From Eubacteriales bacterium (GTDB taxonomy: Bacteria; Bacillota; Clostridia; Oscillospirales; SIG627), in NCBI GenBank assembly GCA_045536965.1, contig JAZSON010000012.1:83889-147888 (forward strand): a stretch of DNA of 64,000 nucleotides. Direction: 5' to 3'. The notes under the pieces were generated by a model. The model was not told where the DNA came from. It saw only the letters and a list, made by a program, of their open reading frames with translations, and made no database searches. How positions within the stretch are numbered: the first letter of the stretch is position 1; every line of letters starts with the position of its first letter. Shown here one piece after another: positions 1 through 64,000 of the stretch. The translations under genes were made by a program, and so were the position numbers.

Positions 1-10
1 TGCCACCTGG

Positions 11-1666
11 ATGCCTTACGAGCACGCCGAGCATCCGTACGAAGGATATCAGGGCTCCAATCTCGTGCTTTACGATTACAACACGGGCAAAACACGCGGA
101 CTTGGCATCCTTTCTCCCCACGACACCGTCTACGGTGCTACCTTTGACCCCAAAAACGGCGACTATTTCGCAATCACCTGGATGCGCGGCACGGGTTACG
201 TCTATAATCTTCACACCGGCGAATCAAGATGTCTCGGGCAAGTATCCGATTCCCATACCAGCAGAACCTTTTTGCTGTCCGACGGTCATATATACGGCTC
301 TACCTATTCGGGCGCAATGTTCAGATACAACACCGACATTCGCGACTTGGAATTTCTCGGTGTCAACGCACCGGGGCTCATTCGCCACGCCTGCGAGCAC
401 GACGGCAAGCTGTACTTCACAACAGGTCCCTGTTCTGTGGCAGGCAGAGGACAGATCCTCTATTCGTACGACTTAAAAACCCGAGAAATCAACACTGTCG
501 GAAGACCCGTTCCCGAGGCAGAAGCGATTGACGATAACCCGTCCGTTTTTTACAACGCTTACGGCATGGCTTTTGACAGCAAAGGCGTTTTGTGGTACGG
601 CTGTATGTCGTTTGTCCCCGAGCACAGATACGTCGGCGCAAGACTTTACAGATGGGATTTTCTGCATGGCGAAGAACCTTTCGACTGCGGCTTTATCGGC
701 AGTCCCGAGCGCACCCTGAGCATCACGGCTGAAATGCGGATACACAACGACGTTCTCTATGTATCCGACGGAAACCATACGGGATACTGCGACACGCCCT
801 GCGGCATTTTGGCAATCGACCTTGACGAGTTTGTACCCGCTCTCAAAACAGAAAAGCGTCTTTTATCCCACGACTTCGTCAATTACATTCCCTATCAATA
901 CGAGGCACGCATGTGGTATCCGAAATCGGATTTTGAAGACTGCATGGAAAAATACAACGCCTATTACGAAAACTCCATCCGCTATTTTGCAAAATTCCTT
1001 TCAGACAATTCGCCCCGCCCGAAATTTTCTCACGGTTCGGGTGTAAGCGTCTGGGAAACAGTGGGATTTGCCAACACCGAAATCAAATCGATCGAGTGGA
1101 GATCAAACACCTGTCTCGAATTTGTTTGCGGCAATAAAACCCACCATCTTGTAAAAGCCGAGCTTGATGAAAATTCCGATGCGCACGTGCTTTCGGTCTC
1201 TCCCGTCGAAAAAAGAGCGTACAGCGCCCTCAAGGCAGAGGTGAAAGCAGACCGTCTTCCCTCCGTTCCCGGAAGACGCTATCTTGCCGAGGCGGAAGCG
1301 TCGGTCGCATTAAGCGACGGCTCGGTCATGGTCGGTACGCGTGACACCGTGCTTGCAAAAATCAAGAACGGAAAGATCTTCTCTTTCGGTCAGGTTATTT
1401 CAGCAGGCGGAATTCATTCGCTTGACCTTGCGCCCGACGGCACGGTATGGGGTGTCGCAGGTCACAAGGAAGGCTGCGGCACACTGTTCCGATACACCGA
1501 AGATTGCGGCGTTGAGCTTCTCGGCATCGTTCCCGAAGCGTTTGCCGAAAACGGCAGAAATGTCGCGATATACCGTCCGACCACCGTCGCGGTAAGCCCC
1601 GACGGAAAGCATCTTGCCATAGGCGGTGCAGACGAAATCAGCGGCGTGGTCATTTTTAGAATATAA
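11..1666 (+). CDS. hypothetical repeat protein, probable beta-propeller fold (may be 5'-truncated by the window edge)
   Basis: 551-aa ORF. There is no in-frame stop between nt 2 and the ATG at 11, so it may begin upstream. Recurrent strand/turn segments (YGATFDPKNGDYFAI, VSPDGKHLAIGG) resemble propeller blades. A hairpin terminator follows. Confidence 0.6.
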   Translation: MPYEHAEHPYEGYQGSNLVLYDYNTGKTRGLGILSPHDTVYGATFDPKNGDYFAITWMRGTGYVYNLHTGESRCLGQVSDSHTSRTFLLSDGHIYGSTYSGAMFRYNTDIRDLEFLGVNAPGLIRHACEHDGKLYFTTGPCSVAGRGQILYSYDLKTREINTVGRPVPEAEAIDDNPSVFYNAYGMAFDSKGVLWYGCMSFVPEHRYVGARLYRWDFLHGEEPFDCGFIGSPERTLSITAEMRIHNDVLYVSDGNHTGYCDTPCGILAIDLDEFVPALKTEKRLLSHDFVNYIPYQYEARMWYPKSDFEDCMEKYNAYYENSIRYFAKFLSDNSPRPKFSHGSGVSVWETVGFANTEIKSIEWRSNTCLEFVCGNKTHHLVKAELDENSDAHVLSVSPVEKRAYSALKAEVKADRLPSVPGRRYLAEAEASVALSDGSVMVGTRDTVLAKIKNGKIFSFGQVISAGGIHSLDLAPDGTVWGVAGHKEGCGTLFRYTEDCGVELLGIVPEAFAENGRNVAIYRPTTVAVSPDGKHLAIGGADEISGVVIFRI

Positions 1667-1676
1667 CCTTTCAATA

Positions 1677-1716
1677 AGAGCTGTCGAGCTTTGCGCGGCA
1701 GCTCTTTTTATTTTTC
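1677..1716 (+). terminator. intrinsic terminator
   Basis: Stem AGAGCTG...CAGCTCT followed by TTTTTATTTTT, directly after the stop at 1666. Confidence 0.7.
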
Positions 1717-1760
1717 CCCCCGCCCGTTTTTATAAAAATCACCATTCCCGTTACACCCTC

Positions 1761-1789
1761 TTGATTTATGTTGCCTTTTGATATATAAT
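1761..1789 (+). promoter_or_regulatory. sigma-A type promoter
   Basis: TTGATT (1761-1766), 17-nt spacer, TATAAT (1784-1789), about 30 nt upstream of the ATG at 1820. Confidence 0.55.
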
Positions 1790-1819
1790 AGAGACACGGA
1801 TATTCTCGGGAGGCAACAC

Positions 1820-3280
1820 ATGGAAAAACAAGTCAATACAAGTCAATACAAAGTGCGCGCCCGCTTGCTGAGGGCGGTTTCTTTGTTGTGCGCCCTGCTT
1901 TTCCTGCTTTCCCTTCCGTCCATCCCCGTTTATGCCGAGGAGGACGACACCCTCCCCGTCAAAATAGCCGCACCTGCCGCCGCCGTTATCGACGTTACCA
2001 CGGGTGATTTCCTTTACTTAAAGGACCCCGACACCCGCTATCAGCCGGCAAGCATGACCAAAATACTTGCCGCCTTGGTCGCCATTGAAAACTGCTCCGA
2101 CCTGAATGCCACCGTCACCTTTTCCCGCAACGCCGTCTGGGGCTTTGACCGCAAAAATTCCATCCATCTTTATTTTGACGTCGGTGAACAGATCGCCTTC
2201 AAGGACGTGCTTTGTGCCGTGCTCTTAAAATCCGCCAACGAGGCAACCATGGCAATGGCGGAGTTTACGGTAGATAAGGCAGAGCCCAAAAACACCTATT
2301 CGGGCGAGGAAAAGGTTGCGCGTTTCGTGGAAATGATGAACGAGTGCGCGCGTGAGCTTGGCGCGGTAAACTCGCATTTTACCAATCCCCACGGCTTGCA
2401 GGACGACGCGCAATATACCACGGCGCGCGATCTTTCGCTCATTTTAAGCTACGCCATGAAAAACGACACCTTTGCCGCCATTTCCAAAATGCGCACCCAC
2501 TCCATCCCCCCCACGAACAAGCGGGGTCAGACCTGCAACTTTACAAACGGCAACGATCTTGTTCGCAAGGGTGCGGGTAAAAACTATACGGCACTGGGCG
2601 GACACCAAGGAAAAGCAACCGAAAAATCGGGTGTAAACCTCATCACCTACGCGCAAAATCAAGACGGCGCCAATGTCGTAGCCGTCGTATTAAAGGGTAA
2701 AAACGAGGAAAACGCCTATAACGATACCACGCTTTTGCTCGATCATTATCTCGTCACCTGCACCCGCATGTATATCGACGTTTCTCCCGCATTCGCAGGA
2801 AAATTGCAAATAGAGATCGCAGACAAAAGCGGAATTTCCACCGTCCGCACCGCCACGGTGGAATTCACCCCCATCGCCCACATCATGCCGCGCGACGTCA
2901 CCTTACATAAGCTGACGCATACGGTGCAAACGGTTACGGGACTTACCTTCCCCGTGGAAGAGGGCACGCAGATCGGAAGCGTCACCTGGTACTACAAAGG
3001 AAAGCGGATCGCAGAAACCGCCGTTTTCACAGCCGCCCCCCTCACCGCCGAGGATATTGAAGAGCCGGAGTCCATCAAGCCCGACACCTCCCTTTCGGAC
3101 GTAGAGGAAAGCAACTTTTTGTCGGTTCTGTGGGGGATTTTCAAATGGGTACTTATCATTCTGCTGATCGCAGCACTCATCGTCGTCCTCGGCGGCGGTA
3201 TGTTTATTTTCTTGCAAAAACGAAAAGCGCGCAAGGCACGTGACGCTGCTTTTTGGGAAAGGCATAAGGATAAAAAATGA
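1820..3280 (+). CDS. D-alanyl-D-alanine carboxypeptidase (serine-type, PBP5/S11-like) with signal peptide and C-terminal membrane anchor
   Basis: SxxK motif (ASMTKIL) and SxN motif (KSANEA). Has an N-terminal hydrophobic signal and a C-terminal TM helix followed by a basic tail (KRKARKARD). Start set at ATG 1820, preceded by GGGAGG; the ORF track start at 1778 has no RBS. Confidence 0.85.
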   Translation: MEKQVNTSQYKVRARLLRAVSLLCALLFLLSLPSIPVYAEEDDTLPVKIAAPAAAVIDVTTGDFLYLKDPDTRYQPASMTKILAALVAIENCSDLNATVTFSRNAVWGFDRKNSIHLYFDVGEQIAFKDVLCAVLLKSANEATMAMAEFTVDKAEPKNTYSGEEKVARFVEMMNECARELGAVNSHFTNPHGLQDDAQYTTARDLSLILSYAMKNDTFAAISKMRTHSIPPTNKRGQTCNFTNGNDLVRKGAGKNYTALGGHQGKATEKSGVNLITYAQNQDGANVVAVVLKGKNEENAYNDTTLLLDHYLVTCTRMYIDVSPAFAGKLQIEIADKSGISTVRTATVEFTPIAHIMPRDVTLHKLTHTVQTVTGLTFPVEEGTQIGSVTWYYKGKRIAETAVFTAAPLTAEDIEEPESIKPDTSLSDVEESNFLSVLWGIFKWVLIILLIAALIVVLGGGMFIFLQKRKARKARDAAFWERHKDKK

Positions 3281-3888
3281 ACCTGAAAAAGTTAAACCGC
3301 GGATGTATTCTTTTACTCGCCCTCGTCATCGGCATCGTTATTTATCTGATCGTTTTTAACGCAGGACAAAACGCGACCCGCCGTCAACTGATCGACCTTT
3401 ACGGTCGGTATCTGGAGGCGGAAAAGCCCTTTTTGCTGCTCGACGAAACCGACGATGCCGTTTGGACGAAAAACTGCACCGACGCCCTCTCACCCTTTCT
3501 CTCACAGAATACCGAGGCGGTGAAAAACGTGCAAAAGGATCTTTCGGAAAACCGCAAATATCTGAGATCGGCAGAAAACGGATCGTCCTTTACTTCGTTT
3601 GAAAAGGTGATAAGCGACCGTCCGCCCACCGTAACCACAGAGGGCGACTACGCCTGTTTGGCGATCGCAATAGAAATAAACTACGTTCAAAACGACTACA
3701 CCTCCAAGGAGGTCACCACCAAATACGTTCTCTTTTGCAAGGAAAACGGCGAATGGAAGATCACCGTTCCCGACGGCACCTCTCCCGCCACCCTTTACGG
3801 CAGCGGCAGCTTTTACAACGACTTCTATTACTATGGCACCTCCTACGCAACCGATGCTTTGATAAAGGAGGTCGGTTATGATGCGTGA
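3277..3888 (+). CDS. hypothetical membrane-anchored protein
   Basis: 203-aa ORF with an N-terminal TM helix (ILLLALVIGIVIYLIVF). Its ATGA start overlaps the upstream stop, which suggests translational coupling. Confidence 0.6.
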   Translation: MNLKKLNRGCILLLALVIGIVIYLIVFNAGQNATRRQLIDLYGRYLEAEKPFLLLDETDDAVWTKNCTDALSPFLSQNTEAVKNVQKDLSENRKYLRSAENGSSFTSFEKVISDRPPTVTTEGDYACLAIAIEINYVQNDYTSKEVTTKYVLFCKENGEWKITVPDGTSPATLYGSGSFYNDFYYYGTSYATDALIKEVGYDA

Positions 3889-4807
3889 GGCATCCTTGGT
3901 CATTTCTCACCTCAATAAATCCTTCGGCAAGCGCCACATCATCAAGGATCTTTCGTTAGAAGCACGCGGCGGCGAGATCTTCGGCTTTTTAGGGCCCAAC
4001 GGCGCGGGAAAGACCACCACCATCAAAATGGTTATGGGCTTTTTATTTGCCGACAGCGGCGACATCTTCATCAACGGCATCAACACCAAGACCGATTACG
4101 AAGCTGCCATGGCATCCATCGGCGGTATCGTCGAAAACCCCGAAATGTATAAAAACCTCAGCGGCAGAACCAACCTCGAAATGTACGCCCGCCTCCACGG
4201 CACGCTTGACAAAAAGCGTATCGACGAGGTGGTGGATTTCGTCGGCATGGCCGCCCGCATAAACGACAAGGTCAAAACCTATTCACTCGGCATGAAGCAG
4301 CGTATCGGCGTCGCACAGGCACTCATACACAACCCGGGTGTTCTCATTTTGGACGAACCGACCAACGGACTCGATCCCGCGGGCATCAAAGAGCTTCGCG
4401 ACATCCTTTCCTACCTTGCGCACGAACGCGGAACCGCCGTCATCGTTTCCTCCCACCAGTTAGCCGAAATGGCGCTCATGTGCGACCGCGTCGGTGTCAT
4501 TGAAAACGGTACCCTCCTCGGCGTCGAACCCATCGACACCCTTCTCCTCAAGGTCAAGGGAGAATCGGTCGTGGTAGTGCATACCGACGGTATCCGCGCC
4601 AAAGAAATCCTCGGCGAGCTCCATGCTCCCCGCATCCGCACCGCCACCGAAACCGTATTGCGCCTCGCTGCCGAGCGGGAAGAGATCCCCGCGCTGATCA
4701 ACCTGCTTTGCAGCGGCGGCGCCTCTATCTTTGGCGTAAGCGAAGAAAAGCTGACCCTCGAGGACGCTTATCTTGCTCTGACAAAAGGGGGTGGCTCCAT
4801 TGCGTAG
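3878..4807 (+). CDS. ABC transporter ATP-binding protein (ABC-2 type)
   Basis: Walker A GPNGAGKTT, signature YSLGMKQRIGVAQAL, Walker B VLILDEPTNGLD. GGAGG lies upstream. Confidence 0.9.
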   Translation: MMREASLVISHLNKSFGKRHIIKDLSLEARGGEIFGFLGPNGAGKTTTIKMVMGFLFADSGDIFINGINTKTDYEAAMASIGGIVENPEMYKNLSGRTNLEMYARLHGTLDKKRIDEVVDFVGMAARINDKVKTYSLGMKQRIGVAQALIHNPGVLILDEPTNGLDPAGIKELRDILSYLAHERGTAVIVSSHQLAEMALMCDRVGVIENGTLLGVEPIDTLLLKVKGESVVVVHTDGIRAKEILGELHAPRIRTATETVLRLAAEREEIPALINLLCSGGASIFGVSEEKLTLEDAYLALTKGGGSIA

Positions 4808-6416
4808 ATTCTTCGCCCTCCTGCAAAACGAGCTGATTAAAATATCCAAACGCAAGCTCCTGACCGTTATGCCCATCGTTCTCGCCTGTCTTCTTCTCGG
4901 CATGGCTTCCATCGTCAAGCTTGCAACCTCCTCCGACTACGATTACGGCTGGACGTATTCCGAAGAAGAGGTCGATGAACTGATCAAGGAATATAAAAAC
5001 CACGCCCTCTCCAACCAAACCGCTGTACAACAGGCGATCGAAAGGTGGAAAAATGCCGTTGAAGGATCTCCCGATCCCGAAGACCCCAACTACGAAGGAG
5101 TGGACAGCAACGCTCTTCTCGACGATGTCCGCAATTATACAGAGGAATGGAAATACGCCCTCACCGAGCTTTACACCTACAGGACCATGAAGGAAACGGG
5201 GCATTATCGGGTGGACGACTATTTCCACGATGCAGTTACCCTCCGCGCACTTCTTCAGGCAACAAACGACGTCCTTACACACACCCTTTTCACCTCTCAC
5301 CCCGTACTGCAATCGGCAATCGAAAACCTCTACGCCGATATGTTCCTCCGCATCCAAACTGAGCTTCCCGCCCTGAACACCCTGATGAAAAGCGGTTCTT
5401 ATGCCGATTATATCGCATGGAACAAGACATATCTCAATAACCAAGCCGACATCGACGATTTGGAGGAGCAGCTGCAGCTTTTAGACTACCGCCTGAAGCT
5501 CGATCCCGAGGGCATCCATCACTACGACTACGTCCTTGACAGCATCTTCGAGCTTTTGAAAGACAAAAAAGCGGCGCTCAAGGACGGCTTGGTCACCGAC
5601 ATACAGTCCATCCGTTACGGACAAAAACTGACCGACGAAGAAAAGGAACAGCTTGAAAACGACGTTGCAATTCTCTATTACGCCCTCGAAAACGGTCTTA
5701 TTGACCTTAGCGGCGATGAAACGGGCATCGACGTTCTCCATTCGGTCGGCATGCTGTTGGTCGCCATCACCGTGGTCATTCTCGCCGCCTCCTCCATTGC
5801 CCAGGAGCTTGCCACCGGTTCGATCAAATCCCTCATCATCGCCCCCTGCAAGCGCTGGAAGATCTTTTTTGCCAAGCTATCCTCCCTCGTCATCATCGGC
5901 GCAGGCGGCGTGCTTGCCGTGTGGCTTCTCTCCTTCATTATCAACGCTATGTTCTTCGGTCTCGGAGATACCGCACCGTACATTTTCGCCGCAGGCGGTC
6001 ATGTTTACACCATCCCCTATCCTCTCTTCTCCCTTTTTGTACTGCTGATCGATTACGTGGAGATCCTCACCTACACCCTGTTTGCCCTCATGCTCTCCGC
6101 CGTCACCCGCAGCACCGCCATTTCCACCGGTCTCTCCATCGGTATTTACGGCATCAGCGGTCTTTTGTCCACCATTATCAATCTTTTCAGCTCGGCAGAG
6201 GTGCAAAAATTCATCCCCTTTAACCACTTTGACCTGTCCGACAGAATTTTCTCCTCACGCTCTCTGCTTGTCGGAGGAGACGGTTTGAGCGATATTTTGG
6301 GCAGCGGTTTGCCGGGGGCCGACATCTCCGTCACCTTCTCCCTTGTTTATTTCGCGCTTTTGCTTACGTCTCTTGCCTGGATCGCCTACGACTCCTTTAC
6401 CCGACGCGACATTTAA
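4791..6416 (+). CDS. ABC-2 family permease with a roughly 300-aa extracytoplasmic/coiled N-terminal insert
   Basis: One N-terminal TM helix, a long hydrophilic region, then a C-terminal cluster of about 5 TM helices. It overlaps the ATPase stop. The true start may be the TTG at 4800 instead. Confidence 0.75.
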   Translation: MAPLRRFFALLQNELIKISKRKLLTVMPIVLACLLLGMASIVKLATSSDYDYGWTYSEEEVDELIKEYKNHALSNQTAVQQAIERWKNAVEGSPDPEDPNYEGVDSNALLDDVRNYTEEWKYALTELYTYRTMKETGHYRVDDYFHDAVTLRALLQATNDVLTHTLFTSHPVLQSAIENLYADMFLRIQTELPALNTLMKSGSYADYIAWNKTYLNNQADIDDLEEQLQLLDYRLKLDPEGIHHYDYVLDSIFELLKDKKAALKDGLVTDIQSIRYGQKLTDEEKEQLENDVAILYYALENGLIDLSGDETGIDVLHSVGMLLVAITVVILAASSIAQELATGSIKSLIIAPCKRWKIFFAKLSSLVIIGAGGVLAVWLLSFIINAMFFGLGDTAPYIFAAGGHVYTIPYPLFSLFVLLIDYVEILTYTLFALMLSAVTRSTAISTGLSIGIYGISGLLSTIINLFSSAEVQKFIPFNHFDLSDRIFSSRSLLVGGDGLSDILGSGLPGADISVTFSLVYFALLLTSLAWIAYDSFTRRDI

Positions 6417-6429
6417 TGGCTCAAACAAA

Positions 6430-6470
6430 AAAAGAACAGATTTTCATTGAAAATCTGTTCTTTTTGTTTT
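6430..6470. terminator. bidirectional intrinsic terminator between convergent genes
   Basis: Perfect hairpin AGAACAGATTTT-cattg-AAAATCTGTTCT, flanked by an A-run and a T-run. Confidence 0.8.
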
Positions 6471-6474
6471 GATT

Positions 6475-7392
6475 CTATTTCCCGCCAACGATGCGCTTCG
6501 CTTCCTCGTAGCATTTCTTGCAATAGGCAATATACTCCTCAAGCTGCTTGACTGCATCCTCGCTCCAGAACTGTTCTTCCAGATGGAACGAGCCATCGTA
6601 TCCCTGCTCCAACAAAGCCACGAACAACGGGGTCAAATCTTTGTTGAAACCTTTACCGAGGGGGGCATCGGAAATGTAATTTCCATCCGGCGTTTCATAG
6701 CAATGCTTCTGATAAAAAGACATCGCATTTTCTTTGTTACCACCGAAAGCGTAGGGCAATTCTACCTCGTTTAACCGTTTAAAGGAATAGTAATCCTTGA
6801 TATGTGCGTGAACAATCTTTCCCGCAAACGCCTTGATAACATCGATCGCAGGCTCGTTGACGAAAAGGCTGTTACCGAAATCGGCAACCACTTTGTAATC
6901 CCGATCCAACGCCTCGAAGAAACGCTTGAGCCGTTCAACACCGTTGACCACGATACCTTGAGGCTCGTACACACATTGCACACCGAGGGATGCGGCATAG
7001 TCAAACACTTCACGGCAAACGTAAACGACCGTCGGTAAAACGTCATCAAACGTAACATCGGTTTTAGGATCCACAATGCGAACAAGGGTGTGATGCAAAA
7101 ATTTACAATCGGTAATCCGGCAAATATCTGCATAAAATTTGAGTTCCTCGATTTTCTTCTCGGGATGGATCCAAACGTCGATACCACAGGAAAGACAGCG
7201 CAACTTAACCCCGCGCGCATCGGCATACGCCTTGATCTCTCTTGCGCGTGCAAATGCGTCCTCCTTGGTGGGGAATTTCGAAAACATACTGCTGATCAGC
7301 TCTACCGAATAAAACCCAAGCTCAGCAGCCGAATCAATCGCTTCTTCCACAGATTTTATATAAGGAGGAAATAAAAAATGTCCAAGCTTCAT
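6475..7392 (-). CDS. sugar phosphate isomerase/epimerase-like protein (xylose isomerase-like TIM barrel), tandem paralog 3 of 3
   Basis: 305 aa, opening MKLGHF..PPY..S.EEAID. Its length and conserved blocks match the two upstream paralogs. GAGGTG RBS. Confidence 0.8.
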   Translation of the reverse strand: MKLGHFLFPPYIKSVEEAIDSAAELGFYSVELISSMFSKFPTKEDAFARAREIKAYADARGVKLRCLSCGIDVWIHPEKKIEELKFYADICRITDCKFLHHTLVRIVDPKTDVTFDDVLPTVVYVCREVFDYAASLGVQCVYEPQGIVVNGVERLKRFFEALDRDYKVVADFGNSLFVNEPAIDVIKAFAGKIVHAHIKDYYSFKRLNEVELPYAFGGNKENAMSFYQKHCYETPDGNYISDAPLGKGFNKDLTPLFVALLEQGYDGSFHLEEQFWSEDAVKQLEEYIAYCKKCYEEAKRIVGGK

Positions 7393-7418
7393 ACAAACAC
7401 CTCGTTTGTGTTTTTTCC

Positions 7419-8333
7419 TTATTTTGCTTCAACGATACGCTTTGCCTCCTTGTAGCAACGGTTATAAAAGGCAATACAAGCATTTAATTCCTCGCGGGGA
7501 TCCTCGCTCCAAAACGCATGCTCCAAATGGAAAACACCGTCGTATCCCTGCTCCAGAAGCAAAACAAACAAAGCGACGAAATCATTGACACCCTCGCCTG
7601 CAGGCACGGCAAAAACGTACTGTCCGTCGAGCGTTTCATGGCAACAATTCCGGTAAAAAGCCGCCGCTCTTTCCTTCGAGTTACCGAAGGCATAGGGCAA
7701 AGCGATCTCGTTAAGCCGCCCCGCAAAGCCGCAATCCTTCAAATGCACGTGCGCGATCCTTCCGCGAAACGCCTTGATAAGCTCGGCGGGCGATTCATTC
7801 ACAAAAAGGGTATTGCCAAGATCGGCAACCAACAAAGCCTCCCGATCCAGCGCGTCGAAAAAGCGAAGCAAATTTTTTGCGCCGTTCATAACGTATGCCT
7901 GCGGCTCATAGACGCATTGCACGCCGACGGATGCCGCATAATCAAAAACCTCACGGCAGGCGGGAATGATCCTCGGGAGCGCCTCATCCAAGGGCATCCG
8001 TTTATTTATGTCAAGACAATCGACCACGGTGTGATGTAAAAGCTTGCAATCGGTAATGCGGCAAATATCTGCGTAAAGCTTCAGCTGATCGATTTTCTCT
8101 CTTGCATCCCACGTAAAATCGGCACCGCAGGAAAAGCAGCGCAAAGCGACACCGCGCGCATCAGCATACGCCTTTATTTCTCCCGCGCGGGCAAAAGCAT
8201 CCTCCTTGCTTGAAAAATGCTTAAACATACCGTACGACAGTTCCAAGGAACCCAAGCCCTGCTCGACCGACAGATCGATGGCATCCTCAACGCTTTTGCA
8301 AAACGGCGGAAGATTAAAACACCCAAGCTTCAT
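7419..8333 (-). CDS. sugar phosphate isomerase/epimerase-like protein (xylose isomerase-like TIM barrel), tandem paralog 2 of 3
   Basis: 304 aa from the ATG at 8333 (GAGGTG, 6 nt, ATG). Collinear similarity to both neighbours along its full length, e.g. ...CYKEAKRIVEAK at the C-terminus. Confidence 0.8.
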   Translation of the reverse strand: MKLGCFNLPPFCKSVEDAIDLSVEQGLGSLELSYGMFKHFSSKEDAFARAGEIKAYADARGVALRCFSCGADFTWDAREKIDQLKLYADICRITDCKLLHHTVVDCLDINKRMPLDEALPRIIPACREVFDYAASVGVQCVYEPQAYVMNGAKNLLRFFDALDREALLVADLGNTLFVNESPAELIKAFRGRIAHVHLKDCGFAGRLNEIALPYAFGNSKERAAAFYRNCCHETLDGQYVFAVPAGEGVNDFVALFVLLLEQGYDGVFHLEHAFWSEDPREELNACIAFYNRCYKEAKRIVEAK

Positions 8334-8360
8334 AGAAAACACCTCGTTTGTGTTTTTTCA

Positions 8361-9275
8361 TTATTTTGCTTCAACGATGCGTTTTGCTTCTTCGTAGCAA
8401 CGCTTGCAATAGGCAATATATTCGTCAAGCTGTTCATGCGCATCCTCGCTCCAGAACTGCTCTTCCAAATGGAATACACCGTCGTAGCCCTGCTCTAAGA
8501 GCGCGGCAAACAGAGCGGTAAAGTCATTGACGCCCTCGCCCAGCGGTGCATCCGCAATGTAACTGCCATCGGGCGTTTCGTAGCAATATTTGCGGTAAAA
8601 CAGCTCGGCTTTTTCCTTGGAACCCCCAAACGCATAGGGCAATTTAACCTCGTTGAGCCGGTTGAAAGAATAATAGTCTTTGATATGCACGTGTGCGATC
8701 TTGCCCGCAAATGCCTTGATAATATCCATGGCAGGCGTGTTAACGAAAAGACTGTTACCCAGATCGGCAACCATCTTGGCATCGCGATCCAACGCTTTCA
8801 CAAAACGAACGAGCGGCTCAACACCGTTGATGACCATGCCTTGCGGCTCATACACACACTGCACGCCAAGGGATGCGGCATAGTCGTAAACCTCGCGGCA
8901 AACGGGAACCAACTGCTCAATGGCTTCTTCGTAGGGCATCCGATCATTCACATCTACCCCGCAAACCAAAGTGTGATGCAGGAATTTACAGTCGGTAATT
9001 TTGCAAATATCCGCCAAAAACTTGAGCTCTTCGATTTTTTGCTCGGGGTTTTGCAAAACGTTGAGGCAGTAGGATAGACAACGCAGCTTGATACCGCGTG
9101 CATCAGCATATTCCTTGATCTCTCTTGCGCGGGCAAATGCGTCCTCCTTGGTGGGGAATTTCGAAAACATACCACGGGTCAGCTCTACCGAATAAAACCC
9201 AAGCTTAGCAGCCGAATCAATCGCTTCTTCCGGAGATTTTATATAAGGCGGGAATGCAAAATGTCCGAGTTTCAT
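8361..9275 (-). CDS. sugar phosphate isomerase/epimerase-like protein (xylose isomerase-like TIM barrel), tandem paralog 1 of 3
   Basis: 304 aa from the ATG at 9275 (GAGGTG RBS). Very similar to 6475..7392 (MKLGHF.FPPYIKS.EEAIDSAA.LGFYSVEL...). Confidence 0.8.
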   Translation of the reverse strand: MKLGHFAFPPYIKSPEEAIDSAAKLGFYSVELTRGMFSKFPTKEDAFARAREIKEYADARGIKLRCLSYCLNVLQNPEQKIEELKFLADICKITDCKFLHHTLVCGVDVNDRMPYEEAIEQLVPVCREVYDYAASLGVQCVYEPQGMVINGVEPLVRFVKALDRDAKMVADLGNSLFVNTPAMDIIKAFAGKIAHVHIKDYYSFNRLNEVKLPYAFGGSKEKAELFYRKYCYETPDGSYIADAPLGEGVNDFTALFAALLEQGYDGVFHLEEQFWSEDAHEQLDEYIAYCKRCYEEAKRIVEAK

Positions 9276-9306
9276 AATAAAATACACCTCAAATCGCTGT
9301 TTTTTT

Positions 9307-9336
9307 ATTATACCATATCACAAAAGATCAATGCAA
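9307..9336 (-). promoter_or_regulatory. sigma-A type promoter for the TIM-barrel triplet
   Basis: On the minus strand: TTGCAT, 18-nt spacer, TGgTATAAT (extended -10). Confidence 0.5.
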
Positions 9337-9363
9337 TACACAATTGACACCGCGTCGATTTTT

Positions 9364-10074
9364 TCAAAGGAAAAAGCGCTTATGTACCTCCTCCTGCCAT
9401 CTGCGGCTTCGATTCAAAAACAAACAAAAAGCCGCCGTCAAAACGCATGCCGCAAAGGGAATCCAGCTCCAGATGGGAACACAGACTGCACCGCTAAACC
9501 CAAGAATCAGCATCTCAACACCCACCGTGTAAACGGCAATCAAAATAAGTGCGTAAGCAATCATACGGAGAAGTGGCTTGAAATACGAAAAGCGGGAGAG
9601 GAAAACAAGCAGGGAAACCGCACCGCCCGCGGCAATGGTAAGCGGTAAGCCCAGGATCAAAAACCATCGCCAATCACCGGGAGTAAAAAACACCGTAACC
9701 ATCAACAAAAACACCGCGACCGCAACCGTATCCACGCAAATATACGCAAGCGGACATTTTTTTGCAACAAGCGGGGGGAACAAGAAAAAGAGAAAAATGA
9801 GCGCCATACCGCCGATGGCAAATATGCTCCACTGCGATCCGTTATACACCAAAATGTTCAGAAGAAGGCAGATCGCAGCGGGAACGAGCAATATAAAGGA
9901 AATGACCGCCGCAAAAAAACGCTTGCCGTCACCGCCGATCCGCTCCATCTCGGTGGAATAGCGGGATTTTTGTTCGCTGGGCGGCTCCTTGGGATTGAAC
10001 ATTTCGACGTTGCAGAGAGGACAAACCGTTTCGGGCGGCGTCAGCTTGACACCGCAATTTACACAATATGCCAT
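9364..10074 (-). CDS. zinc-ribbon membrane protein (polytopic)
   Basis: N-terminal CxxC...CxxC (CVNCGVKLTPPETVCPLC) followed by about 6 hydrophobic helices. It lies 4 nt downstream of the acyltransferase gene. From memory this resembles the DUF6320-type family; not verified. Confidence 0.7.
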   Translation of the reverse strand: MAYCVNCGVKLTPPETVCPLCNVEMFNPKEPPSEQKSRYSTEMERIGGDGKRFFAAVISFILLVPAAICLLLNILVYNGSQWSIFAIGGMALIFLFFLFPPLVAKKCPLAYICVDTVAVAVFLLMVTVFFTPGDWRWFLILGLPLTIAAGGAVSLLVFLSRFSYFKPLLRMIAYALILIAVYTVGVEMLILGFSGAVCVPIWSWIPFAACVLTAAFCLFLNRSRRWQEEVHKRFFL

Positions 10075-10078
10075 CGTT

Positions 10079-11368
10079 TCACCGCGCTTTCTTCAGTTGA
10101 TTGCTTTCCACCGTCACGGGAACGCCAAGCTCCACGAGCGAGGTGAAAAAGTTTCTTTCCGTTTCGCTTTCCTTTAAGGTACGGGTAAAATGGATACGAA
10201 GCTCATCGCCGTGGGTCAGACAGGAGGCGACCACGGGATTTTTTTGGAGCGGTCCAAGCACGAAATCCATATGCACCACCGCCTCCGCCATGGGTGAGGG
10301 CAGGTTGGCAAAGCCGAGATTCGAAAGGCACGAGCTGGTCTGCTTGTCCCCAACGAAATAATACGCGGCTTTCATCAAAATGTTTTTGAGGGCAAGAGGA
10401 CAAATGCGAAGCAGCAAATTATGCTCCATCGCGACGTTGGAGGCGATTTTTGCCCGCAATTTATTTTTGTCCACCTCCAGCAGCATAAACCCGTGCACCG
10501 CACGGCAGATCTCCTCAAGAGAATACTCTCCGTATTTTGCCTGAATGCCGGGGTTGACGTAGGAGGCAAAATTGCGCTTGGTTTTGATGGGAAAGATCTT
10601 CCGCAAATTGACCGGAACGCAGATCTTGACCGGACGAAACCGCTTTTGCGGACGAAGGCGCGCCTGCTGTTTTTGAATGGATTGAATCAGCAGGGCGGTC
10701 AAAAACTCCGTGACCGTTACTCCATATTCTTTTGAAAGGGTTAAAACGCGACTTGCCGACACCGTTCCTGTTGTAATATGCACAAAACCGCTTTCTTCGG
10801 CAGTACCGCGGATATGATATGCATATCTTTCCACCGACGAACGGGTGGGACCGTTATGGAAATCGGCAAAACCGTCGGCAAATTCTTCGGCACGCGGCTC
10901 GTCGTCGCAATTTAATATTTCTTCATCTCGCGGAATGACAAGTCCTTCCCGCAAAGTTAAATATTCCGCAACCAATGTCTTAAAGAAGCAAAGACCACCG
11001 CCGCCATCGGTCAGCGAATGGAAAATTTCCACAGCAATATGCTTGTCAAAATAGCGCACACGGAACAAAAATCGTTTGTTGTCCGAAAATTTCATCCGCA
11101 CACACGGATTGGCCACATCGCTTTGAAGATCGGGAACACCGTCCATGTGCTCAAAATAAAACCAAAACAGCCCTCGGCGAATACGCAACGCCATCCAAGG
11201 AAAACGACGCACGGTTCGCTCCACCGCCTCCTTTAAACAGACGGGGTCTACCTCGCGGTGAAAATCGGCTGTAAAGCGAAACAAAGCCGTCCACCCGCGT
11301 TTTTTTGCGGCCGGATAAATTTTAGCGGCATTATCTAATTTTAACCAAGAAAACTTTTTATTTTCCAT
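10079..11368 (-). CDS. HxxxD-type acyltransferase (condensation / alcohol-acetyltransferase-like fold)
   Basis: 429 aa from the ATG at 11368 (GGAGG, 6 nt). Carries the catalytic-type motif HSLTDGGGG (HxxxDG). The N-terminus, FSWLKLDNAAKIYPA, is typical of this family. Confidence 0.65.
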   Translation of the reverse strand: MENKKFSWLKLDNAAKIYPAAKKRGWTALFRFTADFHREVDPVCLKEAVERTVRRFPWMALRIRRGLFWFYFEHMDGVPDLQSDVANPCVRMKFSDNKRFLFRVRYFDKHIAVEIFHSLTDGGGGLCFFKTLVAEYLTLREGLVIPRDEEILNCDDEPRAEEFADGFADFHNGPTRSSVERYAYHIRGTAEESGFVHITTGTVSASRVLTLSKEYGVTVTEFLTALLIQSIQKQQARLRPQKRFRPVKICVPVNLRKIFPIKTKRNFASYVNPGIQAKYGEYSLEEICRAVHGFMLLEVDKNKLRAKIASNVAMEHNLLLRICPLALKNILMKAAYYFVGDKQTSSCLSNLGFANLPSPMAEAVVHMDFVLGPLQKNPVVASCLTHGDELRIHFTRTLKESETERNFFTSLVELGVPVTVESNQLKKAR

Positions 11369-11496
11369 CTCCAACCTCCGCCCCATATTGTAACACAACT
11401 TTCCATCCATTGCAAGTACCCATCCCCTCGCCCCACTTGACAGAAAAACAAAAAAGTTATACCATACATATAGATTTTTGAAAAAGGAGTCATATT

Positions 11497-12222
11497 ATGC
11501 GACTGGATAACAGAAACAATGACGCTCTCCGTCAAATCGAGATCACCTGCAACTTCACCGAAACAAACGGAGGCTCGGTGTTAATTCGTTGCGGCAAAAC
11601 CCGTGTCCTTTGCACCGCGCTGCTCGAACAATCCACCATGCCGTTTTTGGCAGGAACCGGCCGCGGCTGGTTGACCGCCGAATACGCCATGTTGCCTTCT
11701 TCCACAGGTCAACGTAAAAAAAGAGAAACCTCCCATCCCGACGGACGTTCTACCGAGATCAAACGTCTCATCGGCCGCAGTCTCCGCCACGCCATTGACG
11801 ACACCTTGCTTGGTGAGCGTACAATTTGGATCGACTGTGATGTTTTGCAGGCAGACGGCGGCACCCGCACCGCCTCCATTACAGGCAGTTATATAGCGCT
11901 GGTTTTGGGTGTCCGCAAATGGATGGCAGAAGGTCTTTTGACCGAAAACCCCTTGGTACACCAGGTAGCCGCCGTTTCGGTCGGCATCGTTGACAATCAG
12001 CCCCTGCTTGACCTTTGCTACCGCGAAGACTCCGCGGCGCAGGTAGATATGAACATCGTCATGGACGAACAAGGCTCTTTCATTGAATTGCAAGGAACAG
12101 GCGAAGGCAGAGCTTTCACCGAAAAAGAACTTCAATCTCTCATCCATCTTGGGAAAACGGGCGTAAATGCTTTAATGGAACTCCAAAACAAAGCACTCAA
12201 AGAGGCAGAAGCCTCCCTCTGA
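11497..12222 (+). CDS. rph: ribonuclease PH
   Basis: 241 aa. Conserved blocks: R.DNR...LR...IT, GSVLIRCGKTRVLC, STEIKRLIGRSLR, DCDVLQADGGTRTASITG. Confidence 0.92.
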   Translation: MRLDNRNNDALRQIEITCNFTETNGGSVLIRCGKTRVLCTALLEQSTMPFLAGTGRGWLTAEYAMLPSSTGQRKKRETSHPDGRSTEIKRLIGRSLRHAIDDTLLGERTIWIDCDVLQADGGTRTASITGSYIALVLGVRKWMAEGLLTENPLVHQVAAVSVGIVDNQPLLDLCYREDSAAQVDMNIVMDEQGSFIELQGTGEGRAFTEKELQSLIHLGKTGVNALMELQNKALKEAEASL

Positions 12223-12272
12223 TACAACCATGTAACAAACCGCAAAAATATGCTTAAAACGAGGTGATACGG

Positions 12273-13712
12273 ATGAAGATTGTTTTAGCTGCCCAAAACG
12301 GCTCATGGGGACACACCAATCTCGCCATCCGCTGTTTGCGCCCTCGGTTAGAACAGACAGGATTTACTGTCATACTGAAAGAATACACCCTGCGCGACAG
12401 AATGACACATATTTTAGAGGATTTGGTCGGTGAACAAGCCGACATCTATGGATTTTCCTGCTATATTTGGAACATAGAGTCCATCCTCTCTCTCTCCAAC
12501 TCTCTTCACAAGATCCTGCCACACGCGAAAATCGTGTTAGGCGGCCCCGAGGTTTCCTTTGATACCGCGCGATTCGAAACACTCGATCACATCGACGCCA
12601 TTATTTGCGGCGAAGGGGAAGAAGCATTTAAAGACCTTTGCTTAAAAATCCAAAGCGGCAAAGGCTTCCCCCGCATCATCCATGCCAACGAAGCCAAAGA
12701 AATGCCGCGCGATGGCATTTTATACCGTGCGGGTGAAAAAACGGGCGATATTTTATATTACGAATCCTCCCGAGGCTGCCCCTACCGTTGCGCGTATTGC
12801 CTATCATCCGCAAACGGTCATTTGAAATTCAAAACGGTAGATGAAACCCTCTCCGATCTTTTGGAATTTGAAAAGTGCGCCATCGACTGCAAAGTCATTA
12901 AGTTTGTCGACAGAACCTTCAACGCCGACATTCACCGTGCCAACCAAATTTGGGAAGGACTTTTATCCGACACCTTTACAAAACGCTATCATTTTGAAAT
13001 ATGCGCCTCTCTGTTAAATGAAGAAAGTTTTGCCATTCTTTCCCGTTTTCCGAAAGGCAAAATCCAACTGGAGATCGGACTCCAAAGCACCCATCTGCCC
13101 ACACTGGCCGCCGCAGCGCGGCACATTTCCCCCGATGCTGTTATAAACGCCGTAAAAAGAATTTTTGATTTCGGAAACATCCACGTTCATCTCGACCTAA
13201 TTGCAGGACTCCCATACGAAAGTTATGAGCGTTTTTCCCAATCTTTTGATGATGCCTACGGTTGTTGCCATATGTTGCAACTCGGCTTTTTGAAATTGTT
13301 GCACGGCACTCCCATGCGTGAAATGGCAGATGAATACGGATATAAGTTTCTTTCTGCCCCTCCGTACACCGTTTTGGAAAACCCTTGGATTTCCTATGCG
13401 CAATTACAAAAACTTTCTCATATTGCCGAACTGCTCGAGCGATATTTTGAAAGCGGCCGCTTTATACACACCCTTTGGTACCTCACCCCCGTTATGGACT
13501 CCCCTTTCCGTTTTTGGGAAGGTCTGTGGAATGAGATTCACGCTTTGGATAAAAGACATTTACAACAAATATCCCAGCTTGATGCTTTCCGCTATCTTCT
13601 CCATTATGCACTTAAATACTATCCCGTCAATGAGGCTTCCCTCAAAGAAGCGCTCTGCGCCGACTTCATGCAAGGAGAAAATAAAAATCCCCCCGCATTT
13701 TTACGACAATAA
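12273..13712 (+). CDS. B12-binding-domain radical SAM protein (function unknown)
   Basis: CxxxCxxC motif (CPYRCAYC) preceded by an N-terminal Rossmann-like domain. GAGGTG RBS before the ATG at 12273. Confidence 0.8.
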   Translation: MKIVLAAQNGSWGHTNLAIRCLRPRLEQTGFTVILKEYTLRDRMTHILEDLVGEQADIYGFSCYIWNIESILSLSNSLHKILPHAKIVLGGPEVSFDTARFETLDHIDAIICGEGEEAFKDLCLKIQSGKGFPRIIHANEAKEMPRDGILYRAGEKTGDILYYESSRGCPYRCAYCLSSANGHLKFKTVDETLSDLLEFEKCAIDCKVIKFVDRTFNADIHRANQIWEGLLSDTFTKRYHFEICASLLNEESFAILSRFPKGKIQLEIGLQSTHLPTLAAAARHISPDAVINAVKRIFDFGNIHVHLDLIAGLPYESYERFSQSFDDAYGCCHMLQLGFLKLLHGTPMREMADEYGYKFLSAPPYTVLENPWISYAQLQKLSHIAELLERYFESGRFIHTLWYLTPVMDSPFRFWEGLWNEIHALDKRHLQQISQLDAFRYLLHYALKYYPVNEASLKEALCADFMQGENKNPPAFLRQ

Positions 13713-13740
13713 AATAAATTTTTGCAACACCAAAACATCA

Positions 13741-13774
13741 AAAAGCTGTGCGGAAATTTCCGCACAGCTTTTTT
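13741..13774. terminator. bidirectional intrinsic terminator
   Basis: Palindrome AAAAGCTGTGCGGAAATTTCCGCACAGCTTTT between convergent genes. Confidence 0.8.
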
Positions 13775-13834
13775 CTTGTCTTTTAGGGTTTGCCACTAAT
13801 TGGTTGTTTTGAATTAGGTTTGTGTTCTGTCAAA

Positions 13835-14947
13835 TTAACCAACGATACCCGAACGCTCGATACCTTGGATGAGGTAACGCTGTGCAAACGAGTAGATCAG
13901 AATGAGCGGCAGAATGATCAACAAACCACAGGTGTTGGTGACAGCCGACTTATAGAGGTTATATGCCGAGAAGGACTGGTCAATACCCAGAGATTTGGGC
14001 ACACTGATAATGTTCGGCAAAAGCCATGTAACATTCTCATTGAAGAACAAATTGGTGTAGAAAGTATCCGTCCACTGCCATGCAAAGGCAAAGAGGAAAA
14101 TCGTCACCATCATCGGTACCGAGAGGGGCAGAATGATGCGGATATAGGTCTTGAACACGCCCGAACCGTCAACATATGCAGCTTCTTCCAATTCATCGGG
14201 TACGCCCTTGAAGAACTGACGCATCATAAAAATGTACAAACCGTTCTTAAAGGCAATGCCACCGAAGGAAAGGATGGCAAGCGGCCAATAGGTATCCAAC
14301 AGGTTGACAAAACCGTCCTGCATCAACTGCGGCAAACCGCTCAAAGCTTCGCTGGTAACAATACCATATTCATTGGCGACCGAGTTCTGTGCGATAGAAC
14401 TGGAGATACCCAAAACATTCATGATGTCGAAGTATCTGAACTTCATAAACATGGACAACTGCAAGGTATCATGCGGTACGATCATGGTAAAAACAACGCA
14501 GAGGAACAAAATCGAGTTGCCGCGGAATTTGAATTTAGCAAAACCGTAACCAACGAACGCACAAACCATCATCTGAATGACGGCACAAAACGTCGAAAGG
14601 GTTAAAGTGTTGATAAAAGCTTCAAAATAGCGGTTTTCATCGATGATTGCACTGTACTGTTCCAGTGTGGGGTACTTGGAGATCAATTTGACCGTAACGT
14701 CGGTAAAGTCCTGAGAACTCATGAACGAACCAGCGATTTTGGTGATAAAGGGATACAAAATAATGTAAGATACACCGATCAAAAAGACCAAGCGGAAGAT
14801 AATAAGAACAACATGCGTAAAGAAATTGAAAGAAAGGAGGCGCATTTTCAAGCGTTGCGCATTGGACAAACGGTCTTGAAAATCAATTTTCTGCATTTTT
14901 CCCTTCAGGGTCTTTTCCTGATCGGACATACTGTCATTGCGATTCAT
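13835..14947 (-). CDS. carbohydrate ABC transporter permease (MalG-like) with enlarged N-terminal/periplasmic region
   Basis: 370 aa and polytopic. It forms a permease pair with 14964..15944. Longer than the usual 280-aa type. Confidence 0.8.
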   Translation of the reverse strand: MNRNDSMSDQEKTLKGKMQKIDFQDRLSNAQRLKMRLLSFNFFTHVVLIIFRLVFLIGVSYIILYPFITKIAGSFMSSQDFTDVTVKLISKYPTLEQYSAIIDENRYFEAFINTLTLSTFCAVIQMMVCAFVGYGFAKFKFRGNSILFLCVVFTMIVPHDTLQLSMFMKFRYFDIMNVLGISSSIAQNSVANEYGIVTSEALSGLPQLMQDGFVNLLDTYWPLAILSFGGIAFKNGLYIFMMRQFFKGVPDELEEAAYVDGSGVFKTYIRIILPLSVPMMVTIFLFAFAWQWTDTFYTNLFFNENVTWLLPNIISVPKSLGIDQSFSAYNLYKSAVTNTCGLLIILPLILIYSFAQRYLIQGIERSGIVG

Positions 14948-14963
14948 ACTGTCTCCTCCCTCC

Positions 14964-15944
14964 TCAATCTTTTCTCTGGTAGAATACGTATGCGGATATC
15001 AGAGCGGAAACGGCCGCAATAATCAGGATGACAATGAGGAAGTACATCCACGACATAGCGGTGGCGATTTCACGAGAATGGTTCTTGGTATCCTCGTAAA
15101 CCGTACCGATAAACGTCATAACTTGGTTGCTCTGCGAGGTAAAGGAGTCGATAACCGTATAAATGGTGTTAACCAGAATCATCGGGCTGATCATCGGGAA
15201 AGTAATCTTCCAGAAGGTTTCCCATGCCGTTGCACCTTCCACGGTACAAGACTCGTAAATCGCAGGAGAGATAGACTGCAAACCCGCAAGGAATATCAGC
15301 ATCTGTACACCGGAACGGTTAACAATGTTGTAAATGTTGTTAACAATCTCAACAACGTATTCAACAAGTTCCGTACCTACCGCCATATTGGCAAACAGTG
15401 ATTGCACGTCGACAACCGAAATAATTTCAGCCGCCGAACTGGATGCCCCGGTATCAATGGTGGATTCCATGGATTCCATCATAGCGTTGGATACGTCGAT
15501 CTGCTCGATGATACCGGTGGAAAGAATAACCGGAATGAAGAAGATTGCACGGAAAACCGCACGACCAACCATCTTCTGGTTCAATACTACCGCCATGAAC
15601 AAAGAGAAGATAACGATTGCAGGAATGTCAATGACCAACTGCTTGATACCCGAGGTAAGGGTTTGAACGAAATCGGGGTTAACAAACAGCGCTTCGCTGT
15701 AGTTATCAAATCCGACAAAGTCCAGATCGAAACCACCCGAGTTTCTCGTTACGATGTAACTGAAACTATACTGGATAGATTCAACAACGATCGGAACATA
15801 GACAAGGAGGAAAACGATCAAAAAGGGAGCAACGAAGACATAGCCCGCTCTCGCCTTGCGGCGATCGAGCGACTTCGGCTTGCTTTTTTTGGTTTTTGAG
15901 ACCGCAACGGTTTTGGAAACTGTGTTTTTTACTTCAGCATTCAT
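14964..15944 (-). CDS. sugar ABC transporter permease (MalF-like)
   Basis: 326 aa from the ATG at 15944 (GAGGTG RBS). Basic N-terminus, then 6 TM helices. Confidence 0.85.
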   Translation of the reverse strand: MNAEVKNTVSKTVAVSKTKKSKPKSLDRRKARAGYVFVAPFLIVFLLVYVPIVVESIQYSFSYIVTRNSGGFDLDFVGFDNYSEALFVNPDFVQTLTSGIKQLVIDIPAIVIFSLFMAVVLNQKMVGRAVFRAIFFIPVILSTGIIEQIDVSNAMMESMESTIDTGASSSAAEIISVVDVQSLFANMAVGTELVEYVVEIVNNIYNIVNRSGVQMLIFLAGLQSISPAIYESCTVEGATAWETFWKITFPMISPMILVNTIYTVIDSFTSQSNQVMTFIGTVYEDTKNHSREIATAMSWMYFLIVILIIAAVSALISAYVFYQRKD

Positions 15945-15968
15945 TTCGTTTAGCACCTCGCAATCTCA

Positions 15969-18900
15969 TTAAGATTTTACAGCGAAATCGTAAGCGGCAA
16001 CCTTGATGCCATCTACTTCGACTTCGGAATCTGTATAGTTGATAATGAAGACAACATCATTATCGTAAGTCACGCGCACCAACTTAGACTGACCGTCAAC
16101 AAATTCATGCTTTACAATGGTTGCTGTTTTTACAAGCTTGAGCGCACTGTTCAAATGCTTGTAAACACCCTCAACCGTATTCAGCTTGCTGGCGTCGCCT
16201 TCTTCGGTCAAACCATCGGTTACACGTCCCATCCAGGTGTTGTAGTCCACCGAGTAATAGGAACTGAACTGTGAGTTTTTGAGTTCTGCCGTATTCTCAT
16301 AAGAAAGCACAAAGTAAATATCCGCGCCGTTCTCAATGGTTTTCAGCAGATTGTAACGATAATCACCCGCAAGGTTGATTGCTTCACCTGCAAAATTGAT
16401 ATACCCATGAAGCACCATGCCTATGAAAGGAATCGACTCGTTAGTTTTTGTGTTGTTGCTGCTGTCAAGCGAGAGATCCAAAATGTGATTGGCATATCCG
16501 AGTGTGTAGGAGTTGCCTTTTTCCACCATAACACTGAGTCCGTTTTCTTTCACAGTCTTCAAGAAACGAACAACAGCTTCTTTGGAATCTTCGCGGTTCA
16601 AGGGAGCATCTTCATTGTGATCCGAGTTGAGGATTGCACCGATGGTACCGACGCTGATGGAGGTAAGATTCATTTCCTTATAGTCTTCAACAATGTTCAG
16701 GAAATATCCTTCTATAACATTGGAGGAAATGAGGATTGGTCCACGGTTGTGATAGGTCTGTGCTGCGGGATCATATGTTTTCAGAAGAGCCGTTCTTCCG
16801 TCAATCGACTGAGCGGCATCATCAGAAGAGAAACCATCAAAGGATCCTTGTTCGAGCACATAGGAGAAGTTCATGTCGGGATATACTTCGATGCCATTGC
16901 TTGCAGCGTACTGTTGCAATGCAGCAAGTCCATCTTCACCGCCCACCTCGGATTCTACATCCAATTTTGCGGGAACCGTACTGACCATACCGCCGTTCAT
17001 CCAGCCTTTATAACGAAGCACCATATTGGAAATGCCGAGTTTCTTAAACTCTTGCAACATGGTTTGCGCCTGTTCAAAGGTGGTCAAAGAGGTCTTGACA
17101 TCAACAGGAACACCAAACACACGTTTGGAAATGTCCATTGCACCGAAAGTCTCGATGTAAAGAACAGCATCTTGGCTCTCGCTGGTCAATTTCTTCAAAA
17201 CACCGGTTGCAATCAGATATTCGCGATAAGCGACAGCCATGCCAACGTAGTTTGCTTGATCACCGCTGAGCATTTTATACACAAAGGTGAAGTTGCCTTT
17301 GTATGCGCGTTTGGTAGAAGCGGTTTCGGTAGAAGCCGATCCCGAAACGGACATACCCGACAAAGGATAGGTATCTGTCTGGGCGGGGAATACCTGCGCA
17401 TAAGCCGTGCAGTATGTATGGCTCTTACCGGCCGAAGTTGACCACAACTTGGAAAGGGCCTCGCCCTCGGTGATCACAGCGATAAAGGCAGCAGAACTGT
17501 TGTTGGTCTGAGATTGCTCTTCAACCTTGGTAATGCCAATGAATTCTTCGGGCACACCCCAAGCAAAATCGGTGTTTTGAAGCGGCTTATCGGCCTCTTC
17601 CTCGCCGTTTGCTGCAGAGACTTCCTCTTTATCGGCATTTTCTTCCTCGGGTTTTGCAATCTTCACAGGAAGAGTTTCAACCCAATAACGAGAAGAAATA
17701 CCGAAAGAATATGCTTTTCCGGCAGTTGCGTCATAGATCATGAATACATTGTCGCTGACCTTTACGCCATCAACCGATTTGAAGGTGGCTGTTTTGTCGG
17801 CTTCGGTGTCAAATGTTTCATCGATAGAGGCGACAAATGCAAACGCGGCATTGAATACCAAAATGCGTTTGCCGAGACCATCGTGAACAAAGTAGTATCC
17901 ACCGGAAGCAGCCACACCCTTTACAGAACCGATTGTATCGGTTACGTCGGCAAGTGTATTGTCAAAGGACTTGGAAAGGCTGCCGACATACTTGAAAGAC
18001 TTGTCAAAAACAACAATTTCCTCTTCGTCGTTCAAGAAAAGATTCGTGGCTGTTTCATAGAAAGCTGTGGGATTTTTCAGATATTTGATCTGGGTCTGGG
18101 TTTGTACAGTGGAATCGGTGCTTTCATCATCCGATGTTGCATTGTCGGCATTATCACCTTCGGCCGTTTCACTACCCGCACCGGAAACAACGGTTTTCAC
18201 TTCATAACTGTGAAGATCAGCAACCGCCACATAGCTGACAGCGCCGGATTGTTCGTTGGTCACGGCTTTGAGAAGCAAAATGCGTCCGTCGCCGCAGTTT
18301 ACTGCATAATCAAAATCAAGCGAGGGATGATCACACTTGACCACCTCGGTCAAAGCGGTATCGAATTTGTAGTAAACATTCTCATTGGTGGTTGTTTGCG
18401 CAACACCAAATACGGGGAATCTCCAATCGTACTGGATCTTAGTATCGATTTTGTAAAACACATTGTCAATACCAAAGAGAGAGGAGGAAATTTTGTTGCC
18501 GTTGATCGAAGTGGCTTCGAAACGGACAAGCGTACCCGAACCGTCGGGAATTAAGGTGTATCCATCCTGAGAATTGTTGATCTCGTAAATGCCTTCGGAA
18601 GTATAGCTCTCGAATGCACTTGTGCCGCCGCCGCAACCCATATAGGGAAGAACGGTGATGTTGTCCAAGAAGTAAACCTCGGTGTCATAGCGAATAGCAT
18701 TCGCGGGAAGACGTACACGCAAACCGCCTTCTTCTACATAATATTCCAAAGAAATTTTGAAAACAGGGGGAGATTCATCCACCGACTCTTCAAATTTGGT
18801 CTCCTCATGGTCACGGAGCATATCATCCAAAGAGTAGTCGGTATACATGCGCAGATAGGTTTCGATTTGAGTCAAATCGTTATCAACGGCATCGCCCGCC

Positions 18901-19604
18901 AAAACATACAAAGATGCTTCGGTGTTTCCCGTCAAAAAGGGGAAATCCTGTTGCCAGTTCGCCCACTGCACTTGGCTGGTCGACTTCTCATAAGAATACT
19001 CGGTATAGAAACTGGTAATCTTATTGAGCGCTTTTTTCATTTCGCGATCGTCGGTATCTTGGAATTTACTGAGAATCAGCTCTTCAAAACGCGACTTTTC
19101 GATCCAACGGGGAACGATTTTACGCTTTGAAGTTTGGCCGATGGTATACTCGACGCGAATACCGCCACGAATCGCTTTGACAGAAATCTGACCAAGCAAC
19201 GCCGCATGGGTATAACTGTTCATGACTGTCTGTTCAGCAGTCGTGATTTTTGTATATGTGACCTTCAACTGAGAAAGAAGGTCTTCTTTTTGAGATTTGG
19301 TTGCCGTGGAAAATGCCACATCGTAGGGGTTTGTAAACAGCACATCCCCCGTCTTGCAATCTTTTAACGCAACTTCACCCGAGAAAGAATCGCCGTACAA
19401 ACGGTAAGACTCTGTCTCATAGAAAAGCGTCATGGTTGCAAGCTTTTCTTCGGCACTTCCATATTTCTGGACCATATAATCAATGGTGGCTTCTTCTTCC
19501 TCTCCAACCTCTTCGGCAAAAGCAGAAAAGAGGGAGGTGGGAAGGAGCAAACTGAATACCATTGAAACAGCCAGCAGGCAAGCCAACAGCTTTTTACATT
19601 TCAT
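15969..19604 (-). CDS. large secreted protein of unknown function, possibly glycan-processing
   Basis: 1211 aa from the ATG at 19604 (GGAGAG RBS), with a signal peptide ...SAFA/EE. The central region has low-complexity acidic linkers. The C-terminal 450 aa alternate strand and helix like a TIM-barrel hydrolase. From memory it resembles DUF5696 proteins that sit in such ABC loci; not verified. Confidence 0.6.
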   Translation of the reverse strand: MKCKKLLACLLAVSMVFSLLLPTSLFSAFAEEVGEEEEATIDYMVQKYGSAEEKLATMTLFYETESYRLYGDSFSGEVALKDCKTGDVLFTNPYDVAFSTATKSQKEDLLSQLKVTYTKITTAEQTVMNSYTHAALLGQISVKAIRGGIRVEYTIGQTSKRKIVPRWIEKSRFEELILSKFQDTDDREMKKALNKITSFYTEYSYEKSTSQVQWANWQQDFPFLTGNTEASLYVLAGDAVDNDLTQIETYLRMYTDYSLDDMLRDHEETKFEESVDESPPVFKISLEYYVEEGGLRVRLPANAIRYDTEVYFLDNITVLPYMGCGGGTSAFESYTSEGIYEINNSQDGYTLIPDGSGTLVRFEATSINGNKISSSLFGIDNVFYKIDTKIQYDWRFPVFGVAQTTTNENVYYKFDTALTEVVKCDHPSLDFDYAVNCGDGRILLLKAVTNEQSGAVSYVAVADLHSYEVKTVVSGAGSETAEGDNADNATSDDESTDSTVQTQTQIKYLKNPTAFYETATNLFLNDEEEIVVFDKSFKYVGSLSKSFDNTLADVTDTIGSVKGVAASGGYYFVHDGLGKRILVFNAAFAFVASIDETFDTEADKTATFKSVDGVKVSDNVFMIYDATAGKAYSFGISSRYWVETLPVKIAKPEEENADKEEVSAANGEEEADKPLQNTDFAWGVPEEFIGITKVEEQSQTNNSSAAFIAVITEGEALSKLWSTSAGKSHTYCTAYAQVFPAQTDTYPLSGMSVSGSASTETASTKRAYKGNFTFVYKMLSGDQANYVGMAVAYREYLIATGVLKKLTSESQDAVLYIETFGAMDISKRVFGVPVDVKTSLTTFEQAQTMLQEFKKLGISNMVLRYKGWMNGGMVSTVPAKLDVESEVGGEDGLAALQQYAASNGIEVYPDMNFSYVLEQGSFDGFSSDDAAQSIDGRTALLKTYDPAAQTYHNRGPILISSNVIEGYFLNIVEDYKEMNLTSISVGTIGAILNSDHNEDAPLNREDSKEAVVRFLKTVKENGLSVMVEKGNSYTLGYANHILDLSLDSSNNTKTNESIPFIGMVLHGYINFAGEAINLAGDYRYNLLKTIENGADIYFVLSYENTAELKNSQFSSYYSVDYNTWMGRVTDGLTEEGDASKLNTVEGVYKHLNSALKLVKTATIVKHEFVDGQSKLVRVTYDNDVVFIINYTDSEVEVDGIKVAAYDFAVKS

Positions 19605-19631
19605 TTGCATACTCTCCAATTCCATTTAGCG

Positions 19632-21785
19632 TTACATTCGTATAGCCAATTCCACGACCAAGTTGTACACAAAAGAGAAGACCTTTGCCAACAACCCGGT
19701 GAACAGAATGCAGATAAACATGATCAGCGCAATACCGAGCAGAGTGCCCAGCGATGTCAAAATGTTTTTAGACATCGAATAATCGTGTGTCACCATCGCG
19801 CCAAAGAAAATCAAAAATCCGCACCAAATATAACCCAACGAGTAAAGCAGGGAAACGATGGCACTTTCGTCCAAGGTAAGGACGTTGGTGATCATAGTCG
19901 TCGGGATGATAAACAAGGGAAGAGGCATCAACGCATAGCCGGTTGCGATTACGATATCGCGGAAACTGCCTTCGCCATCAAACAAAGTGGTCAAACACCA
20001 GTTCGCAACTGCCCACAGCAAGAAGGGCACGAGAACAGCCAAAACCGTTCCGATGATGCTGGCGCCTTTGTTTTCGGGATCGAAAATGTACGCGTTACCA
20101 ATGGATTTGTAGACCATCGCAATCAGTGTCAAACCGATGATGGTGAAAGCACCGCAAAGATTACCGCGTTTTTCGTGCTTCAAATCCCAAAATCCGTCAA
20201 ACGGATGCATCATAACATGGAATGCATAGAAGGTTGCTTCTTTCCAGGTGCGGTGTTCCTTGGAAACCTGTCCTGCCAAGTTAACCTTCGCGGCATACTT
20301 AAACAGTTTGGAAAGAAGAACGAAAAATACAATCAGTACGATCGGCACTAAAATGATATAAGATTCAAGCCAAACTTTTCGTACATTGCGGAAAGCTTCG
20401 GAATAATCATCGATCGCATGTGCGAACTTGTACTGTTCCATAGCTTCTTCATACTTACCTGCACGGTACAAGCTGTCGCCGATACCAACGTATGCCTGGT
20501 CAAAGTTTGAGTTGCTTTGCAAAATTTTGCGCCAATAAGTAACTGCTTCGCTGTAATTACGGTCACGCTGGTTTTGAAGAGCTGCCGCGATCAAATCGCC
20601 ATACTCTGTGCGCTTATAAACCGTAAAGGCTTCAACCGTTTTGTCATAAACCAACAAATCGGTTTGATTGTAGACCATGGTAATGATGGTATCAATACCA
20701 CCGAGCAATGCAGCCTGCGTTTTATCACCGAAAACATACAGCAAATTGCCTTGCTCATCATAAGTATAAATTTTACCTCTGAGTTGGTCAGCTATACTCC
20801 AAGTACCATTCTGTCCGAGCGCAACATCCACGATGGTGGAGGCTTCGACGATAGCATCTCCTTCAACATCGGTGAACAAAACATTGACTTCACCGTGCGG
20901 CGCGAAGAAGCCGGTTCTCAGCATAACGTCCTCGCCCTCGGGATTGAGTTTTTTTACAGGAGCATAGGTGCTGGACTTGTCCTCAATCGACGATTGTTGA
21001 TCCAGTTTGTCGATCGTAGAGGTGGTTACATATACGAAACCGCTGTCGTCAATCGAAATGTTGTTGTACTCGGTCGGTACATAACTGACCGAACGACGAC
21101 GCTGTTCGGCTGTTTGGAAGTTACGCCAGAAAATATCCCACAAACTGGGAGCGGTCTTCTGTGCACCCAAGAAACCGTTGAATTTACCATCGGAGTTCAT
21201 CGAAATAACACCGTAGTGGGTTGTCGAAGAAATAACGTAAATACGGCCGGCATTATCAACAACCAGAGCAACCGGTTTGTAAACGTGACCTTCGGGGAAA
21301 ACATCGCTTTCGGGTTCGTCTACAATACGACGGAATGTGTACTCACCAAGCTCATTGGGATAACGACTGAAAATGGCGATACGGTTATTATCGGTATCGG
21401 CAACAAAAATTTCCGTTTCATTGACGAAAATACCGGAAGGGGTATCGAGATTATCAGGAACACCTTGATCGTTTACGAAGGCATAAATCACTCCGGCGAG
21501 CGAATAGTCGGGGTTGAGAATAACAATACGGTCATTCCCCGAATCGGCAAGGTAAAGCATGCCTTCATCGTCTACCACCATATCCTTCACGTTGTTTAAG
21601 GGTGTTTCAAGATTCATCACCGTCGAATTGACGATCTCATAAGGAACATAGGCATGGGGAGAATCGACCATATTACCATCAATATCATAGGTATAGGTCG
21701 CATAGGGAACTGCGGCACCAACAGCCGGCGCAATCACAACCGCCAAAAGAAGAACACAGCTGAGGGCAATCCAAAATCGCTTCAT
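19632..21785 (-). CDS. NHL-repeat beta-propeller / TPR / Yip1-like polytopic membrane fusion protein
   Basis: Signal peptide, then NHL-like blades (LYLADSGNDRIVIL, IFVADTDNNRIAIF, IYVISS), then a TPR-like segment (YSEAVTYWRKIL...AGKYEEAMEQYKFA), then about 5 C-terminal TM helices. GGAGG RBS. Confidence 0.7.
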   Translation of the reverse strand: MKRFWIALSCVLLLAVVIAPAVGAAVPYATYTYDIDGNMVDSPHAYVPYEIVNSTVMNLETPLNNVKDMVVDDEGMLYLADSGNDRIVILNPDYSLAGVIYAFVNDQGVPDNLDTPSGIFVNETEIFVADTDNNRIAIFSRYPNELGEYTFRRIVDEPESDVFPEGHVYKPVALVVDNAGRIYVISSTTHYGVISMNSDGKFNGFLGAQKTAPSLWDIFWRNFQTAEQRRRSVSYVPTEYNNISIDDSGFVYVTTSTIDKLDQQSSIEDKSSTYAPVKKLNPEGEDVMLRTGFFAPHGEVNVLFTDVEGDAIVEASTIVDVALGQNGTWSIADQLRGKIYTYDEQGNLLYVFGDKTQAALLGGIDTIITMVYNQTDLLVYDKTVEAFTVYKRTEYGDLIAAALQNQRDRNYSEAVTYWRKILQSNSNFDQAYVGIGDSLYRAGKYEEAMEQYKFAHAIDDYSEAFRNVRKVWLESYIILVPIVLIVFFVLLSKLFKYAAKVNLAGQVSKEHRTWKEATFYAFHVMMHPFDGFWDLKHEKRGNLCGAFTIIGLTLIAMVYKSIGNAYIFDPENKGASIIGTVLAVLVPFLLWAVANWCLTTLFDGEGSFRDIVIATGYALMPLPLFIIPTTMITNVLTLDESAIVSLLYSLGYIWCGFLIFFGAMVTHDYSMSKNILTSLGTLLGIALIMFICILFTGLLAKVFSFVYNLVVELAIRM

Positions 21786-21802
21786 TATGTATTCCTCCTT
21801 CT

Positions 21803-22675
21803 TTAGTCTTTCATACCGGATGTGGACATGGTTTCGATAACATTACTTTGCGAAATAACGAAAACGGCAATCGGGACGATCATCATAATAACCATCGCCG
21901 CACCCGAAACGCCTGCACGCGAAATACTACCGGTTACAAGCTGGTTAATCGCATAGTTGAATGTTTTAAGTTGTTCACTGTAAATATAGGTCGAAGTTCC
22001 GCTATTCCACAAATCTTTGAATGCAAAAATGATCAAGGTCAACCAAGCGGGCTTAACCATCGGCATAGCAATGGTCCAGAGGATGCGCATTTCTGATGCA
22101 CCATCCAAGCGAGCAGATTCCAAAACGGTGTCGGGAACACTGGTTTCCATGAACTGCTTCATCAGGTAAAGACCCATTGTGGTACAGAATGCGGGAACGA
22201 TGATGGCAAGATATGTATCCATCCAACCCAAAGCAGAGATAATAATGAAGTTGGTCAACGCGGTAACCGTGGAATGGAACATCAAAGAGTAAACTATGAT
22301 GTTGAACAAGAAGACGCGTCCGGGGAACTTGATCTTCGCCAAAGCATAAGCAGCAAGCGAAGAAAGCATAACGTTTCCGAATGTACCCACGATTGAAATA
22401 AACGCAGTATTAAAAATGTAACGGGAAAAAGGAACCCACGAGGTGCCCATCAAACGGAACAACTGCGTAAAGTTACGGAACGTGGGGTTGCGCACGAAAA
22501 AGCGCGGGGGGAACATCCAAAGTTCATCCAAGGGTTTAAGAGACTGACAAATAGTGTAAACCATCGGAAGGAACATGAATGCACCGAAAATAAACAAGAT
22601 TGTATTGATGCCGATATCACCGCCGAGGGAGCGGTTCATAGCATGGTTAGATTTTCTGATTCGCAACTTTGCCAT
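21803..22675 (-). CDS. carbohydrate ABC transporter permease (MalG-like)
   Basis: 290 aa from the ATG at 22675, which directly abuts the upstream stop at 22677. Polytopic. Confidence 0.85.
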   Translation of the reverse strand: MAKLRIRKSNHAMNRSLGGDIGINTILFIFGAFMFLPMVYTICQSLKPLDELWMFPPRFFVRNPTFRNFTQLFRLMGTSWVPFSRYIFNTAFISIVGTFGNVMLSSLAAYALAKIKFPGRVFLFNIIVYSLMFHSTVTALTNFIIISALGWMDTYLAIIVPAFCTTMGLYLMKQFMETSVPDTVLESARLDGASEMRILWTIAMPMVKPAWLTLIIFAFKDLWNSGTSTYIYSEQLKTFNYAINQLVTGSISRAGVSGAAMVIMMIVPIAVFVISQSNVIETMSTSGMKD

Positions 22676-22676
22676 A

Positions 22677-23630
22677 TTATTTACCCACCTTCGCCAGTAG
22701 TTTTCGAACAATCACGTTCGCGCCGATCATCATAAAGAACAAGATGGTGGCAATTGCGGAAGCGTAACCCATCTCAAAACGTTCACCGCCGTAGTCTTCA
22801 AGATGGTGCATGATCGTATGTGCGCAGTAATCGGGGCTGGGGAAACCAACCATAGCTGTGATAACCGCACCGAAACCGAACGATCCGGTAATAGCCAAAA
22901 TAGCACCGAACATCATCTGCGGTTTCATGTAGGGGAGGGTAACATACCAAAGTTCCTGCCAACGGTTTTTAACACCGTCCACGGCAGCAGCTTCATACAA
23001 ACTTCTGTCAACCGTCTGGAAACCTGCAATAAAGGACAAGAAGGATGTACCCAAACTGGTCCACAATGCAACAGCAATAACGATCGGCATGATGTAACTG
23101 GTATCGGTCAAGAATTGGATCGGGTTGGTGATCATGTTTAACTTCAACAAAATACTGTTGATGTAACCATATTGGTCACCCGAGAACAAAACGGTCCAAA
23201 TCATGTAAACGTTACCCGAAATACTCGGCGCATAGAAAATCAATGTAACAACCGCACGAACCTTCGGGGTCAATTCGTTGATAAACCATGCAAACATCAA
23301 AGACATCAAATAGGACACAGGTCCGGTAATCGATGCAAAAACCAGCGTATTCTTTACGGCAAGAATGAAAATATCATCCTCCAAAAGAAGACGGACATAG
23401 TTTTTCAGACCGATATATACCGGCCATTCCAACATATTAAACGTAGTGAAACTCAAAATCATGGACAAAGCAACGGGAATTACGGTGAAAGTAAAGAAAA
23501 GCAGGAAGAAGGGGCCTACCATCAAATAGGCAACCCAGTTTTTCTTCATTTCACTCCATGTATATTGAGCTTTGTTCATTCTTTTCTTTGCTACCGGTTT
23601 TTTTGCAACAGCAGCTGCTTTTTCCGACAT
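22677..23630 (-). CDS. sugar ABC transporter permease (MalF-like)
   Basis: 317 aa from the ATG at 23630 (GAGGAGAGG RBS). Basic N-terminus, 6 TM helices. Confidence 0.85.
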   Translation of the reverse strand: MSEKAAAVAKKPVAKKRMNKAQYTWSEMKKNWVAYLMVGPFFLLFFTFTVIPVALSMILSFTTFNMLEWPVYIGLKNYVRLLLEDDIFILAVKNTLVFASITGPVSYLMSLMFAWFINELTPKVRAVVTLIFYAPSISGNVYMIWTVLFSGDQYGYINSILLKLNMITNPIQFLTDTSYIMPIVIAVALWTSLGTSFLSFIAGFQTVDRSLYEAAAVDGVKNRWQELWYVTLPYMKPQMMFGAILAITGSFGFGAVITAMVGFPSPDYCAHTIMHHLEDYGGERFEMGYASAIATILFFMMIGANVIVRKLLAKVGK

Positions 23631-23742
23631 AAGAAATCCTCTCCTCAACGGTTATTCCGGGTGTTTTCCCGGCACTCAAGCGACATTTTGCTATTTTTCC
23701 CCGCCCACTCTTACGAGCGGGGAAAAATAGTCCGAAATTCTG

Positions 23743-26700
23743 TTATTCCGTATCTTGCGATTGATTGGCGTCCTCTTCAACATCCGACTCTTTATCAGAA
23801 GGAAGCCCGGTTCCGCCATTTTTATAATCCTCTACGTCCTGCTTGACGTTATACGGCAGATATTCAAGATCCTCAATGTCAGCAAACATTTCCATCGTCG
23901 GCAAATCAAATTCTTCGCGTTTTCTGGAAAGTTCATTGTTGATTGCATCGATATAGCTTAATAATGCATCGGTCGGAACCTCATTATCATTATAAGCAGC
24001 CAAGAATGCAAAGTTGGTATAACGTGCCAAAATATATCCACCGGGAAGTTCGGGGGTAGCAGCAAGATGGTTGAACTGCTCGCGGAGACTGTTATAGTCG
24101 GCGGCAGGCCACGGCTGACGGCCCAAAGCTTCAAGGTTTGCTGTATCGTGACGGCCCGAAGCGCCGAGCAATGCAAGCAATTCATTACCGTAACGTGCCT
24201 GCGCATCGGTATCGGTCCACCACTTCATAAATGTCCAAGCAGCTTCGACTCTATCATGATCGGCAGCGCCCTTCATCATCATAACGCCTGTAACCGACGA
24301 TTGAATATCGCGGTTCAGTTCGCCTGTTTCTTCGTTTTTGGTACCGGGAACCAAAGTGAATTCCCAAAGTCCGCGAATTTCAGGAGCGAAAATGGTCAAC
24401 TGACCGTAAGCGCTGTAAGATGTCAAAGCAAGGGGCATTTCACCGGTCTTGAAACGGTTTGCAAAGTTGAAGGTAACAGGGAAACCGTACATGGTAAACA
24501 TTTCGCACATCCGCTTCCAGCTTGCCAAAGCAACGTTGCTGTCAAGGTTAATGCGCATACCGGATGTCAAGTGAATGTCATCAGCGGTAAAGCCATTGTC
24601 TTCCAATGCTTTTACAACCTCATCACTCAACTTCACTTCACCTTTGTACAATTCCTCGTCCTGCTGATACATAAACAAGGTGTAACTGTGTGCAAAGCCC
24701 ATATCCAAATAGTTATTTTCGAACACGGGGATAATGTCATACAAATCTTCCCATGTTTCGGGAACCTCTAGGTTGAGTTCGGCAAATACGTCTCTGCGGT
24801 AGAAAATCATGTTGAACAACTGGGTTTCAGGCAGAGCGTAAGTTTCATTGTACAAGGAAAGGGGCACCATGGCTGTTGCATGGAAACGATCACAAACCTC
24901 GTCAAATTCCGACAACTTTGTAACTGGGAGAACTGCGCTTCGAATGGCATAGTTGATGATGGTACCCGAAGCAATGCTCAAAGCAACATCGGGGCCGATA
25001 CCTGCCAAAGTCGAAGGCAACAAAGCGCCCGCTGCAACCAATTCCAGATTAACAGCAATTTGGTTCTGGGTGGTGAAATCATCTTGAATCATGCTGCGGA
25101 TGATTTGCGCCTGATCACGTCCGGTAGAAATCCAAACAGTGATATTTTCGTACTGTTCGCCACCTTCAAGTTCTTTTGCACCCAAATCGTTGTAGTTGGT
25201 AAAGAAGCTTGCGATAAAGGACTTGATTTCATGGACAAAGCTATCAAAGAATCCGCCCTCAGCTACGGGAAGCTCGTTGCCTACGGGAACAAATTCAATA
25301 TAGTCAATTTCCAAAGGCTGGTTGGAGGTATCCGAAATCCATGTACCCAAAGTGGAGTTATAGTCTTTCAAAGTCGAGAAGTTGGCCGCAATAACGTCCT
25401 CATTCTTATACATACGTTCGAGCAAGTACTGTACTTTACTCAAAGTAACCGAGTGAGAACCGGCAGCACCGGTGATTTGTTCCAACTTATCGTACACAGC
25501 CTGCAATGTGTCGGCCTGCTTCTTCATGTTGATCAACACATCGGGAAGCTGAGATGCAAATTTGTAGTCGCGGTATTCATCGGGATCGGGACCGGTCAAC
25601 ATCAATATCTTCATATAGATCTTGTTAACTTCGGCCACAACATTGTCAACGGTACGGAGAATTTCTGCCATATCACCAAGCACAACACGCAATTCAACGG
25701 TGTGTTTGCCTGCTGTCATGTAGAACATGAAATCGGTGGTACCATCGTTTAAGGGATCCGTGCGGAAAGAATCGCTGTAATTAAAACGCAAGGAAGATGC
25801 TTCGGCAAAGGGTACTTCACCGTCTATGCGAAGTTCACGAGAAGTGTAAACACCCTCATAAATGTTTTGCTTGGAACGGGGAACAATGCTATACCAACCA
25901 TCCTTGGGAATGTCAACCTCCCATTGGATCCAGTCACCGACGCTAACCCACTTTTCACCGCCGATGGTATTGAGCATCTGCAAAGAGGAGTCTTGAGGAT
26001 CGGTAGCAGAAGAAGAACGATCGCTCAAAGCGTAAAGGATTTGACCGGAAGTCGCGATAGGCTTCTCAGCGTCGATGCGGATATTCTCAACGCCTTGCAG
26101 TCTGTCTTTGACACTCACCTGGTAAGTTTTTTCAATTTCCTTCAAATATTCTTTGTAGGAAGCGGGAGTCTCAACATATTCAATGACCAACGAACCGATA
26201 ACAACAGGCTCGGTCACTTCTTGGAAAGTGATGGTGTGCTCACCTTCGGTCAGGTAGAACTTAAAGGGATCCAAGTAATAACCCGTAGAGTCAATGGCCA
26301 CGGTGGTCATCCACTCGGGTGTTTCGTATTTGGTGGGACGGAGTTCGTTGCCGTATTTATCGGTATCAAATCCACGGCTGTCCTCGGTGTTATAGATGTA
26401 GTCATCCTGCCATTTGGCTTGCATAGCGACATAGCGGGATTCTTTGAACGGATAAGAACCGTCAATCAGAATGGCACGTTCGATCGTGGAAGACTTACCG
26501 ATTTCTTCGCCGTAAGCCACACTGTAACCTTGGGTATCGATAACCTGTTCGCCCTTGTCGTTGAGATAAATATCTTTGCCGTCTTTTGTTTTCGAAACGG
26601 CCAAACGGGGGGTAGCTACGGTTTTGCCATCGGCAGAGATGAGCTTCTGGTTGCCAAAATCGTCGACAACGGCATTGCCGTCTTTATCGATGTAGGGTTT

Positions 26701-27975
26701 GAAACCGGTAACATCCTGCGTCGAACCGGACTTACCGTCTGTTTCATATATAATATTGCCCTTGCTGTCCTCGACGGGAAGAACGTAGGGAGTGAGTCTT
26801 TCAACCTCATGGAAAAGAATGCTGTTGCCTTGGCTGTCGTTTTTGCCGGTTACGGGACGGTAACCCGTTGTATCAGCAGTTTCGTTGCCGTCAACATCCA
26901 AATATACTTTCTTGCCGTCAGCATCGATCTTATGTACGAGCGAGGGAACCGCTACAACATTGACCTGTTTTTTCAGCTTCTTAAAACCATATTCATCCAC
27001 GGCGGTTTGGTTGCCTACTTTGTATTCGGCAAAACCGGTGGTGTCGGCAATACGCTCGCCGCTATCGGCATAGCGATAAATATAAGCGCCGGCGCTATCG
27101 GTTTGATGCACGGGTTTGGCAGTCAATTTAGCACCCGCGGCATTCACCAAGACAGGCACGCCAAAAAGCGTCTCGCCGGAATCACTGTATCCCGAGAGAT
27201 CGGTAACCTGTTTGCCGCTCTTATTTAAATAAATGATGTTGCCATTGCCATCACGCGCAGCGGTCAAAGAAGCCACAGCATAAATGTCTTCTTTGACCGT
27301 CAAAATGGTATAGTCGGCATAATCGAAGTGAACGGTTTGCAAAACATCGTCGATCTTATAAGGAATATAGGAAGAAACATCGTCAATGACGGCGCCGGTT
27401 TCCTTATTTTTATAAATAACGTTTCCGCTTGCATCCTTTTCTTCGATCACAAAAGGCGTCAAGAACAATTCGGAATCACGGTAATAAATTTTGTTGCCGA
27501 GCGCATCGACCAAAACATACGAGTTTCCGTCTTTAACATAGCGACCTTCGATGTAAAGGCCATTGGCAGCCGTCTTATACTTGGTGTGGATTGGATAGTA
27601 CTGAATAACGACATTGTAATATCCGGCATTTTTAATGGAGAACTTCCAGGTAACTTTGCCGCTGTCGGGCACAAGCAAACCGGTATCACCATCCACCGTA
27701 TATTGCTCAATTTTTGCAGTTGTATCGGAGGGAAGATAGTTTTCGCCCTCCAAGCGCACCGAATCGGTCCCGGGTTTTACACCGAGAGCATCATATTTCG
27801 CCAGATAGTCAGCATACATAGTAGCTGCCATCAAGTCTTTCATTTCCTGAAGGCGCTGCTGTGCAATAGATGACTCCTCATCGGACTCCGCCAGCGCAAT
27901 CATACCCACAGACGTTATGACCGTTACCAAAGCCAATAACGCCGAAAGCAAGCGCCGCAGAAAAGTGTGTTTCAT
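23743..27975 (-). CDS. giant extracellular solute-binding protein: signal peptide, carbohydrate-binding-like modules, internal repeats and a C-terminal family-1-type SBP domain
   Basis: 1410 aa from the ATG at 27975 (perfect GGAGG RBS). The signal ends ALA/ESD with no lipobox Cys. The C-terminal 500 aa look like a sugar SBP (ITVWISTGRDQAQ..., PGTKNEETG..., acidic tail). The N-terminal 900 aa are extra. Confidence 0.75.
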   Translation of the reverse strand: MKHTFLRRLLSALLALVTVITSVGMIALAESDEESSIAQQRLQEMKDLMAATMYADYLAKYDALGVKPGTDSVRLEGENYLPSDTTAKIEQYTVDGDTGLLVPDSGKVTWKFSIKNAGYYNVVIQYYPIHTKYKTAANGLYIEGRYVKDGNSYVLVDALGNKIYYRDSELFLTPFVIEEKDASGNVIYKNKETGAVIDDVSSYIPYKIDDVLQTVHFDYADYTILTVKEDIYAVASLTAARDGNGNIIYLNKSGKQVTDLSGYSDSGETLFGVPVLVNAAGAKLTAKPVHQTDSAGAYIYRYADSGERIADTTGFAEYKVGNQTAVDEYGFKKLKKQVNVVAVPSLVHKIDADGKKVYLDVDGNETADTTGYRPVTGKNDSQGNSILFHEVERLTPYVLPVEDSKGNIIYETDGKSGSTQDVTGFKPYIDKDGNAVVDDFGNQKLISADGKTVATPRLAVSKTKDGKDIYLNDKGEQVIDTQGYSVAYGEEIGKSSTIERAILIDGSYPFKESRYVAMQAKWQDDYIYNTEDSRGFDTDKYGNELRPTKYETPEWMTTVAIDSTGYYLDPFKFYLTEGEHTITFQEVTEPVVIGSLVIEYVETPASYKEYLKEIEKTYQVSVKDRLQGVENIRIDAEKPIATSGQILYALSDRSSSATDPQDSSLQMLNTIGGEKWVSVGDWIQWEVDIPKDGWYSIVPRSKQNIYEGVYTSRELRIDGEVPFAEASSLRFNYSDSFRTDPLNDGTTDFMFYMTAGKHTVELRVVLGDMAEILRTVDNVVAEVNKIYMKILMLTGPDPDEYRDYKFASQLPDVLINMKKQADTLQAVYDKLEQITGAAGSHSVTLSKVQYLLERMYKNEDVIAANFSTLKDYNSTLGTWISDTSNQPLEIDYIEFVPVGNELPVAEGGFFDSFVHEIKSFIASFFTNYNDLGAKELEGGEQYENITVWISTGRDQAQIIRSMIQDDFTTQNQIAVNLELVAAGALLPSTLAGIGPDVALSIASGTIINYAIRSAVLPVTKLSEFDEVCDRFHATAMVPLSLYNETYALPETQLFNMIFYRRDVFAELNLEVPETWEDLYDIIPVFENNYLDMGFAHSYTLFMYQQDEELYKGEVKLSDEVVKALEDNGFTADDIHLTSGMRINLDSNVALASWKRMCEMFTMYGFPVTFNFANRFKTGEMPLALTSYSAYGQLTIFAPEIRGLWEFTLVPGTKNEETGELNRDIQSSVTGVMMMKGAADHDRVEAAWTFMKWWTDTDAQARYGNELLALLGASGRHDTANLEALGRQPWPAADYNSLREQFNHLAATPELPGGYILARYTNFAFLAAYNDNEVPTDALLSYIDAINNELSRKREEFDLPTMEMFADIEDLEYLPYNVKQDVEDYKNGGTGLPSDKESDVEEDANQSQDTE

Positions 27976-28096
27976 GCCAATCCTCCTAAGAATCAACTGT
28001 TCGCCCATTCTTTTGCGGGCCACAGTCAAAACATATGTATAAATAAGTACTTTTGCCGCAAAGGGCGGCTAAAACGCCCATTGTCAAGCATATTAT

Positions 28097-28126
28097 ATAC
28101 TACCACAAGCCCCGCTTTCTTGTCAA
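28097..28126 (-). promoter_or_regulatory. sigma-A type promoter of the seven-gene ABC locus
   Basis: On the minus strand: TTGACA (28126-28121), 18-nt spacer, TAGTAT (28102-28097). This leaves a leader of about 120 nt before the ATG at 27975. Confidence 0.5.
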
Positions 28127-28454
28127 GACCGAGAATGATATGTTTTTTCGGGGATTTTTGCTTTTTCCCGCAACCGACCGCCTCTTTTGCCGCATTCCCC
28201 CTCGTGCAGATAGGCAAAATACAATTTTCGTTATTTTGCACAATTACATTATGAATTGTTAATCTTCAAAAATTCACAATCCGTTAAAATTTTAAAAAAC
28301 CATGATAATATAGCCTATTTTTACATCATCAATGGTGGATGTTTTTTCAATCATTACATATTATTGCATATTTTATATTTTTATTTTTATGATATGAAAC
28401 TTTATAATTTCTTCCAAAAACGCCCTTTTTTCACCCTCATTTCCTCCCCATACA

Positions 28455-28493
28455 CAAAACAAGAATTGTGCAATTAGCACAATTCTTGTTTTG
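28455..28493 (-). terminator. intrinsic terminator downstream of mnmA
   Basis: 17-bp perfect inverted repeat CAAAACAAGAATTGTGC-aatta-GCACAATTCTTGTTTTG with T-rich flanks on both strands. Confidence 0.8.
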
Positions 28494-28546
28494 TTTTTTC
28501 TACAAATTGAACAATCTTTGTTCGTCGGCGTTCGACAATGGTCTTT

Positions 28547-29575
28547 TCAGCGACAAACACCGCCGAATAATACCGCTTCACCATCGTAAAACACCGCCGA
28601 TTGTCCGGGACAAACCAATGTCGGCTCGGCAGTTTCCACAAATGCGCCGTCTTTTTGGATATTCACCCTGCATTCCACAGGCTTTGCGCGATAACGTGTA
28701 CGCACATGGCAAATCAATTCACCCGTTTGAGGCGCCATCGAAAGAAACATGGGAGAATCAATATCAAAAGCTGTTCTCAACGGCGACTCGGTTGCAAGCA
28801 CGATATCCCCGCTTACAGGATCAATCGATTGCACAAAACAACGCTCTCCCATGGCAACGCCCAAACCGCGCCGTTGACCCACGGTATACCGCACAATTCC
28901 TTTGTGCCGCCCGATTTCTCGCCCTTTGACATCCACAAATCGTCCCGTTTTCCAAACCGATTCGGCGGGAAAATCAGCGTTTTGCTCTAAAAATGCGACG
29001 TAATCGTCATTGGGAATAAAGCAGATCTCCTGACTTTCTTTCTTTTTGGCGCAAACATAGCCTTCTTTTTCGGCAAAGGCCTTTAAATCCTTTTTCATGT
29101 ATCCGCCAAGCGGCAGAAGCAGTCGCGAAAGCTGTTCTTGAGACAACTGCCAGAGAAAATAACTCTGATCCTTACCCTTATCCACTCCCTCGCAAATGCC
29201 AAAACGACCGTTATCACAGGTAACGCGAGCATAATGTCCCGTAGCAATACGGGGAATACCGTATTTTTCCGCCGCGCGATAAAGCACCTCAATTTTTACA
29301 GTGCGGTTGCACCGCGCGCAGGGATTGGGGGTTTTTCCGGCTTTGTAATTCTCAATAAAATCGGAAATCACACAATCGTGAAAGCGACCAATGTGCTCTT
29401 CTTCCACCAAAGAAATACCAAGCTGTGCCGCCACATCTCGCGCGCCCGATGGATCAGCCTCCGGGAAAAACGAGAAAAACGCTCCTGTCACTTCATATCC
29501 GGCTTCCTGCAACAAATGTGCCGCAACAGCGCTATCAACGCCGCCGGATAAACCAAGCAATACCTTTTCTGCCAT
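28547..29575 (-). CDS. mnmA: tRNA-specific 2-thiouridylase
   Basis: PP-loop motif GLSGGVDSAV plus conserved Cys residues. Its ATG overlaps the nifU stop (ATGA). Confidence 0.9.
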   Translation of the reverse strand: MAEKVLLGLSGGVDSAVAAHLLQEAGYEVTGAFFSFFPEADPSGARDVAAQLGISLVEEEHIGRFHDCVISDFIENYKAGKTPNPCARCNRTVKIEVLYRAAEKYGIPRIATGHYARVTCDNGRFGICEGVDKGKDQSYFLWQLSQEQLSRLLLPLGGYMKKDLKAFAEKEGYVCAKKKESQEICFIPNDDYVAFLEQNADFPAESVWKTGRFVDVKGREIGRHKGIVRYTVGQRRGLGVAMGERCFVQSIDPVSGDIVLATESPLRTAFDIDSPMFLSMAPQTGELICHVRTRYRAKPVECRVNIQKDGAFVETAEPTLVCPGQSAVFYDGEAVLFGGVCR

Positions 29576-30003
29576 CAGTCGTGTTTGCCGCAACTGTCAC
29601 AACAGCCGCTGCAACCGATCTCAAAATCAATCGGACGCCCGATTTTGTTATAATAATCGGCAATCGCCTGCTTGACCGCCTCTTCGGCAAGAACAGAACA
29701 GTGGATCTTTGCAGGGGGGAGGCCGCCCAATTCATCCACCACCATTTTATTGGTGACCTGCAATGCTTCGGCAATGCTTTTACCCTTGATCATCTCGGTC
29801 GAGACCGACGAAGTAGCAATAGCGGCGCAGCAGCCGAATGTCTGAAACTTGATATCGGTGATGACATCGTTATCAATTTTCAAATAAATGCGCATAATAT
29901 CACCGCATTTGGCGTTTCCGACCTCACCGACAGCATCGGCATTCTCCATAACGCCGACGTTGCGGGGGTTGGTAAAATGATCCATAACCTTTTCTGTATA
30001 CAT
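29575..30003 (-). CDS. nifU: Fe-S cluster assembly scaffold protein NifU/IscU
   Basis: Opens MYTEKVMDHFTNPRNVG. The three scaffold cysteines are present (GNAKCGD, FGCCAAIA, IHCSVLA). Confidence 0.9.
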   Translation of the reverse strand: MYTEKVMDHFTNPRNVGVMENADAVGEVGNAKCGDIMRIYLKIDNDVITDIKFQTFGCCAAIATSSVSTEMIKGKSIAEALQVTNKMVVDELGGLPPAKIHCSVLAEEAVKQAIADYYNKIGRPIDFEIGCSGCCDSCGKHD

Positions 30004-30027
30004 AGTTTTATACTTCCTTTCCAATCC

Positions 30028-31200
30028 TTACATGCGGTTATAAAGGGGTGACATGGCGCGCAACTTTGCCAAAACCTGCGATACAGCATCGGCAATATAC
30101 GCCACATCCTCCGCGGTGTTGTCCACATCTAATGTCAAACGCAAAGAACCATGGGCAATTTCGTGGGGCAGACCAATGGCCAGCAAAACGTGCGACGGAT
30201 CAAGCGATGCCGTGGAACACGCTGAACCGGTCGAAGCGCAAATCCCCATAATATCCAGCCACGCAATCAATGACTCGCCCTCTACAAATTCGCAGGAAAT
30301 GTTAAGGTTGCCGGGCAATCTGTCAACAGGGTGTCCATTGAGTTTTGTGTGGGGGAGTGCAAGAAGCTTTTCGGCCAAGCTGTCACGCAAAGCACGAACC
30401 TCTTCTCTTTTTTTTCTGCCTTCTTCACTGCACATTTCTTCCAGCGCCTTGGCAAGACCGACTGCAGCCGCCACATTTTCCGTGCCCGAACGCTTCCTTT
30501 TTTCCTGTCCGCCGCCACTGATCAAAGGGGCAATGCGGGTACCCTTCTTAATATACAAGGCACCAATGCCCTTTGGTCCATGGAGCTTGTGTCCCGAAAG
30601 CGACAAAAGGTCCACTCCCAACGCATGTACGTCTATATCTACATGTCCGACAGCCTGCACGGCATCGGTGAAAAAGAGCGATCCGTTTTGGTGAGCAATC
30701 TCACAAAGCTCCCGAATAGGTTGGATGGTACCAATCTCATTGTTTGCAAACATGACAGCGGTTAAAACCGTTCCGTCCACCAACGCATTCTTCAATTCCG
30801 CGGGAGAAACCTTTCCATCGGCATCCACCGACAGCTTCGTTACTCTCTTCCCGTGCTTTTCCAAGTCTTCCACGGTGCGTAAAACAGCAGGATGCTCAAT
30901 AACGGTGGTAATAATATGATCGCCTTTTTTGGCGTACGCCTCTGCAATACCGCGAATCGCCCAGTTATCGGCCTCGCTGCCGCCTGAAGTGAAATATATT
31001 TCCTCGGGATCCGCGCCCAAACACTTTGCAATCAAGGCTCGCGCGCCCTCAAGCGCAGCTTTGGCTTCTCTTCCCAAAGAATAGAGCCCTGAAGACGGAT
31101 TTCCGTATACATTCGTCATATACGGCATCATGGCGGCCAGCACCGACTCAGACATTTTGGTTGTTGCGGCATTATCCGCATACACAAATCTTTTTTCCAT
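30028..31200 (-). CDS. nifS: cysteine desulfurase NifS
   Basis: PLP lysine motif SGHKLHGPKG and active-site STGSACS. 390 aa. Confidence 0.9.
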   Translation of the reverse strand: MEKRFVYADNAATTKMSESVLAAMMPYMTNVYGNPSSGLYSLGREAKAALEGARALIAKCLGADPEEIYFTSGGSEADNWAIRGIAEAYAKKGDHIITTVIEHPAVLRTVEDLEKHGKRVTKLSVDADGKVSPAELKNALVDGTVLTAVMFANNEIGTIQPIRELCEIAHQNGSLFFTDAVQAVGHVDIDVHALGVDLLSLSGHKLHGPKGIGALYIKKGTRIAPLISGGGQEKRKRSGTENVAAAVGLAKALEEMCSEEGRKKREEVRALRDSLAEKLLALPHTKLNGHPVDRLPGNLNISCEFVEGESLIAWLDIMGICASTGSACSTASLDPSHVLLAIGLPHEIAHGSLRLTLDVDNTAEDVAYIADAVSQVLAKLRAMSPLYNRM

Positions 31201-31448
31201 TTATACCTCTACCTAATTTCAGCACACGAAATAATCATCGTGTTTCCTTATTTTTTCGATATCACCCTATATAATAGCACATTTTATAAAAAAAGCAAGT
31301 CCAATCACCCAAAAGAAAACATTTTCCCTTGGTTGATTCCAAATAAATTCCGTGGTACAATTTTAAAAAACACATCTTTGTAAGATTTTGGTTTTATTTT
31401 TCGTCTATTAAGGTGAAAGCTTTCATTGCCATATAAGGAGGCGTTAGG

Positions 31449-32000
31449 ATGGATGACCACAAAATCATAGAGCTGTATTGGAACCGCGACGAAACGGCTA
31501 TTCGCGTATCCGATGAAAAATACGGCCATTACTGCCGCACCATCGCCCAAAATATTCTTGACTCGGCGGAAGACAGCGCAGAATGTGTCAATGATACCTG
31601 GCACAACGCTTGGAAAGCCATTCCACCCCAAAAACCCGAAAAACTTCGTCACTTTTTTGGCTGTATCACCCGCCGTCTCGCCATTGACCGCTATGGCTAC
31701 AACCACGCACAAAAGCGCAATGCGCATGTTGAAGCAGTGATGGACGAATATGCAGAATGTATCCCAAGCGGCAGCGCTCCTATTGAAGACGAGGTTGTCC
31801 TGAAGGATCTCATCAACACCTTTTTGGCAAGCCTTAACAAACAAACCCGCATCATCTTTTTGCGCCGCTACTGGTATGCCTGTTCGGTAGGAGAAATCGC
31901 TTCGTCCATGCAGCTGACCGAATCATATGTCAGCGTCATCCTGCACCGCACACGCATCGGATTCAAAGAATTTCTTGAGAAAGAAGGTTTATCTGTATGA
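31449..32000 (+). CDS. sigma-70 family (ECF-like) RNA polymerase sigma factor
   Basis: 183 aa with region-2-like (VNDTWHNAW...RRLAIDRY) and region-4 HTH-like (SVGEIASSMQLTESYVSVILHRTR) segments. AAGGAGG RBS. Confidence 0.8.
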   Translation: MDDHKIIELYWNRDETAIRVSDEKYGHYCRTIAQNILDSAEDSAECVNDTWHNAWKAIPPQKPEKLRHFFGCITRRLAIDRYGYNHAQKRNAHVEAVMDEYAECIPSGSAPIEDEVVLKDLINTFLASLNKQTRIIFLRRYWYACSVGEIASSMQLTESYVSVILHRTRIGFKEFLEKEGLSV

Positions 32001-33964
32001 AAAACAAGTGGTTTAACACCTTAAATCTTGTCGATGAAAAATATGTCAGCGAGGCCGCTCCCGTTGATAAAACCAAACAAAAAAAGCGCAAACGCATGGC
32101 GCTTTCCGCCATCGCCGCCTGTGCCTGCCTTGCATTTATTCTCTGCACCGCTTGGCTTTTTACCCCCTACAACAACACACCGCCCGACGTTTCCCGCTAT
32201 GCCAACAGCGCGTATTACGGCGTTATACAAAAATTAAATATTTTAACCTGGGAAAAACCCAAATATAACAACCGCTTTGAAAAATTGGCGACAGAACTTT
32301 CCGCGGGCATTTCGTATATTACAGACACAAAAACCGAAGGCAGCGACGGTATTATCTACGCGCCCGAAGCCGATGATAACGATATGCTCAACGGTGGTGC
32401 CGCAGGCGGAAACTTCCCTACCGATCCCGACCCCGAAAACAGCGAATCCTACCAAGAGACCACCGACAATCAGGTCGAGGGCGTGATCGAAGCCGACCGT
32501 ATCAAACGAAGCGACAAATATATCTACTATCTCGATAAATTCACCCTCCGTATCTTCTCTATCGCCGGCATGGACTCGGCTGAGCTTGGACATTTCAACC
32601 TTTCGGGCAACCAAAACAATTATACCGAAAAATGGGCATTTTATCTATCCCAAGACTGCAAAACCGCCACCGTTGTCACTCAATATTATTCAAATGACAA
32701 ACAGGTTTTGGTCAGCATCGTCGCTTTAGACGTCACCGACCCTACAAACATCCGCGAAAAAAACCGCTTTGAGATCACGGGTAACTATATCTCCTCTCGT
32801 GTCACCGAAGGAAAACTCCTTTTACTCACCGAATTTGTTTTTGAAAAGCAAACCATTGATTTCGATGACGAAACCACCTTTTTACCTCAAATCAACACGG
32901 GAAACGGCTTTGAAAGCATCCCATCCGACGGCATCACCCTCCCCGAAACCGTTCTCAGTACCCGCTATACCGTGGTCATCAAGCTGGATGAAAACACCCT
33001 GAAACCCGAGGGAAGCGCCGCCTACCTTTCCTATTCCGAGGACGTTTACGTTTCCAAGGATCATTTGTTCCTGACCCACGTTTTTTCCGATGTCAAGGAG
33101 GACGGTGACACAAAAATCCGCAACGCCATGACCGAGGTCTCCTGCCTTGCTTACAGGGGCGATCAATTTGAAAAAAAGGGCTCGGCAACCGTCCGCGGCT
33201 ACGTCAAAGACCAATGGAGCATGGATGAATACGAAAACATTCTCCGCGTTGTCACCACCACCAACGCCACACAGATTTATGAATCCTCCTACTACGGCAA
33301 CGGGTCGGTTTCCGCCGACATCCTCATCACCGCCACAGGCAATTCCAATGCAAGTCTTTACTGCATCGATCTAAAAACCTTTGCTGTGGTTGCGAAAGTC
33401 GAAGATTTTGCTCCCCCGCGCGAAGAAGTACAATCGGTTCGTTTTGACAAAAACACCGCATATATATGCACCTCTATTGAAATGTCCGACCCCGTTTTCT
33501 TCTTTGATCTTTCGGATCTTGAAAACATCACCTACAAAGACACGGGCACCATCGAAGGCTTCTCCACCTCGCTTGTAAACTTTGCCGACGGTTACCTCCT
33601 CGGCATCGGACAAAGCAACTGGAGCACCTTTAAAGCCGAAATCTATACCGAAACCGAAAACGGCGTGGAAGGCTTCTGCCAATACACCTACAACGGCGCA
33701 AGCTATTCAACCGACTACAAATCCTACTATATCGACCGCGAAAACCGTCTGCTCGGTCTCGGCGTCACCGATTATAACCACCATGAAAGCGAGCGGTATA
33801 TTCTATTGCATTTCGATGGATACAATCTGGTAGAATGGCTCAATGTCTCCCTGCAGGGCGACAACCAAAACAAACGCGGCGTTTATATCGACGGATATAT
33901 GTATCTGTTCGGCGAAAACGACTTTCAAGTGCTCATACTTCTCCCAAAACTTAAAAACAAATAA
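31997..33964 (+). CDS. membrane-anchored secreted beta-propeller-domain protein, putative anti-sigma partner
   Basis: 655 aa. A short cytoplasmic N-terminus, one TM helix (LSAIAACACLAFILCTAWLF) and a large extracytoplasmic domain. Its ATGA start overlaps the sigma-factor stop. Confidence 0.65.
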   Translation: MKNKWFNTLNLVDEKYVSEAAPVDKTKQKKRKRMALSAIAACACLAFILCTAWLFTPYNNTPPDVSRYANSAYYGVIQKLNILTWEKPKYNNRFEKLATELSAGISYITDTKTEGSDGIIYAPEADDNDMLNGGAAGGNFPTDPDPENSESYQETTDNQVEGVIEADRIKRSDKYIYYLDKFTLRIFSIAGMDSAELGHFNLSGNQNNYTEKWAFYLSQDCKTATVVTQYYSNDKQVLVSIVALDVTDPTNIREKNRFEITGNYISSRVTEGKLLLLTEFVFEKQTIDFDDETTFLPQINTGNGFESIPSDGITLPETVLSTRYTVVIKLDENTLKPEGSAAYLSYSEDVYVSKDHLFLTHVFSDVKEDGDTKIRNAMTEVSCLAYRGDQFEKKGSATVRGYVKDQWSMDEYENILRVVTTTNATQIYESSYYGNGSVSADILITATGNSNASLYCIDLKTFAVVAKVEDFAPPREEVQSVRFDKNTAYICTSIEMSDPVFFFDLSDLENITYKDTGTIEGFSTSLVNFADGYLLGIGQSNWSTFKAEIYTETENGVEGFCQYTYNGASYSTDYKSYYIDRENRLLGLGVTDYNHHESERYILLHFDGYNLVEWLNVSLQGDNQNKRGVYIDGYMYLFGENDFQVLILLPKLKNK

Positions 33965-34020
33965 ATAACTAAGAAAGCAATCGTTTTGCTCCTGTTAAAT
34001 TTTCACACACAAAACAAAAC

Positions 34021-34057
34021 AAAAACCTCTTTTGTCCATGGACAAAAGAGGTTTTTT
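34021..34057. terminator. bidirectional intrinsic terminator
   Basis: 26-nt perfect palindrome CCTCTTTTGTCCATGGACAAAAGAGG flanked by A5 and T7. It terminates the plus-strand gene ending at 33964 and the minus-strand tRNA. Confidence 0.85.
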
Positions 34058-34133
34058 TGGTGACCCATCGGAGAGTCGAACTCCGGACACCATGATTAAA
34101 AGTCATGTGCTCTACCTTCTGAGCTAATGAGTC
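34058..34133 (-). tRNA. tRNA-Lys (anticodon UUU), CCA encoded
   Basis: Minus-strand sequence GACTCATTAGCTCAGAAGGTAGAGCACATGACTTTTAATCATGGTGTCCGGAGTTCGACTCTCCGATGGGTCACCA. The acceptor stem pairs 7 bp, the anticodon loop is CTTTTAA, and the T-arm is CGGAG-TTCGACT-CTCCG. Confidence 0.93.
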
Positions 34134-34153
34134 ATGCGTTTTTGCGCTCGACT

Positions 34154-34182
34154 ATCGTATCACATTCTTTTGGATTTGTCAA
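34154..34182 (-). promoter_or_regulatory. sigma-A type promoter for tRNA-Lys
   Basis: On the minus strand: TTGACA, 17-nt spacer, TACGAT, about 20 nt upstream of the tRNA 5' end. Confidence 0.55.
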
Positions 34183-34210
34183 GAAGATTCTGCATATTTT
34201 TTTCATCTAT

Positions 34211-35011
34211 TTAAAAAATCTTTTTTTCTTCCTCAAAAATCGCAAGATTTTCCCGCAAAAGCCCCTCTCCCCGCCATCCAAAAGCACGAGTTTTGAGCTT
34301 ATCTTTCGCAACCAAATCATCCAAAATATCCAAGGTCAGTTTTTCAATGCGATTTTTTCTGAAAAAATCAAGCGGTGTTTCACTTACTCTTTGATTCATG
34401 GGGCAAACCTCTTGACAAATATCACAGCCCCAGATCAGCTTTCCCTTCAAAAGCATGGCGTTCTCGCGTTCATCCCGTTTCTTTTTTTGAGTTAAACCCG
34501 AAAGACAGCCGTCAAAAGAACCGCCAACGCACCCTGCGGGACATGCCTTTTTACATTTTTCACACCCCAAACAATTTTTATGCTCCACCGCAACAGAAAC
34601 CGCAACGGGTGACAAATGCACAAAAGCGCCGATAAAAACGAATGAACCGTATTTTTCGTTGATCACTAAACCGTTCTTTCCCAGCACCCCCAGCCCGCCA
34701 TCGAGTGCCATTTTTCTGTCATCCAACGGCGAATTGTCGCAAAAACCCAAAATTTCTCCCTGTATTTGGTTTTGTGCCCTCGCAAAAAGTTGTGAAAAAT
34801 ACATGTGATAATCTTCCGAGACGGCATAAAGCGAAATATTTCTTTTTCCACCCTCTTCGGCAATAAAATAAGGCAACAAAAACACCGTCACGCCAAAAAC
34901 TTCCCTACCTGCGGACTCTCTTTGCCATTTATTCGAGTTTTTTATATACGCTTCACACCACGGCAGGGTAGCAAAATATTCAATTTTCTCGCGATCAAAA
35001 AATTTCTTCAT
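34211..35011 (-). CDS. 4Fe-4S ferredoxin-type protein, epoxyqueuosine reductase (QueG)-like
   Basis: 266 aa from the ATG at 35011 (GAGGAG RBS). Two Cys clusters: CLGCEKCKKACP and CDICQEVCP. Shorter than canonical QueG, so the function is tentative. Confidence 0.55.
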   Translation of the reverse strand: MKKFFDREKIEYFATLPWCEAYIKNSNKWQRESAGREVFGVTVFLLPYFIAEEGGKRNISLYAVSEDYHMYFSQLFARAQNQIQGEILGFCDNSPLDDRKMALDGGLGVLGKNGLVINEKYGSFVFIGAFVHLSPVAVSVAVEHKNCLGCEKCKKACPAGCVGGSFDGCLSGLTQKKKRDERENAMLLKGKLIWGCDICQEVCPMNQRVSETPLDFFRKNRIEKLTLDILDDLVAKDKLKTRAFGWRGEGLLRENLAIFEEEKKIF

Positions 35012-35152
35012 GCCCACACTCCTCACCGCATCTGTTACAAAAAGTATAGCAGAAGCGCAAGCATTTTGCAATCCCTTGCGAAAACCGTTTTTTTATGGTA
35101 TAATCGTGCCGTACAAATGAAACAATAAAATAATACAAATATATAACGCACT

Positions 35153-35887
35153 ATGAAAGAAACAAAAAATACCGAAAAAACACCGAGTAAAAAGAAAATC
35201 ACCCCATGTCCGTACGCAAAAAAACTGTATCCGAACAAGCAAAAACGTGCGCTTGCGGCTGTATCCGTTTTGGAACAGTGCTATCCCGATCCCGCCTGCG
35301 CGCTTCAATATGACGGCGACCCGTTCCGCTTGCTCGTCATGGCGGTTCTGTCTGCCCAATGTACCGACAAAAGGGTCAATCTCGTCGCGCCTGCCCTTTT
35401 CGCCGCCTTCCCCGATGCAAAAACCATGGCTGCAGCAACACCGAGCGAGATCGAACCCTTTATAAAAAGCTGCGGTTTATATAAAACCAAAGCCAAAAAC
35501 CTGCAGAGCGCCGCCGTAATTTTAGACAAAGAGTATCAAGGCAAAGTCCCCGCCGATCGCGATGCTCTGCTGGCATTACCCGGCATCGGCAGAAAAGTCG
35601 CCAACCTCCTTTTGGGAGATCTTTTCTCCATCCCCGGCATCGTGGCCGACACCCACTGCATTCGCATTTCCAACCGTCTTTTTCTGTGCGACTCCACCGA
35701 CCCCTACCGCGTCGAACGACAACTCGACGCCTTGATCCCCCCCGAAAAGCAAAGTGATTTTTGCCACCGCTTGGTGCAGTTCGGACGAGACACTTGTTGT
35801 GCTCCCACCCCTCGGTGTGCGCTTTGTCCCCTCAAAGAACTTTACGACAAAACCCAATCCTTCACTCCGAAAGAGGAAAAATTATGA
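35153..35887 (+). CDS. nth: endonuclease III
   Basis: Helix-hairpin-helix LPGIGRKVANLLL, a C-terminal Cys cluster (CCAPTPRCALCP), and the SAQCTDKRVN block. Confidence 0.88.
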   Translation: MKETKNTEKTPSKKKITPCPYAKKLYPNKQKRALAAVSVLEQCYPDPACALQYDGDPFRLLVMAVLSAQCTDKRVNLVAPALFAAFPDAKTMAAATPSEIEPFIKSCGLYKTKAKNLQSAAVILDKEYQGKVPADRDALLALPGIGRKVANLLLGDLFSIPGIVADTHCIRISNRLFLCDSTDPYRVERQLDALIPPEKQSDFCHRLVQFGRDTCCAPTPRCALCPLKELYDKTQSFTPKEEKL

Positions 35888-38496
35888 AAAAACTGGTCAT
35901 TTTCGACGGAAACAGTCTTATGAACCGCGCTTTTTACGGCGTTCGTCCCCTTACCACAAAGGACGGACTTTACACCAACGCCGTTTTCGGATATATCAAC
36001 ATCCTGAAAAAGCACCTCGATGCTATTAACCCCGATTTTGCCGCCGTTGCCTTTGATTTAAAAGCCCCCACCTTCCGCCACAAAATGTTTTCGGACTACA
36101 AAGGCACCCGCAAAGGAATGCCGCCCGAATTGCAAATGCAAGTTCCCTTTGTACGGGAAGTCACCGTCCTCCTCGGACTTCACTGTTTGACAAAAGAAGG
36201 TTTTGAGGCGGACGACATTTTGGGCACCGTTGCAAAAACCGCCGAGGAAAATGACCTTTTTTCCTATATTGTCACAGGTGACCGCGACAGTTTGCAGCTT
36301 GTTTCGGCAACAACCTCCGTCATCATCGCATCTATGCAGGGCGACGTGGAAAATACTCCCGCCACCGTCATGGAAAAATACGGCGTTTCACCCCGCCAAC
36401 TCATTGAAGTCAAAGCGCTCGCAGGCGACACCTCAGACAACATCCCCGGAGTTGCAGGCATTGGCGAAAAAACCGCTTGTAAACTGATTTTCGAAAACCA
36501 AACCATAGAAAACCTCTATGCGTCACTTGATAACACAACCTATACGGCCAACATGAAAGAAAAATTGACCGCAGGCAAAGAAAATGCTTTTCTCAGCAGA
36601 AAATTGGCCGAAATTTGCACAGACGTTCCCGACATTCCCACCGCAACCGACTTGGGCCGCCAAGAAATCGATAAGGACGGCTTGCGTGCTCTTTTTATCA
36701 AATTGGAATTTTCCCGTCTTTTCTCCCGTTTCGGCTTGGAAGAAGTAGAAAAAACACCAATTATCAGCGCCCCAAACGAAACAGAAAACGCCCCCCCAAA
36801 AACAGACGGCCAACTCTCTTTGGATTTTGAAGACCAACCCACCGTCTCACTGCTCCCTCTCGGAACCATGGATGCAAGCACTTTTCGCCCCTGCGGTGAT
36901 GAACCTTGTTTTTTCTACGAGCAAAACAACGCCTGTTTTGTTCGGATAAAAGACGAAAGTTACCAATTAACAGGCGATATTGCCCCTTGGCTGAAAGAAT
37001 CGAAAAATCTCGTCGTTTTAAACGCCAAAGAGTATTATCGTTTCGCCCGCAACTCCCTCGGCTTCTTCCCCCCTGAAAACCAAGTTATTTTCGATGCTTT
37101 TCTGGCCGCTTATCTCATCAATCCTGCCGATCACGCCGCAGATATTTCCCGTTTATCCATGCGCTACCTTTCCCGCATGCTCACCCCGACCGAACAAGAG
37201 GATCCCGCCACCATCCTTTCCCTTTTAAGCGCCCTCTATCCCATCCTTTCCGAGCAACTGAAGGCAATCGGTGCCGAAAAACTGTATTTCGATGTCGATC
37301 TTCCCCTCGCTCGCACCTTGGCAAAGATGGAGCATGTCGGTTTCAAGGTATCCAAAGAAGGACTTTTGGATTACGGCAAAATGCTTCGGGAACAAATGGC
37401 CGTTTCCGAACAAGAAATTTATAATCTCGCAGGATACACCTTCAATATCAACTCTCCCAAACAACTTGGCACCCTGCTCTTTGAAAAAATGGGGCTCCCC
37501 TTCGCAAAAAAGAATTCCCGCGGTTTTTCTACCGATGCCGAAACCCTCGAAAAACTGCGTCCCCACGCCCCCATCGTTGAGCATATACTGCAATACCGCC
37601 AACTTTCCAAACTCTATTCGACCTATATCGAAGGATTGGTGGCTAAAATCTCACCGACCGACGGCAGAATTCACTCAACCTTCAACCAAACGCTGACCCA
37701 AACAGGCCGCCTTTCTTCCAACGAACCGAACCTGCAAAACATACCCGTCCGCACCGATTTGGGCCGCGAATTAAGACGTTTTTTTATCGCCGAAAACCAA
37801 AATTATACCCTCGTGGATGCCGACTATTCTCAAATCGAACTGCGCATCCTTGCGCATGTTGCCGCCGACGCTGCCATGCAAGCCGCCTTTTCCTCGGGGC
37901 AAGACATTCATACCACCACTGCCGCGCAAATTTTCCACATTCCTGCGGAAAACGTCACCCCACAAATGCGCAAATACGCAAAAGCTGTCAATTTCGGTAT
38001 TGTATACGGCATCAGCAGTTTTTCGCTCGCCACCGACATCGGCACCACCCGCGCCGAAGCCGCCGCCTATATCGAGCGTTATTTTGACACCTATCCCGAA
38101 GTGCGCCGTTACCTGAAAGAAATCGTGGAAAAAGCCGCCCAAGACGGCTATGTATCCACTCTTTTTGGCCGCCGTCGTTACATTCCCGAACTCTCGGCAT
38201 CCAACAAAAACACGCGCGCCTTCGGTGAACGTGTAGCGATGAATACTCCGATTCAAGGCACGGCCGCCGACATTATTAAGCTGGCTATGGTCAATGTTGA
38301 CCGCCGTCTTGAAAAAGAAAACAGAAAGACACGGCTGATTTTACAAGTACACGACGAACTCATCCTGGAAGCCCCGCGTGAAGAAGCCGAAGAAATGGTA
38401 AAGCTTTTGCGCGAAGAAATGGAGAACGCCGTTTCTTTATCGGTGACACTCTTGGCCGATGTTCACATCGGAGATTCATGGTTTGATGCAAAATAA
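35884..38496 (+). CDS. polA: DNA polymerase I
   Basis: 870 aa from the ATG at 35884 (ATGA overlap with the nth stop). 5'-nuclease N-terminus (MKKLVIFDGNSLMNRAFYG). Polymerase motifs A (DYSQIELRILAH), B (RKYAKAVNFGIVYG) and C (QVHDELILE). Confidence 0.95.
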   Translation: MKKLVIFDGNSLMNRAFYGVRPLTTKDGLYTNAVFGYINILKKHLDAINPDFAAVAFDLKAPTFRHKMFSDYKGTRKGMPPELQMQVPFVREVTVLLGLHCLTKEGFEADDILGTVAKTAEENDLFSYIVTGDRDSLQLVSATTSVIIASMQGDVENTPATVMEKYGVSPRQLIEVKALAGDTSDNIPGVAGIGEKTACKLIFENQTIENLYASLDNTTYTANMKEKLTAGKENAFLSRKLAEICTDVPDIPTATDLGRQEIDKDGLRALFIKLEFSRLFSRFGLEEVEKTPIISAPNETENAPPKTDGQLSLDFEDQPTVSLLPLGTMDASTFRPCGDEPCFFYEQNNACFVRIKDESYQLTGDIAPWLKESKNLVVLNAKEYYRFARNSLGFFPPENQVIFDAFLAAYLINPADHAADISRLSMRYLSRMLTPTEQEDPATILSLLSALYPILSEQLKAIGAEKLYFDVDLPLARTLAKMEHVGFKVSKEGLLDYGKMLREQMAVSEQEIYNLAGYTFNINSPKQLGTLLFEKMGLPFAKKNSRGFSTDAETLEKLRPHAPIVEHILQYRQLSKLYSTYIEGLVAKISPTDGRIHSTFNQTLTQTGRLSSNEPNLQNIPVRTDLGRELRRFFIAENQNYTLVDADYSQIELRILAHVAADAAMQAAFSSGQDIHTTTAAQIFHIPAENVTPQMRKYAKAVNFGIVYGISSFSLATDIGTTRAEAAAYIERYFDTYPEVRRYLKEIVEKAAQDGYVSTLFGRRRYIPELSASNKNTRAFGERVAMNTPIQGTAADIIKLAMVNVDRRLEKENRKTRLILQVHDELILEAPREEAEEMVKLLREEMENAVSLSVTLLADVHIGDSWFDAK

Positions 38497-38516
38497 TGCA
38501 ACATCTGCATAAAAAA

Positions 38517-38556
38517 CACGTCAGTGGGAAACACTTTCCACTGACGTATTTTTTTG
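38517..38556 (+). terminator. intrinsic terminator after polA
   Basis: Stem ACGTCAGTGG...CCACTGACGT followed by T7. Confidence 0.8.
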
Positions 38557-38568
38557 TGAGGTGCATTT

Positions 38569-39258
38569 ATGACCGACAAAGCGGAAGAAACCCTAAAAAA
38601 AGAACAAAGCGATAAAGTGCAAATGGAAAAAATCCTCAAAACGGGCGGCGTTACCACGCGCAACGAAGATTTTTCTGTTTATTTTCTCACCATTGCAGGA
38701 CAAATCGAGGGACACACCTCGCTGCCCGCCGAAGCAAAAACCACCAAATACGAGCAAACCATACCATTGCTTGCCGCCTTGGAAGAAAGCCGTGAAATTG
38801 ACGGCGTTTTGCTCCTCATCAACACCGTAGGCGGCGATGTAGAAGCAGGGCTTGCCATGGCAGAACTGATCGCCTCCATGGAAAAACCAACCGTATCCCT
38901 CGTGCTCGGCGGCGGACATTCCATCGGCATCCCTTTGGCCGTTGCCGCCAAAACCTCGTTTATCGTCCCATCTGCCACCATGATGGTGCATCCCGTCCGT
39001 ATCAATGGTCTGGTTCTCGGCATAGAGCAATCCTTCCACGCCATCCAAAGAATGCAAAACCGCATCACCGACTTCATCACCGAGCATTCAGCTATTGGGC
39101 GAGACGCCTTTTTACAACTTCTGAAATGCACCGATGAAATCGCCGACGACACCGGCACCCTCATCGACGGCAAAACCGCCGTGACATGCGGATTGATCGA
39201 CCGTCTGGGCGGTCTTTCGCCCGCTTTGGCCGAATTACGCCGCCTTGCAGGAAAATAA
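38569..39258 (+). CDS. ClpP-fold serine protease homolog (TepA-like)
   Basis: 229 aa with ClpP-like blocks INTVGGDVEAGLAMAELI, GGGHSIGIPLAVA and MMVHPV. GAGGTG RBS. Confidence 0.7.
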   Translation: MTDKAEETLKKEQSDKVQMEKILKTGGVTTRNEDFSVYFLTIAGQIEGHTSLPAEAKTTKYEQTIPLLAALEESREIDGVLLLINTVGGDVEAGLAMAELIASMEKPTVSLVLGGGHSIGIPLAVAAKTSFIVPSATMMVHPVRINGLVLGIEQSFHAIQRMQNRITDFITEHSAIGRDAFLQLLKCTDEIADDTGTLIDGKTAVTCGLIDRLGGLSPALAELRRLAGK

Positions 39259-39338
39259 TACAAAATCGGACTTCCGATTCTGACACTTTTCTTTTTTTCC
39301 CTCCTGTAAACTAACAAGACACAAGGAGGTAGAGACGC

Positions 39339-40229
39339 ATGACCATCACGGACTTTAAAAAGAAACGAAAAGAAAAAGAATTGCCGCCCTATCATTTTGC
39401 TTTGGTTCATCCCGCCTGCATTTATCCCAATCCCCATGCCCCGCGCAAAAGCACCCATAAAGAGACTGCCGATGACTTAACAGACAGCATACGACAAAAC
39501 GGCATCCTCACGCCTCTCATCGCCCGCATTCTACACGATGACGGCTGGACAGTCGACCGCTACGAGCTCATTGACGGCCAGCGGCGGCTGACAGCGGCCA
39601 AAGCCCTGTCACTCCCCGCCGTCCCCTTAATCATCTGGGATGACATCGAGCGAAAGAGAGCTTACGAGATGTCTTTGATCTTGCACACGCAACACAAACA
39701 TCTCAATATATTCGAAATGGCCGATGCCTTGGAACTATATATCAGACGAGAAGGATACACCTGCGAAAAAGCCGCCGAAGCTTTATCCATATCGGTATCC
39801 GAACTTTCCCTCAAACTCTCCATTCTCGACTTATCAGCCGTGGAAAGAGCCATCATTTGTGAAAATGGATTGACCGAACGCCATGCCCGCGCACTTTTGC
39901 GCGTCAAGCAGCCCACATACCGCCTATTTGCCCTCAACACCGTAATTGAACGGGGATTGAACGTGACCGAAACCGAAAACTTTTTGGACACATTTCTCGC
40001 CGCCCCCGAAAAACACCTGCTTTCGGAAGTTTTTTCTTCGGAAGACCAAACCACCTGCGAAAAATCCTTTTCGCCCACCCGCAAAGCTGTTTTTCGAGAC
40101 GCACGGCTTTTTATCAACACACTTGACCGCGCCGTAGCCACAGGACAGGCATCCGGCATCCCCCTAAAAGCCCAAAAAAACCAAAACGATGAGGGTGTGG
40201 AATACACCATACATATCGGCAAAATGTAA
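39339..40229 (+). CDS. ParB/Noc-family paralog (ParB N-terminal domain plus HTH)
   Basis: 296 aa. ParB-box region PLIARIL...YELIDGQRRLTAAKAL, with GQRR replacing the canonical GERR. HTH segment CEKAAEALSISVSELS. Confidence 0.75.
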   Translation: MTITDFKKKRKEKELPPYHFALVHPACIYPNPHAPRKSTHKETADDLTDSIRQNGILTPLIARILHDDGWTVDRYELIDGQRRLTAAKALSLPAVPLIIWDDIERKRAYEMSLILHTQHKHLNIFEMADALELYIRREGYTCEKAAEALSISVSELSLKLSILDLSAVERAIICENGLTERHARALLRVKQPTYRLFALNTVIERGLNVTETENFLDTFLAAPEKHLLSEVFSSEDQTTCEKSFSPTRKAVFRDARLFINTLDRAVATGQASGIPLKAQKNQNDEGVEYTIHIGKM

Positions 40230-40235
40230 TACACA

Positions 40236-40266
40236 AAAACATCCGACCGGACGGTCGGATGTTTTT
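40236..40266. terminator. bidirectional intrinsic terminator
   Basis: AAAAACATCCGACCG-gac-CGGTCGGATGTTTTT between convergent genes. Confidence 0.8.
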
Positions 40267-40275
40267 AACTTGAAT

Positions 40276-41469
40276 TTATCGAACCCTTCTGCATTCCAAA
40301 TAGTAGCGCTTGTCATTGGCGTGCCCCATGGAAAAAGTTTTGCGCGGCAAAGAGCCGTCTTTTTCCACGGCGGGGAACAGTGCATCCTTTTGCATTCCCT
40401 CAAAAAGAAATCCTATCGTATTCTCTTGACGGCAAAGCTGTGCCACCACTTCTTCTCCGTGAATATAATCCACCGTGATTTGCGGATTTTTCGCTAAATA
40501 CTCATCTAAAAAGTTCTGCAATGTGCCAACCGGCAATTCGGATGTGGGTTTGAGATATATAACCTCTTGACCCTCGCGCGTCAAGCAGACAAACCGATGC
40601 CCGTTGGATTTTTCGGGTTCTCCGCATGTTTTTTTCAATTCGGCCATTAGCGTAGCCGCGTCAGCATGAAACACCACGCGGTAAATCGGCTCAAACACAA
40701 TAGCGTCATCCTGCAAATTCACCGTTTCCACCAAAGCATACCGCGAAAGCGGCGTGGGATTGGCTTCATAACAACTCTTTGCGGCGGCAAGCGAATGATT
40801 TCCGTCTCCTACCGCAAACAGCATTTTCCCTTCTCGGTTCAATGCGCTCAGCGCTTTCCCAACGGCCTCTTGCGCTTCTTTATCCATATAATACCCCGTA
40901 ATATGACCGCCGTCCATCATCAGATCAAAGTCATACGCCACCTCAAACCGACCTTTCATCCTCTCAAGCGGCTCTATTACCGTTTTTTGCACATCATCTA
41001 TCATCAAAAGTGCATGGGGCGATTCCAGCAATGCATTTTTTCGAATTTGCACACGGGGCGGAATACGCTCCAAAACGGTTTTTTCGGTCGCGCGAATGGC
41101 CGTTTGGCTTGAGGAACGATAATCATAATCCTCCAGATCGACCACGCCGACAACACCGCGACGTATACAACCGTTGCTGATTTGACGCTCCACATAAATC
41201 ATCGCATTTTCTTTTCGCGCCAACACATCATCTCTCAAATATCTTTCCATTTCGCAATTGATGTCCTCGATTCTGTCGGAAACATTTTCGGATAAATATA
41301 TTTCAGGCAATGTAATGCGCAACGCAGACGGATTTTCTCCTACTTTTCTTTCGACCGCATTCCAATATTCGGGTTGAGAAGTAAACTGATCGCAAGCAAC
41401 CACTGCCCAATGTTCAAAATCCCCCTTCGGCAAATAAAGATCGGCGGGCATAAGCGGATACCGTTTCAT
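40276..41469 (-). CDS. DUF1015-type conserved protein
   Basis: 397 aa from the ATG at 41469 (GAGGTG RBS), opening MKRYPLMPADLYLP. The ORF-track extension to 41598 runs through the parS sites and has no RBS. The family assignment is from memory. Confidence 0.65.
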   Translation of the reverse strand: MKRYPLMPADLYLPKGDFEHWAVVACDQFTSQPEYWNAVERKVGENPSALRITLPEIYLSENVSDRIEDINCEMERYLRDDVLARKENAMIYVERQISNGCIRRGVVGVVDLEDYDYRSSSQTAIRATEKTVLERIPPRVQIRKNALLESPHALLMIDDVQKTVIEPLERMKGRFEVAYDFDLMMDGGHITGYYMDKEAQEAVGKALSALNREGKMLFAVGDGNHSLAAAKSCYEANPTPLSRYALVETVNLQDDAIVFEPIYRVVFHADAATLMAELKKTCGEPEKSNGHRFVCLTREGQEVIYLKPTSELPVGTLQNFLDEYLAKNPQITVDYIHGEEVVAQLCRQENTIGFLFEGMQKDALFPAVEKDGSLPRKTFSMGHANDKRYYLECRRVR

Positions 41470-41581
41470 CCTGACACCTCGTTTCATAGTTTCTGTTAGT
41501 CTATTATAGCACATTTTCACCGATTGCGCAACCGCAATTCTCATTTTATGCAAAAAAAATCCAAAATTCTTCGGCGCAAAT

Positions 41582-41597
41582 TGTTTCACGTGAAACA
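41582..41597. promoter_or_regulatory. parS centromere-like site (perfect 16-bp palindrome)
   Basis: TGTTTCACGTGAAACA matches the Firmicutes parS consensus tGTTnCACGTGAAACa. Confidence 0.85.
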
Positions 41598-41619
41598 TTC
41601 AGAGTTTCCCGTTGCAAAA

Positions 41620-41635
41620 TGTTTCACGTGAAACA
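41620..41635. promoter_or_regulatory. parS centromere-like site (second identical copy)
   Basis: An identical TGTTTCACGTGAAACA lies 38 bp (start to start) downstream of the first copy. Confidence 0.85.
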
Positions 41636-41666
41636 TCGTTCATTTGAAGTTGACCGCCGAAAACGG

Positions 41667-41695
41667 TTGACATTCACAAAAGAAGCGTATATAAT
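41667..41695 (+). promoter_or_regulatory. sigma-A type promoter of soj-spo0J
   Basis: TTGACA (41667-41672), 17-nt spacer, TATAAT (41690-41695). Confidence 0.6.
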
Positions 41696-41724
41696 GGATA
41701 TACTAATGAATCGGTGGATAAAAT

Positions 41725-42495
41725 ATGACAGAAATCATTGCATTCGCAAATCAAAAAGGCGGGGTAGGAAAAACCACCTCAGCCGTTAATATGGCCGCCT
41801 CTTTGGCTTATTTGGGCAAAAAGGTCTTGCTTGTCGACATGGACCCGCAAGGCAATGCCACCACAGGAGTCGGCGTGAACAAACGCGTCCTTTCCGCCTC
41901 CTCTTACGAGTTGTTGACCAATCAATGTCAACCCGAAGAGGCGCTCGTCTCAACCGCGTTCGATCGGTTATACCTCATCCCCTCCACCCTGGCGCTCGCG
42001 GGTGCCGATTTGGATCTATCCGAGGTCGACCGCCGAACCTATCGTTTGCAAGATGCTTTAAAAAAACTCGAATCCCACCATTTTGATTATATCGTCATCG
42101 ATTGCCCCCCCTCTTTGGGTCTTTTAAACCTCAACGCACTGACCGCCGCCACCGGCGTGATCATCCCCATGCAATGCGAATATCTCGCTCTCGAGGGGCT
42201 TTCGCAACTGACCTACACCATTAAACAAGTGCAGTCCAAGTACAACCCGGCTCTCGCCGTCCGCGGTGTCATTCTAACCATGTACGACGGCCGCCTCGTT
42301 CTTTCTGTTCAAGTGGCCGAAGAAATTCGCCGCCACTTTCCGGGTTTGACCTTCCGCACCACCATTCCCCGCAATGTGCGGCTCAGTGAAGCACCCAGCC
42401 ACGGAAAACCCGCGCTCTATTATGACCGTTATGCCAAAGGCACCTTGGCTTATCTGGAGGTTGCCAAAGAATTTTTAAAAAGGCCCAACAAATAG
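41725..42495 (+). CDS. soj: chromosome partitioning ATPase ParA/Soj
   Basis: Deviant Walker A NQKGGVGKTT. Also DMDPQGNAT and the IDCPPSLG block. 256 aa. Confidence 0.92.
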   Translation: MTEIIAFANQKGGVGKTTSAVNMAASLAYLGKKVLLVDMDPQGNATTGVGVNKRVLSASSYELLTNQCQPEEALVSTAFDRLYLIPSTLALAGADLDLSEVDRRTYRLQDALKKLESHHFDYIVIDCPPSLGLLNLNALTAATGVIIPMQCEYLALEGLSQLTYTIKQVQSKYNPALAVRGVILTMYDGRLVLSVQVAEEIRRHFPGLTFRTTIPRNVRLSEAPSHGKPALYYDRYAKGTLAYLEVAKEFLKRPNK

Positions 42496-42506
42496 GAGGA
42501 CCCACC

Positions 42507-43403
42507 ATGAAAAAAAACGGACTCGGAAGAGGCTTGGATGCTCTGTTTGATGACAACGCCTTCACTCCCGAAACCACCAATGAAACCAAGGTTGTTACAC
42601 TGCCGCTTTCCTCGGTTGTTCCCGATGAAAACCAGCACAGAAAAACCTTTTCAACCGATTCTCTAACCGAATTGGCCGAATCCATTCGACAGCATGGCAT
42701 TTTGCAACCCATTTTAGTCACCCCGCTTGCAAACGGAAAATATAAGATCATAGCGGGCGAACGACGCTTCCGCGCCGCCTCTATCGCCGCATTGACCGAA
42801 GTTCCCGTGTTGATTCGGGATGTTTCGGCGCAAAACGCCGCCGAAATGGCCTTGATCGAGAACTTGCAGCGCGAGGACCTCAACCCAATGGAAGAAGCAG
42901 GCGGTTACGATGCTCTCATCCGCACATACGGACTGACCCAAGAGGAAGCAGCCAAACGGCTTGGAAAATCTCGTGTCGCCATTGCCAATACCCTGCGGCT
43001 TCTGTCCCTCCCCGCCGCGGCGCAATCCATGGTGCGAAATAAAACTGTTTCGGCAGGACATGCCCGCGCACTGCTTGCTTTAAAGGATGAAGCTCTCATC
43101 CACCGCATTTTGGGCGAAATTGTAGAAAAAAACCTCTCAGTGCGCGAAACCGAAGGGTTGGTTAAACGACTGCTTGAAGGGAAAACGGGTGCAAATGCCA
43201 AATCTCCTGTCGATAAAACCGTTTCCCGCTCCTACTTCGATGCGCTCGAACGCAAGGTTTCTTCCCGTATGGGACGTGCTGTTGCCATTCAATCCAAGCC
43301 TAAAGGAAACGGCACCATTCGCTTGTCATTTGAAAACAGCGATGATTTGGAAAAACTTTTAATTCTCTTGTGCAGCGAAGACATTTTAATAGATAGTATA
43401 TAA
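42507..43403 (+). CDS. spo0J: chromosome partitioning protein ParB/Spo0J
   Basis: Canonical ParB box IIAGERRFRAA. HTH segment QEEAAKRLGKSRVAIANTLRLL. 298 aa. Confidence 0.92.
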   Translation: MKKNGLGRGLDALFDDNAFTPETTNETKVVTLPLSSVVPDENQHRKTFSTDSLTELAESIRQHGILQPILVTPLANGKYKIIAGERRFRAASIAALTEVPVLIRDVSAQNAAEMALIENLQREDLNPMEEAGGYDALIRTYGLTQEEAAKRLGKSRVAIANTLRLLSLPAAAQSMVRNKTVSAGHARALLALKDEALIHRILGEIVEKNLSVRETEGLVKRLLEGKTGANAKSPVDKTVSRSYFDALERKVSSRMGRAVAIQSKPKGNGTIRLSFENSDDLEKLLILLCSEDILIDSI

Positions 43404-43433
43404 TAGTATATAATAGAAAGACGGTGTGTATAC

Positions 43434-44714
43434 ATGCTCGACATCAAAAGAATCAAGGACAATCCCACATTTGTAAAAGAAAGACTTTCCACCCGCAACA
43501 AAGATTATTCGGCCGAAATTGACCGTCTGCTTTCCCTTGACGAAGAAAGACGTGCGCTTATTCGTGATACCGAAAGCAAAAAAGCCTCGCAAAACGCCAT
43601 TTCCAAGCAAATTCCCGCTCGCAAGAAGAATGGCGAAGATGTCTCCGCTCTTTTTGCTGATATGAAAGCAATTTCCGAAACCATAAAGGCAGATACCGAT
43701 AAAATCGCCGCCCTCGATGAAGAAATCGAAGCTATTCTGCTTGGCATTCCCAATTTGCCCAACGAATCGTTGCCCATCGGCCCCGATGACAGCGCCAATG
43801 TGGAAATTCGCCGTTGGGGCGAACCCACCAAATTCGATTTCGAACCCAAAGCCCATTGGGAACTGGGTCAATCACTTGGCATGCTGGAGCCCAACCGTGC
43901 CGCAAAGGTCACGGGCACCCGCTTCCACTTCACCGTCGGCTTCGGTGCAAAGTTGGAACGCGCCCTTATGAACTTTTTCTTAGACACCCATACAGACTCG
44001 GGTTACACCGAAATTCTCCCTCCCTTCATGGTCAACCGCGCTTCCATGAAAGGCACGGGGCAACTTCCCAAATTCGAAGAAGATGCTTTCAAAGTAGATA
44101 ACACCGACTTTTTCTTGATTCCCACCGCTGAAGTCCCTGTCACCAACTATCACCGCAAGGAAATCCTCGACGGTGCCGATCTTCCCATTTGCTACTGTGC
44201 CTATTCGGCCTGTTTCCGCGCAGAAGCCGGCTCAGCAGGACGTGACACCAGAGGTTTAATTCGTCAACACCAATTTAACAAAGTCGAACTGGTCAAATTT
44301 GCCGATCCCGATCATTCTTACGAAGAATTGGAAACCTTGACGACAGATGCCGCCCGTGTTTTGGAGCTTTTGGGGCTTCCCTATCGCGTTTCCATGCTTT
44401 GCACCGGTGACATCGGCTTCTCTTCGGCAAAAACCTACGATTTGGAAGTTTGGATGCCCTCTTACAACCGCTATGTCGAGATTTCATCCTGCTCCAACTT
44501 CGAAGACTACCAAGCACGTCGTGCCGACATCAAATTTAAAAACGCCCAAACCGACAAAGCCCGTTTGGTACACACTCTCAACGGTTCAGGCGTTGCCATC
44601 GGCCGCGCCCTTGCCGCCATCATGGAAAACTACCAAACCGCCGACGGCGATATCATCATTCCCGAAGCGCTTCGTCCCTATCTCCACGGCAGAAAATCGG
44701 TTCTCGGCAAGTAA
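43434..44714 (+). CDS. serS: seryl-tRNA synthetase
   Basis: N-terminal coiled-coil arm ([11 protein letters not shown]...). Class II motifs ([46 protein letters not shown]). Confidence 0.95.
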
Positions 44715-45169
44715 TGGACATGGATTATAAACTCCTGCTTTGGTGTATCTATGGCGGCATACTGATCGCCGCCCTCTACATCGGCTATCAAAAAAGCGTT
44801 GTTGGTCGACTTGTTCGCGCGCTTATTGAAAAAGGCTGCGACTCTCCCGAAAATGCGCTGACTTTGGAACAACTGGGTTTGGAAAAACACGCCCGCATCC
44901 GCGCCGCTTTGAAACCCAAATCAACCCTTTCTCACATGATTTCGGCCGTTTTTCCAAGCACCTTCGATGATACCAAAAACACCTTTGATTTTTCGGCTAC
45001 CCGTTTTTATCTTTCAGACGAAAAGAAAGAAAAAGCCGCGCGTTACTGCAGCGAAGGTTCATTTTTGCTCACCCTTCTCTTTGCTGTGCTCGGCGGTTTG
45101 ATCATCGTACTGCTCGGCTATATTCTCGTCCCCTATCTTTCTACTCTGTTCACAGAATTATTATCTTGA
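44714..45169 (+). CDS. hypothetical small membrane protein
   Basis: 151 aa with one TM helix at each end. Its start overlaps the serS stop. Confidence 0.55.
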   Translation: MDMDYKLLLWCIYGGILIAALYIGYQKSVVGRLVRALIEKGCDSPENALTLEQLGLEKHARIRAALKPKSTLSHMISAVFPSTFDDTKNTFDFSATRFYLSDEKKEKAARYCSEGSFLLTLLFAVLGGLIIVLLGYILVPYLSTLFTELLS

Positions 45170-45182
45170 AAGTGGTGAAACC

Positions 45183-46043
45183 ATGAACGACGCTTCTCAT
45201 CGCACAACCAAAAAGAAATCCAACACCTCCTTTTATCTCAAAATCTTCTTAATTGCATTGGCCGCCGTCATTCTTACCTTCCTCTTTATCTACTACGGTC
45301 TTGGCTATCAGGTATTACGTGTACGATCAGGCAACAGCGAAATCACCTTTTTCGGAAAAGTATCCGATGGACAGGCGGTAAAAGGCACCTTATACTATGA
45401 AAACGATGTCAAAGCAACGTTAAACGCCGAAGAAAAAACCATTGAGTATGCCAACGGCGATATTTATGTCGGCGATATCGTGAACCTCATGCGCCATGGC
45501 CAAGGAAAAATGACCTATATCGCCAGCGGCGATGTTTACGAAGGCTCCTTTATCAACAATGAAATTTCAGGAAGCGGAAAATACAAATACAGCAACGGCG
45601 ACACCTACGAAGGACAGTTGGTTGCAGGAAAACGTGAAGGCGTCGGCCGTTACACATGGTCAGACGGCGATGTCTATGAAGGCGGTTTCTCGGGCAACAA
45701 AAAGCACGGAAAAGGAAAATACACCTGGAAAAACGGCTCTTTCTATGAAGGCTTGTACGTCGATGACAAAAAAAGCGACGAAAACGGTTATTTTGAATGG
45801 GAAAACGGCGATACCTATCGCGGTAGTTTCGTTCAAGATGTCCGCGAAGGATACGGCACCTACACATGGCAAGCCACGGGTGACACATATGTAGGCGAAT
45901 TTAAAAACAATAAGCTTAACGGCCAAGGCACCTACACATGGAAGGATGGACGCGCTCCCTACACGGGCACATTTGCCGACGGTGTCATCGTAATCGAAAC
46001 CGAAGATGAATCGACCGATGACGACTCAAACGAAGAAAACTAA
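45183..46043 (+). CDS. membrane-anchored MORN-repeat protein
   Basis: An N-terminal TM helix followed by about 8 MORN-like units (Y.G.f.n.k.hG.G.y...nGd.), e.g. YEGQLVAGKREGVGRYTWSDGDV. Acidic C-terminal tail. Confidence 0.75.
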   Translation: MNDASHRTTKKKSNTSFYLKIFLIALAAVILTFLFIYYGLGYQVLRVRSGNSEITFFGKVSDGQAVKGTLYYENDVKATLNAEEKTIEYANGDIYVGDIVNLMRHGQGKMTYIASGDVYEGSFINNEISGSGKYKYSNGDTYEGQLVAGKREGVGRYTWSDGDVYEGGFSGNKKHGKGKYTWKNGSFYEGLYVDDKKSDENGYFEWENGDTYRGSFVQDVREGYGTYTWQATGDTYVGEFKNNKLNGQGTYTWKDGRAPYTGTFADGVIVIETEDESTDDDSNEEN

Positions 46044-46055
46044 CCTACCGAATAA

Positions 46056-46090
46056 CAAAAAACTGCACATCCGTGATGTGCAGTTTTTTT
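46056..46090. terminator. bidirectional intrinsic terminator
   Basis: AAAAAACTGCACATC-cgt-GATGTGCAGTTTTTTT between convergent genes. Confidence 0.8.
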
Positions 46091-47003
46091 ATAGCGGTAA
46101 TATTTCTTTAAAAAACCGTTCCATATTGCCGTGCGCAAACTTTTCGATCCACTCTTCAGAAAAGCCCTTTTCATGTAAAGCGCAAAGCAAATTCTTAATG
46201 TCTCCGCAATTTTTTATGCCTACGGGCAAACAACCGTCGGTGCCGTCAAAATCACTGCCCAAACCAATGTGGTTTTCACCGCCCAACGACAAGAAGTGTG
46301 AAATATGATCAATCACCGTATCCACATTCGCATTTTCTCCTAAAAATGCAGGGTACAAGTTAATACCAACAACACCGCCGCCTCGAATCAGCGCGACAAA
46401 CATCTCATCGGTCAGATTTCGAGGATGGGAACACAAAGTCCGCGCATTGGAATGGGAAGCCAAAACAGGACGAGTCGTTAAGGACAGCACATCCCAAAAT
46501 CCTTGATCGGAAATGTGAGAAACATCCACCGCCATCCCCAATCGGTTCATTTCCGCAACAACCTCACGCCCGAAAGCAGTCAACCCACCGTTATTTCGTG
46601 GTTTTGTCGCCGTGTCGCTTATCTCATTCGGTCCATTCCAAGTAAGCGTCATGGCGCGCACGCCATCATCAAACAACTTATATAACCGCGTGATATCCCC
46701 TCGCAACACCTCGCCCCCCTCCACAGAGAGCATTTTTTTGCGGGAAGCGGTCGTTTCAACATCTGCGCGCGACAAAACCGGTCTAAACATTCCCGTTTTT
46801 TCACTGTAACGCTTATAAAGCAGTTCATACCGCGCGATCGGATCGGTCGTTTCTCCATCCACCCAAATGGCAAATATCTGCGTCCAAGCAAAAAAACCTT
46901 CCATACCCGAAAGATTTACTTCGGTTTGCCCGCCATACAAATCCAAACCGTCTCCCAGCAAATCCAGTGTATCGCAATGAGCATCAAAAATCGGAAAATA
47001 CAT
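46089..47003 (-). CDS. membrane dipeptidase family (M19) protein
   Basis: Opens FDAHCDT at the N-terminus. Also contains VDVSHISD, ASHSNAR and GLGSDFDG blocks. Confidence 0.85.
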   Translation of the reverse strand: MYFPIFDAHCDTLDLLGDGLDLYGGQTEVNLSGMEGFFAWTQIFAIWVDGETTDPIARYELLYKRYSEKTGMFRPVLSRADVETTASRKKMLSVEGGEVLRGDITRLYKLFDDGVRAMTLTWNGPNEISDTATKPRNNGGLTAFGREVVAEMNRLGMAVDVSHISDQGFWDVLSLTTRPVLASHSNARTLCSHPRNLTDEMFVALIRGGGVVGINLYPAFLGENANVDTVIDHISHFLSLGGENHIGLGSDFDGTDGCLPVGIKNCGDIKNLLCALHEKGFSEEWIEKFAHGNMERFFKEILPL

Positions 47004-47018
47004 ACACTTTTTTCTCCT

Positions 47019-47876
47019 TTAAAGACCTTTTTTCTCTTTTTCGGCACGCCCGCCCTTCAAATAAGCGCTGGGCGTCATATTGCAATGCCGAACAAAAGCG
47101 CGATTAAAAGTGCGCAGACTGTCAAAACCAACCTCCGAAGCAATTTCGGTCACACTCCTGCTGCTCGCGGCATCCATGCGGCGACAAGCTTCCGAAACAC
47201 GCAAGGAGTTTACATAACCTCTCAAAGAGATGTGAAGTTTCCCGCTCATAAGGTGAGAAATGTAATATTTGCTCACATGAAGTTGGCGAGAGAGCAAATC
47301 CAAGGACAGAGGTTCTTTGTAATGGTGATTACAGTAGGACAAAATCCGCTTCAGGGACGACATATCGGGCGGATCGCATTTTTCAAGCTCCATTTTCGGC
47401 AAAACTTTCGCCAAAAACGCCGAAAGACACCCTTGCAGAAACTCGGTTTCATACTGATCGCCACCTTCGAATGCTTCAAACAGCATATCGAGTAAAAACA
47501 ATTCCTTTTCTCCCAGCGCTCCCCGCAGAATAGGACAAACAGGCATACGTTGCATAAACACCTGCATAAACATGGCGGTGTATTGGGGCGCAAAAATAAA
47601 AATATCCGCCTCGTTCTCGGCAATATCATTATATGCGTGAACTTGATTGGGGAATGCAATGCTTACATCTCCCGCCTCGAGCAAATAACACTTTGCATCG
47701 ATCACAACCTCAACCTGCCCGGAGCGCACGCAGACCATTTCGACCTGATCATGCAAGTGGGTAATGCAACGCAGATGTGTTTGCCGTTTTTGGCATATAA
47801 AAGGAAACTGCCTGAATTCATAGTATGGATACATAATTTTCTCCATTTGTGCAAAATTTGTCTCGAATATAGCCAT
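47019..47876 (-). CDS. AraC family transcriptional regulator (cupin sensor plus HTH)
   Basis: C-terminal AraC HTH (VTEIASEVGFDSLRTFNRAFVRHCNMTPSAY) and an N-terminal cupin-like domain. It is divergent from 47946..49952. Confidence 0.85.
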   Translation of the reverse strand: MAIFETNFAQMEKIMYPYYEFRQFPFICQKRQTHLRCITHLHDQVEMVCVRSGQVEVVIDAKCYLLEAGDVSIAFPNQVHAYNDIAENEADIFIFAPQYTAMFMQVFMQRMPVCPILRGALGEKELFLLDMLFEAFEGGDQYETEFLQGCLSAFLAKVLPKMELEKCDPPDMSSLKRILSYCNHHYKEPLSLDLLSRQLHVSKYYISHLMSGKLHISLRGYVNSLRVSEACRRMDAASSRSVTEIASEVGFDSLRTFNRAFVRHCNMTPSAYLKGGRAEKEKKGL

Positions 47877-47945
47877 CTTTGTCTTGAATTATAGCATAAA
47901 ATGTCTTAACATACAAGTAGAAATTTAAAATTAGGAGGTTTGTAT

Positions 47946-48770
47946 ATGTCGTTTCCCGTTGCGTTACAACTGTATTCGGTACGCGATGCCATGAAAGCCG
48001 ACTTTTTCGGCACTCTCAAAAAGGTTAAGGATATGGGTTATGACGGGGTTGAATTTGCCGGTTTAATGGGCAACGATCCCCACAAAATCAAATCTGCACT
48101 GGACGAGATCGGACTTGTTCCCGTAGCGGCCCACATCGCCATGGGTGAATTTGATACTGATTTAGACCGCTGTTTGGAAGAAATGATGATCATCGGCGCA
48201 AAATATGTCGTTGTTCCCTCGGTTCCTCAAGAATATCGCCCCGACCTCGGCGGAGATTTCACCAAAGCCTTCGATAAATTCCTCACTATCGGCAAAGCCG
48301 CTAAAGCAAAAGGCTTGACCCTGCTGTATCACAACCATGATTTTGAGTTTATCAAAATCGAAAATAAATACGCCTTGGATCTGCTGTATGAAACACTGCC
48401 CGCAGATCTTCTGCAAACCGAATTGGACACCTGCTGGGTCAATGTCGGCGGAGAAAACCCCGCCGCATACATCCAAAAATACGCCAACCGTTCTCCCGTT
48501 GTGCACATTAAAGATTTTGTCGGTGAAAAAAGCGACAATATGTATGAGCTGATCGGCGAAAAAACCACCGCTCTTCCCCGCAAAGCCATACAAAACTTTG
48601 CTTTCCGTTCAGTCGGTGAGGGAAAACAAGACATTCCCGCCATTTTGGATGCCTGCCGTACCGCAGGCGCATCTTGGTTGATCGTTGAACAGGACCAACC
48701 CACCGAAGGCATCGACCCGCTGACTTGTGCTCAAATGAGCATCACATATTTAAAAAATATTCAAAAATAA
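47946..48770 (+). CDS. sugar phosphate isomerase/epimerase (xylose isomerase-like TIM barrel)
   Basis: 274 aa from the ATG at 47946 (TAGGAGG RBS). Contains QLYSVRD...GYDGVEFAG and LYHNHDFEF blocks. Confidence 0.8.
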   Translation: MSFPVALQLYSVRDAMKADFFGTLKKVKDMGYDGVEFAGLMGNDPHKIKSALDEIGLVPVAAHIAMGEFDTDLDRCLEEMMIIGAKYVVVPSVPQEYRPDLGGDFTKAFDKFLTIGKAAKAKGLTLLYHNHDFEFIKIENKYALDLLYETLPADLLQTELDTCWVNVGGENPAAYIQKYANRSPVVHIKDFVGEKSDNMYELIGEKTTALPRKAIQNFAFRSVGEGKQDIPAILDACRTAGASWLIVEQDQPTEGIDPLTCAQMSITYLKNIQK

Positions 48771-48788
48771 CATAGGAGGACCTAAACC

Positions 48789-49952
48789 ATGACCAAAGAA
48801 AACGATCAATTGAATCAGTTCCAGGAACGCGCAGCCGAAACCGTAATCGACAGCAACAAAAAAATCCGCATCGCCTTTATCGGCTGTGGCTGGATTGCTA
48901 CCTCCCACATCAATGCACTGAAAACAATGAACGATGTCGAAATCGTCGCTGCCGCTGATCTTGTTCCCGGCAAAGCCCAAGCATTCATGGAAAAACATGG
49001 TGTCGAAGGCGTAAAATACTACGGCGCACACACCGAAATGCTGGCCGACAAGTCTCTCAATCTCGATGCTGTTACCATTTGCACCTACAATGCGACCCAT
49101 GCCGTTTGCACCATCGACAGCTTGAACGCAGGTCTGCATGTTCTTTGCGAAAAACCCATGTGTGTCACACTGGATGAAGCCGTTGCCATGAGAAAAGCCG
49201 AAAAGGAAAGCGGTAAAATCCTTTCCATCGGTTTCCAACCCCGCTTCGATGAAAACATGAAAATGATCAAAAAAATCGTTCAATCGGGCGAACTGGGCAA
49301 AATTTACTACGTTCAAACCGGTGGCGGCCGCCGCCATGGCATTCCCACCCCCTACGGTACCTCCTTTATCGAAAAAGATACCGGCGTCGTCGGTGCTTTG
49401 GGTGATATCGGTTGCTATTCTCTCGATATGGTTCTCAACGCCCTTGGCTATCCCAAGCCGTTGACCGTTTCGGGCTATACCTCCGATTTCTTCGGAACCG
49501 ATCCCTCTTATTATAAGCAGCATCCCGAATATGCCGATGTTTTCGGCGTAGATGACTTTGCCGCCGCATTCGTCCGTTTGGAAGGCGACATCATCCTCGA
49601 CTTCCGCATCTCCTGGGCCATGCACATGGACACCCCCGGTGACACCATCATCCTCGGTACCAAGGGTGGTCTTCGCATCCCCTCCACCGAATGCTGGAAC
49701 GGCACCGTCAACAAACCCATGACCATTTACCACGATCTTTGCGGCGAACAGGTTACCACCACCGTGCCGATTCTGCCTCCTCAACCCAGCTTGTTCGCAC
49801 TGAAGATCCGCGCTTTTCTGGATGCCTGCAAGAACGGCACCCCCTCTCCCATCTCTTCGGACGAAATCATCATCAACCAAGCCATCATCGATGGTATCAA
49901 CCGTTCTGCAAAGCTCAAAAAAGAAATCGAGATCGAAATCCCCGGTCTTTGA
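48789..49952 (+). CDS. Gfo/Idh/MocA family oxidoreductase
   Basis: Rossmann motif IRIAFIGCGWIA and the EKPM block (LCEKPMC). 387 aa. GGAGG RBS. Confidence 0.88.
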   Translation: MTKENDQLNQFQERAAETVIDSNKKIRIAFIGCGWIATSHINALKTMNDVEIVAAADLVPGKAQAFMEKHGVEGVKYYGAHTEMLADKSLNLDAVTICTYNATHAVCTIDSLNAGLHVLCEKPMCVTLDEAVAMRKAEKESGKILSIGFQPRFDENMKMIKKIVQSGELGKIYYVQTGGGRRHGIPTPYGTSFIEKDTGVVGALGDIGCYSLDMVLNALGYPKPLTVSGYTSDFFGTDPSYYKQHPEYADVFGVDDFAAAFVRLEGDIILDFRISWAMHMDTPGDTIILGTKGGLRIPSTECWNGTVNKPMTIYHDLCGEQVTTTVPILPPQPSLFALKIRAFLDACKNGTPSPISSDEIIINQAIIDGINRSAKLKKEIEIEIPGL

Positions 49953-49967
49953 TCAAAACAATCATTT

Positions 49968-50001
49968 GGCGTGCCGCGCGCGTGCGGCACGCCAATTTTT
50001 T
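49968..50001 (+). terminator. intrinsic terminator
   Basis: GC-rich stem GGCGTGCCGC...GCGGCACGCC followed by AATTTTTT. Confidence 0.75.
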
Positions 50002-50008
50002 CAAATCA

Positions 50009-50037
50009 AAAAGGAGCAGAAATCTGCTCCTTTTTTC
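50009..50037 (-). terminator. intrinsic terminator of the T-box-controlled gene
   Basis: On the minus strand: AAGGAGCAGA-tttc-TGCTCCTT followed by a T-run, 15 nt after the stop at 50052. Confidence 0.75.
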
Positions 50038-50051
50038 AACTTATATAACTT

Positions 50052-52562
50052 TTAAGCGGTTTCAATTCCCTTGGCATCCTGCAAATTCAGGGTGCGGACG
50101 GCTTCCTCGCGCATCTTGTACTTCATGATCTTGCCTGCGGCATTCATGGGGAAAGAGGTGACGAAGGAAACATATCTGGGCGTTTTATGCTTTGCCATGT
50201 GAGACATCACATATTCCCGAATTTCCTCATCGGTAGAGGTTTCGCCCTCTTTGAGAATGACACAAGCCATGATTTCCTCGCCGTACTGACGGTCGGGAAC
50301 ACCAATAACCTGTACATCGGACACCTTCGGATGGGTATAAATGAAATCTTCGATTTCTTTCGGGTAAATGTTCTCACCGCCGCGAATGATCATATCCTTA
50401 ATACGTCCGGTGATTTTATAGTTTCCATCGGGCAATTTGCGGGCAAGGTCACCGGTATGCAACCAACCGTCCTTATCGATGGCTGCAGCGGTAGCGGCGG
50501 GCATCTTATAATACCCCTTCATAATGTTATATCCCTTGGCAACAAATTCACCGTCCACGTTATCAGGTACTTCCTCGCCCGTTTCGGGATCCACGATCTT
50601 GCAATCGACACCAAAAATGGCGCTGCCGACCGTATTCACACGGGTCTCGATCGAATCGGTGGTTTTGCTCATGGTAGTGGCAGGCGATGCTTCGGTCTGT
50701 CCGTATGTAATACAGATTTCCTTCATGTTCATCTTGTCAACAACCTCTTGCATGACCTTGATGGGACAGGGACTTCCCGCCATGATACCGGTGCGCATGT
50801 GGCTAAAATCGGTTTTTTCAAAATCGGGATGTCCAAGCATGGCAATAAACATCGTCGGAACACCGTGGAATGCAGTGATTTTCTCTTGGTTGATACAGGC
50901 AAGCCCCTTCGACGGAGAGAAGGCGGGAATGGGATACATGGAAACACCGTGTGTCATGGAAGCGGTCATGGCCAACACCATGCCAAAGCAATGGAACATA
51001 GGCACTTGAATCATCATGCGGTCGGCAGTCGACAGATCCATACAGTCGCCAATGGCCTTACCGTTATTGACAACGTTGTAGTGTGTCAACATAACGCCTT
51101 TGGGGAACCCGGTCGTGCCGGAAGTATACTGCATATTGCAAACATCGTTTTTGTTCAGCATGGCAGAACGACGATAAACAGCTTCCACAGGCGTTTTTTC
51201 GGAAAATGCCATGGCTTCCTGCCAAGTCAAACAACCCTTGCGATCCGAATCCACCGTAATAATATTACGCAAGAAAGGCAAACGACGAATGTGCAGAGGT
51301 TTTCCTTTTTCCGATGTCTGCAATTCGGGACACAATTCGTTCATAATAGCAATATAATCCGAATCTTTATATCCGTCGATCATAACAAGCGTATGGGTAT
51401 CCGATTGACGAAGCAAATATTCCGCCTCGTGAATTTTGTATGCCGTATTAACCGTAACCAAAACCGCGCCGATTTTCACGGTTGCCCAAAACGTAATAAA
51501 CCATTGGGGTACATTGGTTGCCCAAATCGCTACATGATCGCCCTGCTTTACACCCAGCGAAATCAAAGCGCGCGCAAAAGTATCCACTTCATCGCGGAAT
51601 TCAGAATAGGTGCGGGTATAGTCCATGGTGGTATATTTAAAAGCAATTTGATCGGGGAATTCTTCTACCATGCGATCCAACAACTGCGGGAAAGTCAGGT
51701 CAATTAAACGCTCTTTCGGCCAGACATATTTACCGGCATGCCTCAAATCGTCCTGCAATCTTCCCGATTCATCGTTTTGCACACCGTATTTTTGCATGAA
51801 ATGAGCAAAATGGGGAAATACTACGCCGGCATCGGTCAAATCAGGCATCCACCGCTTGACCCACTCCAACGTAACATAGCCCTCGAAATTGATAGAGCGC
51901 AGAGCAAGCATCATGGCCTCAAGAGGAAGATCCCCCTCACCCAGCATGCGATATACGATCTGTCCATCCTGCATCACAGAATCTTTAACGTGAACATGCT
52001 TGATGAACGCGCCGAGATTTTGCACGGTTTTTTCCGCAGACTCGCCGAAAAAGCGGTAAGGATGGTGCAAATCCCAAAGAGCACCGACCGCATCACTCTG
52101 CGTCTCTTCCAAAAGCGCCGCCAAGCGAGCAGTATCGGCATATACACCGTTTGTCTCCATAAGCAATGTTACACCGGCCTCTTCTGCAATCGAGGCAAGA
52201 CGGGTCAACTGACGAAGAACGACCGCATCATCCACTTCGGCCATAGGTGCCGCAGAAGCATCTCCCAAAACACGCACATAAGGAGCGCCAAGCATTGCGG
52301 CTGTTTGAATGTAAGCTGTCAACGCTTCGATGTGTGTCTCGTCATCCTCGCCGTCAGACAAACTGCAACCCGAGGAAAGACAAGGGATAGACAACTTATG
52401 CGCCTTCAGATCATGCATAATCTGTTCGCGCGGCGTATTGTTAAATAAATCATTGCCCAATCCGCGGATCTCAATGCCATCCATGCCGAGATCCCTCGCC
52501 ATGGTGAAAACTTCCTTCCACGAATAATTGGGACTGCCTAAGGTTGAAAATGCAATTTTCAT
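50052..52562 (-). CDS. fusion protein: N-terminal xylose isomerase-like TIM barrel plus C-terminal AMP-forming acyl-CoA synthetase/ligase
   Basis: 836 aa from the ATG at 52562 (GGAGAAGGAG RBS). Residues 1-275 form a complete TIM-barrel module (MKIAFSTLG...GMDGIEIRG...LMETNG...HVHVKD...VTLEW). Residues 290-836 carry adenylate-forming motifs: YTSGTTGFPKGVMLTH, ITYGQTEASP, GWLHTGDLA, GRIKDMIIRGGENIYP. Confidence 0.85.
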   Translation of the reverse strand: MKIAFSTLGSPNYSWKEVFTMARDLGMDGIEIRGLGNDLFNNTPREQIMHDLKAHKLSIPCLSSGCSLSDGEDDETHIEALTAYIQTAAMLGAPYVRVLGDASAAPMAEVDDAVVLRQLTRLASIAEEAGVTLLMETNGVYADTARLAALLEETQSDAVGALWDLHHPYRFFGESAEKTVQNLGAFIKHVHVKDSVMQDGQIVYRMLGEGDLPLEAMMLALRSINFEGYVTLEWVKRWMPDLTDAGVVFPHFAHFMQKYGVQNDESGRLQDDLRHAGKYVWPKERLIDLTFPQLLDRMVEEFPDQIAFKYTTMDYTRTYSEFRDEVDTFARALISLGVKQGDHVAIWATNVPQWFITFWATVKIGAVLVTVNTAYKIHEAEYLLRQSDTHTLVMIDGYKDSDYIAIMNELCPELQTSEKGKPLHIRRLPFLRNIITVDSDRKGCLTWQEAMAFSEKTPVEAVYRRSAMLNKNDVCNMQYTSGTTGFPKGVMLTHYNVVNNGKAIGDCMDLSTADRMMIQVPMFHCFGMVLAMTASMTHGVSMYPIPAFSPSKGLACINQEKITAFHGVPTMFIAMLGHPDFEKTDFSHMRTGIMAGSPCPIKVMQEVVDKMNMKEICITYGQTEASPATTMSKTTDSIETRVNTVGSAIFGVDCKIVDPETGEEVPDNVDGEFVAKGYNIMKGYYKMPAATAAAIDKDGWLHTGDLARKLPDGNYKITGRIKDMIIRGGENIYPKEIEDFIYTHPKVSDVQVIGVPDRQYGEEIMACVILKEGETSTDEEIREYVMSHMAKHKTPRYVSFVTSFPMNAAGKIMKYKMREEAVRTLNLQDAKGIETA

Positions 52563-52583
52563 ACTAAACTCCTTCTCCGAGAC

Positions 52584-52839
52584 AAAAAAATCTCGGAAAT
52601 CTAAATTTCCGAGAGACGAAATAACATATGTATTCCGCGGTACCACTCTACTTGGCAAAAAATGCCCGCTCCATGGTGTCAAAAACACCCTCTTCTTATA
52701 ACGGAAAGAACCCCGTCCGCTCCTACTAACGGTTCAGAGCGACGGCTCAAGGGCGAGAACGCAAATCCCTTCCGTACCGCTTCACACCAAACAGCGGCTC
52801 TCTGTAACGGACAAAATAGGCGTTTTCCCTATCACAGCC
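52584..52839 (-). promoter_or_regulatory. T-box riboswitch leader (terminator/antiterminator), tentative Leu (CUC) specifier
   Basis: Elements read on the minus strand:
- K-turn: GGC-TGT-GA / GA-GCC.
- AG bulge: AGAGA (52803-52799).
- Distal loop: TTTGGTGTGAA.
- Two CCGTTA F-box-like motifs (52732-52727 and 52704-52699).
- T-box core: AGAGTGGTACCGCGG (52649-52635).
- The antiterminator 3' strand CTCT is shared with the terminator TCTCGGAAAT-ttag-ATTTCCGAGA plus T7 (52614-52584).
- Candidate specifier: CUC at 52757-52755. Confidence 0.85.
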
Positions 52840-52850
52840 TTTGTACGAGC

Positions 52851-52879
52851 ATAATAGCAGAATTATCTCTTTTTGTCAA
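52851..52879 (-). promoter_or_regulatory. sigma-A type promoter driving the T-box leader
   Basis: On the minus strand: TTGACA (52879-52874), 17-nt spacer, TATTAT (52856-52851). Confidence 0.65.
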
Positions 52880-52908
52880 GTGCTTTTTCATTTTTTTCTT
52901 TTCGGCAT

Positions 52909-52948
52909 AAAAAACACCGCCGTCGGAGAACAAATGTCCCGACAGCGG
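52909..52948 (-). terminator. intrinsic terminator after the 52962..54875 gene
   Basis: On the minus strand: a 10-bp stem CCGCTGTCGG...CCGACGGCGG followed by TGTTTTTT. It isolates the T-box unit transcriptionally. Confidence 0.75.
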
Positions 52949-52961
52949 CAAACATTTTTAT

Positions 52962-54875
52962 TTAAACACGGGAAGGTCTCGGCGCTCTTTTCAAGGTATC
53001 GATCATCCAACCGATATCGGCCGCCGATTCTGCTTGCGGCTCAATGCTCTGCAAATAAGCAAACATCTCTTGCAAAGCATTTTCTGCCCCGTCGGCATCG
53101 TCTTTTTCACAAGCAATGACAAAATCAGCAAATCGAATGACATGACCGACATGGAGCAAAAGATAAAGAAAAGAATCTTTTTGCGATGCACTTGCGCTGT
53201 CATACGCCGCAAAAATGCATTTTTGCGCGGCCATAGCCAACGCTTTTGCATGCGCGGCGCGATCGGCGCGGGAGGGTGCTTCGGGCGCTACGGCCTCCTG
53301 CGGGAGAAAAGCGTCCGAAACGGCGGCAAGGTATGTCTTGACCCATTCGCCGTACTGACCAAAGGCCGCATGATAATAAGAGTCACAAACATCTTCGAAA
53401 GAGCGCGTTGCATCCCAAAGCCCCGCCGCCATGGCATACATCGGCAGACAAGTGGGAAATGCCACGCGTTGCATCTGGCAAGAAACCATGCCGTTTAAGC
53501 CGAGTTTTGGCAAACTACACATATCGGCATGCAAAATTTTGGCAGAAAACGTGTATCCGGGATCATAAACATGGTTCCACATCAAATGATAATCAAAATC
53601 AAAACTGTCGCCACTGAAATTTTCTTTCCATTTGTTCAAACGCGCAACATTTTCGCCCACCGCCTTAGGTGCCACCACCTTGTTGCGAACATAAGGCGAA
53701 AGCTCATAACGTTCGTTTTGGTCAAAATCGGCATACGGTTTAAGATAACTGCGGCTAATGGGCGCAAACATCAAAACAAAGCGGTCGGGATTTTTTATTT
53801 TTTCAACCTGCGGTTCCCACAAAAGATCGGTGTAAACCAAGAAAACAACGCGGGTATCCACTGCGGCTTCCACCATTTTTGCATCCAACTCATTCAGCAT
53901 CAAAACATACCAATCGGCAGGTGTTTTTTTTGCACACGCATCGCATTCGCAATGAGCATTCCAACTGTCTGCCAACCAGAAATGCAAGTGCGTCACCTCG
54001 GGATGCTTTTCACAGTACCCTACGATAGCATCCAACATAATACCGCGCGCCTTGGGATTGGAATAGCAAATGTTGGTATTTAAGGCAATCCCTTCAAACA
54101 ATTCTCTTTTGCCGTTCACCTCGGCCATGTATGTTTTATATTCGTCGGAAATTTCTCCCTCATACTTGACCCAATCGGTACCCGGAACGCCAAACGGCTC
54201 ACAAGTCCAGCCATGCCCCGCGGCGTGATACTGCAAAGAGCGTTTATTTGCCTCATAGACAACCGAAGCGTTGAGCGCATCTATCTCATCCCTCGAAAGA
54301 GGCGTAGCAGCGTAAAGAGGATTGCCGCGATGGGAATACCAGCGGTCATAAAAGCAAAACGGGGTGAAAAATTGGGTGAAATATGTATTCATACCGACGC
54401 GGGGCAACCATGTCAGCATGTTTTTCACATGAAGATAGGAAGCCGCGCCCTCAATACAAACACCGCGATGACGGCTGGTGGGGACGTAGGAAAGAGATAC
54501 GGTATGTTTTTCGGCAAGCTTTGCGGGAATCACATCTCCGTCGTCTCCGGGGCGAACCCAATCAAAACCAAGCGCGTGCAAATAACGGTAAACAGCAATC
54601 AGCACGGCTCGATTGTTTGTACCCGTAATGATGCCGCAAAAATCTTTCACCTGCACCGAAATACCGTCATCCGACACCGAATCAGCAACGCAGGGCAACG
54701 AAAAGGCTTGGTCGCGTCCAATCCATAACACGTTTTTTTCTTCCGCCCTATAGGCATCACGAGACAAGACGGCAATGTCCAGATGGCGGTCGACCCGCAA
54801 AAGAAAAGCAACCAATTCGTCCACGGCGTAGACCACGGTAGGATGGTTACCGATACGCGCTATTTTGATCAATGT
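52962..54875 (-). CDS. hypothetical cytoplasmic protein, possibly glycoside-hydrolase-like
   Basis: An ORF of about 637 aa with no signal peptide. The start is uncertain: TTG at 54881 or 54875, after GGGGTG. I have a vague memory of DUF4838-type proteins; not verified. Confidence 0.55.
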   Translation of the reverse strand, partial: TLIKIARIGNHPTVVYAVDELVAFLLRVDRHLDIAVLSRDAYRAEEKNVLWIGRDQAFSLPCVADSVSDDGISVQVKDFCGIITGTNNRAVLIAVYRYLHALGFDWVRPGDDGDVIPAKLAEKHTVSLSYVPTSRHRGVCIEGAASYLHVKNMLTWLPRVGMNTYFTQFFTPFCFYDRWYSHRGNPLYAATPLSRDEIDALNASVVYEANKRSLQYHAAGHGWTCEPFGVPGTDWVKYEGEISDEYKTYMAEVNGKRELFEGIALNTNICYSNPKARGIMLDAIVGYCEKHPEVTHLHFWLADSWNAHCECDACAKKTPADWYVLMLNELDAKMVEAAVDTRVVFLVYTDLLWEPQVEKIKNPDRFVLMFAPISRSYLKPYADFDQNERYELSPYVRNKVVAPKAVGENVARLNKWKENFSGDSFDFDYHLMWNHVYDPGYTFSAKILHADMCSLPKLGLNGMVSCQMQRVAFPTCLPMYAMAAGLWDATRSFEDVCDSYYHAAFGQYGEWVKTYLAAVSDAFLPQEAVAPEAPSRADRAAHAKALAMAAQKCIFAAYDSASASQKDSFLYLLLHVGHVIRFADFVIACEKDDADGAENALQEMFAYLQSIEPQAESAADIGWMIDTLKRAPRPSRV

Positions 54876-54974
54876 CAACACCCCTTATTTTTTGTATGCC
54901 AAGTATATCAATATTTTTTTACCCTGTCAAGTGCCGCATAACCTTGAAAATCTTGTGAACAAAAGGTGAAACCC

Positions 54975-55003
54975 TTGACACGGATTTCACGCAAGTATAT
55001 AAT
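54975..55003 (+). promoter_or_regulatory. sigma-A type promoter
   Basis: TTGACA (54975-54980), 17-nt spacer, TATAAT (54998-55003), about 50 nt upstream of the ATG at 55054. Confidence 0.6.
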
Positions 55004-55053
55004 CAAATATATAATGTAGAACTACAAACTCTCATCACTTTAAAGGAGTAGCC

Positions 55054-58000
55054 ATGCTGAGATTAAGAAACATTCAAAAAGACTACATCGCAGGCGACAC
55101 CATCGTTCACGCGCTCAAAAATATCAACATCGATTTTCGCAAAAGCGAATTCGTTGCCATCTTAGGCCCCTCGGGTTGCGGAAAAACGACACTGCTCAAC
55201 ATCATCGGCGGTCTTGACCGCTATACCACAGGAGACCTGTCAATCAACGGCACATCCACCAAAGAATACAAAGACGGCGATTGGGACGTTTACCGCAATC
55301 GTTCCATCGGCTTTGTCTTTCAAAACTATAATCTGATCCCCCATCAAACCGTCGTTGCCAATGTAGAACTCGCCATGACACTGTCAGGCGTTTCCAAAAA
55401 AGAGCGCCGCCGTCGCGCCATAGAAGCATTGGAAAAGGTCGGTTTGTCCGACCAAGCCTACAAAAAGCCCAACCAAATGTCGGGCGGCCAAATGCAGCGC
55501 GTAGCCATCGCCCGCGCCTTGGTGAACAACCCCGATATTTTATTGGCAGATGAACCGACAGGTGCGCTGGATACTCAAACCAGTGTGCAGGTCATGGAGA
55601 TTTTAAGAGAAATCGCCAAAGAAAAACTCATTATCATGGTCACTCACAACGCAGAGCTAGCCGATACTTATGCCACCCGAACCGTCAGAGTGCTTGACGG
55701 CGAAGTGGTTGCCGATACCAATCCCGTCACCGAAGAACCGGCGGTAGCAGAAAGAAAAAAAGAGGAAAAAAAGAAAACAAAAAAAACCTCCATGTCTCTT
55801 TTCACCGCCATCTCTCTTTCTGTCAACAACCTGATGACCAAAAAAGCCCGTACCTTCTTAACCTCCTTCGCAGGAAGCATCGGCATCATCGGCATCGCGC
55901 TCATTTTAGCCCTTTCCAACGGCATTCAGGCCTACATTGATGAGGTGCAGGAAAACACACTGTCCTCCTACCCCATCACCATTTTAAGAGAAGAAGCCAA
56001 TGTTTCGGACATGATCAGCGCGCTGACGGGAAATCATGATGCAAGCGAAAGACACGAAAACGATGCCGTTTATGCAAAAACGGTGCTGTACGATCTTTTT
56101 AACACCATGATCAATGTTGAAAAGACCCAGAACAATCTCAAAGAATTTAAAGAATATTTGGAAAGCGAAAACAATCCCATCCGTGAAAACACCACCTCCA
56201 TCTTATATACCTACGATATGGAAATGAATATATATGCCACCGATACCAACGGCAAATACGTCAAATCCGATTATGAAGCTTTGATGGAACAAACGGTGGC
56301 AGGTATGACGGGCGGTAGCAGTTTCCAGATGCCCATGATGGAAAATATGACCATGATGAACGGCAGCTTTAATATTTGGCAACAACTCCTGCCGGGCGAA
56401 AACGGCGAGGCCGTTCACCCTCTCCTCAAAGAACAGTTTGATCTGGTGGGCGAGGGAAGCCGTTGGCCCGAAAAAGAAGACGAAATCATTTTAGTTCTGG
56501 ATAAATACAACGAAATCACCGACATCACACAGTATGCGCTAGGTCTCATGTCAGCCGATACCATTATAGAAAACACAATGGCCCTGATGCAACACCAAGA
56601 ACTGAAACTGGAGACCACCCGCTGGGAATACAGCGACATTCTCGGCCGCACCTTTAAACTCGTTCTTTCCACCGATTTATACAGCGACGCCGACGGCGAT
56701 GGTATTTGGGACGACCTCCGCAACAATGACGCGGCTCTCGACCTGATCGTTTCAAACGGCAAAACGCTCAAGATCGTCGGCATCGTCCGTCCGAGCGAAA
56801 ATGTAACCTCCACCGCGCTCAAAGGCGGCGTGTTGGCATACACACAGGCTTTGACCAACACCGTCATTGAAGGGGTGGCAAACAGTGAGATCTATCACCA
56901 GCAATCCGACCCCGCCAATAAAAACTTCGATATTTTCACAGGACTTCCTTTCACCGAAGAACAAAAAGAACCCGCCACGGGAGAAGCCCTTTTGACCGAA
57001 GCCAATCAGTTTTTCGCTTCCTTGAACCTACAGGAAAAGGTCGCGCTTTACCGCAACATCCTCTGCAAACCCATCAACGAAGAGTTGGATGCCCAAGTCT
57101 CGCAAATGATGTCAGCATATCCCGACCGCGCCACGCTGGAAAAGGTTATTTTAGAGCAACTTTCCAAAGAAGCAGGCATGAACTCCGACAAAATCAAAGA
57201 GTATCTGACCGAATATTCCGATGAAGCGTTGCGTGAAATGGTCGCTTCCTCCATCCGCAATATGCTTCTTACCCAATATGAAACAGCAGGCCAAGCCACC
57301 CTTGATAAAATCGTCTCTCAACCCAATGCCACGGAACTGGCAATGTTAAAGGCCCAATACCAAGCCAAACTCACCGATCGCAATGCAAAAATCGCATTCA
57401 TCGCCGCCTATTGGTCCTCTTCTATTTCTATGAATCCCCAAGCAGCCGCGCAGTATTTGGCAACGCAAAAGGACTCTGAAATCGATCGACTTGCCGATGA
57501 AACCGTCACAGCCATGGCCACTGCGGATTATGCCGCATTCGCCGCCTTGCAAAAGGATGCAGAAAAAGACCAGAAGATCGCCGATGCGTTCGACCTGTAT
57601 TTCTCTTCTTTGGATGAAGAGGCAATCGTCAAGGTCTACCAAAACCACAAACCCGCTACCGTTTCATCCTCGAGTTTGGCAGAAAACCTGAAAAAACTGG
57701 GCGCCGCCGACACCTCCTCTCCCGCCTCTATCGCGCTGTATACCAACACCTTTGCCGCCAAAGATGCCATCGCAGAAGGCATCGCCGCATATAACGCCGA
57801 GGCAGACGAAGACGACCGCATCACCTACACCGATTATGTGGCGATTATCATGTCCTCTATCACCACCATCATCAATGCTATTTCTTATGTTCTGATTGCT
57901 TTTGTAGCCATCTCCTTGATTGTATCCTCCATCATGATCGGCATTATCACCTATGTGTCAGTGCTGGAAAGAACCAAAGAGATCGGTATCCTTCGGGCCA

Positions 58001-58284
58001 TCGGTGCTTCCAAGCGTGACATCAGCCGCGTCTTCAATGCCGAAACTCTGCTGATCGGCTTCGGCGCAGGTGCCTTTGGTGTCCTTGCCACCGTACTCCT
58101 CTGCATCCCCATTAACATGATCATCCGCCATTACACCGAGATCTCCTCCTTGGGCGCCGCCCTGCCGTTCATGGGCGGATTGCTCCTCATGATCATCAGC
58201 ATGGCACTGACCCTCGTGGCAGGTCTGATCCCCTCCCGCATCGCAGCCAAAAAAGACCCCGTGGTCGCCCTCCGCTCCGAATAA
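55054..58284 (+). CDS. fused ABC transporter ATPase/permease of the MacB-FtsX type with an oversized extracytoplasmic domain
   Basis: N-terminal ATPase with Walker [10 protein letters not shown], signature [15 protein letters not shown] and Walker [24 protein letters not shown] linker and TM1 follow. A hydrophilic domain of about 600 aa comes next. The C-terminal FtsX-like three-TM bundle contains [12 protein letters not shown]. Confidence 0.85.
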
Positions 58285-58292
58285 AATATACA

Positions 58293-58334
58293 AAATTCCC
58301 TCTGCCGATTTTTTTCAGCAGAGGGAATTTTTTG
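58293..58334 (+). terminator. intrinsic terminator
   Basis: Stem AAATTCCCTCTGC...GCAGAGGGAATTT followed by a T-run. Confidence 0.7.
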
Positions 58335-58372
58335 TAAACGCAGCGTTATGAATATGGATACACTCAAAATTT

Positions 58373-59251
58373 CTATCCTTGCTGTGCTTCGGGATGATTT
58401 TTGCGATAATGCTCAAAGAAACGATCCATGCAATACGCAGCCGCGCCACCGATAACAACAAAGGCAAAATCAAGCAAAAAGTGTCCAAAATCATCAAACT
58501 TGTGCGGCACGATCGGCAAAGCCGAAGCAACCACCGCGCCCACAATGATATGGTTGATCACAGCATACTGTTTTCTGAACAAAAAATCCACAGCCCGAGA
58601 AAGAGTAAGCACCAAAACGGCAACACCTGCAAAAAGGGGCAGCACCACCGAAAGATCGAAGGATGAAAGTCCATCCATCATGGGCTGATACAAACCGAAG
58701 AACAACAATGTGGAAGAAGAACTGGTGCCGGGCACAATCACACTGATCCCCCAAATAACGCCCGCAAAGACAAACCATCCGATATTCGGCGTGACCTGGA
58801 TGGCAGCGCCAAGCTGCAAATAAAGCAAAAAACCAAAAAGCAGAACAAAGGAGATGGCCATGGAAACATACGCCGACGTACCTCTTCCTTCTTTACCCGC
58901 ATCCCGCCAAAGAGCAGGAAGCATACCGAATATCAAGCCAACAAACACACAAGTGGATAATTCCGCATTGGCCTCCATAAAAACACTGACCAACCGCGCA
59001 AGCCCGAAAAATCCCACGAAAACACCAATGCCCACAGGAATCAAAACAGAATAATATTTTCGGATATTGCGAATCGGGTTGGAAAGGGTAGCCATGATTG
59101 GGCGGTAAAGACCGAAAATAACACACAAAAGCCCCCCGCTCACACCGGGAAGAATCCCCCCCAGTCCGATCAGAATGCCCTGCAGCAGTTTGGTAATAAA
59201 AGAAAAGGGCGTGAATCGAAACTTCTTTTTATTCAAATCCGTTTGTTGCAT
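58373..59251 (-). CDS. DUF368 family polytopic membrane protein (family recently linked to undecaprenyl-phosphate translocation)
   Basis: 292 aa with the repeated motif GILPGVSGG / PGTSSS and about 8 TM helices. Confidence 0.75.
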   Translation of the reverse strand: MQQTDLNKKKFRFTPFSFITKLLQGILIGLGGILPGVSGGLLCVIFGLYRPIMATLSNPIRNIRKYYSVLIPVGIGVFVGFFGLARLVSVFMEANAELSTCVFVGLIFGMLPALWRDAGKEGRGTSAYVSMAISFVLLFGFLLYLQLGAAIQVTPNIGWFVFAGVIWGISVIVPGTSSSSTLLFFGLYQPMMDGLSSFDLSVVLPLFAGVAVLVLTLSRAVDFLFRKQYAVINHIIVGAVVASALPIVPHKFDDFGHFLLDFAFVVIGGAAAYCMDRFFEHYRKNHPEAQQG

Positions 59252-59298
59252 GATAAACCTCTTTTGGCCGCCGCTTGTGCGGTTTTATAACATAAAAA

Positions 59299-59937
59299 TT
59301 ACTGTCTTATCTCTCGCGGCATCTTATACCCGATGCCGGCATGGTTGAAAATACAGTCCGTCTTGAGCTTTTTTCGCAGAGAAGTCATGTGGACTCTCAA
59401 AGCGGGCATAGCCACCCCGCATTCGCGGCATAAATGTTCATAGGTCAAATATTGTCCCGCATGGGAAGCCAATAAAAAGACCAATCTATATTCAGTCGGA
59501 GTCAATCCTATCGGATCGCCATCCAAAAAAACACAACGGGCAGAAAAATCGATCCGAAGCGCGCCAAGGCGAAAAACCCCCTCTTTTTGAAGGCGGGACA
59601 GGCCCCGCAAAAGGGATAGAAATCGCGCCTGCAGCAAAACAGGCTCGCGAGAAAAACGAATATAAGCATCCGCGCCCGCTTCCAGAACCGCAAGCTCGGT
59701 GTCCTCTTGGCCCTCCCTTTGGAAAGCAACCAGCCACGCATCGGTTCTTTTTCGCGCCCACCGAATATCCTCAAGCGCATCGGCAGCCGAAACGACCACA
59801 TCCGATGTTGCTCCGTGAAAAGAAGCCTCCGACTCCACCCACTCGATGCGGCAGGGGATATCTTGAAGGAGCACCTCTAAGTTCAAAGCAGATTCCCGCA
59901 TGTTCGAAAGAAGCCAAATATAGGAAGATCCTGCCAT
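59299..59937 (-). CDS. OmpR/PhoB-type winged-helix regulator with degenerate (pseudo-)receiver domain
   Basis: C-terminal trans_reg_C-like segment (LTPTEYRLVFLLA...VHMTSLRKKL...GIGYKM). The N-terminal receiver-like fold lacks the acidic DD pair: it reads IWLLSNMRES. GGAGGGG RBS. Confidence 0.7.
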   Translation of the reverse strand: MAGSSYIWLLSNMRESALNLEVLLQDIPCRIEWVESEASFHGATSDVVVSAADALEDIRWARKRTDAWLVAFQREGQEDTELAVLEAGADAYIRFSREPVLLQARFLSLLRGLSRLQKEGVFRLGALRIDFSARCVFLDGDPIGLTPTEYRLVFLLASHAGQYLTYEHLCRECGVAMPALRVHMTSLRKKLKTDCIFNHAGIGYKMPREIRQ

Positions 59938-60112
59938 GAAACCCCTCCTTTTATGACACAGAACAAATCGTCATTTTATTGTATCACATTTTTTTTGCGA
60001 TTTCAAGGAAAACAAAAAAAGAATCAAACCCGCAAAAATCAAAAAACAGCCGATCGAAAACTTTGACAATCTACATATTCTATGGTATTCTGTAAAGGGA
60101 GGAGAATATGCT

Positions 60113-61462
60113 ATGAAACGATTTTGTTCCTATATGCTTATATTAACATGGATTTTTTTAACATCCTGCGGCGCGCAGCCGCAAATGCCCGCCGATGGCA
60201 TTCAACCCGATCCGCCCCCCCTCTCGGAGGAATCTCTGCCAAGTGCGCCCTCCACCGACGAAGCGCCTGACGAATCCACCAAAGCTCCGACAGAAACTCC
60301 CGCCGAGCCCATCCCGCCGATTCTGACAGACCGCCAAAAACGTCTGCAAAAACTCGTAGATTTGGGCATACCCACCCCAGAAGAGGAGTTTCGCGGTCTT
60401 TGGGTCGCCGCCACCGACATCAACGCCGTTTTAAAAAATAAAAATGTCGAAGAAGCCAAGCTTGCGCTCGACTCTCTTATGGATGACTGCATCCGCTTTC
60501 GTTTGAACACCGTGATTTTCCATGTGCGTGTCAATAGCGATGCATATTACCTATCTGAAATTTTTCCCTATGCAAACGGCGTTAAATCCCTCTTAAAAAG
60601 CGGCTTTGACATCCTTGGCTACGCGGTAGAAGCCGCCCATGCGCGCGGACTCGACATTCAAGCCTGGGCCAATCCCTACCAAGTCGGCTCCGACCGTTCC
60701 CATGCCAAGTGCGACGATTATTTCAAGTATGGCAGTTATTACTATTATATCCCGACCTCCCCCGCCGTACAAGATCTCATCGTATCGGGTATGCGTGAGA
60801 TCATCGATCGTTACGATGTGGATGGTCTGCAATATGACGATTATTTTTACACAGGCGGCACCGTTCCCGAGGATGAACCCGCCTATTTTGAAGCCGCCGA
60901 CTATTTGGAATATACCCTTAGCGGCGGTACCCTGTCAGTGGCCGATTGGCGACGAGAGGCGGTCAATCTTCTGATAAAAAGAACCTACGAAACGGCACAC
61001 AGCCGCCAAGAGTGCGTTTTTGGTATCAGCCCCGCCTACAACATACAAAAAAATTACCGGGAAAAGTACGCCGATATTTTGCTGTGGATGAAAGACGAGG
61101 GCTACATCGATTACATCATGCCGCAAATCTATTTCGGATTTGAAAACTCCACCGCCCCCTTCGCAGAGACCACCGAACAGTGGGTTTGCTACGAACGCCT
61201 TCCCTCGGTTAAACTGTATGTCGGTCTGGCCATTTATAAAACAGGTATGAAAAAGGATGACCACGCAGGCGAGGGCAAAAACGAATGGTATGAAAACAAC
61301 GACATTATGGCACGCGAAGTGCTTTGCGCCCGCGAAAAAAATGCCGACGGTTACTGTTTCTTCCGGCATGCCTACTTCACCCCCGACACAGTGCGCGACA
61401 GCGGATACAGCAAAGATGTTGCCGCCGCCGAAATCGACGCGCTTCTAAAAGTGCTCGCCTAA
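60113..61462 (+). CDS. lipoprotein, glycosyl-hydrolase-like family 10 (GHL10/DUF187-type) protein
   Basis: Lipobox FLTSCG and a Pro/Glu-rich linker. TIM-barrel-like blocks: FRGLWVA...NTVIFHVR..., GLQYDDYFY, YIMPQIYF. Confidence 0.7.
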   Translation: MKRFCSYMLILTWIFLTSCGAQPQMPADGIQPDPPPLSEESLPSAPSTDEAPDESTKAPTETPAEPIPPILTDRQKRLQKLVDLGIPTPEEEFRGLWVAATDINAVLKNKNVEEAKLALDSLMDDCIRFRLNTVIFHVRVNSDAYYLSEIFPYANGVKSLLKSGFDILGYAVEAAHARGLDIQAWANPYQVGSDRSHAKCDDYFKYGSYYYYIPTSPAVQDLIVSGMREIIDRYDVDGLQYDDYFYTGGTVPEDEPAYFEAADYLEYTLSGGTLSVADWRREAVNLLIKRTYETAHSRQECVFGISPAYNIQKNYREKYADILLWMKDEGYIDYIMPQIYFGFENSTAPFAETTEQWVCYERLPSVKLYVGLAIYKTGMKKDDHAGEGKNEWYENNDIMAREVLCAREKNADGYCFFRHAYFTPDTVRDSGYSKDVAAAEIDALLKVLA

Positions 61463-61467
61463 ACAAA

Positions 61468-61492
61468 AATCCCCGACGATGTCGGGGATTTT
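61468..61492. terminator. bidirectional intrinsic terminator
   Basis: AAATCCCCGAC-gat-GTCGGGGATTT between convergent genes. Confidence 0.8.
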
Positions 61493-61498
61493 CCGTCT

Positions 61499-63031
61499 TT
61501 ATAAAGCAATCGGCTCGGCTACGGCGTTACAAGCACCGTCGTTCGTTTCAATTTTATACTTTTCCTCGTATTGCTTTTCTGTCGATTCCATCGTGTCGTA
61601 CGCTTCGTTGTCCATCATTTCACGCGCCGTCACCTTCCACGCGGCTTCTCCCGTACCTACATAATACAAAATATGATATCCGTAGGTTTCAGTCTTCACC
61701 ATTCCGACATCCCCCGCCGCATGGGGCAAAAAACACCAGTCTGTTACCGCCTGCATAGATTCTCCCAAAGAATACTTGGTTAAATCGGCAAGCAATCCGC
61801 CGCTTGTATCTGCATCGTCCTCTGAATATCTGGCAACCAATTCGATAAACTTTGCTTCAGCCATGCCGTTTTTACATGCGGCAAAAACATCGTCCGCAAC
61901 CTTTTTGGCGTCATCGTCGGTGTCGTGCTGTAAAAGATCCACTAAAATCTGCCGCACGGTTACTGCAGGATATTCTTCCCTTTTCGGATCGCTTATCAAC
62001 ATGTAAACAGTGCATTCCACACCGTTATCCAGCACCGTAGTATCGCCCGCTTTATTCCCCTTCTCAAACAAGAAAGCGTCCGCCTCATCCCCTTTTTCGT
62101 AGGAATAAGCCGTCACATTCGTCTTGGCAATCACCGCTTCGATCTCTTGTGCGGTCGGCTGCGTTTCCTCGGGATAAAGCTTGGAAACATTGTTTTTCAA
62201 CCACGCATCAAATTCCGCCGCATCCTTAGATGCACCCAATTCGGTCGCCATCTCCTTCAATTCTTTGAAAGAAAGGCGATCGGAAGCTAGTGTAAAATAT
62301 TTATAATCGACCCGATCAATCAAATGGCGGTTTTCGGCATAATATGCATCCAATTCGGCATCGGTATATACATGCGCCGTATCCAGCGATTGGCAGTGCT
62401 TATCAGATAAATACTCCAACTCGATTGCACGCCGCACGTCCTTTTCTTTCACACCGCGGCCCCAACGGGAGGGGATATAATCGTCAACCGAAACCCTTTG
62501 TTTTTTAGCCTCGGCAGCGATTTCTTCTATTTTTCGATCGATTTCACCTTGATCCTCCGCGGTCAATTCCATCCCCGCATCAGCTGCCCCTTCGGCGAAT
62601 TGCAAGATTTTGCTCACCCTCGCGACAGTCTTTTTCATAAAGAAATCAAACCAACTCTCATTCCCCGAAAACATTTGTTCCTTGAGAGGAATCCCCACGT
62701 CAATGCGATCATAGACCGACACTTCCGCCTTGTCATTTTCCGTCAGATCACGATAAGTTTCATAAAAATAATACGAAAGCATGGCCGCATCCACTTCATA
62801 CCGCTCGGAAGACAAGGCGGTACGGTTGCGCAAAATCAATCCCGTGTCACGAACCACTCCGACCGATAAGGTAATAACGCCCGCAAGCATGGCAAGAGCA
62901 ACCAAACCAACCCCCGACCACACCGCCGCTTTTTTCCAAATTGCAGCGAGTCTTTTTCGACGCATTTTTTGTTTTTTGAGTTCCTTTTGTTGCTTTTCAA
63001 AAGGTGTCAGCCCTTTTTTTCTTTTGCCCAT
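61499..63031 (-). CDS. membrane-anchored peptidyl-prolyl isomerase (parvulin/PrsA-SurA-like)
   Basis: Basic N-terminus, one TM helix, a long chaperone-like region and a C-terminal parvulin signature (VKTETYGYHILYY). Start taken as the ATG at 63031. Confidence 0.75.
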   Translation of the reverse strand: MGKRKKGLTPFEKQQKELKKQKMRRKRLAAIWKKAAVWSGVGLVALAMLAGVITLSVGVVRDTGLILRNRTALSSERYEVDAAMLSYYFYETYRDLTENDKAEVSVYDRIDVGIPLKEQMFSGNESWFDFFMKKTVARVSKILQFAEGAADAGMELTAEDQGEIDRKIEEIAAEAKKQRVSVDDYIPSRWGRGVKEKDVRRAIELEYLSDKHCQSLDTAHVYTDAELDAYYAENRHLIDRVDYKYFTLASDRLSFKELKEMATELGASKDAAEFDAWLKNNVSKLYPEETQPTAQEIEAVIAKTNVTAYSYEKGDEADAFLFEKGNKAGDTTVLDNGVECTVYMLISDPKREEYPAVTVRQILVDLLQHDTDDDAKKVADDVFAACKNGMAEAKFIELVARYSEDDADTSGGLLADLTKYSLGESMQAVTDWCFLPHAAGDVGMVKTETYGYHILYYVGTGEAAWKVTAREMMDNEAYDTMESTEKQYEEKYKIETNDGACNAVAEPIAL

Positions 63032-63146
63032 GGCAACCCGTCCTTTCGAATACATTTTTACAAAACCAGACAAAACTAAAACCGATTGGGTGAAAAATCA
63101 AAAAAAATCGGCATTTTATCTTCAAACAGTTGCTTTCCGTTGTTAA

Positions 63147-63614
63147 ATGAGTATAATTATATCTGTATATTATATTGTACCACAAAAAACACAATCGACG
63201 CAAGAGAGGCGGCACGTTTTGAAAAAAATATTTTCACTTTGCTTTATCGTTTGTATCCTTCTGCTTTCTTTTACAGCCTGCAAAAACGAAGAGGCTGCCT
63301 ACATCGGATGCTTTAAGACCTCCGAGTGGTCGGGAGACTTGTTATACAGCTTCACCTTTTCGGAAGACCACAGCGGCGCATACAAAGAATACTTCATCGT
63401 CGGAGAAAAAGAATTCGAGCAAAACACCCTTTCCTTCACCTGGCGCGTCAAAGACGGACAATTACTCCTCACCTTTGAAGACGGCAAAGAAGAAAATTGG
63501 TATCACTCTCTGAAAGACGATACCTTGGTTATCGCTGTTAACGGCATCACAAAAACCTTCTATCGTACCGATGCAAACGGACAGATCGATTTCACCGTAG
63601 AACCCATTGAATAA
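63147..63614 (+). CDS. small lipoprotein, unknown function
   Basis: Lipobox LLSFTAC. The true start is probably the TTG at 63219 (MKKIFSLCF...), which follows AGAGAGG. Confidence 0.6.
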   Translation: MSIIISVYYIVPQKTQSTQERRHVLKKIFSLCFIVCILLLSFTACKNEEAAYIGCFKTSEWSGDLLYSFTFSEDHSGAYKEYFIVGEKEFEQNTLSFTWRVKDGQLLLTFEDGKEENWYHSLKDDTLVIAVNGITKTFYRTDANGQIDFTVEPIE

Positions 63615-63624
63615 AGGAATTATC

Positions 63625-64000
63625 ATGAATTTACTGGAAGTTGACATTGCCGATTTATGTACCATCTTGGGAAGCGACCCCGAGCAAGGTCTGAGCGAAG
63701 AACAGGCGGAAAAAAACCGCCGCGAATTTGGCGCCAATCGGCTTTTTGAAAGCGCGATCCGTTCCCCCGCCGAATTCATTTCAGGCATTTTCGGCGACAT
63801 GATGGCCCTGCTCTTCGTCACCCTCTCTTTAATTGCGGTGATGTTGCGGCAGGACTATACCGCTCTGCTCTGTTTATTTCTAACCGTTGGCGGTTATTTT
63901 ATTTTCCAATCAGTCGCCTATCTCATCACCCGTCGTATCTACCACCGAATCGACCGCGACCGCGCCATGGTCTGCCACGTAAAAAGAGATGGAAAAATCC
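63625..64000 (+). CDS. cation-transporting P-type ATPase, N-terminal fragment (continues past the window end)
   Basis: Hand translation from the ATG at 63625: MNLLEVDIADLCTILGSDPEQGLSEEQAEKNRREFGANRL...VKRDGKI. This shows the Cation_ATPase_N signature and the first two TM helices, with no stop before nt 64000. Confidence 0.75.
   Translation, partial: MNLLEVDIADLCTILGSDPEQGLSEEQAEKNRREFGANRLFESAIRSPAEFISGIFGDMMALLFVTLSLIAVMLRQDYTALLCLFLTVGGYFIFQSVAYLITRRIYHRIDRDRAMVCHVKRDGKI

Follow-up and report, generated by a model that had tools for sequence, protein, structure and literature searches.

A conserved seven-gene transporter locus of uncultured Clostridia, a candidate composite apparatus for glycan uptake

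Closest described systems

In Firmicutes, carbohydrate ABC importers of the CUT1 family (TC 3.A.1.1) frequently depend on orphan shared ATPases, such as MsmK in streptococci and MsmX in B. subtilis. The locus analyzed here, found within a 64-kb window (the whole stretch of DNA under study), resembles these importers in its SBP_bac_1/8-type solute-binding protein (SBP), in its permease pairs, which are MalF/MalG- or UgpA/UgpE-like and carry EAA loops, and in the lack of a locus ATPase. On the other hand, it has two permease pairs per SBP, the SBP is approximately three times the normal size, with N-terminal CBM-like domains and no lipobox, and the Yip1/NHL/TPR and GH129-like proteins are fixed members of the operon. 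The missing ATPase, considered unusual in the first-pass annotation, was overstated as an anomaly, since a single orphan ATPase, e.g., MsmK, commonly serves several CUT1 transporters in Firmicutes (PMC4519317).

A second point of comparison is the Bacillus YknWXYZ system, in which the Yip1-family protein YknW modulates the assembly of the YknXYZ ABC transporter (PMC4887032). Both systems encode a polytopic Yip1-family membrane protein together with an ABC transporter, although the assembly role has been shown for YknW only, YknYZ is a MacB-type exporter acting with the MFP YknX, and the present locus has type I importer permeases, no MFP, and a Yip1 domain joined in one polypeptide to a TPR region and a large, extracellular NHL propeller. 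The Sus-like “utilisomes” of the Bacteroidetes and the Gram-positive polysaccharide-utilisation loci (gpPULs) likewise co-encode surface glycan binding, processing and transport, but these are modular and variable, whereas the composition here is invariant and includes no TonB-dependent transporter, SusD, regulator or further CAZymes.

The DUF5696 protein of the locus may be compared with NagBb, an alpha-N-acetylgalactosaminidase of family GH129 from B. bifidum (5wzn), the GH129-like 3,6-anhydro-D-galactosidase DagB of Zobellia (5opq), and the endo-alpha-GalNAcases of family GH101. The predicted common ground is an N-terminal beta-sandwich, a (beta/alpha)8 barrel and a C-terminal beta domain, with detectable profile homology and, according to an hhalign local alignment extended manually, an apparently common barrel FDG/FDA Asp, a His before strand 7, and a GD(D)Y...NG(G)A motif. 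The differences are an identity of about 10-13%, nucleophile and acid/base positions that are not evidently conserved, an extracellular location, a gene that lies within a transporter operon, and a large insertion hot-spot at the junction of the N-terminal domain and the barrel.

Organization of the locus

ORF calling placed seven tightly spaced genes on the minus strand (13835-27975), in the 5' to 3' order SBP, P1, P2, Yip1, DUF5696, P3 and P4, bounded at one end by a sigma-70-like promoter match and at the other by a hairpin of the bidirectional terminator type, a layout that agrees with the single operon proposed in the first-pass annotation; its domain assignments for all seven proteins were likewise supported by Pfam. 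With the chosen starts, the intergenic gaps are about 112, 1, 17, 6-27, 12-24 and 16 nt, and the earlier figure of 22 nt or less, apart from one gap of 112 nt, holds for most of these, but may fail upstream of DUF5696 and of P3, according to which start codon is taken.

The promoter-like site (28097-28126, minus strand) lies approximately 120 nt 5' of the SBP ATG and consists of TTGACA, an 18-nt spacer and TAGTAT, with a TG upstream of the -10 element (10/12 matches); it is a pattern match only, and the count of promoter-like matches across the region was not above that of shuffled sequences. The scan also returned weak matches inside the operon. Given the mnmA terminator hairpin upstream (28454-28494), the operon would need a promoter of its own. 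At the opposite end, a terminator-like hairpin on both strands (13740-13773; a stem of 15 bp with 7 GC pairs, plus runs of A and T), also a pattern match only, separates P4 from a convergent radical-SAM gene.

No ABC ATPase and no regulator were found among the seven genes, and the sole ABC ATPase of the window (3878-4807) adjoins an ABC-2 permease. The locus also lacks a cytoplasmic sugar-processing enzyme, and its neighbours are housekeeping genes, namely nifS-nifU-mnmA at one end and, at the other, genes including those for RNase PH and ribosomal proteins.

The encoded proteins

The SBP ORF spans 23743-28029 on the minus strand, and translation probably begins at the ATG at 27975, which follows an AGGAGG, to yield a multidomain protein of 1410 aa (23743-27975). 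This comprises an N-terminal AxA signal or anchor, two putative CBM6/35-like beta-sandwich regions, a helical region, and a C-terminal CUT1-type domain, which matches Pfam SBP_bac_8 at aa 983-1280 (E 8.7e-15; window 24190-25083) and, weakly, SBPs for sugars or chitooligosaccharides (7ehp, E 5e-5). The leader (MKHTFLRRLLSALLALVTVITSVGMIALA/ESDEE) contains zero cysteines, in agreement with the earlier claim that there is no lipobox. Sub-threshold matches to CBM_35 and Golvesin_C recur in several homologues, which is weak evidence that the N-terminal regions may be CBM6/35-like.

The first of these N-terminal domains carries an insertion of approximately 360 aa (26500-27582, minus strand), made up of repeats of about 45-50 aa with the motif D-x-x-G-N-x-I-Y...G...V-x-D-x-x-G-Y. 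Alignment occupancy at aa 150-510 is about 0 in 67 homologues, and the large size (1389-1413 aa) is common only to an 80%-identical relative. The DUF5696 protein has a lineage-specific insertion of approximately 270 aa (17535-18356), modelled with low confidence, and the “giant” size that the first-pass annotation considered unusual in both proteins was overstated, as it derives from these insertions and is not family-wide.

All four permeases, encoded on the minus strand, match BPD_transp_1 in Pfam, and their translations all contain an EAA loop, the docking site for the ABC ATPase. P1 (MalF/UgpA-like, 317 aa, 22677-23630; LYEAAAVDG...) lies in an ORF spanning 22677-23648 and begins with the ATG at 23630 behind AGGAGAGG, whereas P2 (MalG/UgpE-like, 290 aa, 21803-22675; VLESARLDG...) begins with the ATG at 22675 of the ORF 21803-22711. 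The MalF-like P3 (326-330 aa, 14964-15956; IYESCTVEG...) has an extracytoplasmic insertion at aa about 150-215 that is family-wide (78/78 homologues, identity 0.41-0.77), and the enlarged MalG-like P4 (370 aa, 13835-14947; LEEAAYVDG...) has a lineage-specific extra loop at aa 181-205. Identity is 23% between P1 and P3 and 24% between P2 and P4; judged by their sequences, the two pairs are old paralogues, with no recent duplication.

The Yip1/NHL/TPR membrane protein (717 aa, 19632-21785, minus strand) matches Pfam Yip1 (E 9e-17, 61.9 bits), NHL (31.9 bits) and TPR. From the N- to the C-terminus, it consists of a signal peptide, an NHL beta-propeller of six blades (aa 30-392), a stretch of TPR-like helices (394-475), a single TM helix, then amphipathic helices, and a five-TM Yip1 domain (543-716) with numerous invariant polar residues. 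In the AF2 model (pLDDT 79.5 for the DUF5696 protein and 84.5 for this one), the propeller resembles the NHL domain of TRIM71/TRIM2 (E 2.8e-14, TM-score 0.77), and the propeller and TPR helices are predicted to face outward, joined to the Yip1 domain. Invariant polar residues are found in H527-P-F-D-G-x-W-D...H-E-x-R, N595-W and H667-D668.

The DUF5696 gene (15969-19625, minus strand; Pfam DUF5696, E 1.6e-146) encodes 1218 aa from the first ATG or 1213 aa in the database copy, which begins five codons later, and its product opens with a signal or anchor, followed by the three domains described above. Foldseek matched the model to 5opq (E 1.7e-21), 5wzn (about 1e-17) and GH101 (about 1e-10), the family profile matched 5wzn (E 2.2e-4; hhalign probability 93.8%), and PF18952 matches were found in NagBb-like fragments. 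Judged by modelled fold and profile, this “secreted protein” of 1211 aa in the first-pass annotation is a distant relative of the GH129/GH101 alpha-glycosidases, a relationship new in this analysis.

The GH129 nucleophile appears not to be conserved. In an hhalign alignment of low local confidence, a hydrophobic column, V955, faces NagBb Asp435, and His-Gly faces the His-Asp pair; the columns opposite the nucleophile and the His-Asp aspartate are conserved as non-acidic V/L/F and Gly. Given these unmatched positions, the protein may not be a conventional retaining hydrolase. The family has invariant polar residues of its own, i.e., D324, N840, D893, R974, N1001, H1036, N1047, D1051 and E1061.

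Conservation across genomes

All 84 related loci examined have this gene order wherever the contig covers the genes, with medians of 1-34 nt for the intergenic gaps, and loci that are 52-58% identical and have other flanks retain it; such an arrangement is far beyond chance. No fewer than 517 species-representative genomes encode a DUF5696 relative. Almost all of them are MAGs of Clostridia, from host-associated and groundwater or digester sources, and the family forms 6072 clusters at 50% identity. The module recurs across hundreds of Clostridia of the gut and rumen, most of them uncultured, in agreement with the first-pass annotation's statement that loci with DUF5696, Yip1 and double permease pairs recur in Firmicutes, and its view that such loci have no experimental description was supported by a literature search, in which no paper mentioned DUF5696 or PF18952 and none linked Yip1 to such transporters. 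The variable flanks of the related loci contain no conserved ATPase or regulator, and in none of the loci is there a separate SBP for the second permease pair. Mean identity is 39% for DUF5696 and 44% for the SBP, versus 60-69% for P1-P3, i.e., the extracellular parts evolve fastest.

Proposed function and alternatives

It is somewhat probable that the products of the locus, a module rigidly conserved in uncultured Clostridia, form a single integrated apparatus at the cell surface that takes up a complex carbohydrate; we infer its mechanism and substrate as follows. With its N-terminal CBM-like domains, the SBP would capture the glycan, passing the oligosaccharide on to P1/P2, while the DUF5696 protein would trim or hold the glycan and cooperate with a second translocon, P3/P4. 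By analogy with YknW, the Yip1/NHL/TPR protein may be the scaffold that unites both translocons and the extracellular proteins, which have no lipid anchor, and both translocons would draw their power from a common ATPase of the MsmK/MsmX type, whose gene would lie at another site in the genome. The resemblance to GH129/GH101 allows a weak guess at the substrate, which may be an alpha-linked galacto-configured or amino-sugar glycan.

The covariation of evolutionary rates divides the genes into two blocks, {SBP, P1, P2} and {Yip1, DUF5696, P3, P4}. The SBP distances covary with those of P1 and P2 and not with P3 or P4, and the DUF5696 distances with P4, P3 and Yip1 and not with P1 or P2. The cluster thus appears to comprise two co-evolving sub-modules, which is new in this analysis, although recombination blocks, instead of functional coupling, could be the cause. 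This division also fits an unlikely alternative, in which DUF5696 is a non-enzymatic, GH129-like pseudo-glycosidase that serves as the dedicated substrate receptor of P3/P4, the Yip1 protein then linking two receptor-permease units, SBP-P1-P2 and DUF5696-P3-P4. The usual layout of a receptor followed by permeases does appear twice in the gene order, the catalytic columns of GH129 are non-acidic in DUF5696, and the family-wide insertion of P3 lies, by inference, at the position of the MalF P2 loop, which contacts the maltose-binding protein. Such a unit would, however, need a receptor without the SBP fold, for which we know of no precedent among type I ABC importers; in addition, the alignment near the catalytic positions is of low confidence, and the invariant acidic or polar residues D324, D893, D1051 and E1061 are compatible with catalysis. 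Catalytic residues are also already plastic in GH129-like enzymes, DagB retaining just one of the two catalytic residues of NagBb (PMC5698469).

The absence of a regulator and of a cytoplasmic sugar enzyme, together with the housekeeping surroundings, is atypical of nutrient-foraging loci and counts against the uptake reading. These features would suit the housekeeping recycling or remodelling of a surface glycopolymer belonging to the cell itself (a wall polysaccharide, a capsule or an S-layer glycan), as would a rigid composition over hundreds of species, versus the variable polysaccharide-utilisation loci, and the occurrence in host-associated and groundwater or digester MAGs alike. We nevertheless consider this quite improbable, given that the extracellular parts evolve fastest and tolerate large insertions, which fits adaptation to varied external ligands, and that wall-synthesis genes are not linked in the loci.

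Strongly disfavoured and very improbable is a purely fortuitous adjacency of two ABC transporters and two other genes, all unrelated to one another, to which the low identity between the permease pairs, the strong hairpin after the SBP gene and the weak internal promoter-like matches might point. Those matches are no commoner than in shuffles, the second permease pair lacks its own SBP in every locus, and all 84 loci, from different species and with different flanks, keep the gene order, the strand and the tight spacing unchanged.

The SBP-P1 gap (about 111-112 nt) folds at -41.1 kcal/mol (z = -3.8; equalled by 0/200 shuffles) and contains a stem-loop directly after the SBP stop codon (23691-23730, minus strand; 17-bp stem, no U-tail). 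This stem-loop is a candidate element for stabilising the mRNA or for attenuation, either of which would favour the expression of the SBP.

Organization of the operon and its signals

Seven open reading frames (ORFs) were called in the window head to tail, all on the minus strand, and they agree with the operon proposed in the first-pass annotation. The first encodes the solute-binding protein (SBP; ORF 23743-28029, with a likely ATG at 27975 behind AGGAGG, 1410 aa), and it is followed by the MalF-like permease P1 (22677-23648, likely ATG at 23630 behind AGGAGAGG, 317 aa), the MalG-like permease P2 (21803-22711, likely ATG at 22675, 290 aa), an NHL/TPR/Yip1 fusion, here the Yip1 protein (19632-21785, 717 aa), the secreted DUF5696 protein (15969-19625, 1213-1218 aa), and a second MalF-like and MalG-like pair, P3 (14964-15956, 326-330 aa) and P4 (13835-14947, 370 aa). 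The refined starts of SBP, P1 and P2 agree with the figures first reported and with the sizes of the homologues, and every domain call made for these proteins was borne out by Pfam. The gap of about 112 nt after the SBP gene was likewise recovered; the remaining gaps, first put at no more than 22 nt, range from 1 to 27 nt.

A promoter-like site (28126-28097, minus strand) and a bidirectional hairpin (13740-13773, both strands) lie where they had been placed, each as a consensus match only, and promoter-like matches across the operon region are no more numerous than in shuffled sequence. On one flank, the operon is bordered by housekeeping genes, for RNase PH and a B12/radical-SAM protein, and on the other by those for MnmA and a NifS-like aminotransferase, each of the latter two having its own terminator. 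No riboswitch or leader was found in the operon region with Rfam, and no cre-like site in the operon promoter region. Over the whole window, 6.9 occurrences of the cre-like pattern TGWNANCGNTNWCA (at most one mismatch) would be expected and 16 are present, a number reached in 0 of 100 shuffles, and the SBP gene itself contains one perfect match (26700-26713).

Directly 3' of the SBP stop there is a 17-bp perfect stem-loop (23691-23730, minus strand) without a U-tail, and the SBP-P1 gap (about 111 nt) folds at -41 kcal/mol (z = -3.8). Given that this gap is much shorter in most homologous loci (median of about 34 nt), the stem-loop may be lineage-specific. Across 14000-28000, the GC skew stays close to 0 (-0.03 to +0.01) and the GC content is 44-47%, whereas in most of the window outside the operon the skew lies between -0.08 and -0.23 and the GC content between 45 and 54%, a difference that could reflect either the composition of membrane and secreted proteins or a different history.

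Conservation of the seven genes as a unit

All seven genes are inherited as a unit. When the seven window proteins were mapped onto the ORFs of all 84 related loci, the gene order, SBP-P1-P2-Yip1-DUF5696-P3-P4, proved invariant, with all genes on one strand, wherever the contig reached, and every permease matched its positional orthologue best. The median intergenic gaps across these loci were 1-34 nt, and their flanks varied (MnmA, VanY, ABC-F, RNase H and others). At the loci whose Yip1-protein homologues are 52-58% identical to that of the window, all seven genes were likewise found in identical order and between unrelated flanks. The nearest relative, 80% identical, is the UBA MAG GCA_002397605.1. 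Given the invariant order, the positional orthologues, the tight gaps and the varied flanks, the weakest of the alternatives, two unrelated transporters that lie together by coincidence, is effectively excluded.

The recurrence of this architecture in Firmicutes, stated in the first-pass annotation, is upheld. At least 1620 homologues of the Yip1 fusion protein were found, all of them full-length, and a DUF5696 profile scan with one genome per species recovered a relative in at least 517 species-representative genomes. Among the matches listed, the carriers are nearly all uncultured Clostridia, Oscillospiraceae or Eubacteriales MAGs, whose sources are the rumen, the gut and faeces and, in a few cases, groundwater and digesters. 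The DUF5696 family as a whole comprises 6072 clusters at 50% identity.

The permease pairs and the ATPase

BPD_transp_1 was matched by Pfam in four proteins, which make up a MalF-like and MalG-like pair twice over (P1/P2 and P3/P4). For all four, the nearest NCBIfam families are UgpA/UgpE, MalF/MalG and GlcT/GlcU, i.e., of the CUT1 type, and the EAA-x-x-x-G coupling-loop motif can be read in each translation. The locus encodes a CUT1-type binding protein together with two full pairs of CUT1 membrane subunits, each of which can dock an ATPase. A recent tandem duplication was rejected as the origin of the pairs, which are old paralogues with only 23-24% identity between P1 and P3 and between P2 and P4. 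An extracytoplasmic insertion in P3 (aa ~150-215) is present in every homologue, and an extra loop in P4 is lineage-specific.

Neither an ABC ATPase nor a regulator was found in the operon with Pfam, as first noted, and there is no MalK/MsmK-type nucleotide-binding subunit in the operon or the 64-kb window. Nor do the 82 related loci whose flanks were analysed (the duplicates L002 and L004 being left out) have a transporter ATPase or a regulator as a conserved neighbour. The sole ABC ATPase of the window (3878-4807) was rejected as the energiser of the operon, since its partner is the adjacent ABC-2 exporter-type permease. The absence of the ATPase thus stands, but it is not as remarkable as had been supposed, given that one ATPase commonly serves several carbohydrate ABC transporters in Firmicutes (PMC4519317).

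The solute-binding protein

SBP_bac_8 was matched by Pfam at aa 983-1280 of the SBP (55.7 bits, cut-off 27), and the homologues also match SBP_bac_1. This C-terminal domain resembles oligosaccharide SBPs, with matches to sugar-binding SBPs that are weak. Matches to CBM_35 and Golvesin_C recur, below threshold, in the conserved N-terminal half of several homologues, and NCBIfam has no named family for either the SBP or DUF5696. The leader of the window SBP has no Cys and hence no lipobox, as had been claimed; a loose lipobox pattern was found in only 9 of 70 homologues, most of which have, like the window SBP, an AxA-type leader instead.

At aa ~150-510 (26500-27582), inside the first N-terminal domain, the SBP carries a lineage-specific in-frame repeat insertion of about 360 aa, which is found only in the window and in the relative GCA_002397605.1 and is absent from 67 aligned homologues of 984-1260 aa. 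The repeats are of about 45-50 aa each, with the motif D-x-x-G-N-x-I-Y ... G ... V-x-D-x-x-G-Y. The sizes that led the SBP to be called giant, and the secreted protein to be singled out, are real, but they are less remarkable once such lineage-specific insertions are taken into account.

The DUF5696 protein

The match to PF18952 (DUF5696) in Pfam is strong (489.8 bits, cut-off 25.6, E 1.6e-146). An AlphaFold2 model built from 104 sequences (pLDDT 79.5) presents a beta-sandwich at the N terminus, a (beta/alpha)8 barrel and, at the C terminus, a beta domain, i.e., the fold of the GH129/GH101 enzymes. In Foldseek, the closest structure was the GH129-like 3,6-anhydro-D-galactosidase DagB (5opq; E 1.7e-21, with a TM-score of 0.65-0.67 across the entire target), followed by NagBb, an alpha-N-acetylgalactosaminidase of family GH129 (5wzn; ~1e-17), and then by GH101 (~1e-10) and GH13 enzymes. 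The family profile also detects 5wzn (E 2.2e-4), and hhalign pairs DUF5696 with a stitched NagBb-like sequence (probability 93.8%, E 1.7e-7). No match was obtained with phmmer against PDB sequences, and the relatives were found by profile and fold searches alone. On both its predicted fold and its detectable sequence homology, DUF5696 is a distant relative of the GH129/GH101 enzymes.

NagBb-like database fragments carry precomputed PF18952 matches. In L085 and L086, two low-coverage metagenome contigs from ENA, frameshifts break up the NagBb-like GH129 genes into 3-4 gene calls, which match both PF18952 and PF12905 (GH101). Hence there is already an overlap between the Pfam model of DUF5696 and bona fide GH129 members.

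The mapping of catalytic residues is weak, because the NagBb-like reference was stitched from two low-coverage, frameshifted contigs. NagBb uses Asp435 and Glu478, and DagB retains the Asp alone (PMC5698469). With low local confidence, and on the stitched reference, Asp435 aligns to V955 of DUF5696 (mature numbering), in a V/L/F column, and Glu478 near the invariant Gly1000-Asn1001. Two residues before Gly1000, in a low-confidence stretch of the alignment, column 998 is D47/E28/N14. The His-Asp before strand 7 of NagBb aligns, also with low local confidence, to the invariant His1036-Gly1037. A non-catalytic receptor would be in keeping with a V/L/F column at the position of Asp435; on the other hand, the invariant polar residues, namely D324 (in PDGSG), N840, D893, R974, N1001, H1036, N1047, D1051 and E1061, point to a conserved pocket, predicted to be either sugar-binding or catalytic.

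A lineage-specific insertion, partly acidic and of low complexity, with a pLDDT below 50, separates the N-terminal domain from the barrel at mature aa ~387-660 (17535-18356). Family lengths run from about 900 to more than 2500 aa, some members having two DUF5696 stretches, and this site may be an insertion hot-spot.

The Yip1 protein

Yip1 (PF04893) was matched in the 717-aa protein with 61.9 bits (cut-off 28.6) and full profile coverage (1-172 of 173), together with NHL (31.9 bits, cut-off 20) and TPR. In the model (pLDDT 84.5), a signal peptide precedes a six-bladed NHL propeller and TPR-like helices, which are followed by one transmembrane helix, amphipathic helices and the five Yip1 transmembrane helices (543-716). 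The propeller matches the NHL domains of TRIM71 and TRIM2 and the Pizza6 propeller, with E down to 2.8e-14 and a TM-score of 0.73-0.78. Besides the CUT1 components, the operon encodes an extracellular GH129-like protein and, in the Yip1 fusion, a membrane protein whose propeller faces outward.

The mean column identity of the Yip1 protein is 61% (73 homologues), against 29% in the DUF5696 alignment, and many charged residues of the membrane part are invariant. The invariant set consists of H527-P-F-D530-G-x-W-D534-x-x-H537-E538-x-R540, N595-W, E605, D610, E640, H667-D668 and K673-N674. Such charged residues suggest that the Yip1 region is more than a passive scaffold and may hold, for example, a putative ion- or ligand-binding site.

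Covariation of rates within the module

Pairwise distance matrices from the 64 loci with all seven proteins separate two blocks, {SBP, P1, P2} with r of 0.78-0.87 and {Yip1, DUF5696, P3, P4} with r of 0.71-0.84, the values between blocks being 0.48-0.70, save for SBP-Yip1 at 0.82. This structure persists once the common distance signal is taken out, and under Mantel permutation, with partial correlations of 0.59 for SBP-P2, 0.37 for SBP-P1, 0.46 for Yip1-DUF5696 and 0.35 for DUF5696-P4, and of -0.17 for SBP-P3 and -0.25 for DUF5696-P1. Since SBP-Yip1 exceeds P2-Yip1, and DUF5696-P4 exceeds DUF5696-P3, the covariation is not simply a product of gene adjacency. The pattern is suggestive, rather than proof, of a cluster made up of two covarying sub-modules, and block-wise recombination could give a similar one.

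Possible mechanism and relation to known systems

In the preferred reading, the SBP would serve P1/P2 through its CBM-like domains and its binding domain, and DUF5696 would process or present a glycan for P3/P4. The Yip1 protein may scaffold the assembly and retain the non-lipidated extracellular proteins, the scaffolding having a precedent in YknW, a member of the Yip1 family which modulates the assembly of the YknXYZ ABC transporter (PMC4887032). Both translocons would be energised by a shared MsmK/MsmX-type ATPase encoded elsewhere (precedent in PMC4519317). Less probably, DUF5696 would be a non-catalytic receptor, or the module would recycle the cell's own envelope glycan.

A more specific reading, which we regard as improbable, is that of a Gram-positive counterpart of the "utilisome", a stable super-complex of the membrane in which two unanchored extracellular proteins would be coupled by the Yip1-family scaffold, with its extracellular NHL propeller, to two different type I ABC translocons, and with the GH129-like DUF5696, which does not have an SBP fold, delivering the substrate to P3/P4. 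If true, a type I ABC importer would for the first time be seen to use a receptor other than an SBP, and bacterial Yip1 proteins would for the first time have a defined role in nutrient uptake.

With the CUT1 importers (TC 3.A.1.1), the module shares an SBP of the SBP_bac_1/SBP_bac_8 class and permease pairs with EAA loops, but it differs in having no ATPase in the locus, which is ordinary among Firmicutes. As far as the searches went, the characterised CUT1 loci are not known to have a second permease pair as a fixed part, nor the Yip1/NHL/TPR and GH129-like proteins. No MacB/FtsX, HlyD or ABC_tran domain was found in the operon with Pfam, and the module is not of the YknWXYZ type, because it has neither an MFP nor a MacB-type permease. 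A gpPUL is usually defined by a degradative CAZyme, a transporter and a transcriptional regulator, and the module falls outside this definition for want of a regulator in the locus.

The literature searched contains no mention of DUF5696/PF18952 and no paper connecting Yip1 with such transporters, in line with the absence of characterization first claimed. The module is uncharacterised, widespread and rigidly conserved, with no characterised member among the 84 loci in which it is invariant or the species-representative genomes, almost all uncultured, that encode its marker protein. Working it out would assign a function to DUF5696 and to bacterial Yip1-domain proteins, explain how non-lipidated binding proteins and enzymes are retained at the membrane of Gram-positive cells, and test whether one glycan-uptake machine can comprise two ABC translocons. 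In microbiome studies, the functions encoded by a large share of the Oscillospiraceae-like MAGs would also be better annotated.

Other genes in the window

Three tandem genes for xylose-isomerase-like TIM-barrel proteins (AP_endonuc_2) lie on the minus strand at 6475-11410, followed by genes for a DUF6320 protein and for a 443-aa protein without a Pfam match. A fourth AP_endonuc_2 gene (47940-48770) adjoins the genes of an AraC regulator and of a GFO/IDH/MocA oxidoreductase, and an 878-aa fusion (50052-52688, minus strand) comprises both an AP_endonuc_2 TIM barrel and an AMP-binding (adenylate-forming) enzyme, an unusual domain pairing. At 39339-43403, a DUF1015 gene and a ParA gene stand between two ParB-like genes, followed by serS, and this ParA/ParB set suggests an origin-proximal region of the chromosome.

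Follow-up and report, generated by a model that had tools for sequence, protein, structure and literature searches.

The window analysed here, a 64-kb stretch of DNA, contains a canonical transcription-attenuating T-box riboswitch, real and of ordinary type, in front of a gene encoding a fusion of a TIM barrel to an AMP-forming acyl-CoA synthetase. The riboswitch is predicted from its sequence to be specific for tRNA-Leu, and the fusion probably activates isovalerate for rebuilding into leucine; we infer the ligase substrate from regulation and gene neighbours only. It appears reasonably likely that the Leu T-box and an enzyme whose ligase makes isovaleryl-CoA together mark the entry to a leucine salvage induced by leucine starvation. 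The new part, relative to the searchable literature, is the regulon member and not the riboswitch. The preliminary description had not recognised the fusion as a member of the T-box regulon, and this agrees with the T-box regulon surveys and the literature accessible to keyword searches, in which no link of T-boxes to an acyl-CoA ligase or to isovalerate was found. The making of leucine from isovalerate by rumen and gut anaerobes has been known for about sixty years, with no genes for the activating enzyme or its regulation in the literature found; the fusion is a gene candidate for this salvage route, known since the 1960s.

The leader matches the T-box model RF00230 over its full length (cmscan, model positions 1-219 on 52844-52609 of the minus strand) with 108.0 bits and E=6.7e-23. 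The gathering score of the model is 93 bits; the preliminary description had named beforehand a score below the gathering threshold as grounds for dropping the T-box call, and the call stands. The K-turn, specifier loop, AG bulge and distal loop of Stem I all align to the model, and compensatory changes are seen at 19 of the 20 predicted Stem I pairs across 35 orthologous leaders. The AGAGA bulge, the distal loop GUUUGGUGUGAA and the T-box core AGAGUGGUACCGCGG (52649-52635, with the UGGU bulge at 52645-52642) were found directly in the sequence, as described before. Two CCGTTA motifs had been taken for F-boxes: the second (52704-52699) aligns to the F-box of the model, and the first (52732-52727) falls in the Stem II loop, beside the AGUA of Stem II in the RF00230 alignment.

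The reported leader terminator with its T7 tract is present as a 10-bp hairpin (52614-52591) directly followed by U7. Its claimed mutual exclusivity with the antiterminator holds in that the two compete, with the overlap limited to 3-4 nt (CUCU at 52615-52612 against UCUC at 52614-52611), namely the terminator base pairs adjoining the U tract. The U tract had been placed 20 nt from the ribosome-binding site; the actual gap to GGAGAAGGAG (52578-52569) is 5 nt. In the proposed switching mechanism, the anticodon GAG of uncharged tRNA-Leu would pair with the CUC of Stem I, and its free ACCA end would pair with UGGU and stabilise the antiterminator. The terminator hairpin would then lose its lowest pairs to the antiterminator, and the fusion gene would be transcribed.

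The surrounding transcription unit is also as previously described. The strong promoter TTGACA-17-TATTAT is present with 11 of 12 matches and TG before the -10 element, and both flanking terminators are supported by hairpins with U runs, at z=-3.8 for that of the upstream gene (fold computed on 52900-52955) and z=-5.8 for that of the fusion gene (50000-50045), which makes the fusion gene monocistronic. No homologs of leuA, ilvE or vor genes were found in the window, where the fusion gene stands alone, and no tRNA-Leu gene was detected there, the sole tRNA being tRNA-Lys.

Table 1. Features of the fusion gene, its leader and its flanks in the window.
Feature	Position	Strand	Basis and remarks
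Upstream gene's terminator	52909-52948	minus	-21.9 kcal/mol, z=-3.8, then U6
Sigma-70-type promoter TTGACA-17 nt-TATTAT	52851-52879	minus	TG-extended -10; 11/12 matches
T-box leader (Stem I, Stem II, IIA/B, Stem III, antiterminator)	52609-52844	minus	RF00230
AG bulge AGAGA of Stem I	52799-52803	minus	Column at least 90% conserved in orthologous leaders
Stem I distal loop GUUUGGUGUGAA, platform for tRNA elbow	52781-52792	minus	Sequence and RF00230 alignment
Specifier codon CUC (Leu, predicted)	52755-52757	minus	RF00230 alignment; purine G next at 52754
F-box CCGUUA	52699-52704	minus	Aligns to the model's CGUUA past Stem IIA/B
Antiterminator including T-box sequence	52612-52649	minus	RF00230 model positions 187-216
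Intrinsic terminator UCUCGGAAAU / AUUUCCGAGA + U7	52584-52614	minus	Hairpin fold
Ribosome-binding site GGAGAAGGAG	52569-52578	minus	6 nt 5' of ATG 52562; direct sequence reading
836-aa TIM-barrel::acyl-CoA-synthetase fusion CDS	50052-52562	minus	ATG 52562, stop 50052; Pfam
Xylose-isomerase-like TIM barrel, aa 1 to ~260	51783-52562	minus	PF01261 103.6 bits
AMP-forming acyl-CoA-synthetase domain, aa ~285-836	50055-51710	minus	Pfam AMP-binding and AMP-binding_C
Fusion gene's terminator	50009-50037	minus	-18.2 kcal/mol, z=-5.8, then U5

The tentative assignment of the leader to Leu/CUC is upheld both by the covariance alignment, which places CUC+G (52757-52754) at the specifier, and by the orthologs, which keep a Leu codon. 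The codon is unpaired in the minimum free energy fold of the leader. When 35 Stem I sequences are aligned, 32 have CUC in the columns of the specifier, two have CUG and the last has CUC shifted one column; the helix directly 3' of the codon covaries in these leaders, which fixes the register of the specifier. The comparison took in some 57 orthologous leaders, assembled in two independent collections. In the first collection, comprising the window and 36 genome loci, the specifier is CUC in 34 of 37 leaders and CUG in two, the remaining one (L040) being a longer leader with no specifier called; in the second collection, every one of the approximately 20 parsable metagenome leaders carries CUC. 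No codon other than a Leu codon was thus found as specifier among the ~57 leaders. The UGGU bulge is present in every one of them except one and predicts the discriminator A73, which is the discriminator of bacterial tRNA-Leu. About half of the fusion-gene orthologs have neither a T-box nor another Rfam riboswitch upstream, which could speak for a chance or decaying element in front of a gene unrelated to leucine. Such an origin is hardly credible given the E-value and complete model match, the intact promoter and terminator, and the covariation and fixed Leu specifier at ~57 loci of both fused and unfused arrangement, and the comparative leader data effectively refute it.

Leu T-box leaders known from Firmicutes include those of the Bacillus subtilis ilv-leu operon and leuS, and of leuA in Clostridia. 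Compared with these (partly after PMC2494555), the window leader shares all RF00230 modules, the UGGU bulge and the terminator/antiterminator competition, and its CUC specifier obeys the 'C-rule' (PMC7778990). It differs in the small extent of the antiterminator/terminator overlap, in a specifier loop without the usual AGUA/GAA S-turn letters (GGGAAAAC ... GUU-CUCG), and in the controlled gene, which falls outside the tRNA synthetases, classical biosynthetic genes and transporters.

The 836-aa open reading frame noted earlier is present at 52562-50052, and Pfam domains match both of its halves: AP_endonuc_2 at aa 21-237, AMP-binding at aa 296-685 and AMP-binding_C at aa 736-811. The TIM barrel (PF01261, 103.6 bits against a cutoff of 31.1) is modelled by AF2 with pLDDT 93.9, and Foldseek relates it to ketose 3-epimerases, IolI, Art22 and AsbF with TM 0.70-0.79. 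Its identity to solved structures is at most 20%, and no equivalog-level match was found to the characterised PF01261 enzymes FrlC, IolO, Hyi, IolE and AsbF, the top NCBIfam match being FrlC with 49 bits where the cutoff is 305. The four metal ligands (E136, D164, H191 and E233) show no variation among homologs, and the barrel is apparently catalytic and metal-dependent. In petrobactin synthesis, AsbC is the AMP ligase that adenylates the product of AsbF. The fusion resembles this pair in joining a xylose-isomerase-like metal-dependent TIM barrel (AsbF, PDB 3dx5, is a dehydratase) with an adenylate-forming enzyme, and among solved structures AsbF ranks second in similarity to the TIM profile (87 bits). 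The two barrels are, however, only ~17% identical and the siderophore context of AsbF is unrelated; the likeness is one of superfamily and does not speak for common chemistry.

The C-terminal domain (PF00501 314.7 bits, PF13193 67.1 bits) is assigned by its domains and motifs to the acyl-CoA synthetases of the ANL superfamily. The motifs YTSGTTGFPKG, YGQTE and GRIKDMIIRGGENIYP as well as Lys811 (A3, A5, A8 and the A10 lysine) are invariant in homologs. No NCBIfam family is matched by the domain at its curated cutoff; the nearest, PRK12583, gives 695 bits against 832, and the MbcS equivalog NF047394 is not among the best 25 NCBIfam families of the fusion.

The full-length fusion occurs in at least 596 species genomes, with homologs 73-79% identical to it, and its hosts include many rumen and gut Ruminococcus or Oscillospiraceae. 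An unfused form, with the ACS gene followed by an adjacent TIM gene, is found at ~25 metagenome loci, six of which also lie behind a Leu T-box. For the ligase, the TIM barrel is an obligate partner, fused or encoded alongside, and what the barrel acts on is probably the substrate or product of the ligase; this partnership may conceal new chemistry. Among 162 loci, an Amidohydro_2 gene follows TIM/ACS in 12 and a leuA-like gene is adjacent in 16, with vor and ilvE adjacent in only about six. In 11 diverged orthologs, a CUC T-box is followed by a leuA-like gene and the fusion gene, overlapping or a few bases apart, and several of these operons run on in the same strand with ilvE (NF009897, 507 bits against a cutoff of 307), a 2x[4Fe-4S] delta subunit, VorB (NF005507, 537 bits against 399), and beta and gamma subunits. 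The ligase is found together with VorDBA(C) and IlvE in the operons of loci L064, L071, L075, L070 and L080, and in L152 the fusion and Amidohydro_2 genes adjoin vor genes.

In the proposed pathway, the C-terminal ligase would convert isovalerate, possibly along with other short branched acids, to isovaleryl-CoA, which a VorB-type 2-oxoacid:ferredoxin oxidoreductase would reductively carboxylate to 2-oxoisocaproate, to be transaminated to leucine by IlvE. The fusion gene would supply the first step of this salvage, switched on by leucine starvation. That rumen anaerobes make leucine by reductively carboxylating isovalerate, with VOR-type 2-oxoacid:ferredoxin oxidoreductases, was reportedly described by Allison and Bryant in the 1960s; as far as we have found, neither an activating enzyme nor any regulation or need for a TIM-barrel partner came out of the classical rumen work. 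The five operons with ligase, VorDBA(C) and IlvE would encode all three activities that this route requires. The idea of isovalerate salvage, advanced as a hypothesis in the preliminary description, finds independent genomic support in the diverged Leu T-box operons, where a LeuA-like synthase is encoded along with IlvE and a VorB-type oxidoreductase, and further in an MbcS-like paralogous synthetase behind an Ile T-box. MbcS of S. aureus activates 2-methylbutyrate and isobutyrate and is poor with isovalerate (PMC10026030), which would leave isovalerate to another ligase.

VorB-type enzymes often have a broad substrate range, as do short-chain ligases, and a path from isobutyrate through 2-oxoisovalerate to LeuA is possible too. 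The ligase might be an isobutyrate or broad branched-acid enzyme, with 2-oxoisovalerate made by VOR entering the normal leucine branch at LeuA, and the Leu T-box would then reflect demand for leucine precursors instead of isovalerate. The placement of the fusion directly behind the leuA-like gene in 16 loci would suit this arrangement, as would the NCBIfam name of the neighbouring oxidoreductase, 3-methyl-2-oxobutanoate (2-oxoisovalerate) dehydrogenase subunit VorB. We nevertheless regard it as unlikely: regulation is strictly by Leu and not Val, with no GUN specifier in ~57 leaders; MbcS-like paralogs occur in the same loci, and their S. aureus relative accepts isobutyrate and 2-methylbutyrate; and the conversion of isovaleryl-CoA to leucine needs only ilvE and VOR. 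The ligase step would be identical if, under leucine scarcity, external isovalerate were turned into an isovaleryl-CoA primer for iso-odd branched-chain fatty acids, sparing leucine from breakdown for lipid synthesis, and MbcS offers a precedent by supplying FabH with primers from branched acids by way of acyl-CoA (PMC10026030). However, co-transcription with leuA-like and ilvE genes behind a starvation-induced switch indicates amino-acid synthesis, and no fab or lipid genes are found among the conserved neighbours of the fusion, making such sparing distinctly improbable.

A plain isovalerate ligase has no need of a TIM barrel or an Amidohydro_2 partner, which counts against isovalerate salvage, and their strict association suggests that the true substrate may first need isomerisation, dehydration or decarboxylation. 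Also weighing against isovalerate salvage are the isolated position of the fusion gene in the window, the small number of loci with adjacent vor and ilvE genes, the orthologs lacking an upstream riboswitch, the sub-cutoff NCBIfam scores of the ligase domain and the lack of a tRNA-Leu gene in the window. The TIM barrel, ligase, Amidohydro_2 and LeuA-like proteins might form an undescribed route from a precursor other than isovalerate to isovaleryl-CoA or 2-oxoisocaproate, bypassing LeuCD/LeuB, and thus an alternative leucine pathway of anaerobic Clostridia with a ferredoxin-dependent carboxylation as the final step. For instance, the LeuA-like protein might produce a hydroxy-dicarboxylic acid, on which the TIM barrel would act as dehydratase and Amidohydro_2 as decarboxylase before its activation with CoA. 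Such a route would be in keeping with the strict coupling of TIM and ACS, fused or adjacent, and the Amidohydro_2 gene next to them in 12 loci; with the overlap or close spacing of the leuA-like and fusion genes; with the score of the LeuA-like protein under every IPMS equivalog cutoff (336 against 532 bits); with the dehydratase AsbF (3dx5, 87 bits) among the best solved relatives of the TIM profile; with the non-oxidative decarboxylases and hydratases that the Amidohydro_2 family takes in; and with the lack of leuB, leuC and leuD in all 162 loci, a count that covers the loci only. Most loci, however, the window included, have only TIM and ACS, with neither LeuA-like nor Amidohydro_2 genes, and no conserved reductase or dehydrogenase was found in the TIM-ligase module. 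The LeuA-like protein also retains the regulatory domain of LeuA, and its highest scores are with IPMS models, as expected for an ordinary leuA behind a Leu T-box. Taken together, these observations render the undescribed route rather unlikely.

A strictly Leu-specific T-box labels a widespread, highly conserved and unannotated enzyme as one that makes leucine available and, along with the co-transcribed leuA-like, ilvE and vorDBA genes, turns a vague 'AMP-binding protein' into a specific, testable assignment, with relevance to branched-chain fatty acid cross-feeding in gut and rumen ecosystems. Like S. aureus MbcS (PMC10026030), the fusion would be an AMP-forming synthetase for environmental short branched acids, and MbcS-like paralogs share its loci. 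The fusion ligase differs in belonging to another subfamily (nearest PRK12583), in its tie to a TIM barrel, in its predicted regulation by tRNA-Leu, and in its proposed purpose, amino-acid synthesis as opposed to the supply of lipid primers. T-boxes of Clostridia may govern the salvage of branched-chain acids besides de novo synthesis, through Leu for the fusion and Ile for the MbcS-like ligase. An Ile (AUC) T-box stands in front of an HTH-cupin::MbcS-like synthetase gene in L069 and L079; the L079 paralog scores 438 bits, below the NF047394 cutoff of 850. In L162 and L158, MbcS-like genes and the fusion stand in one row.

The leader of the fusion gene carries a complete T-box whose specifier is for leucine; promoter, antiterminator and terminator all look functional (see table). 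The Rfam covariance model RF00230 matches over its whole length on the minus strand of the window (52609-52844; 108.0 bits, E=6.7e-23) against a gathering score of 93, in agreement with the T-box call of the preliminary description. The terminators proposed on both sides of the unit also stand: the flanking hairpins with their U runs fold far more stably than shuffled sequence (z=-3.8 upstream, z=-5.8 downstream), and because the gene downstream lies on the opposite strand as well, the fusion unit is monocistronic. The fine structure of the leader differs in part from that first account. Only the second of the two CCGTTA motifs taken for F-boxes is one, the first being situated in the Stem II loop, and the terminator U tract stops 5 nt, not 20 nt, before the ribosome-binding site. 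Antiterminator and terminator, described as mutually exclusive, do compete for the pairs adjoining the U tract, which are relevant to termination, yet they share only 3-4 nt. The RNA is an ordinary member of the RF00230 family and of its Leu class. It is practically certain to be a functional Leu T-box and very likely regulates the fusion gene by attenuation: uncharged tRNA-Leu(GAG) would stabilise the antiterminator and thereby allow transcription.

Features of the fusion locus and other features of the window
Feature	Position	Strand	Remark
Promoter TTGACA-17-TATTAT	52879-52851	minus	TG-extended -10; near-consensus
Terminator, 10-bp hairpin UCUCGGAAAU/AUUUCCGAGA + U7	52614-52584	minus
RBS GGAGAAGGAG	52578-52569	minus	precedes ATG 52562
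Fusion ORF, 836 aa	52562-50052	minus
639-aa ORF	52962-54881	minus	upstream of fusion; own terminator at end
Strong bidirectional hairpin	49966-49995		end of 46089-49995 cluster
Gfo/Idh/MocA-type oxidoreductase	48789-49952	plus	downstream of fusion
IolE-like TIM barrel	47940-48770	plus	downstream of fusion
AraC-type regulator	47019-47876	minus
tRNA-Lys(UUU)	34058-34133	minus	only tRNA in window

The tentative Leu/CUC assignment of the specifier is now secure. The covariance alignment sets GUU-CUC-G opposite the model's GAA-a-uuc-a, which places CUC at 52757-52755, followed by a purine and directly 5' of the CCCU strand closing the specifier loop; when Stem I is folded to minimum energy, CUCG stays unpaired and makes up the 3' flank of the loop. 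A first set of orthologs comprised 80 loci from species-representative genomes. In 25 of these the fusion gene is immediately preceded by a T-box core, and in 11 more the core sits about 1.5 kb upstream, ahead of an intervening gene. Compensatory changes occur in 19 of the 20 predicted Stem I pairs in an alignment of 35 sequences, and the helix that follows the codon on its 3' side alternates between GGGG:CCCC and GGAA:UUCC, a switch that fixes the register. At the specifier columns 32 of the 35 sequences have CUC and two have CUG, the remaining one having CUC one column off; every parseable leader among some 20 more from an independent metagenome set likewise has CUC. The assignment thus rests on the synonymous CUC/CUG change and on the lack of any non-Leu specifier codon in about 57 leaders. 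The T-box cores carry UGGU throughout, bar one UGGA in a CUC (Leu) leader (locus L116, ~890), which an A73 discriminator would mismatch. No tRNA-Leu gene was found within the 64-kb window. Rfam scans detected no other riboswitch upstream in 14 orthologous loci lacking a T-box, and none in the T-box-less group-2 loci L070, L071, L075 and L077. At locus L003 a cobalamin riboswitch (RF00174, 75.7 bits; 6609-6798) is situated just downstream of the fusion gene.

The reported architecture of the 836-aa protein, a TIM barrel joined to an acyl-CoA ligase, is borne out by Pfam: AP_endonuc_2 covers residues 21-237, AMP-binding 296-685 and AMP-binding_C 736-811. Homologs are 836-843 aa long. The deposited record of the window gene (P0001) has 876 aa, 40 more than the ORF, and the longest mechanical ORF begins at GTG 52688 (region 52562-52688). 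Judged by length, the annotated start of P0001 probably falls inside the T-box leader, where it would hide the riboswitch. The ligase domain retains the ANL core motifs and the A10 lysine; its nearest NCBIfam model is PRK12583, at 695 bits under a cutoff of 832, and it is not MbcS-like, that is, not of the type of the S. aureus methylbutyryl-CoA synthetase. The TIM domain keeps the metal ligands E-D-H-E (E136, D164, H191 and E233), gives a confident model (pLDDT 93.9) and looks catalytic. It superposes on ketose 3-epimerases, IolI, Art22 and AsbF (TM 0.70-0.79, identity at most 20%), a resemblance that in fold and profile searches alike is at the superfamily level, where homology does not specify the reaction. 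A role as fructosamine epimerase was considered and rejected, since the best NCBIfam match, FrlC, reaches just 49 bits and kinase and deglycase genes are absent nearby. The AlphaFold model of the full-length fusion is poor (pLDDT 65, pTM 0.42), and domain packing or channelling is not readable from it.

The fusion is very widespread. More than 120 clusters at 90% identity match the window protein along its full length at 73-79% identity, and at least 596 species genomes carry the fusion; the carriers among the matches listed include Oscillospiraceae, Ruminococcus, Lachnospiraceae, Christensenellales and Peptococcaceae/Dehalobacter, along with others. When 1.84 billion representative proteins were searched with the TIM domain as query, many stand-alone TIM proteins of about 270 aa (30-46% identity) also turned up. 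In about 25 loci a stand-alone ligase gene, its product 55-61% identical to the fusion ligase domain, immediately precedes the stand-alone TIM gene, an order that is the reverse of the fusion (as at L088-L093, L099, L101, L102, L105-L111, L120, L127, L151, L161). Six unfused pairs lie behind a Leu (CUC) T-box. Conservation of the T-box with its Leu specifier ahead of this enzyme extends to both its fused and unfused forms. Occurring both fused and as adjacent separate genes, the TIM barrel and the ligase are, on this genomic evidence, a conserved functional pair. At L078 a separate TIM ORF stands before the ligase ORF, which may reflect a genuine split or a frameshift. The other conserved-looking neighbours of stand-alone TIM genes are housekeeping genes, among them uppS, cdsA, dxr, rseP, ispG, guaB and pepF.

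Most orthologs, that of the window included, have unrelated neighbours, and tblastn found no matches to LeuA-like, IlvE, Vor (VorB-type 2-oxoacid:ferredoxin oxidoreductase) or Amidohydro_2 proteins in the 64-kb window. A diverged clade (L063-L080, 60-63% identity) has the Leu T-box at the head of an operon whose first gene is leuA-like and overlaps the fusion gene or lies a few bases from it; the LeuA-like product has HMGL-like and LeuA_dimer domains and best matches IPMS models (336 bits, cutoff 532). Several of these operons go on, without a change of strand, to encode IlvE (507 bits, cutoff 307), a small P-loop-like protein, a 2x[4Fe-4S] protein of 75 aa, VorB (537 bits, cutoff 399) and the OFOR beta and gamma subunits. 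The P-loop protein, of 222 aa, is encoded between the ilvE and vor genes (L064, 7618-8286; homologs in L071, L075 and L079) and has a borderline CbiA/MinD-like Pfam match and none in NCBIfam. The fusion also adjoins vor genes at L152. In some lineages leuA-like, ilvE and vor genes are transcribed together with the fusion gene. To make leucine from isovalerate takes exactly three activities, namely a ligase, a VOR-type oxidoreductase and a branched-chain aminotransferase, and their presence, with leuA, behind a switch opened by uncharged tRNA-Leu argues for the anabolic direction.

A parallel exists for isoleucine. Two genes beyond the Leu T-box operon at L069 (7644-7895, 93.6 bits) and L079 (~7400-7700), a second T-box, with the Ile specifier AUC, lies upstream of a gene for a 756-794-aa HTH-cupin::MbcS-like acyl-CoA synthetase, an arrangement suggesting that a T-box governs the activation of 2-methylbutyrate for isoleucine. 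A minus-strand search found no Ile or Val T-boxes near MbcS-like genes beyond these two loci; MbcS-like genes and the fusion stand in a row at L162 and L158. In S. aureus the acids that MbcS activates are 2-methylbutyrate and isobutyrate, and it is poor with isovalerate (PMC10026030). If the T-box for each amino acid controlled activation of the corresponding branched acid, one would expect just this pattern, an Ile T-box on the MbcS-like ligase and a Leu T-box on the TIM-linked ligase.

The leucine operons and the isoleucine parallel support the isovalerate salvage proposed in the preliminary description. The ligase would make isovaleryl-CoA, VOR would carboxylate it to 2-oxoisocaproate, and IlvE would convert this to leucine; we regard the full route as somewhat the better bet. 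Other explanations are kept open mainly by the strict linkage of the ligase with the TIM barrel and with a frequent Amidohydro_2 partner. This partner, of about 265 aa, is encoded directly after the TIM/ligase module in 12 loci (L069, L070, L072, L075, L076, L079, L089-L091, L099, L127, L152); NCBIfam gives no match for it, and among solved structures the uncharacterised BB4693 (3irs) is its nearest relative. The true substrate may be an acid that undergoes isomerisation, dehydration or decarboxylation before activation, possibly in connection with the divergent LeuA-like enzyme. The ligase may also act on isobutyrate, feeding LeuA, or its acyl-CoA may prime lipid synthesis and so spare leucine. 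For the pathway to leucine from isovalerate, decades old, the fusion is a concrete gene candidate that is easy to test.

The T-box targets in the surveys examined are synthetases, biosynthesis genes and transporters. The fusion lies outside these classes, as had been supposed from its sequence, and the searched literature holds no link of T-boxes to acyl-CoA ligases, isovalerate or VOR, an earlier brief mention being possible. Nor did searches on T-box regulons, ketoisovalerate oxidoreductase, yngI and Art22 return any relevant prior description of the system. Within the literature covered, the fusion is a new, very widespread T-box regulon member. The RNA itself will not surprise a T-box specialist; it offers a clue to what an uncharacterised family of enzymes does, and the locus brings a puzzling partnership of enzymes to light. 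Around the fusion gene in the window, the 639-aa ORF upstream has no NCBIfam match at E<=1e-3, and the genes at 46089-49995 look like an unrelated sugar or inositol-type cluster.
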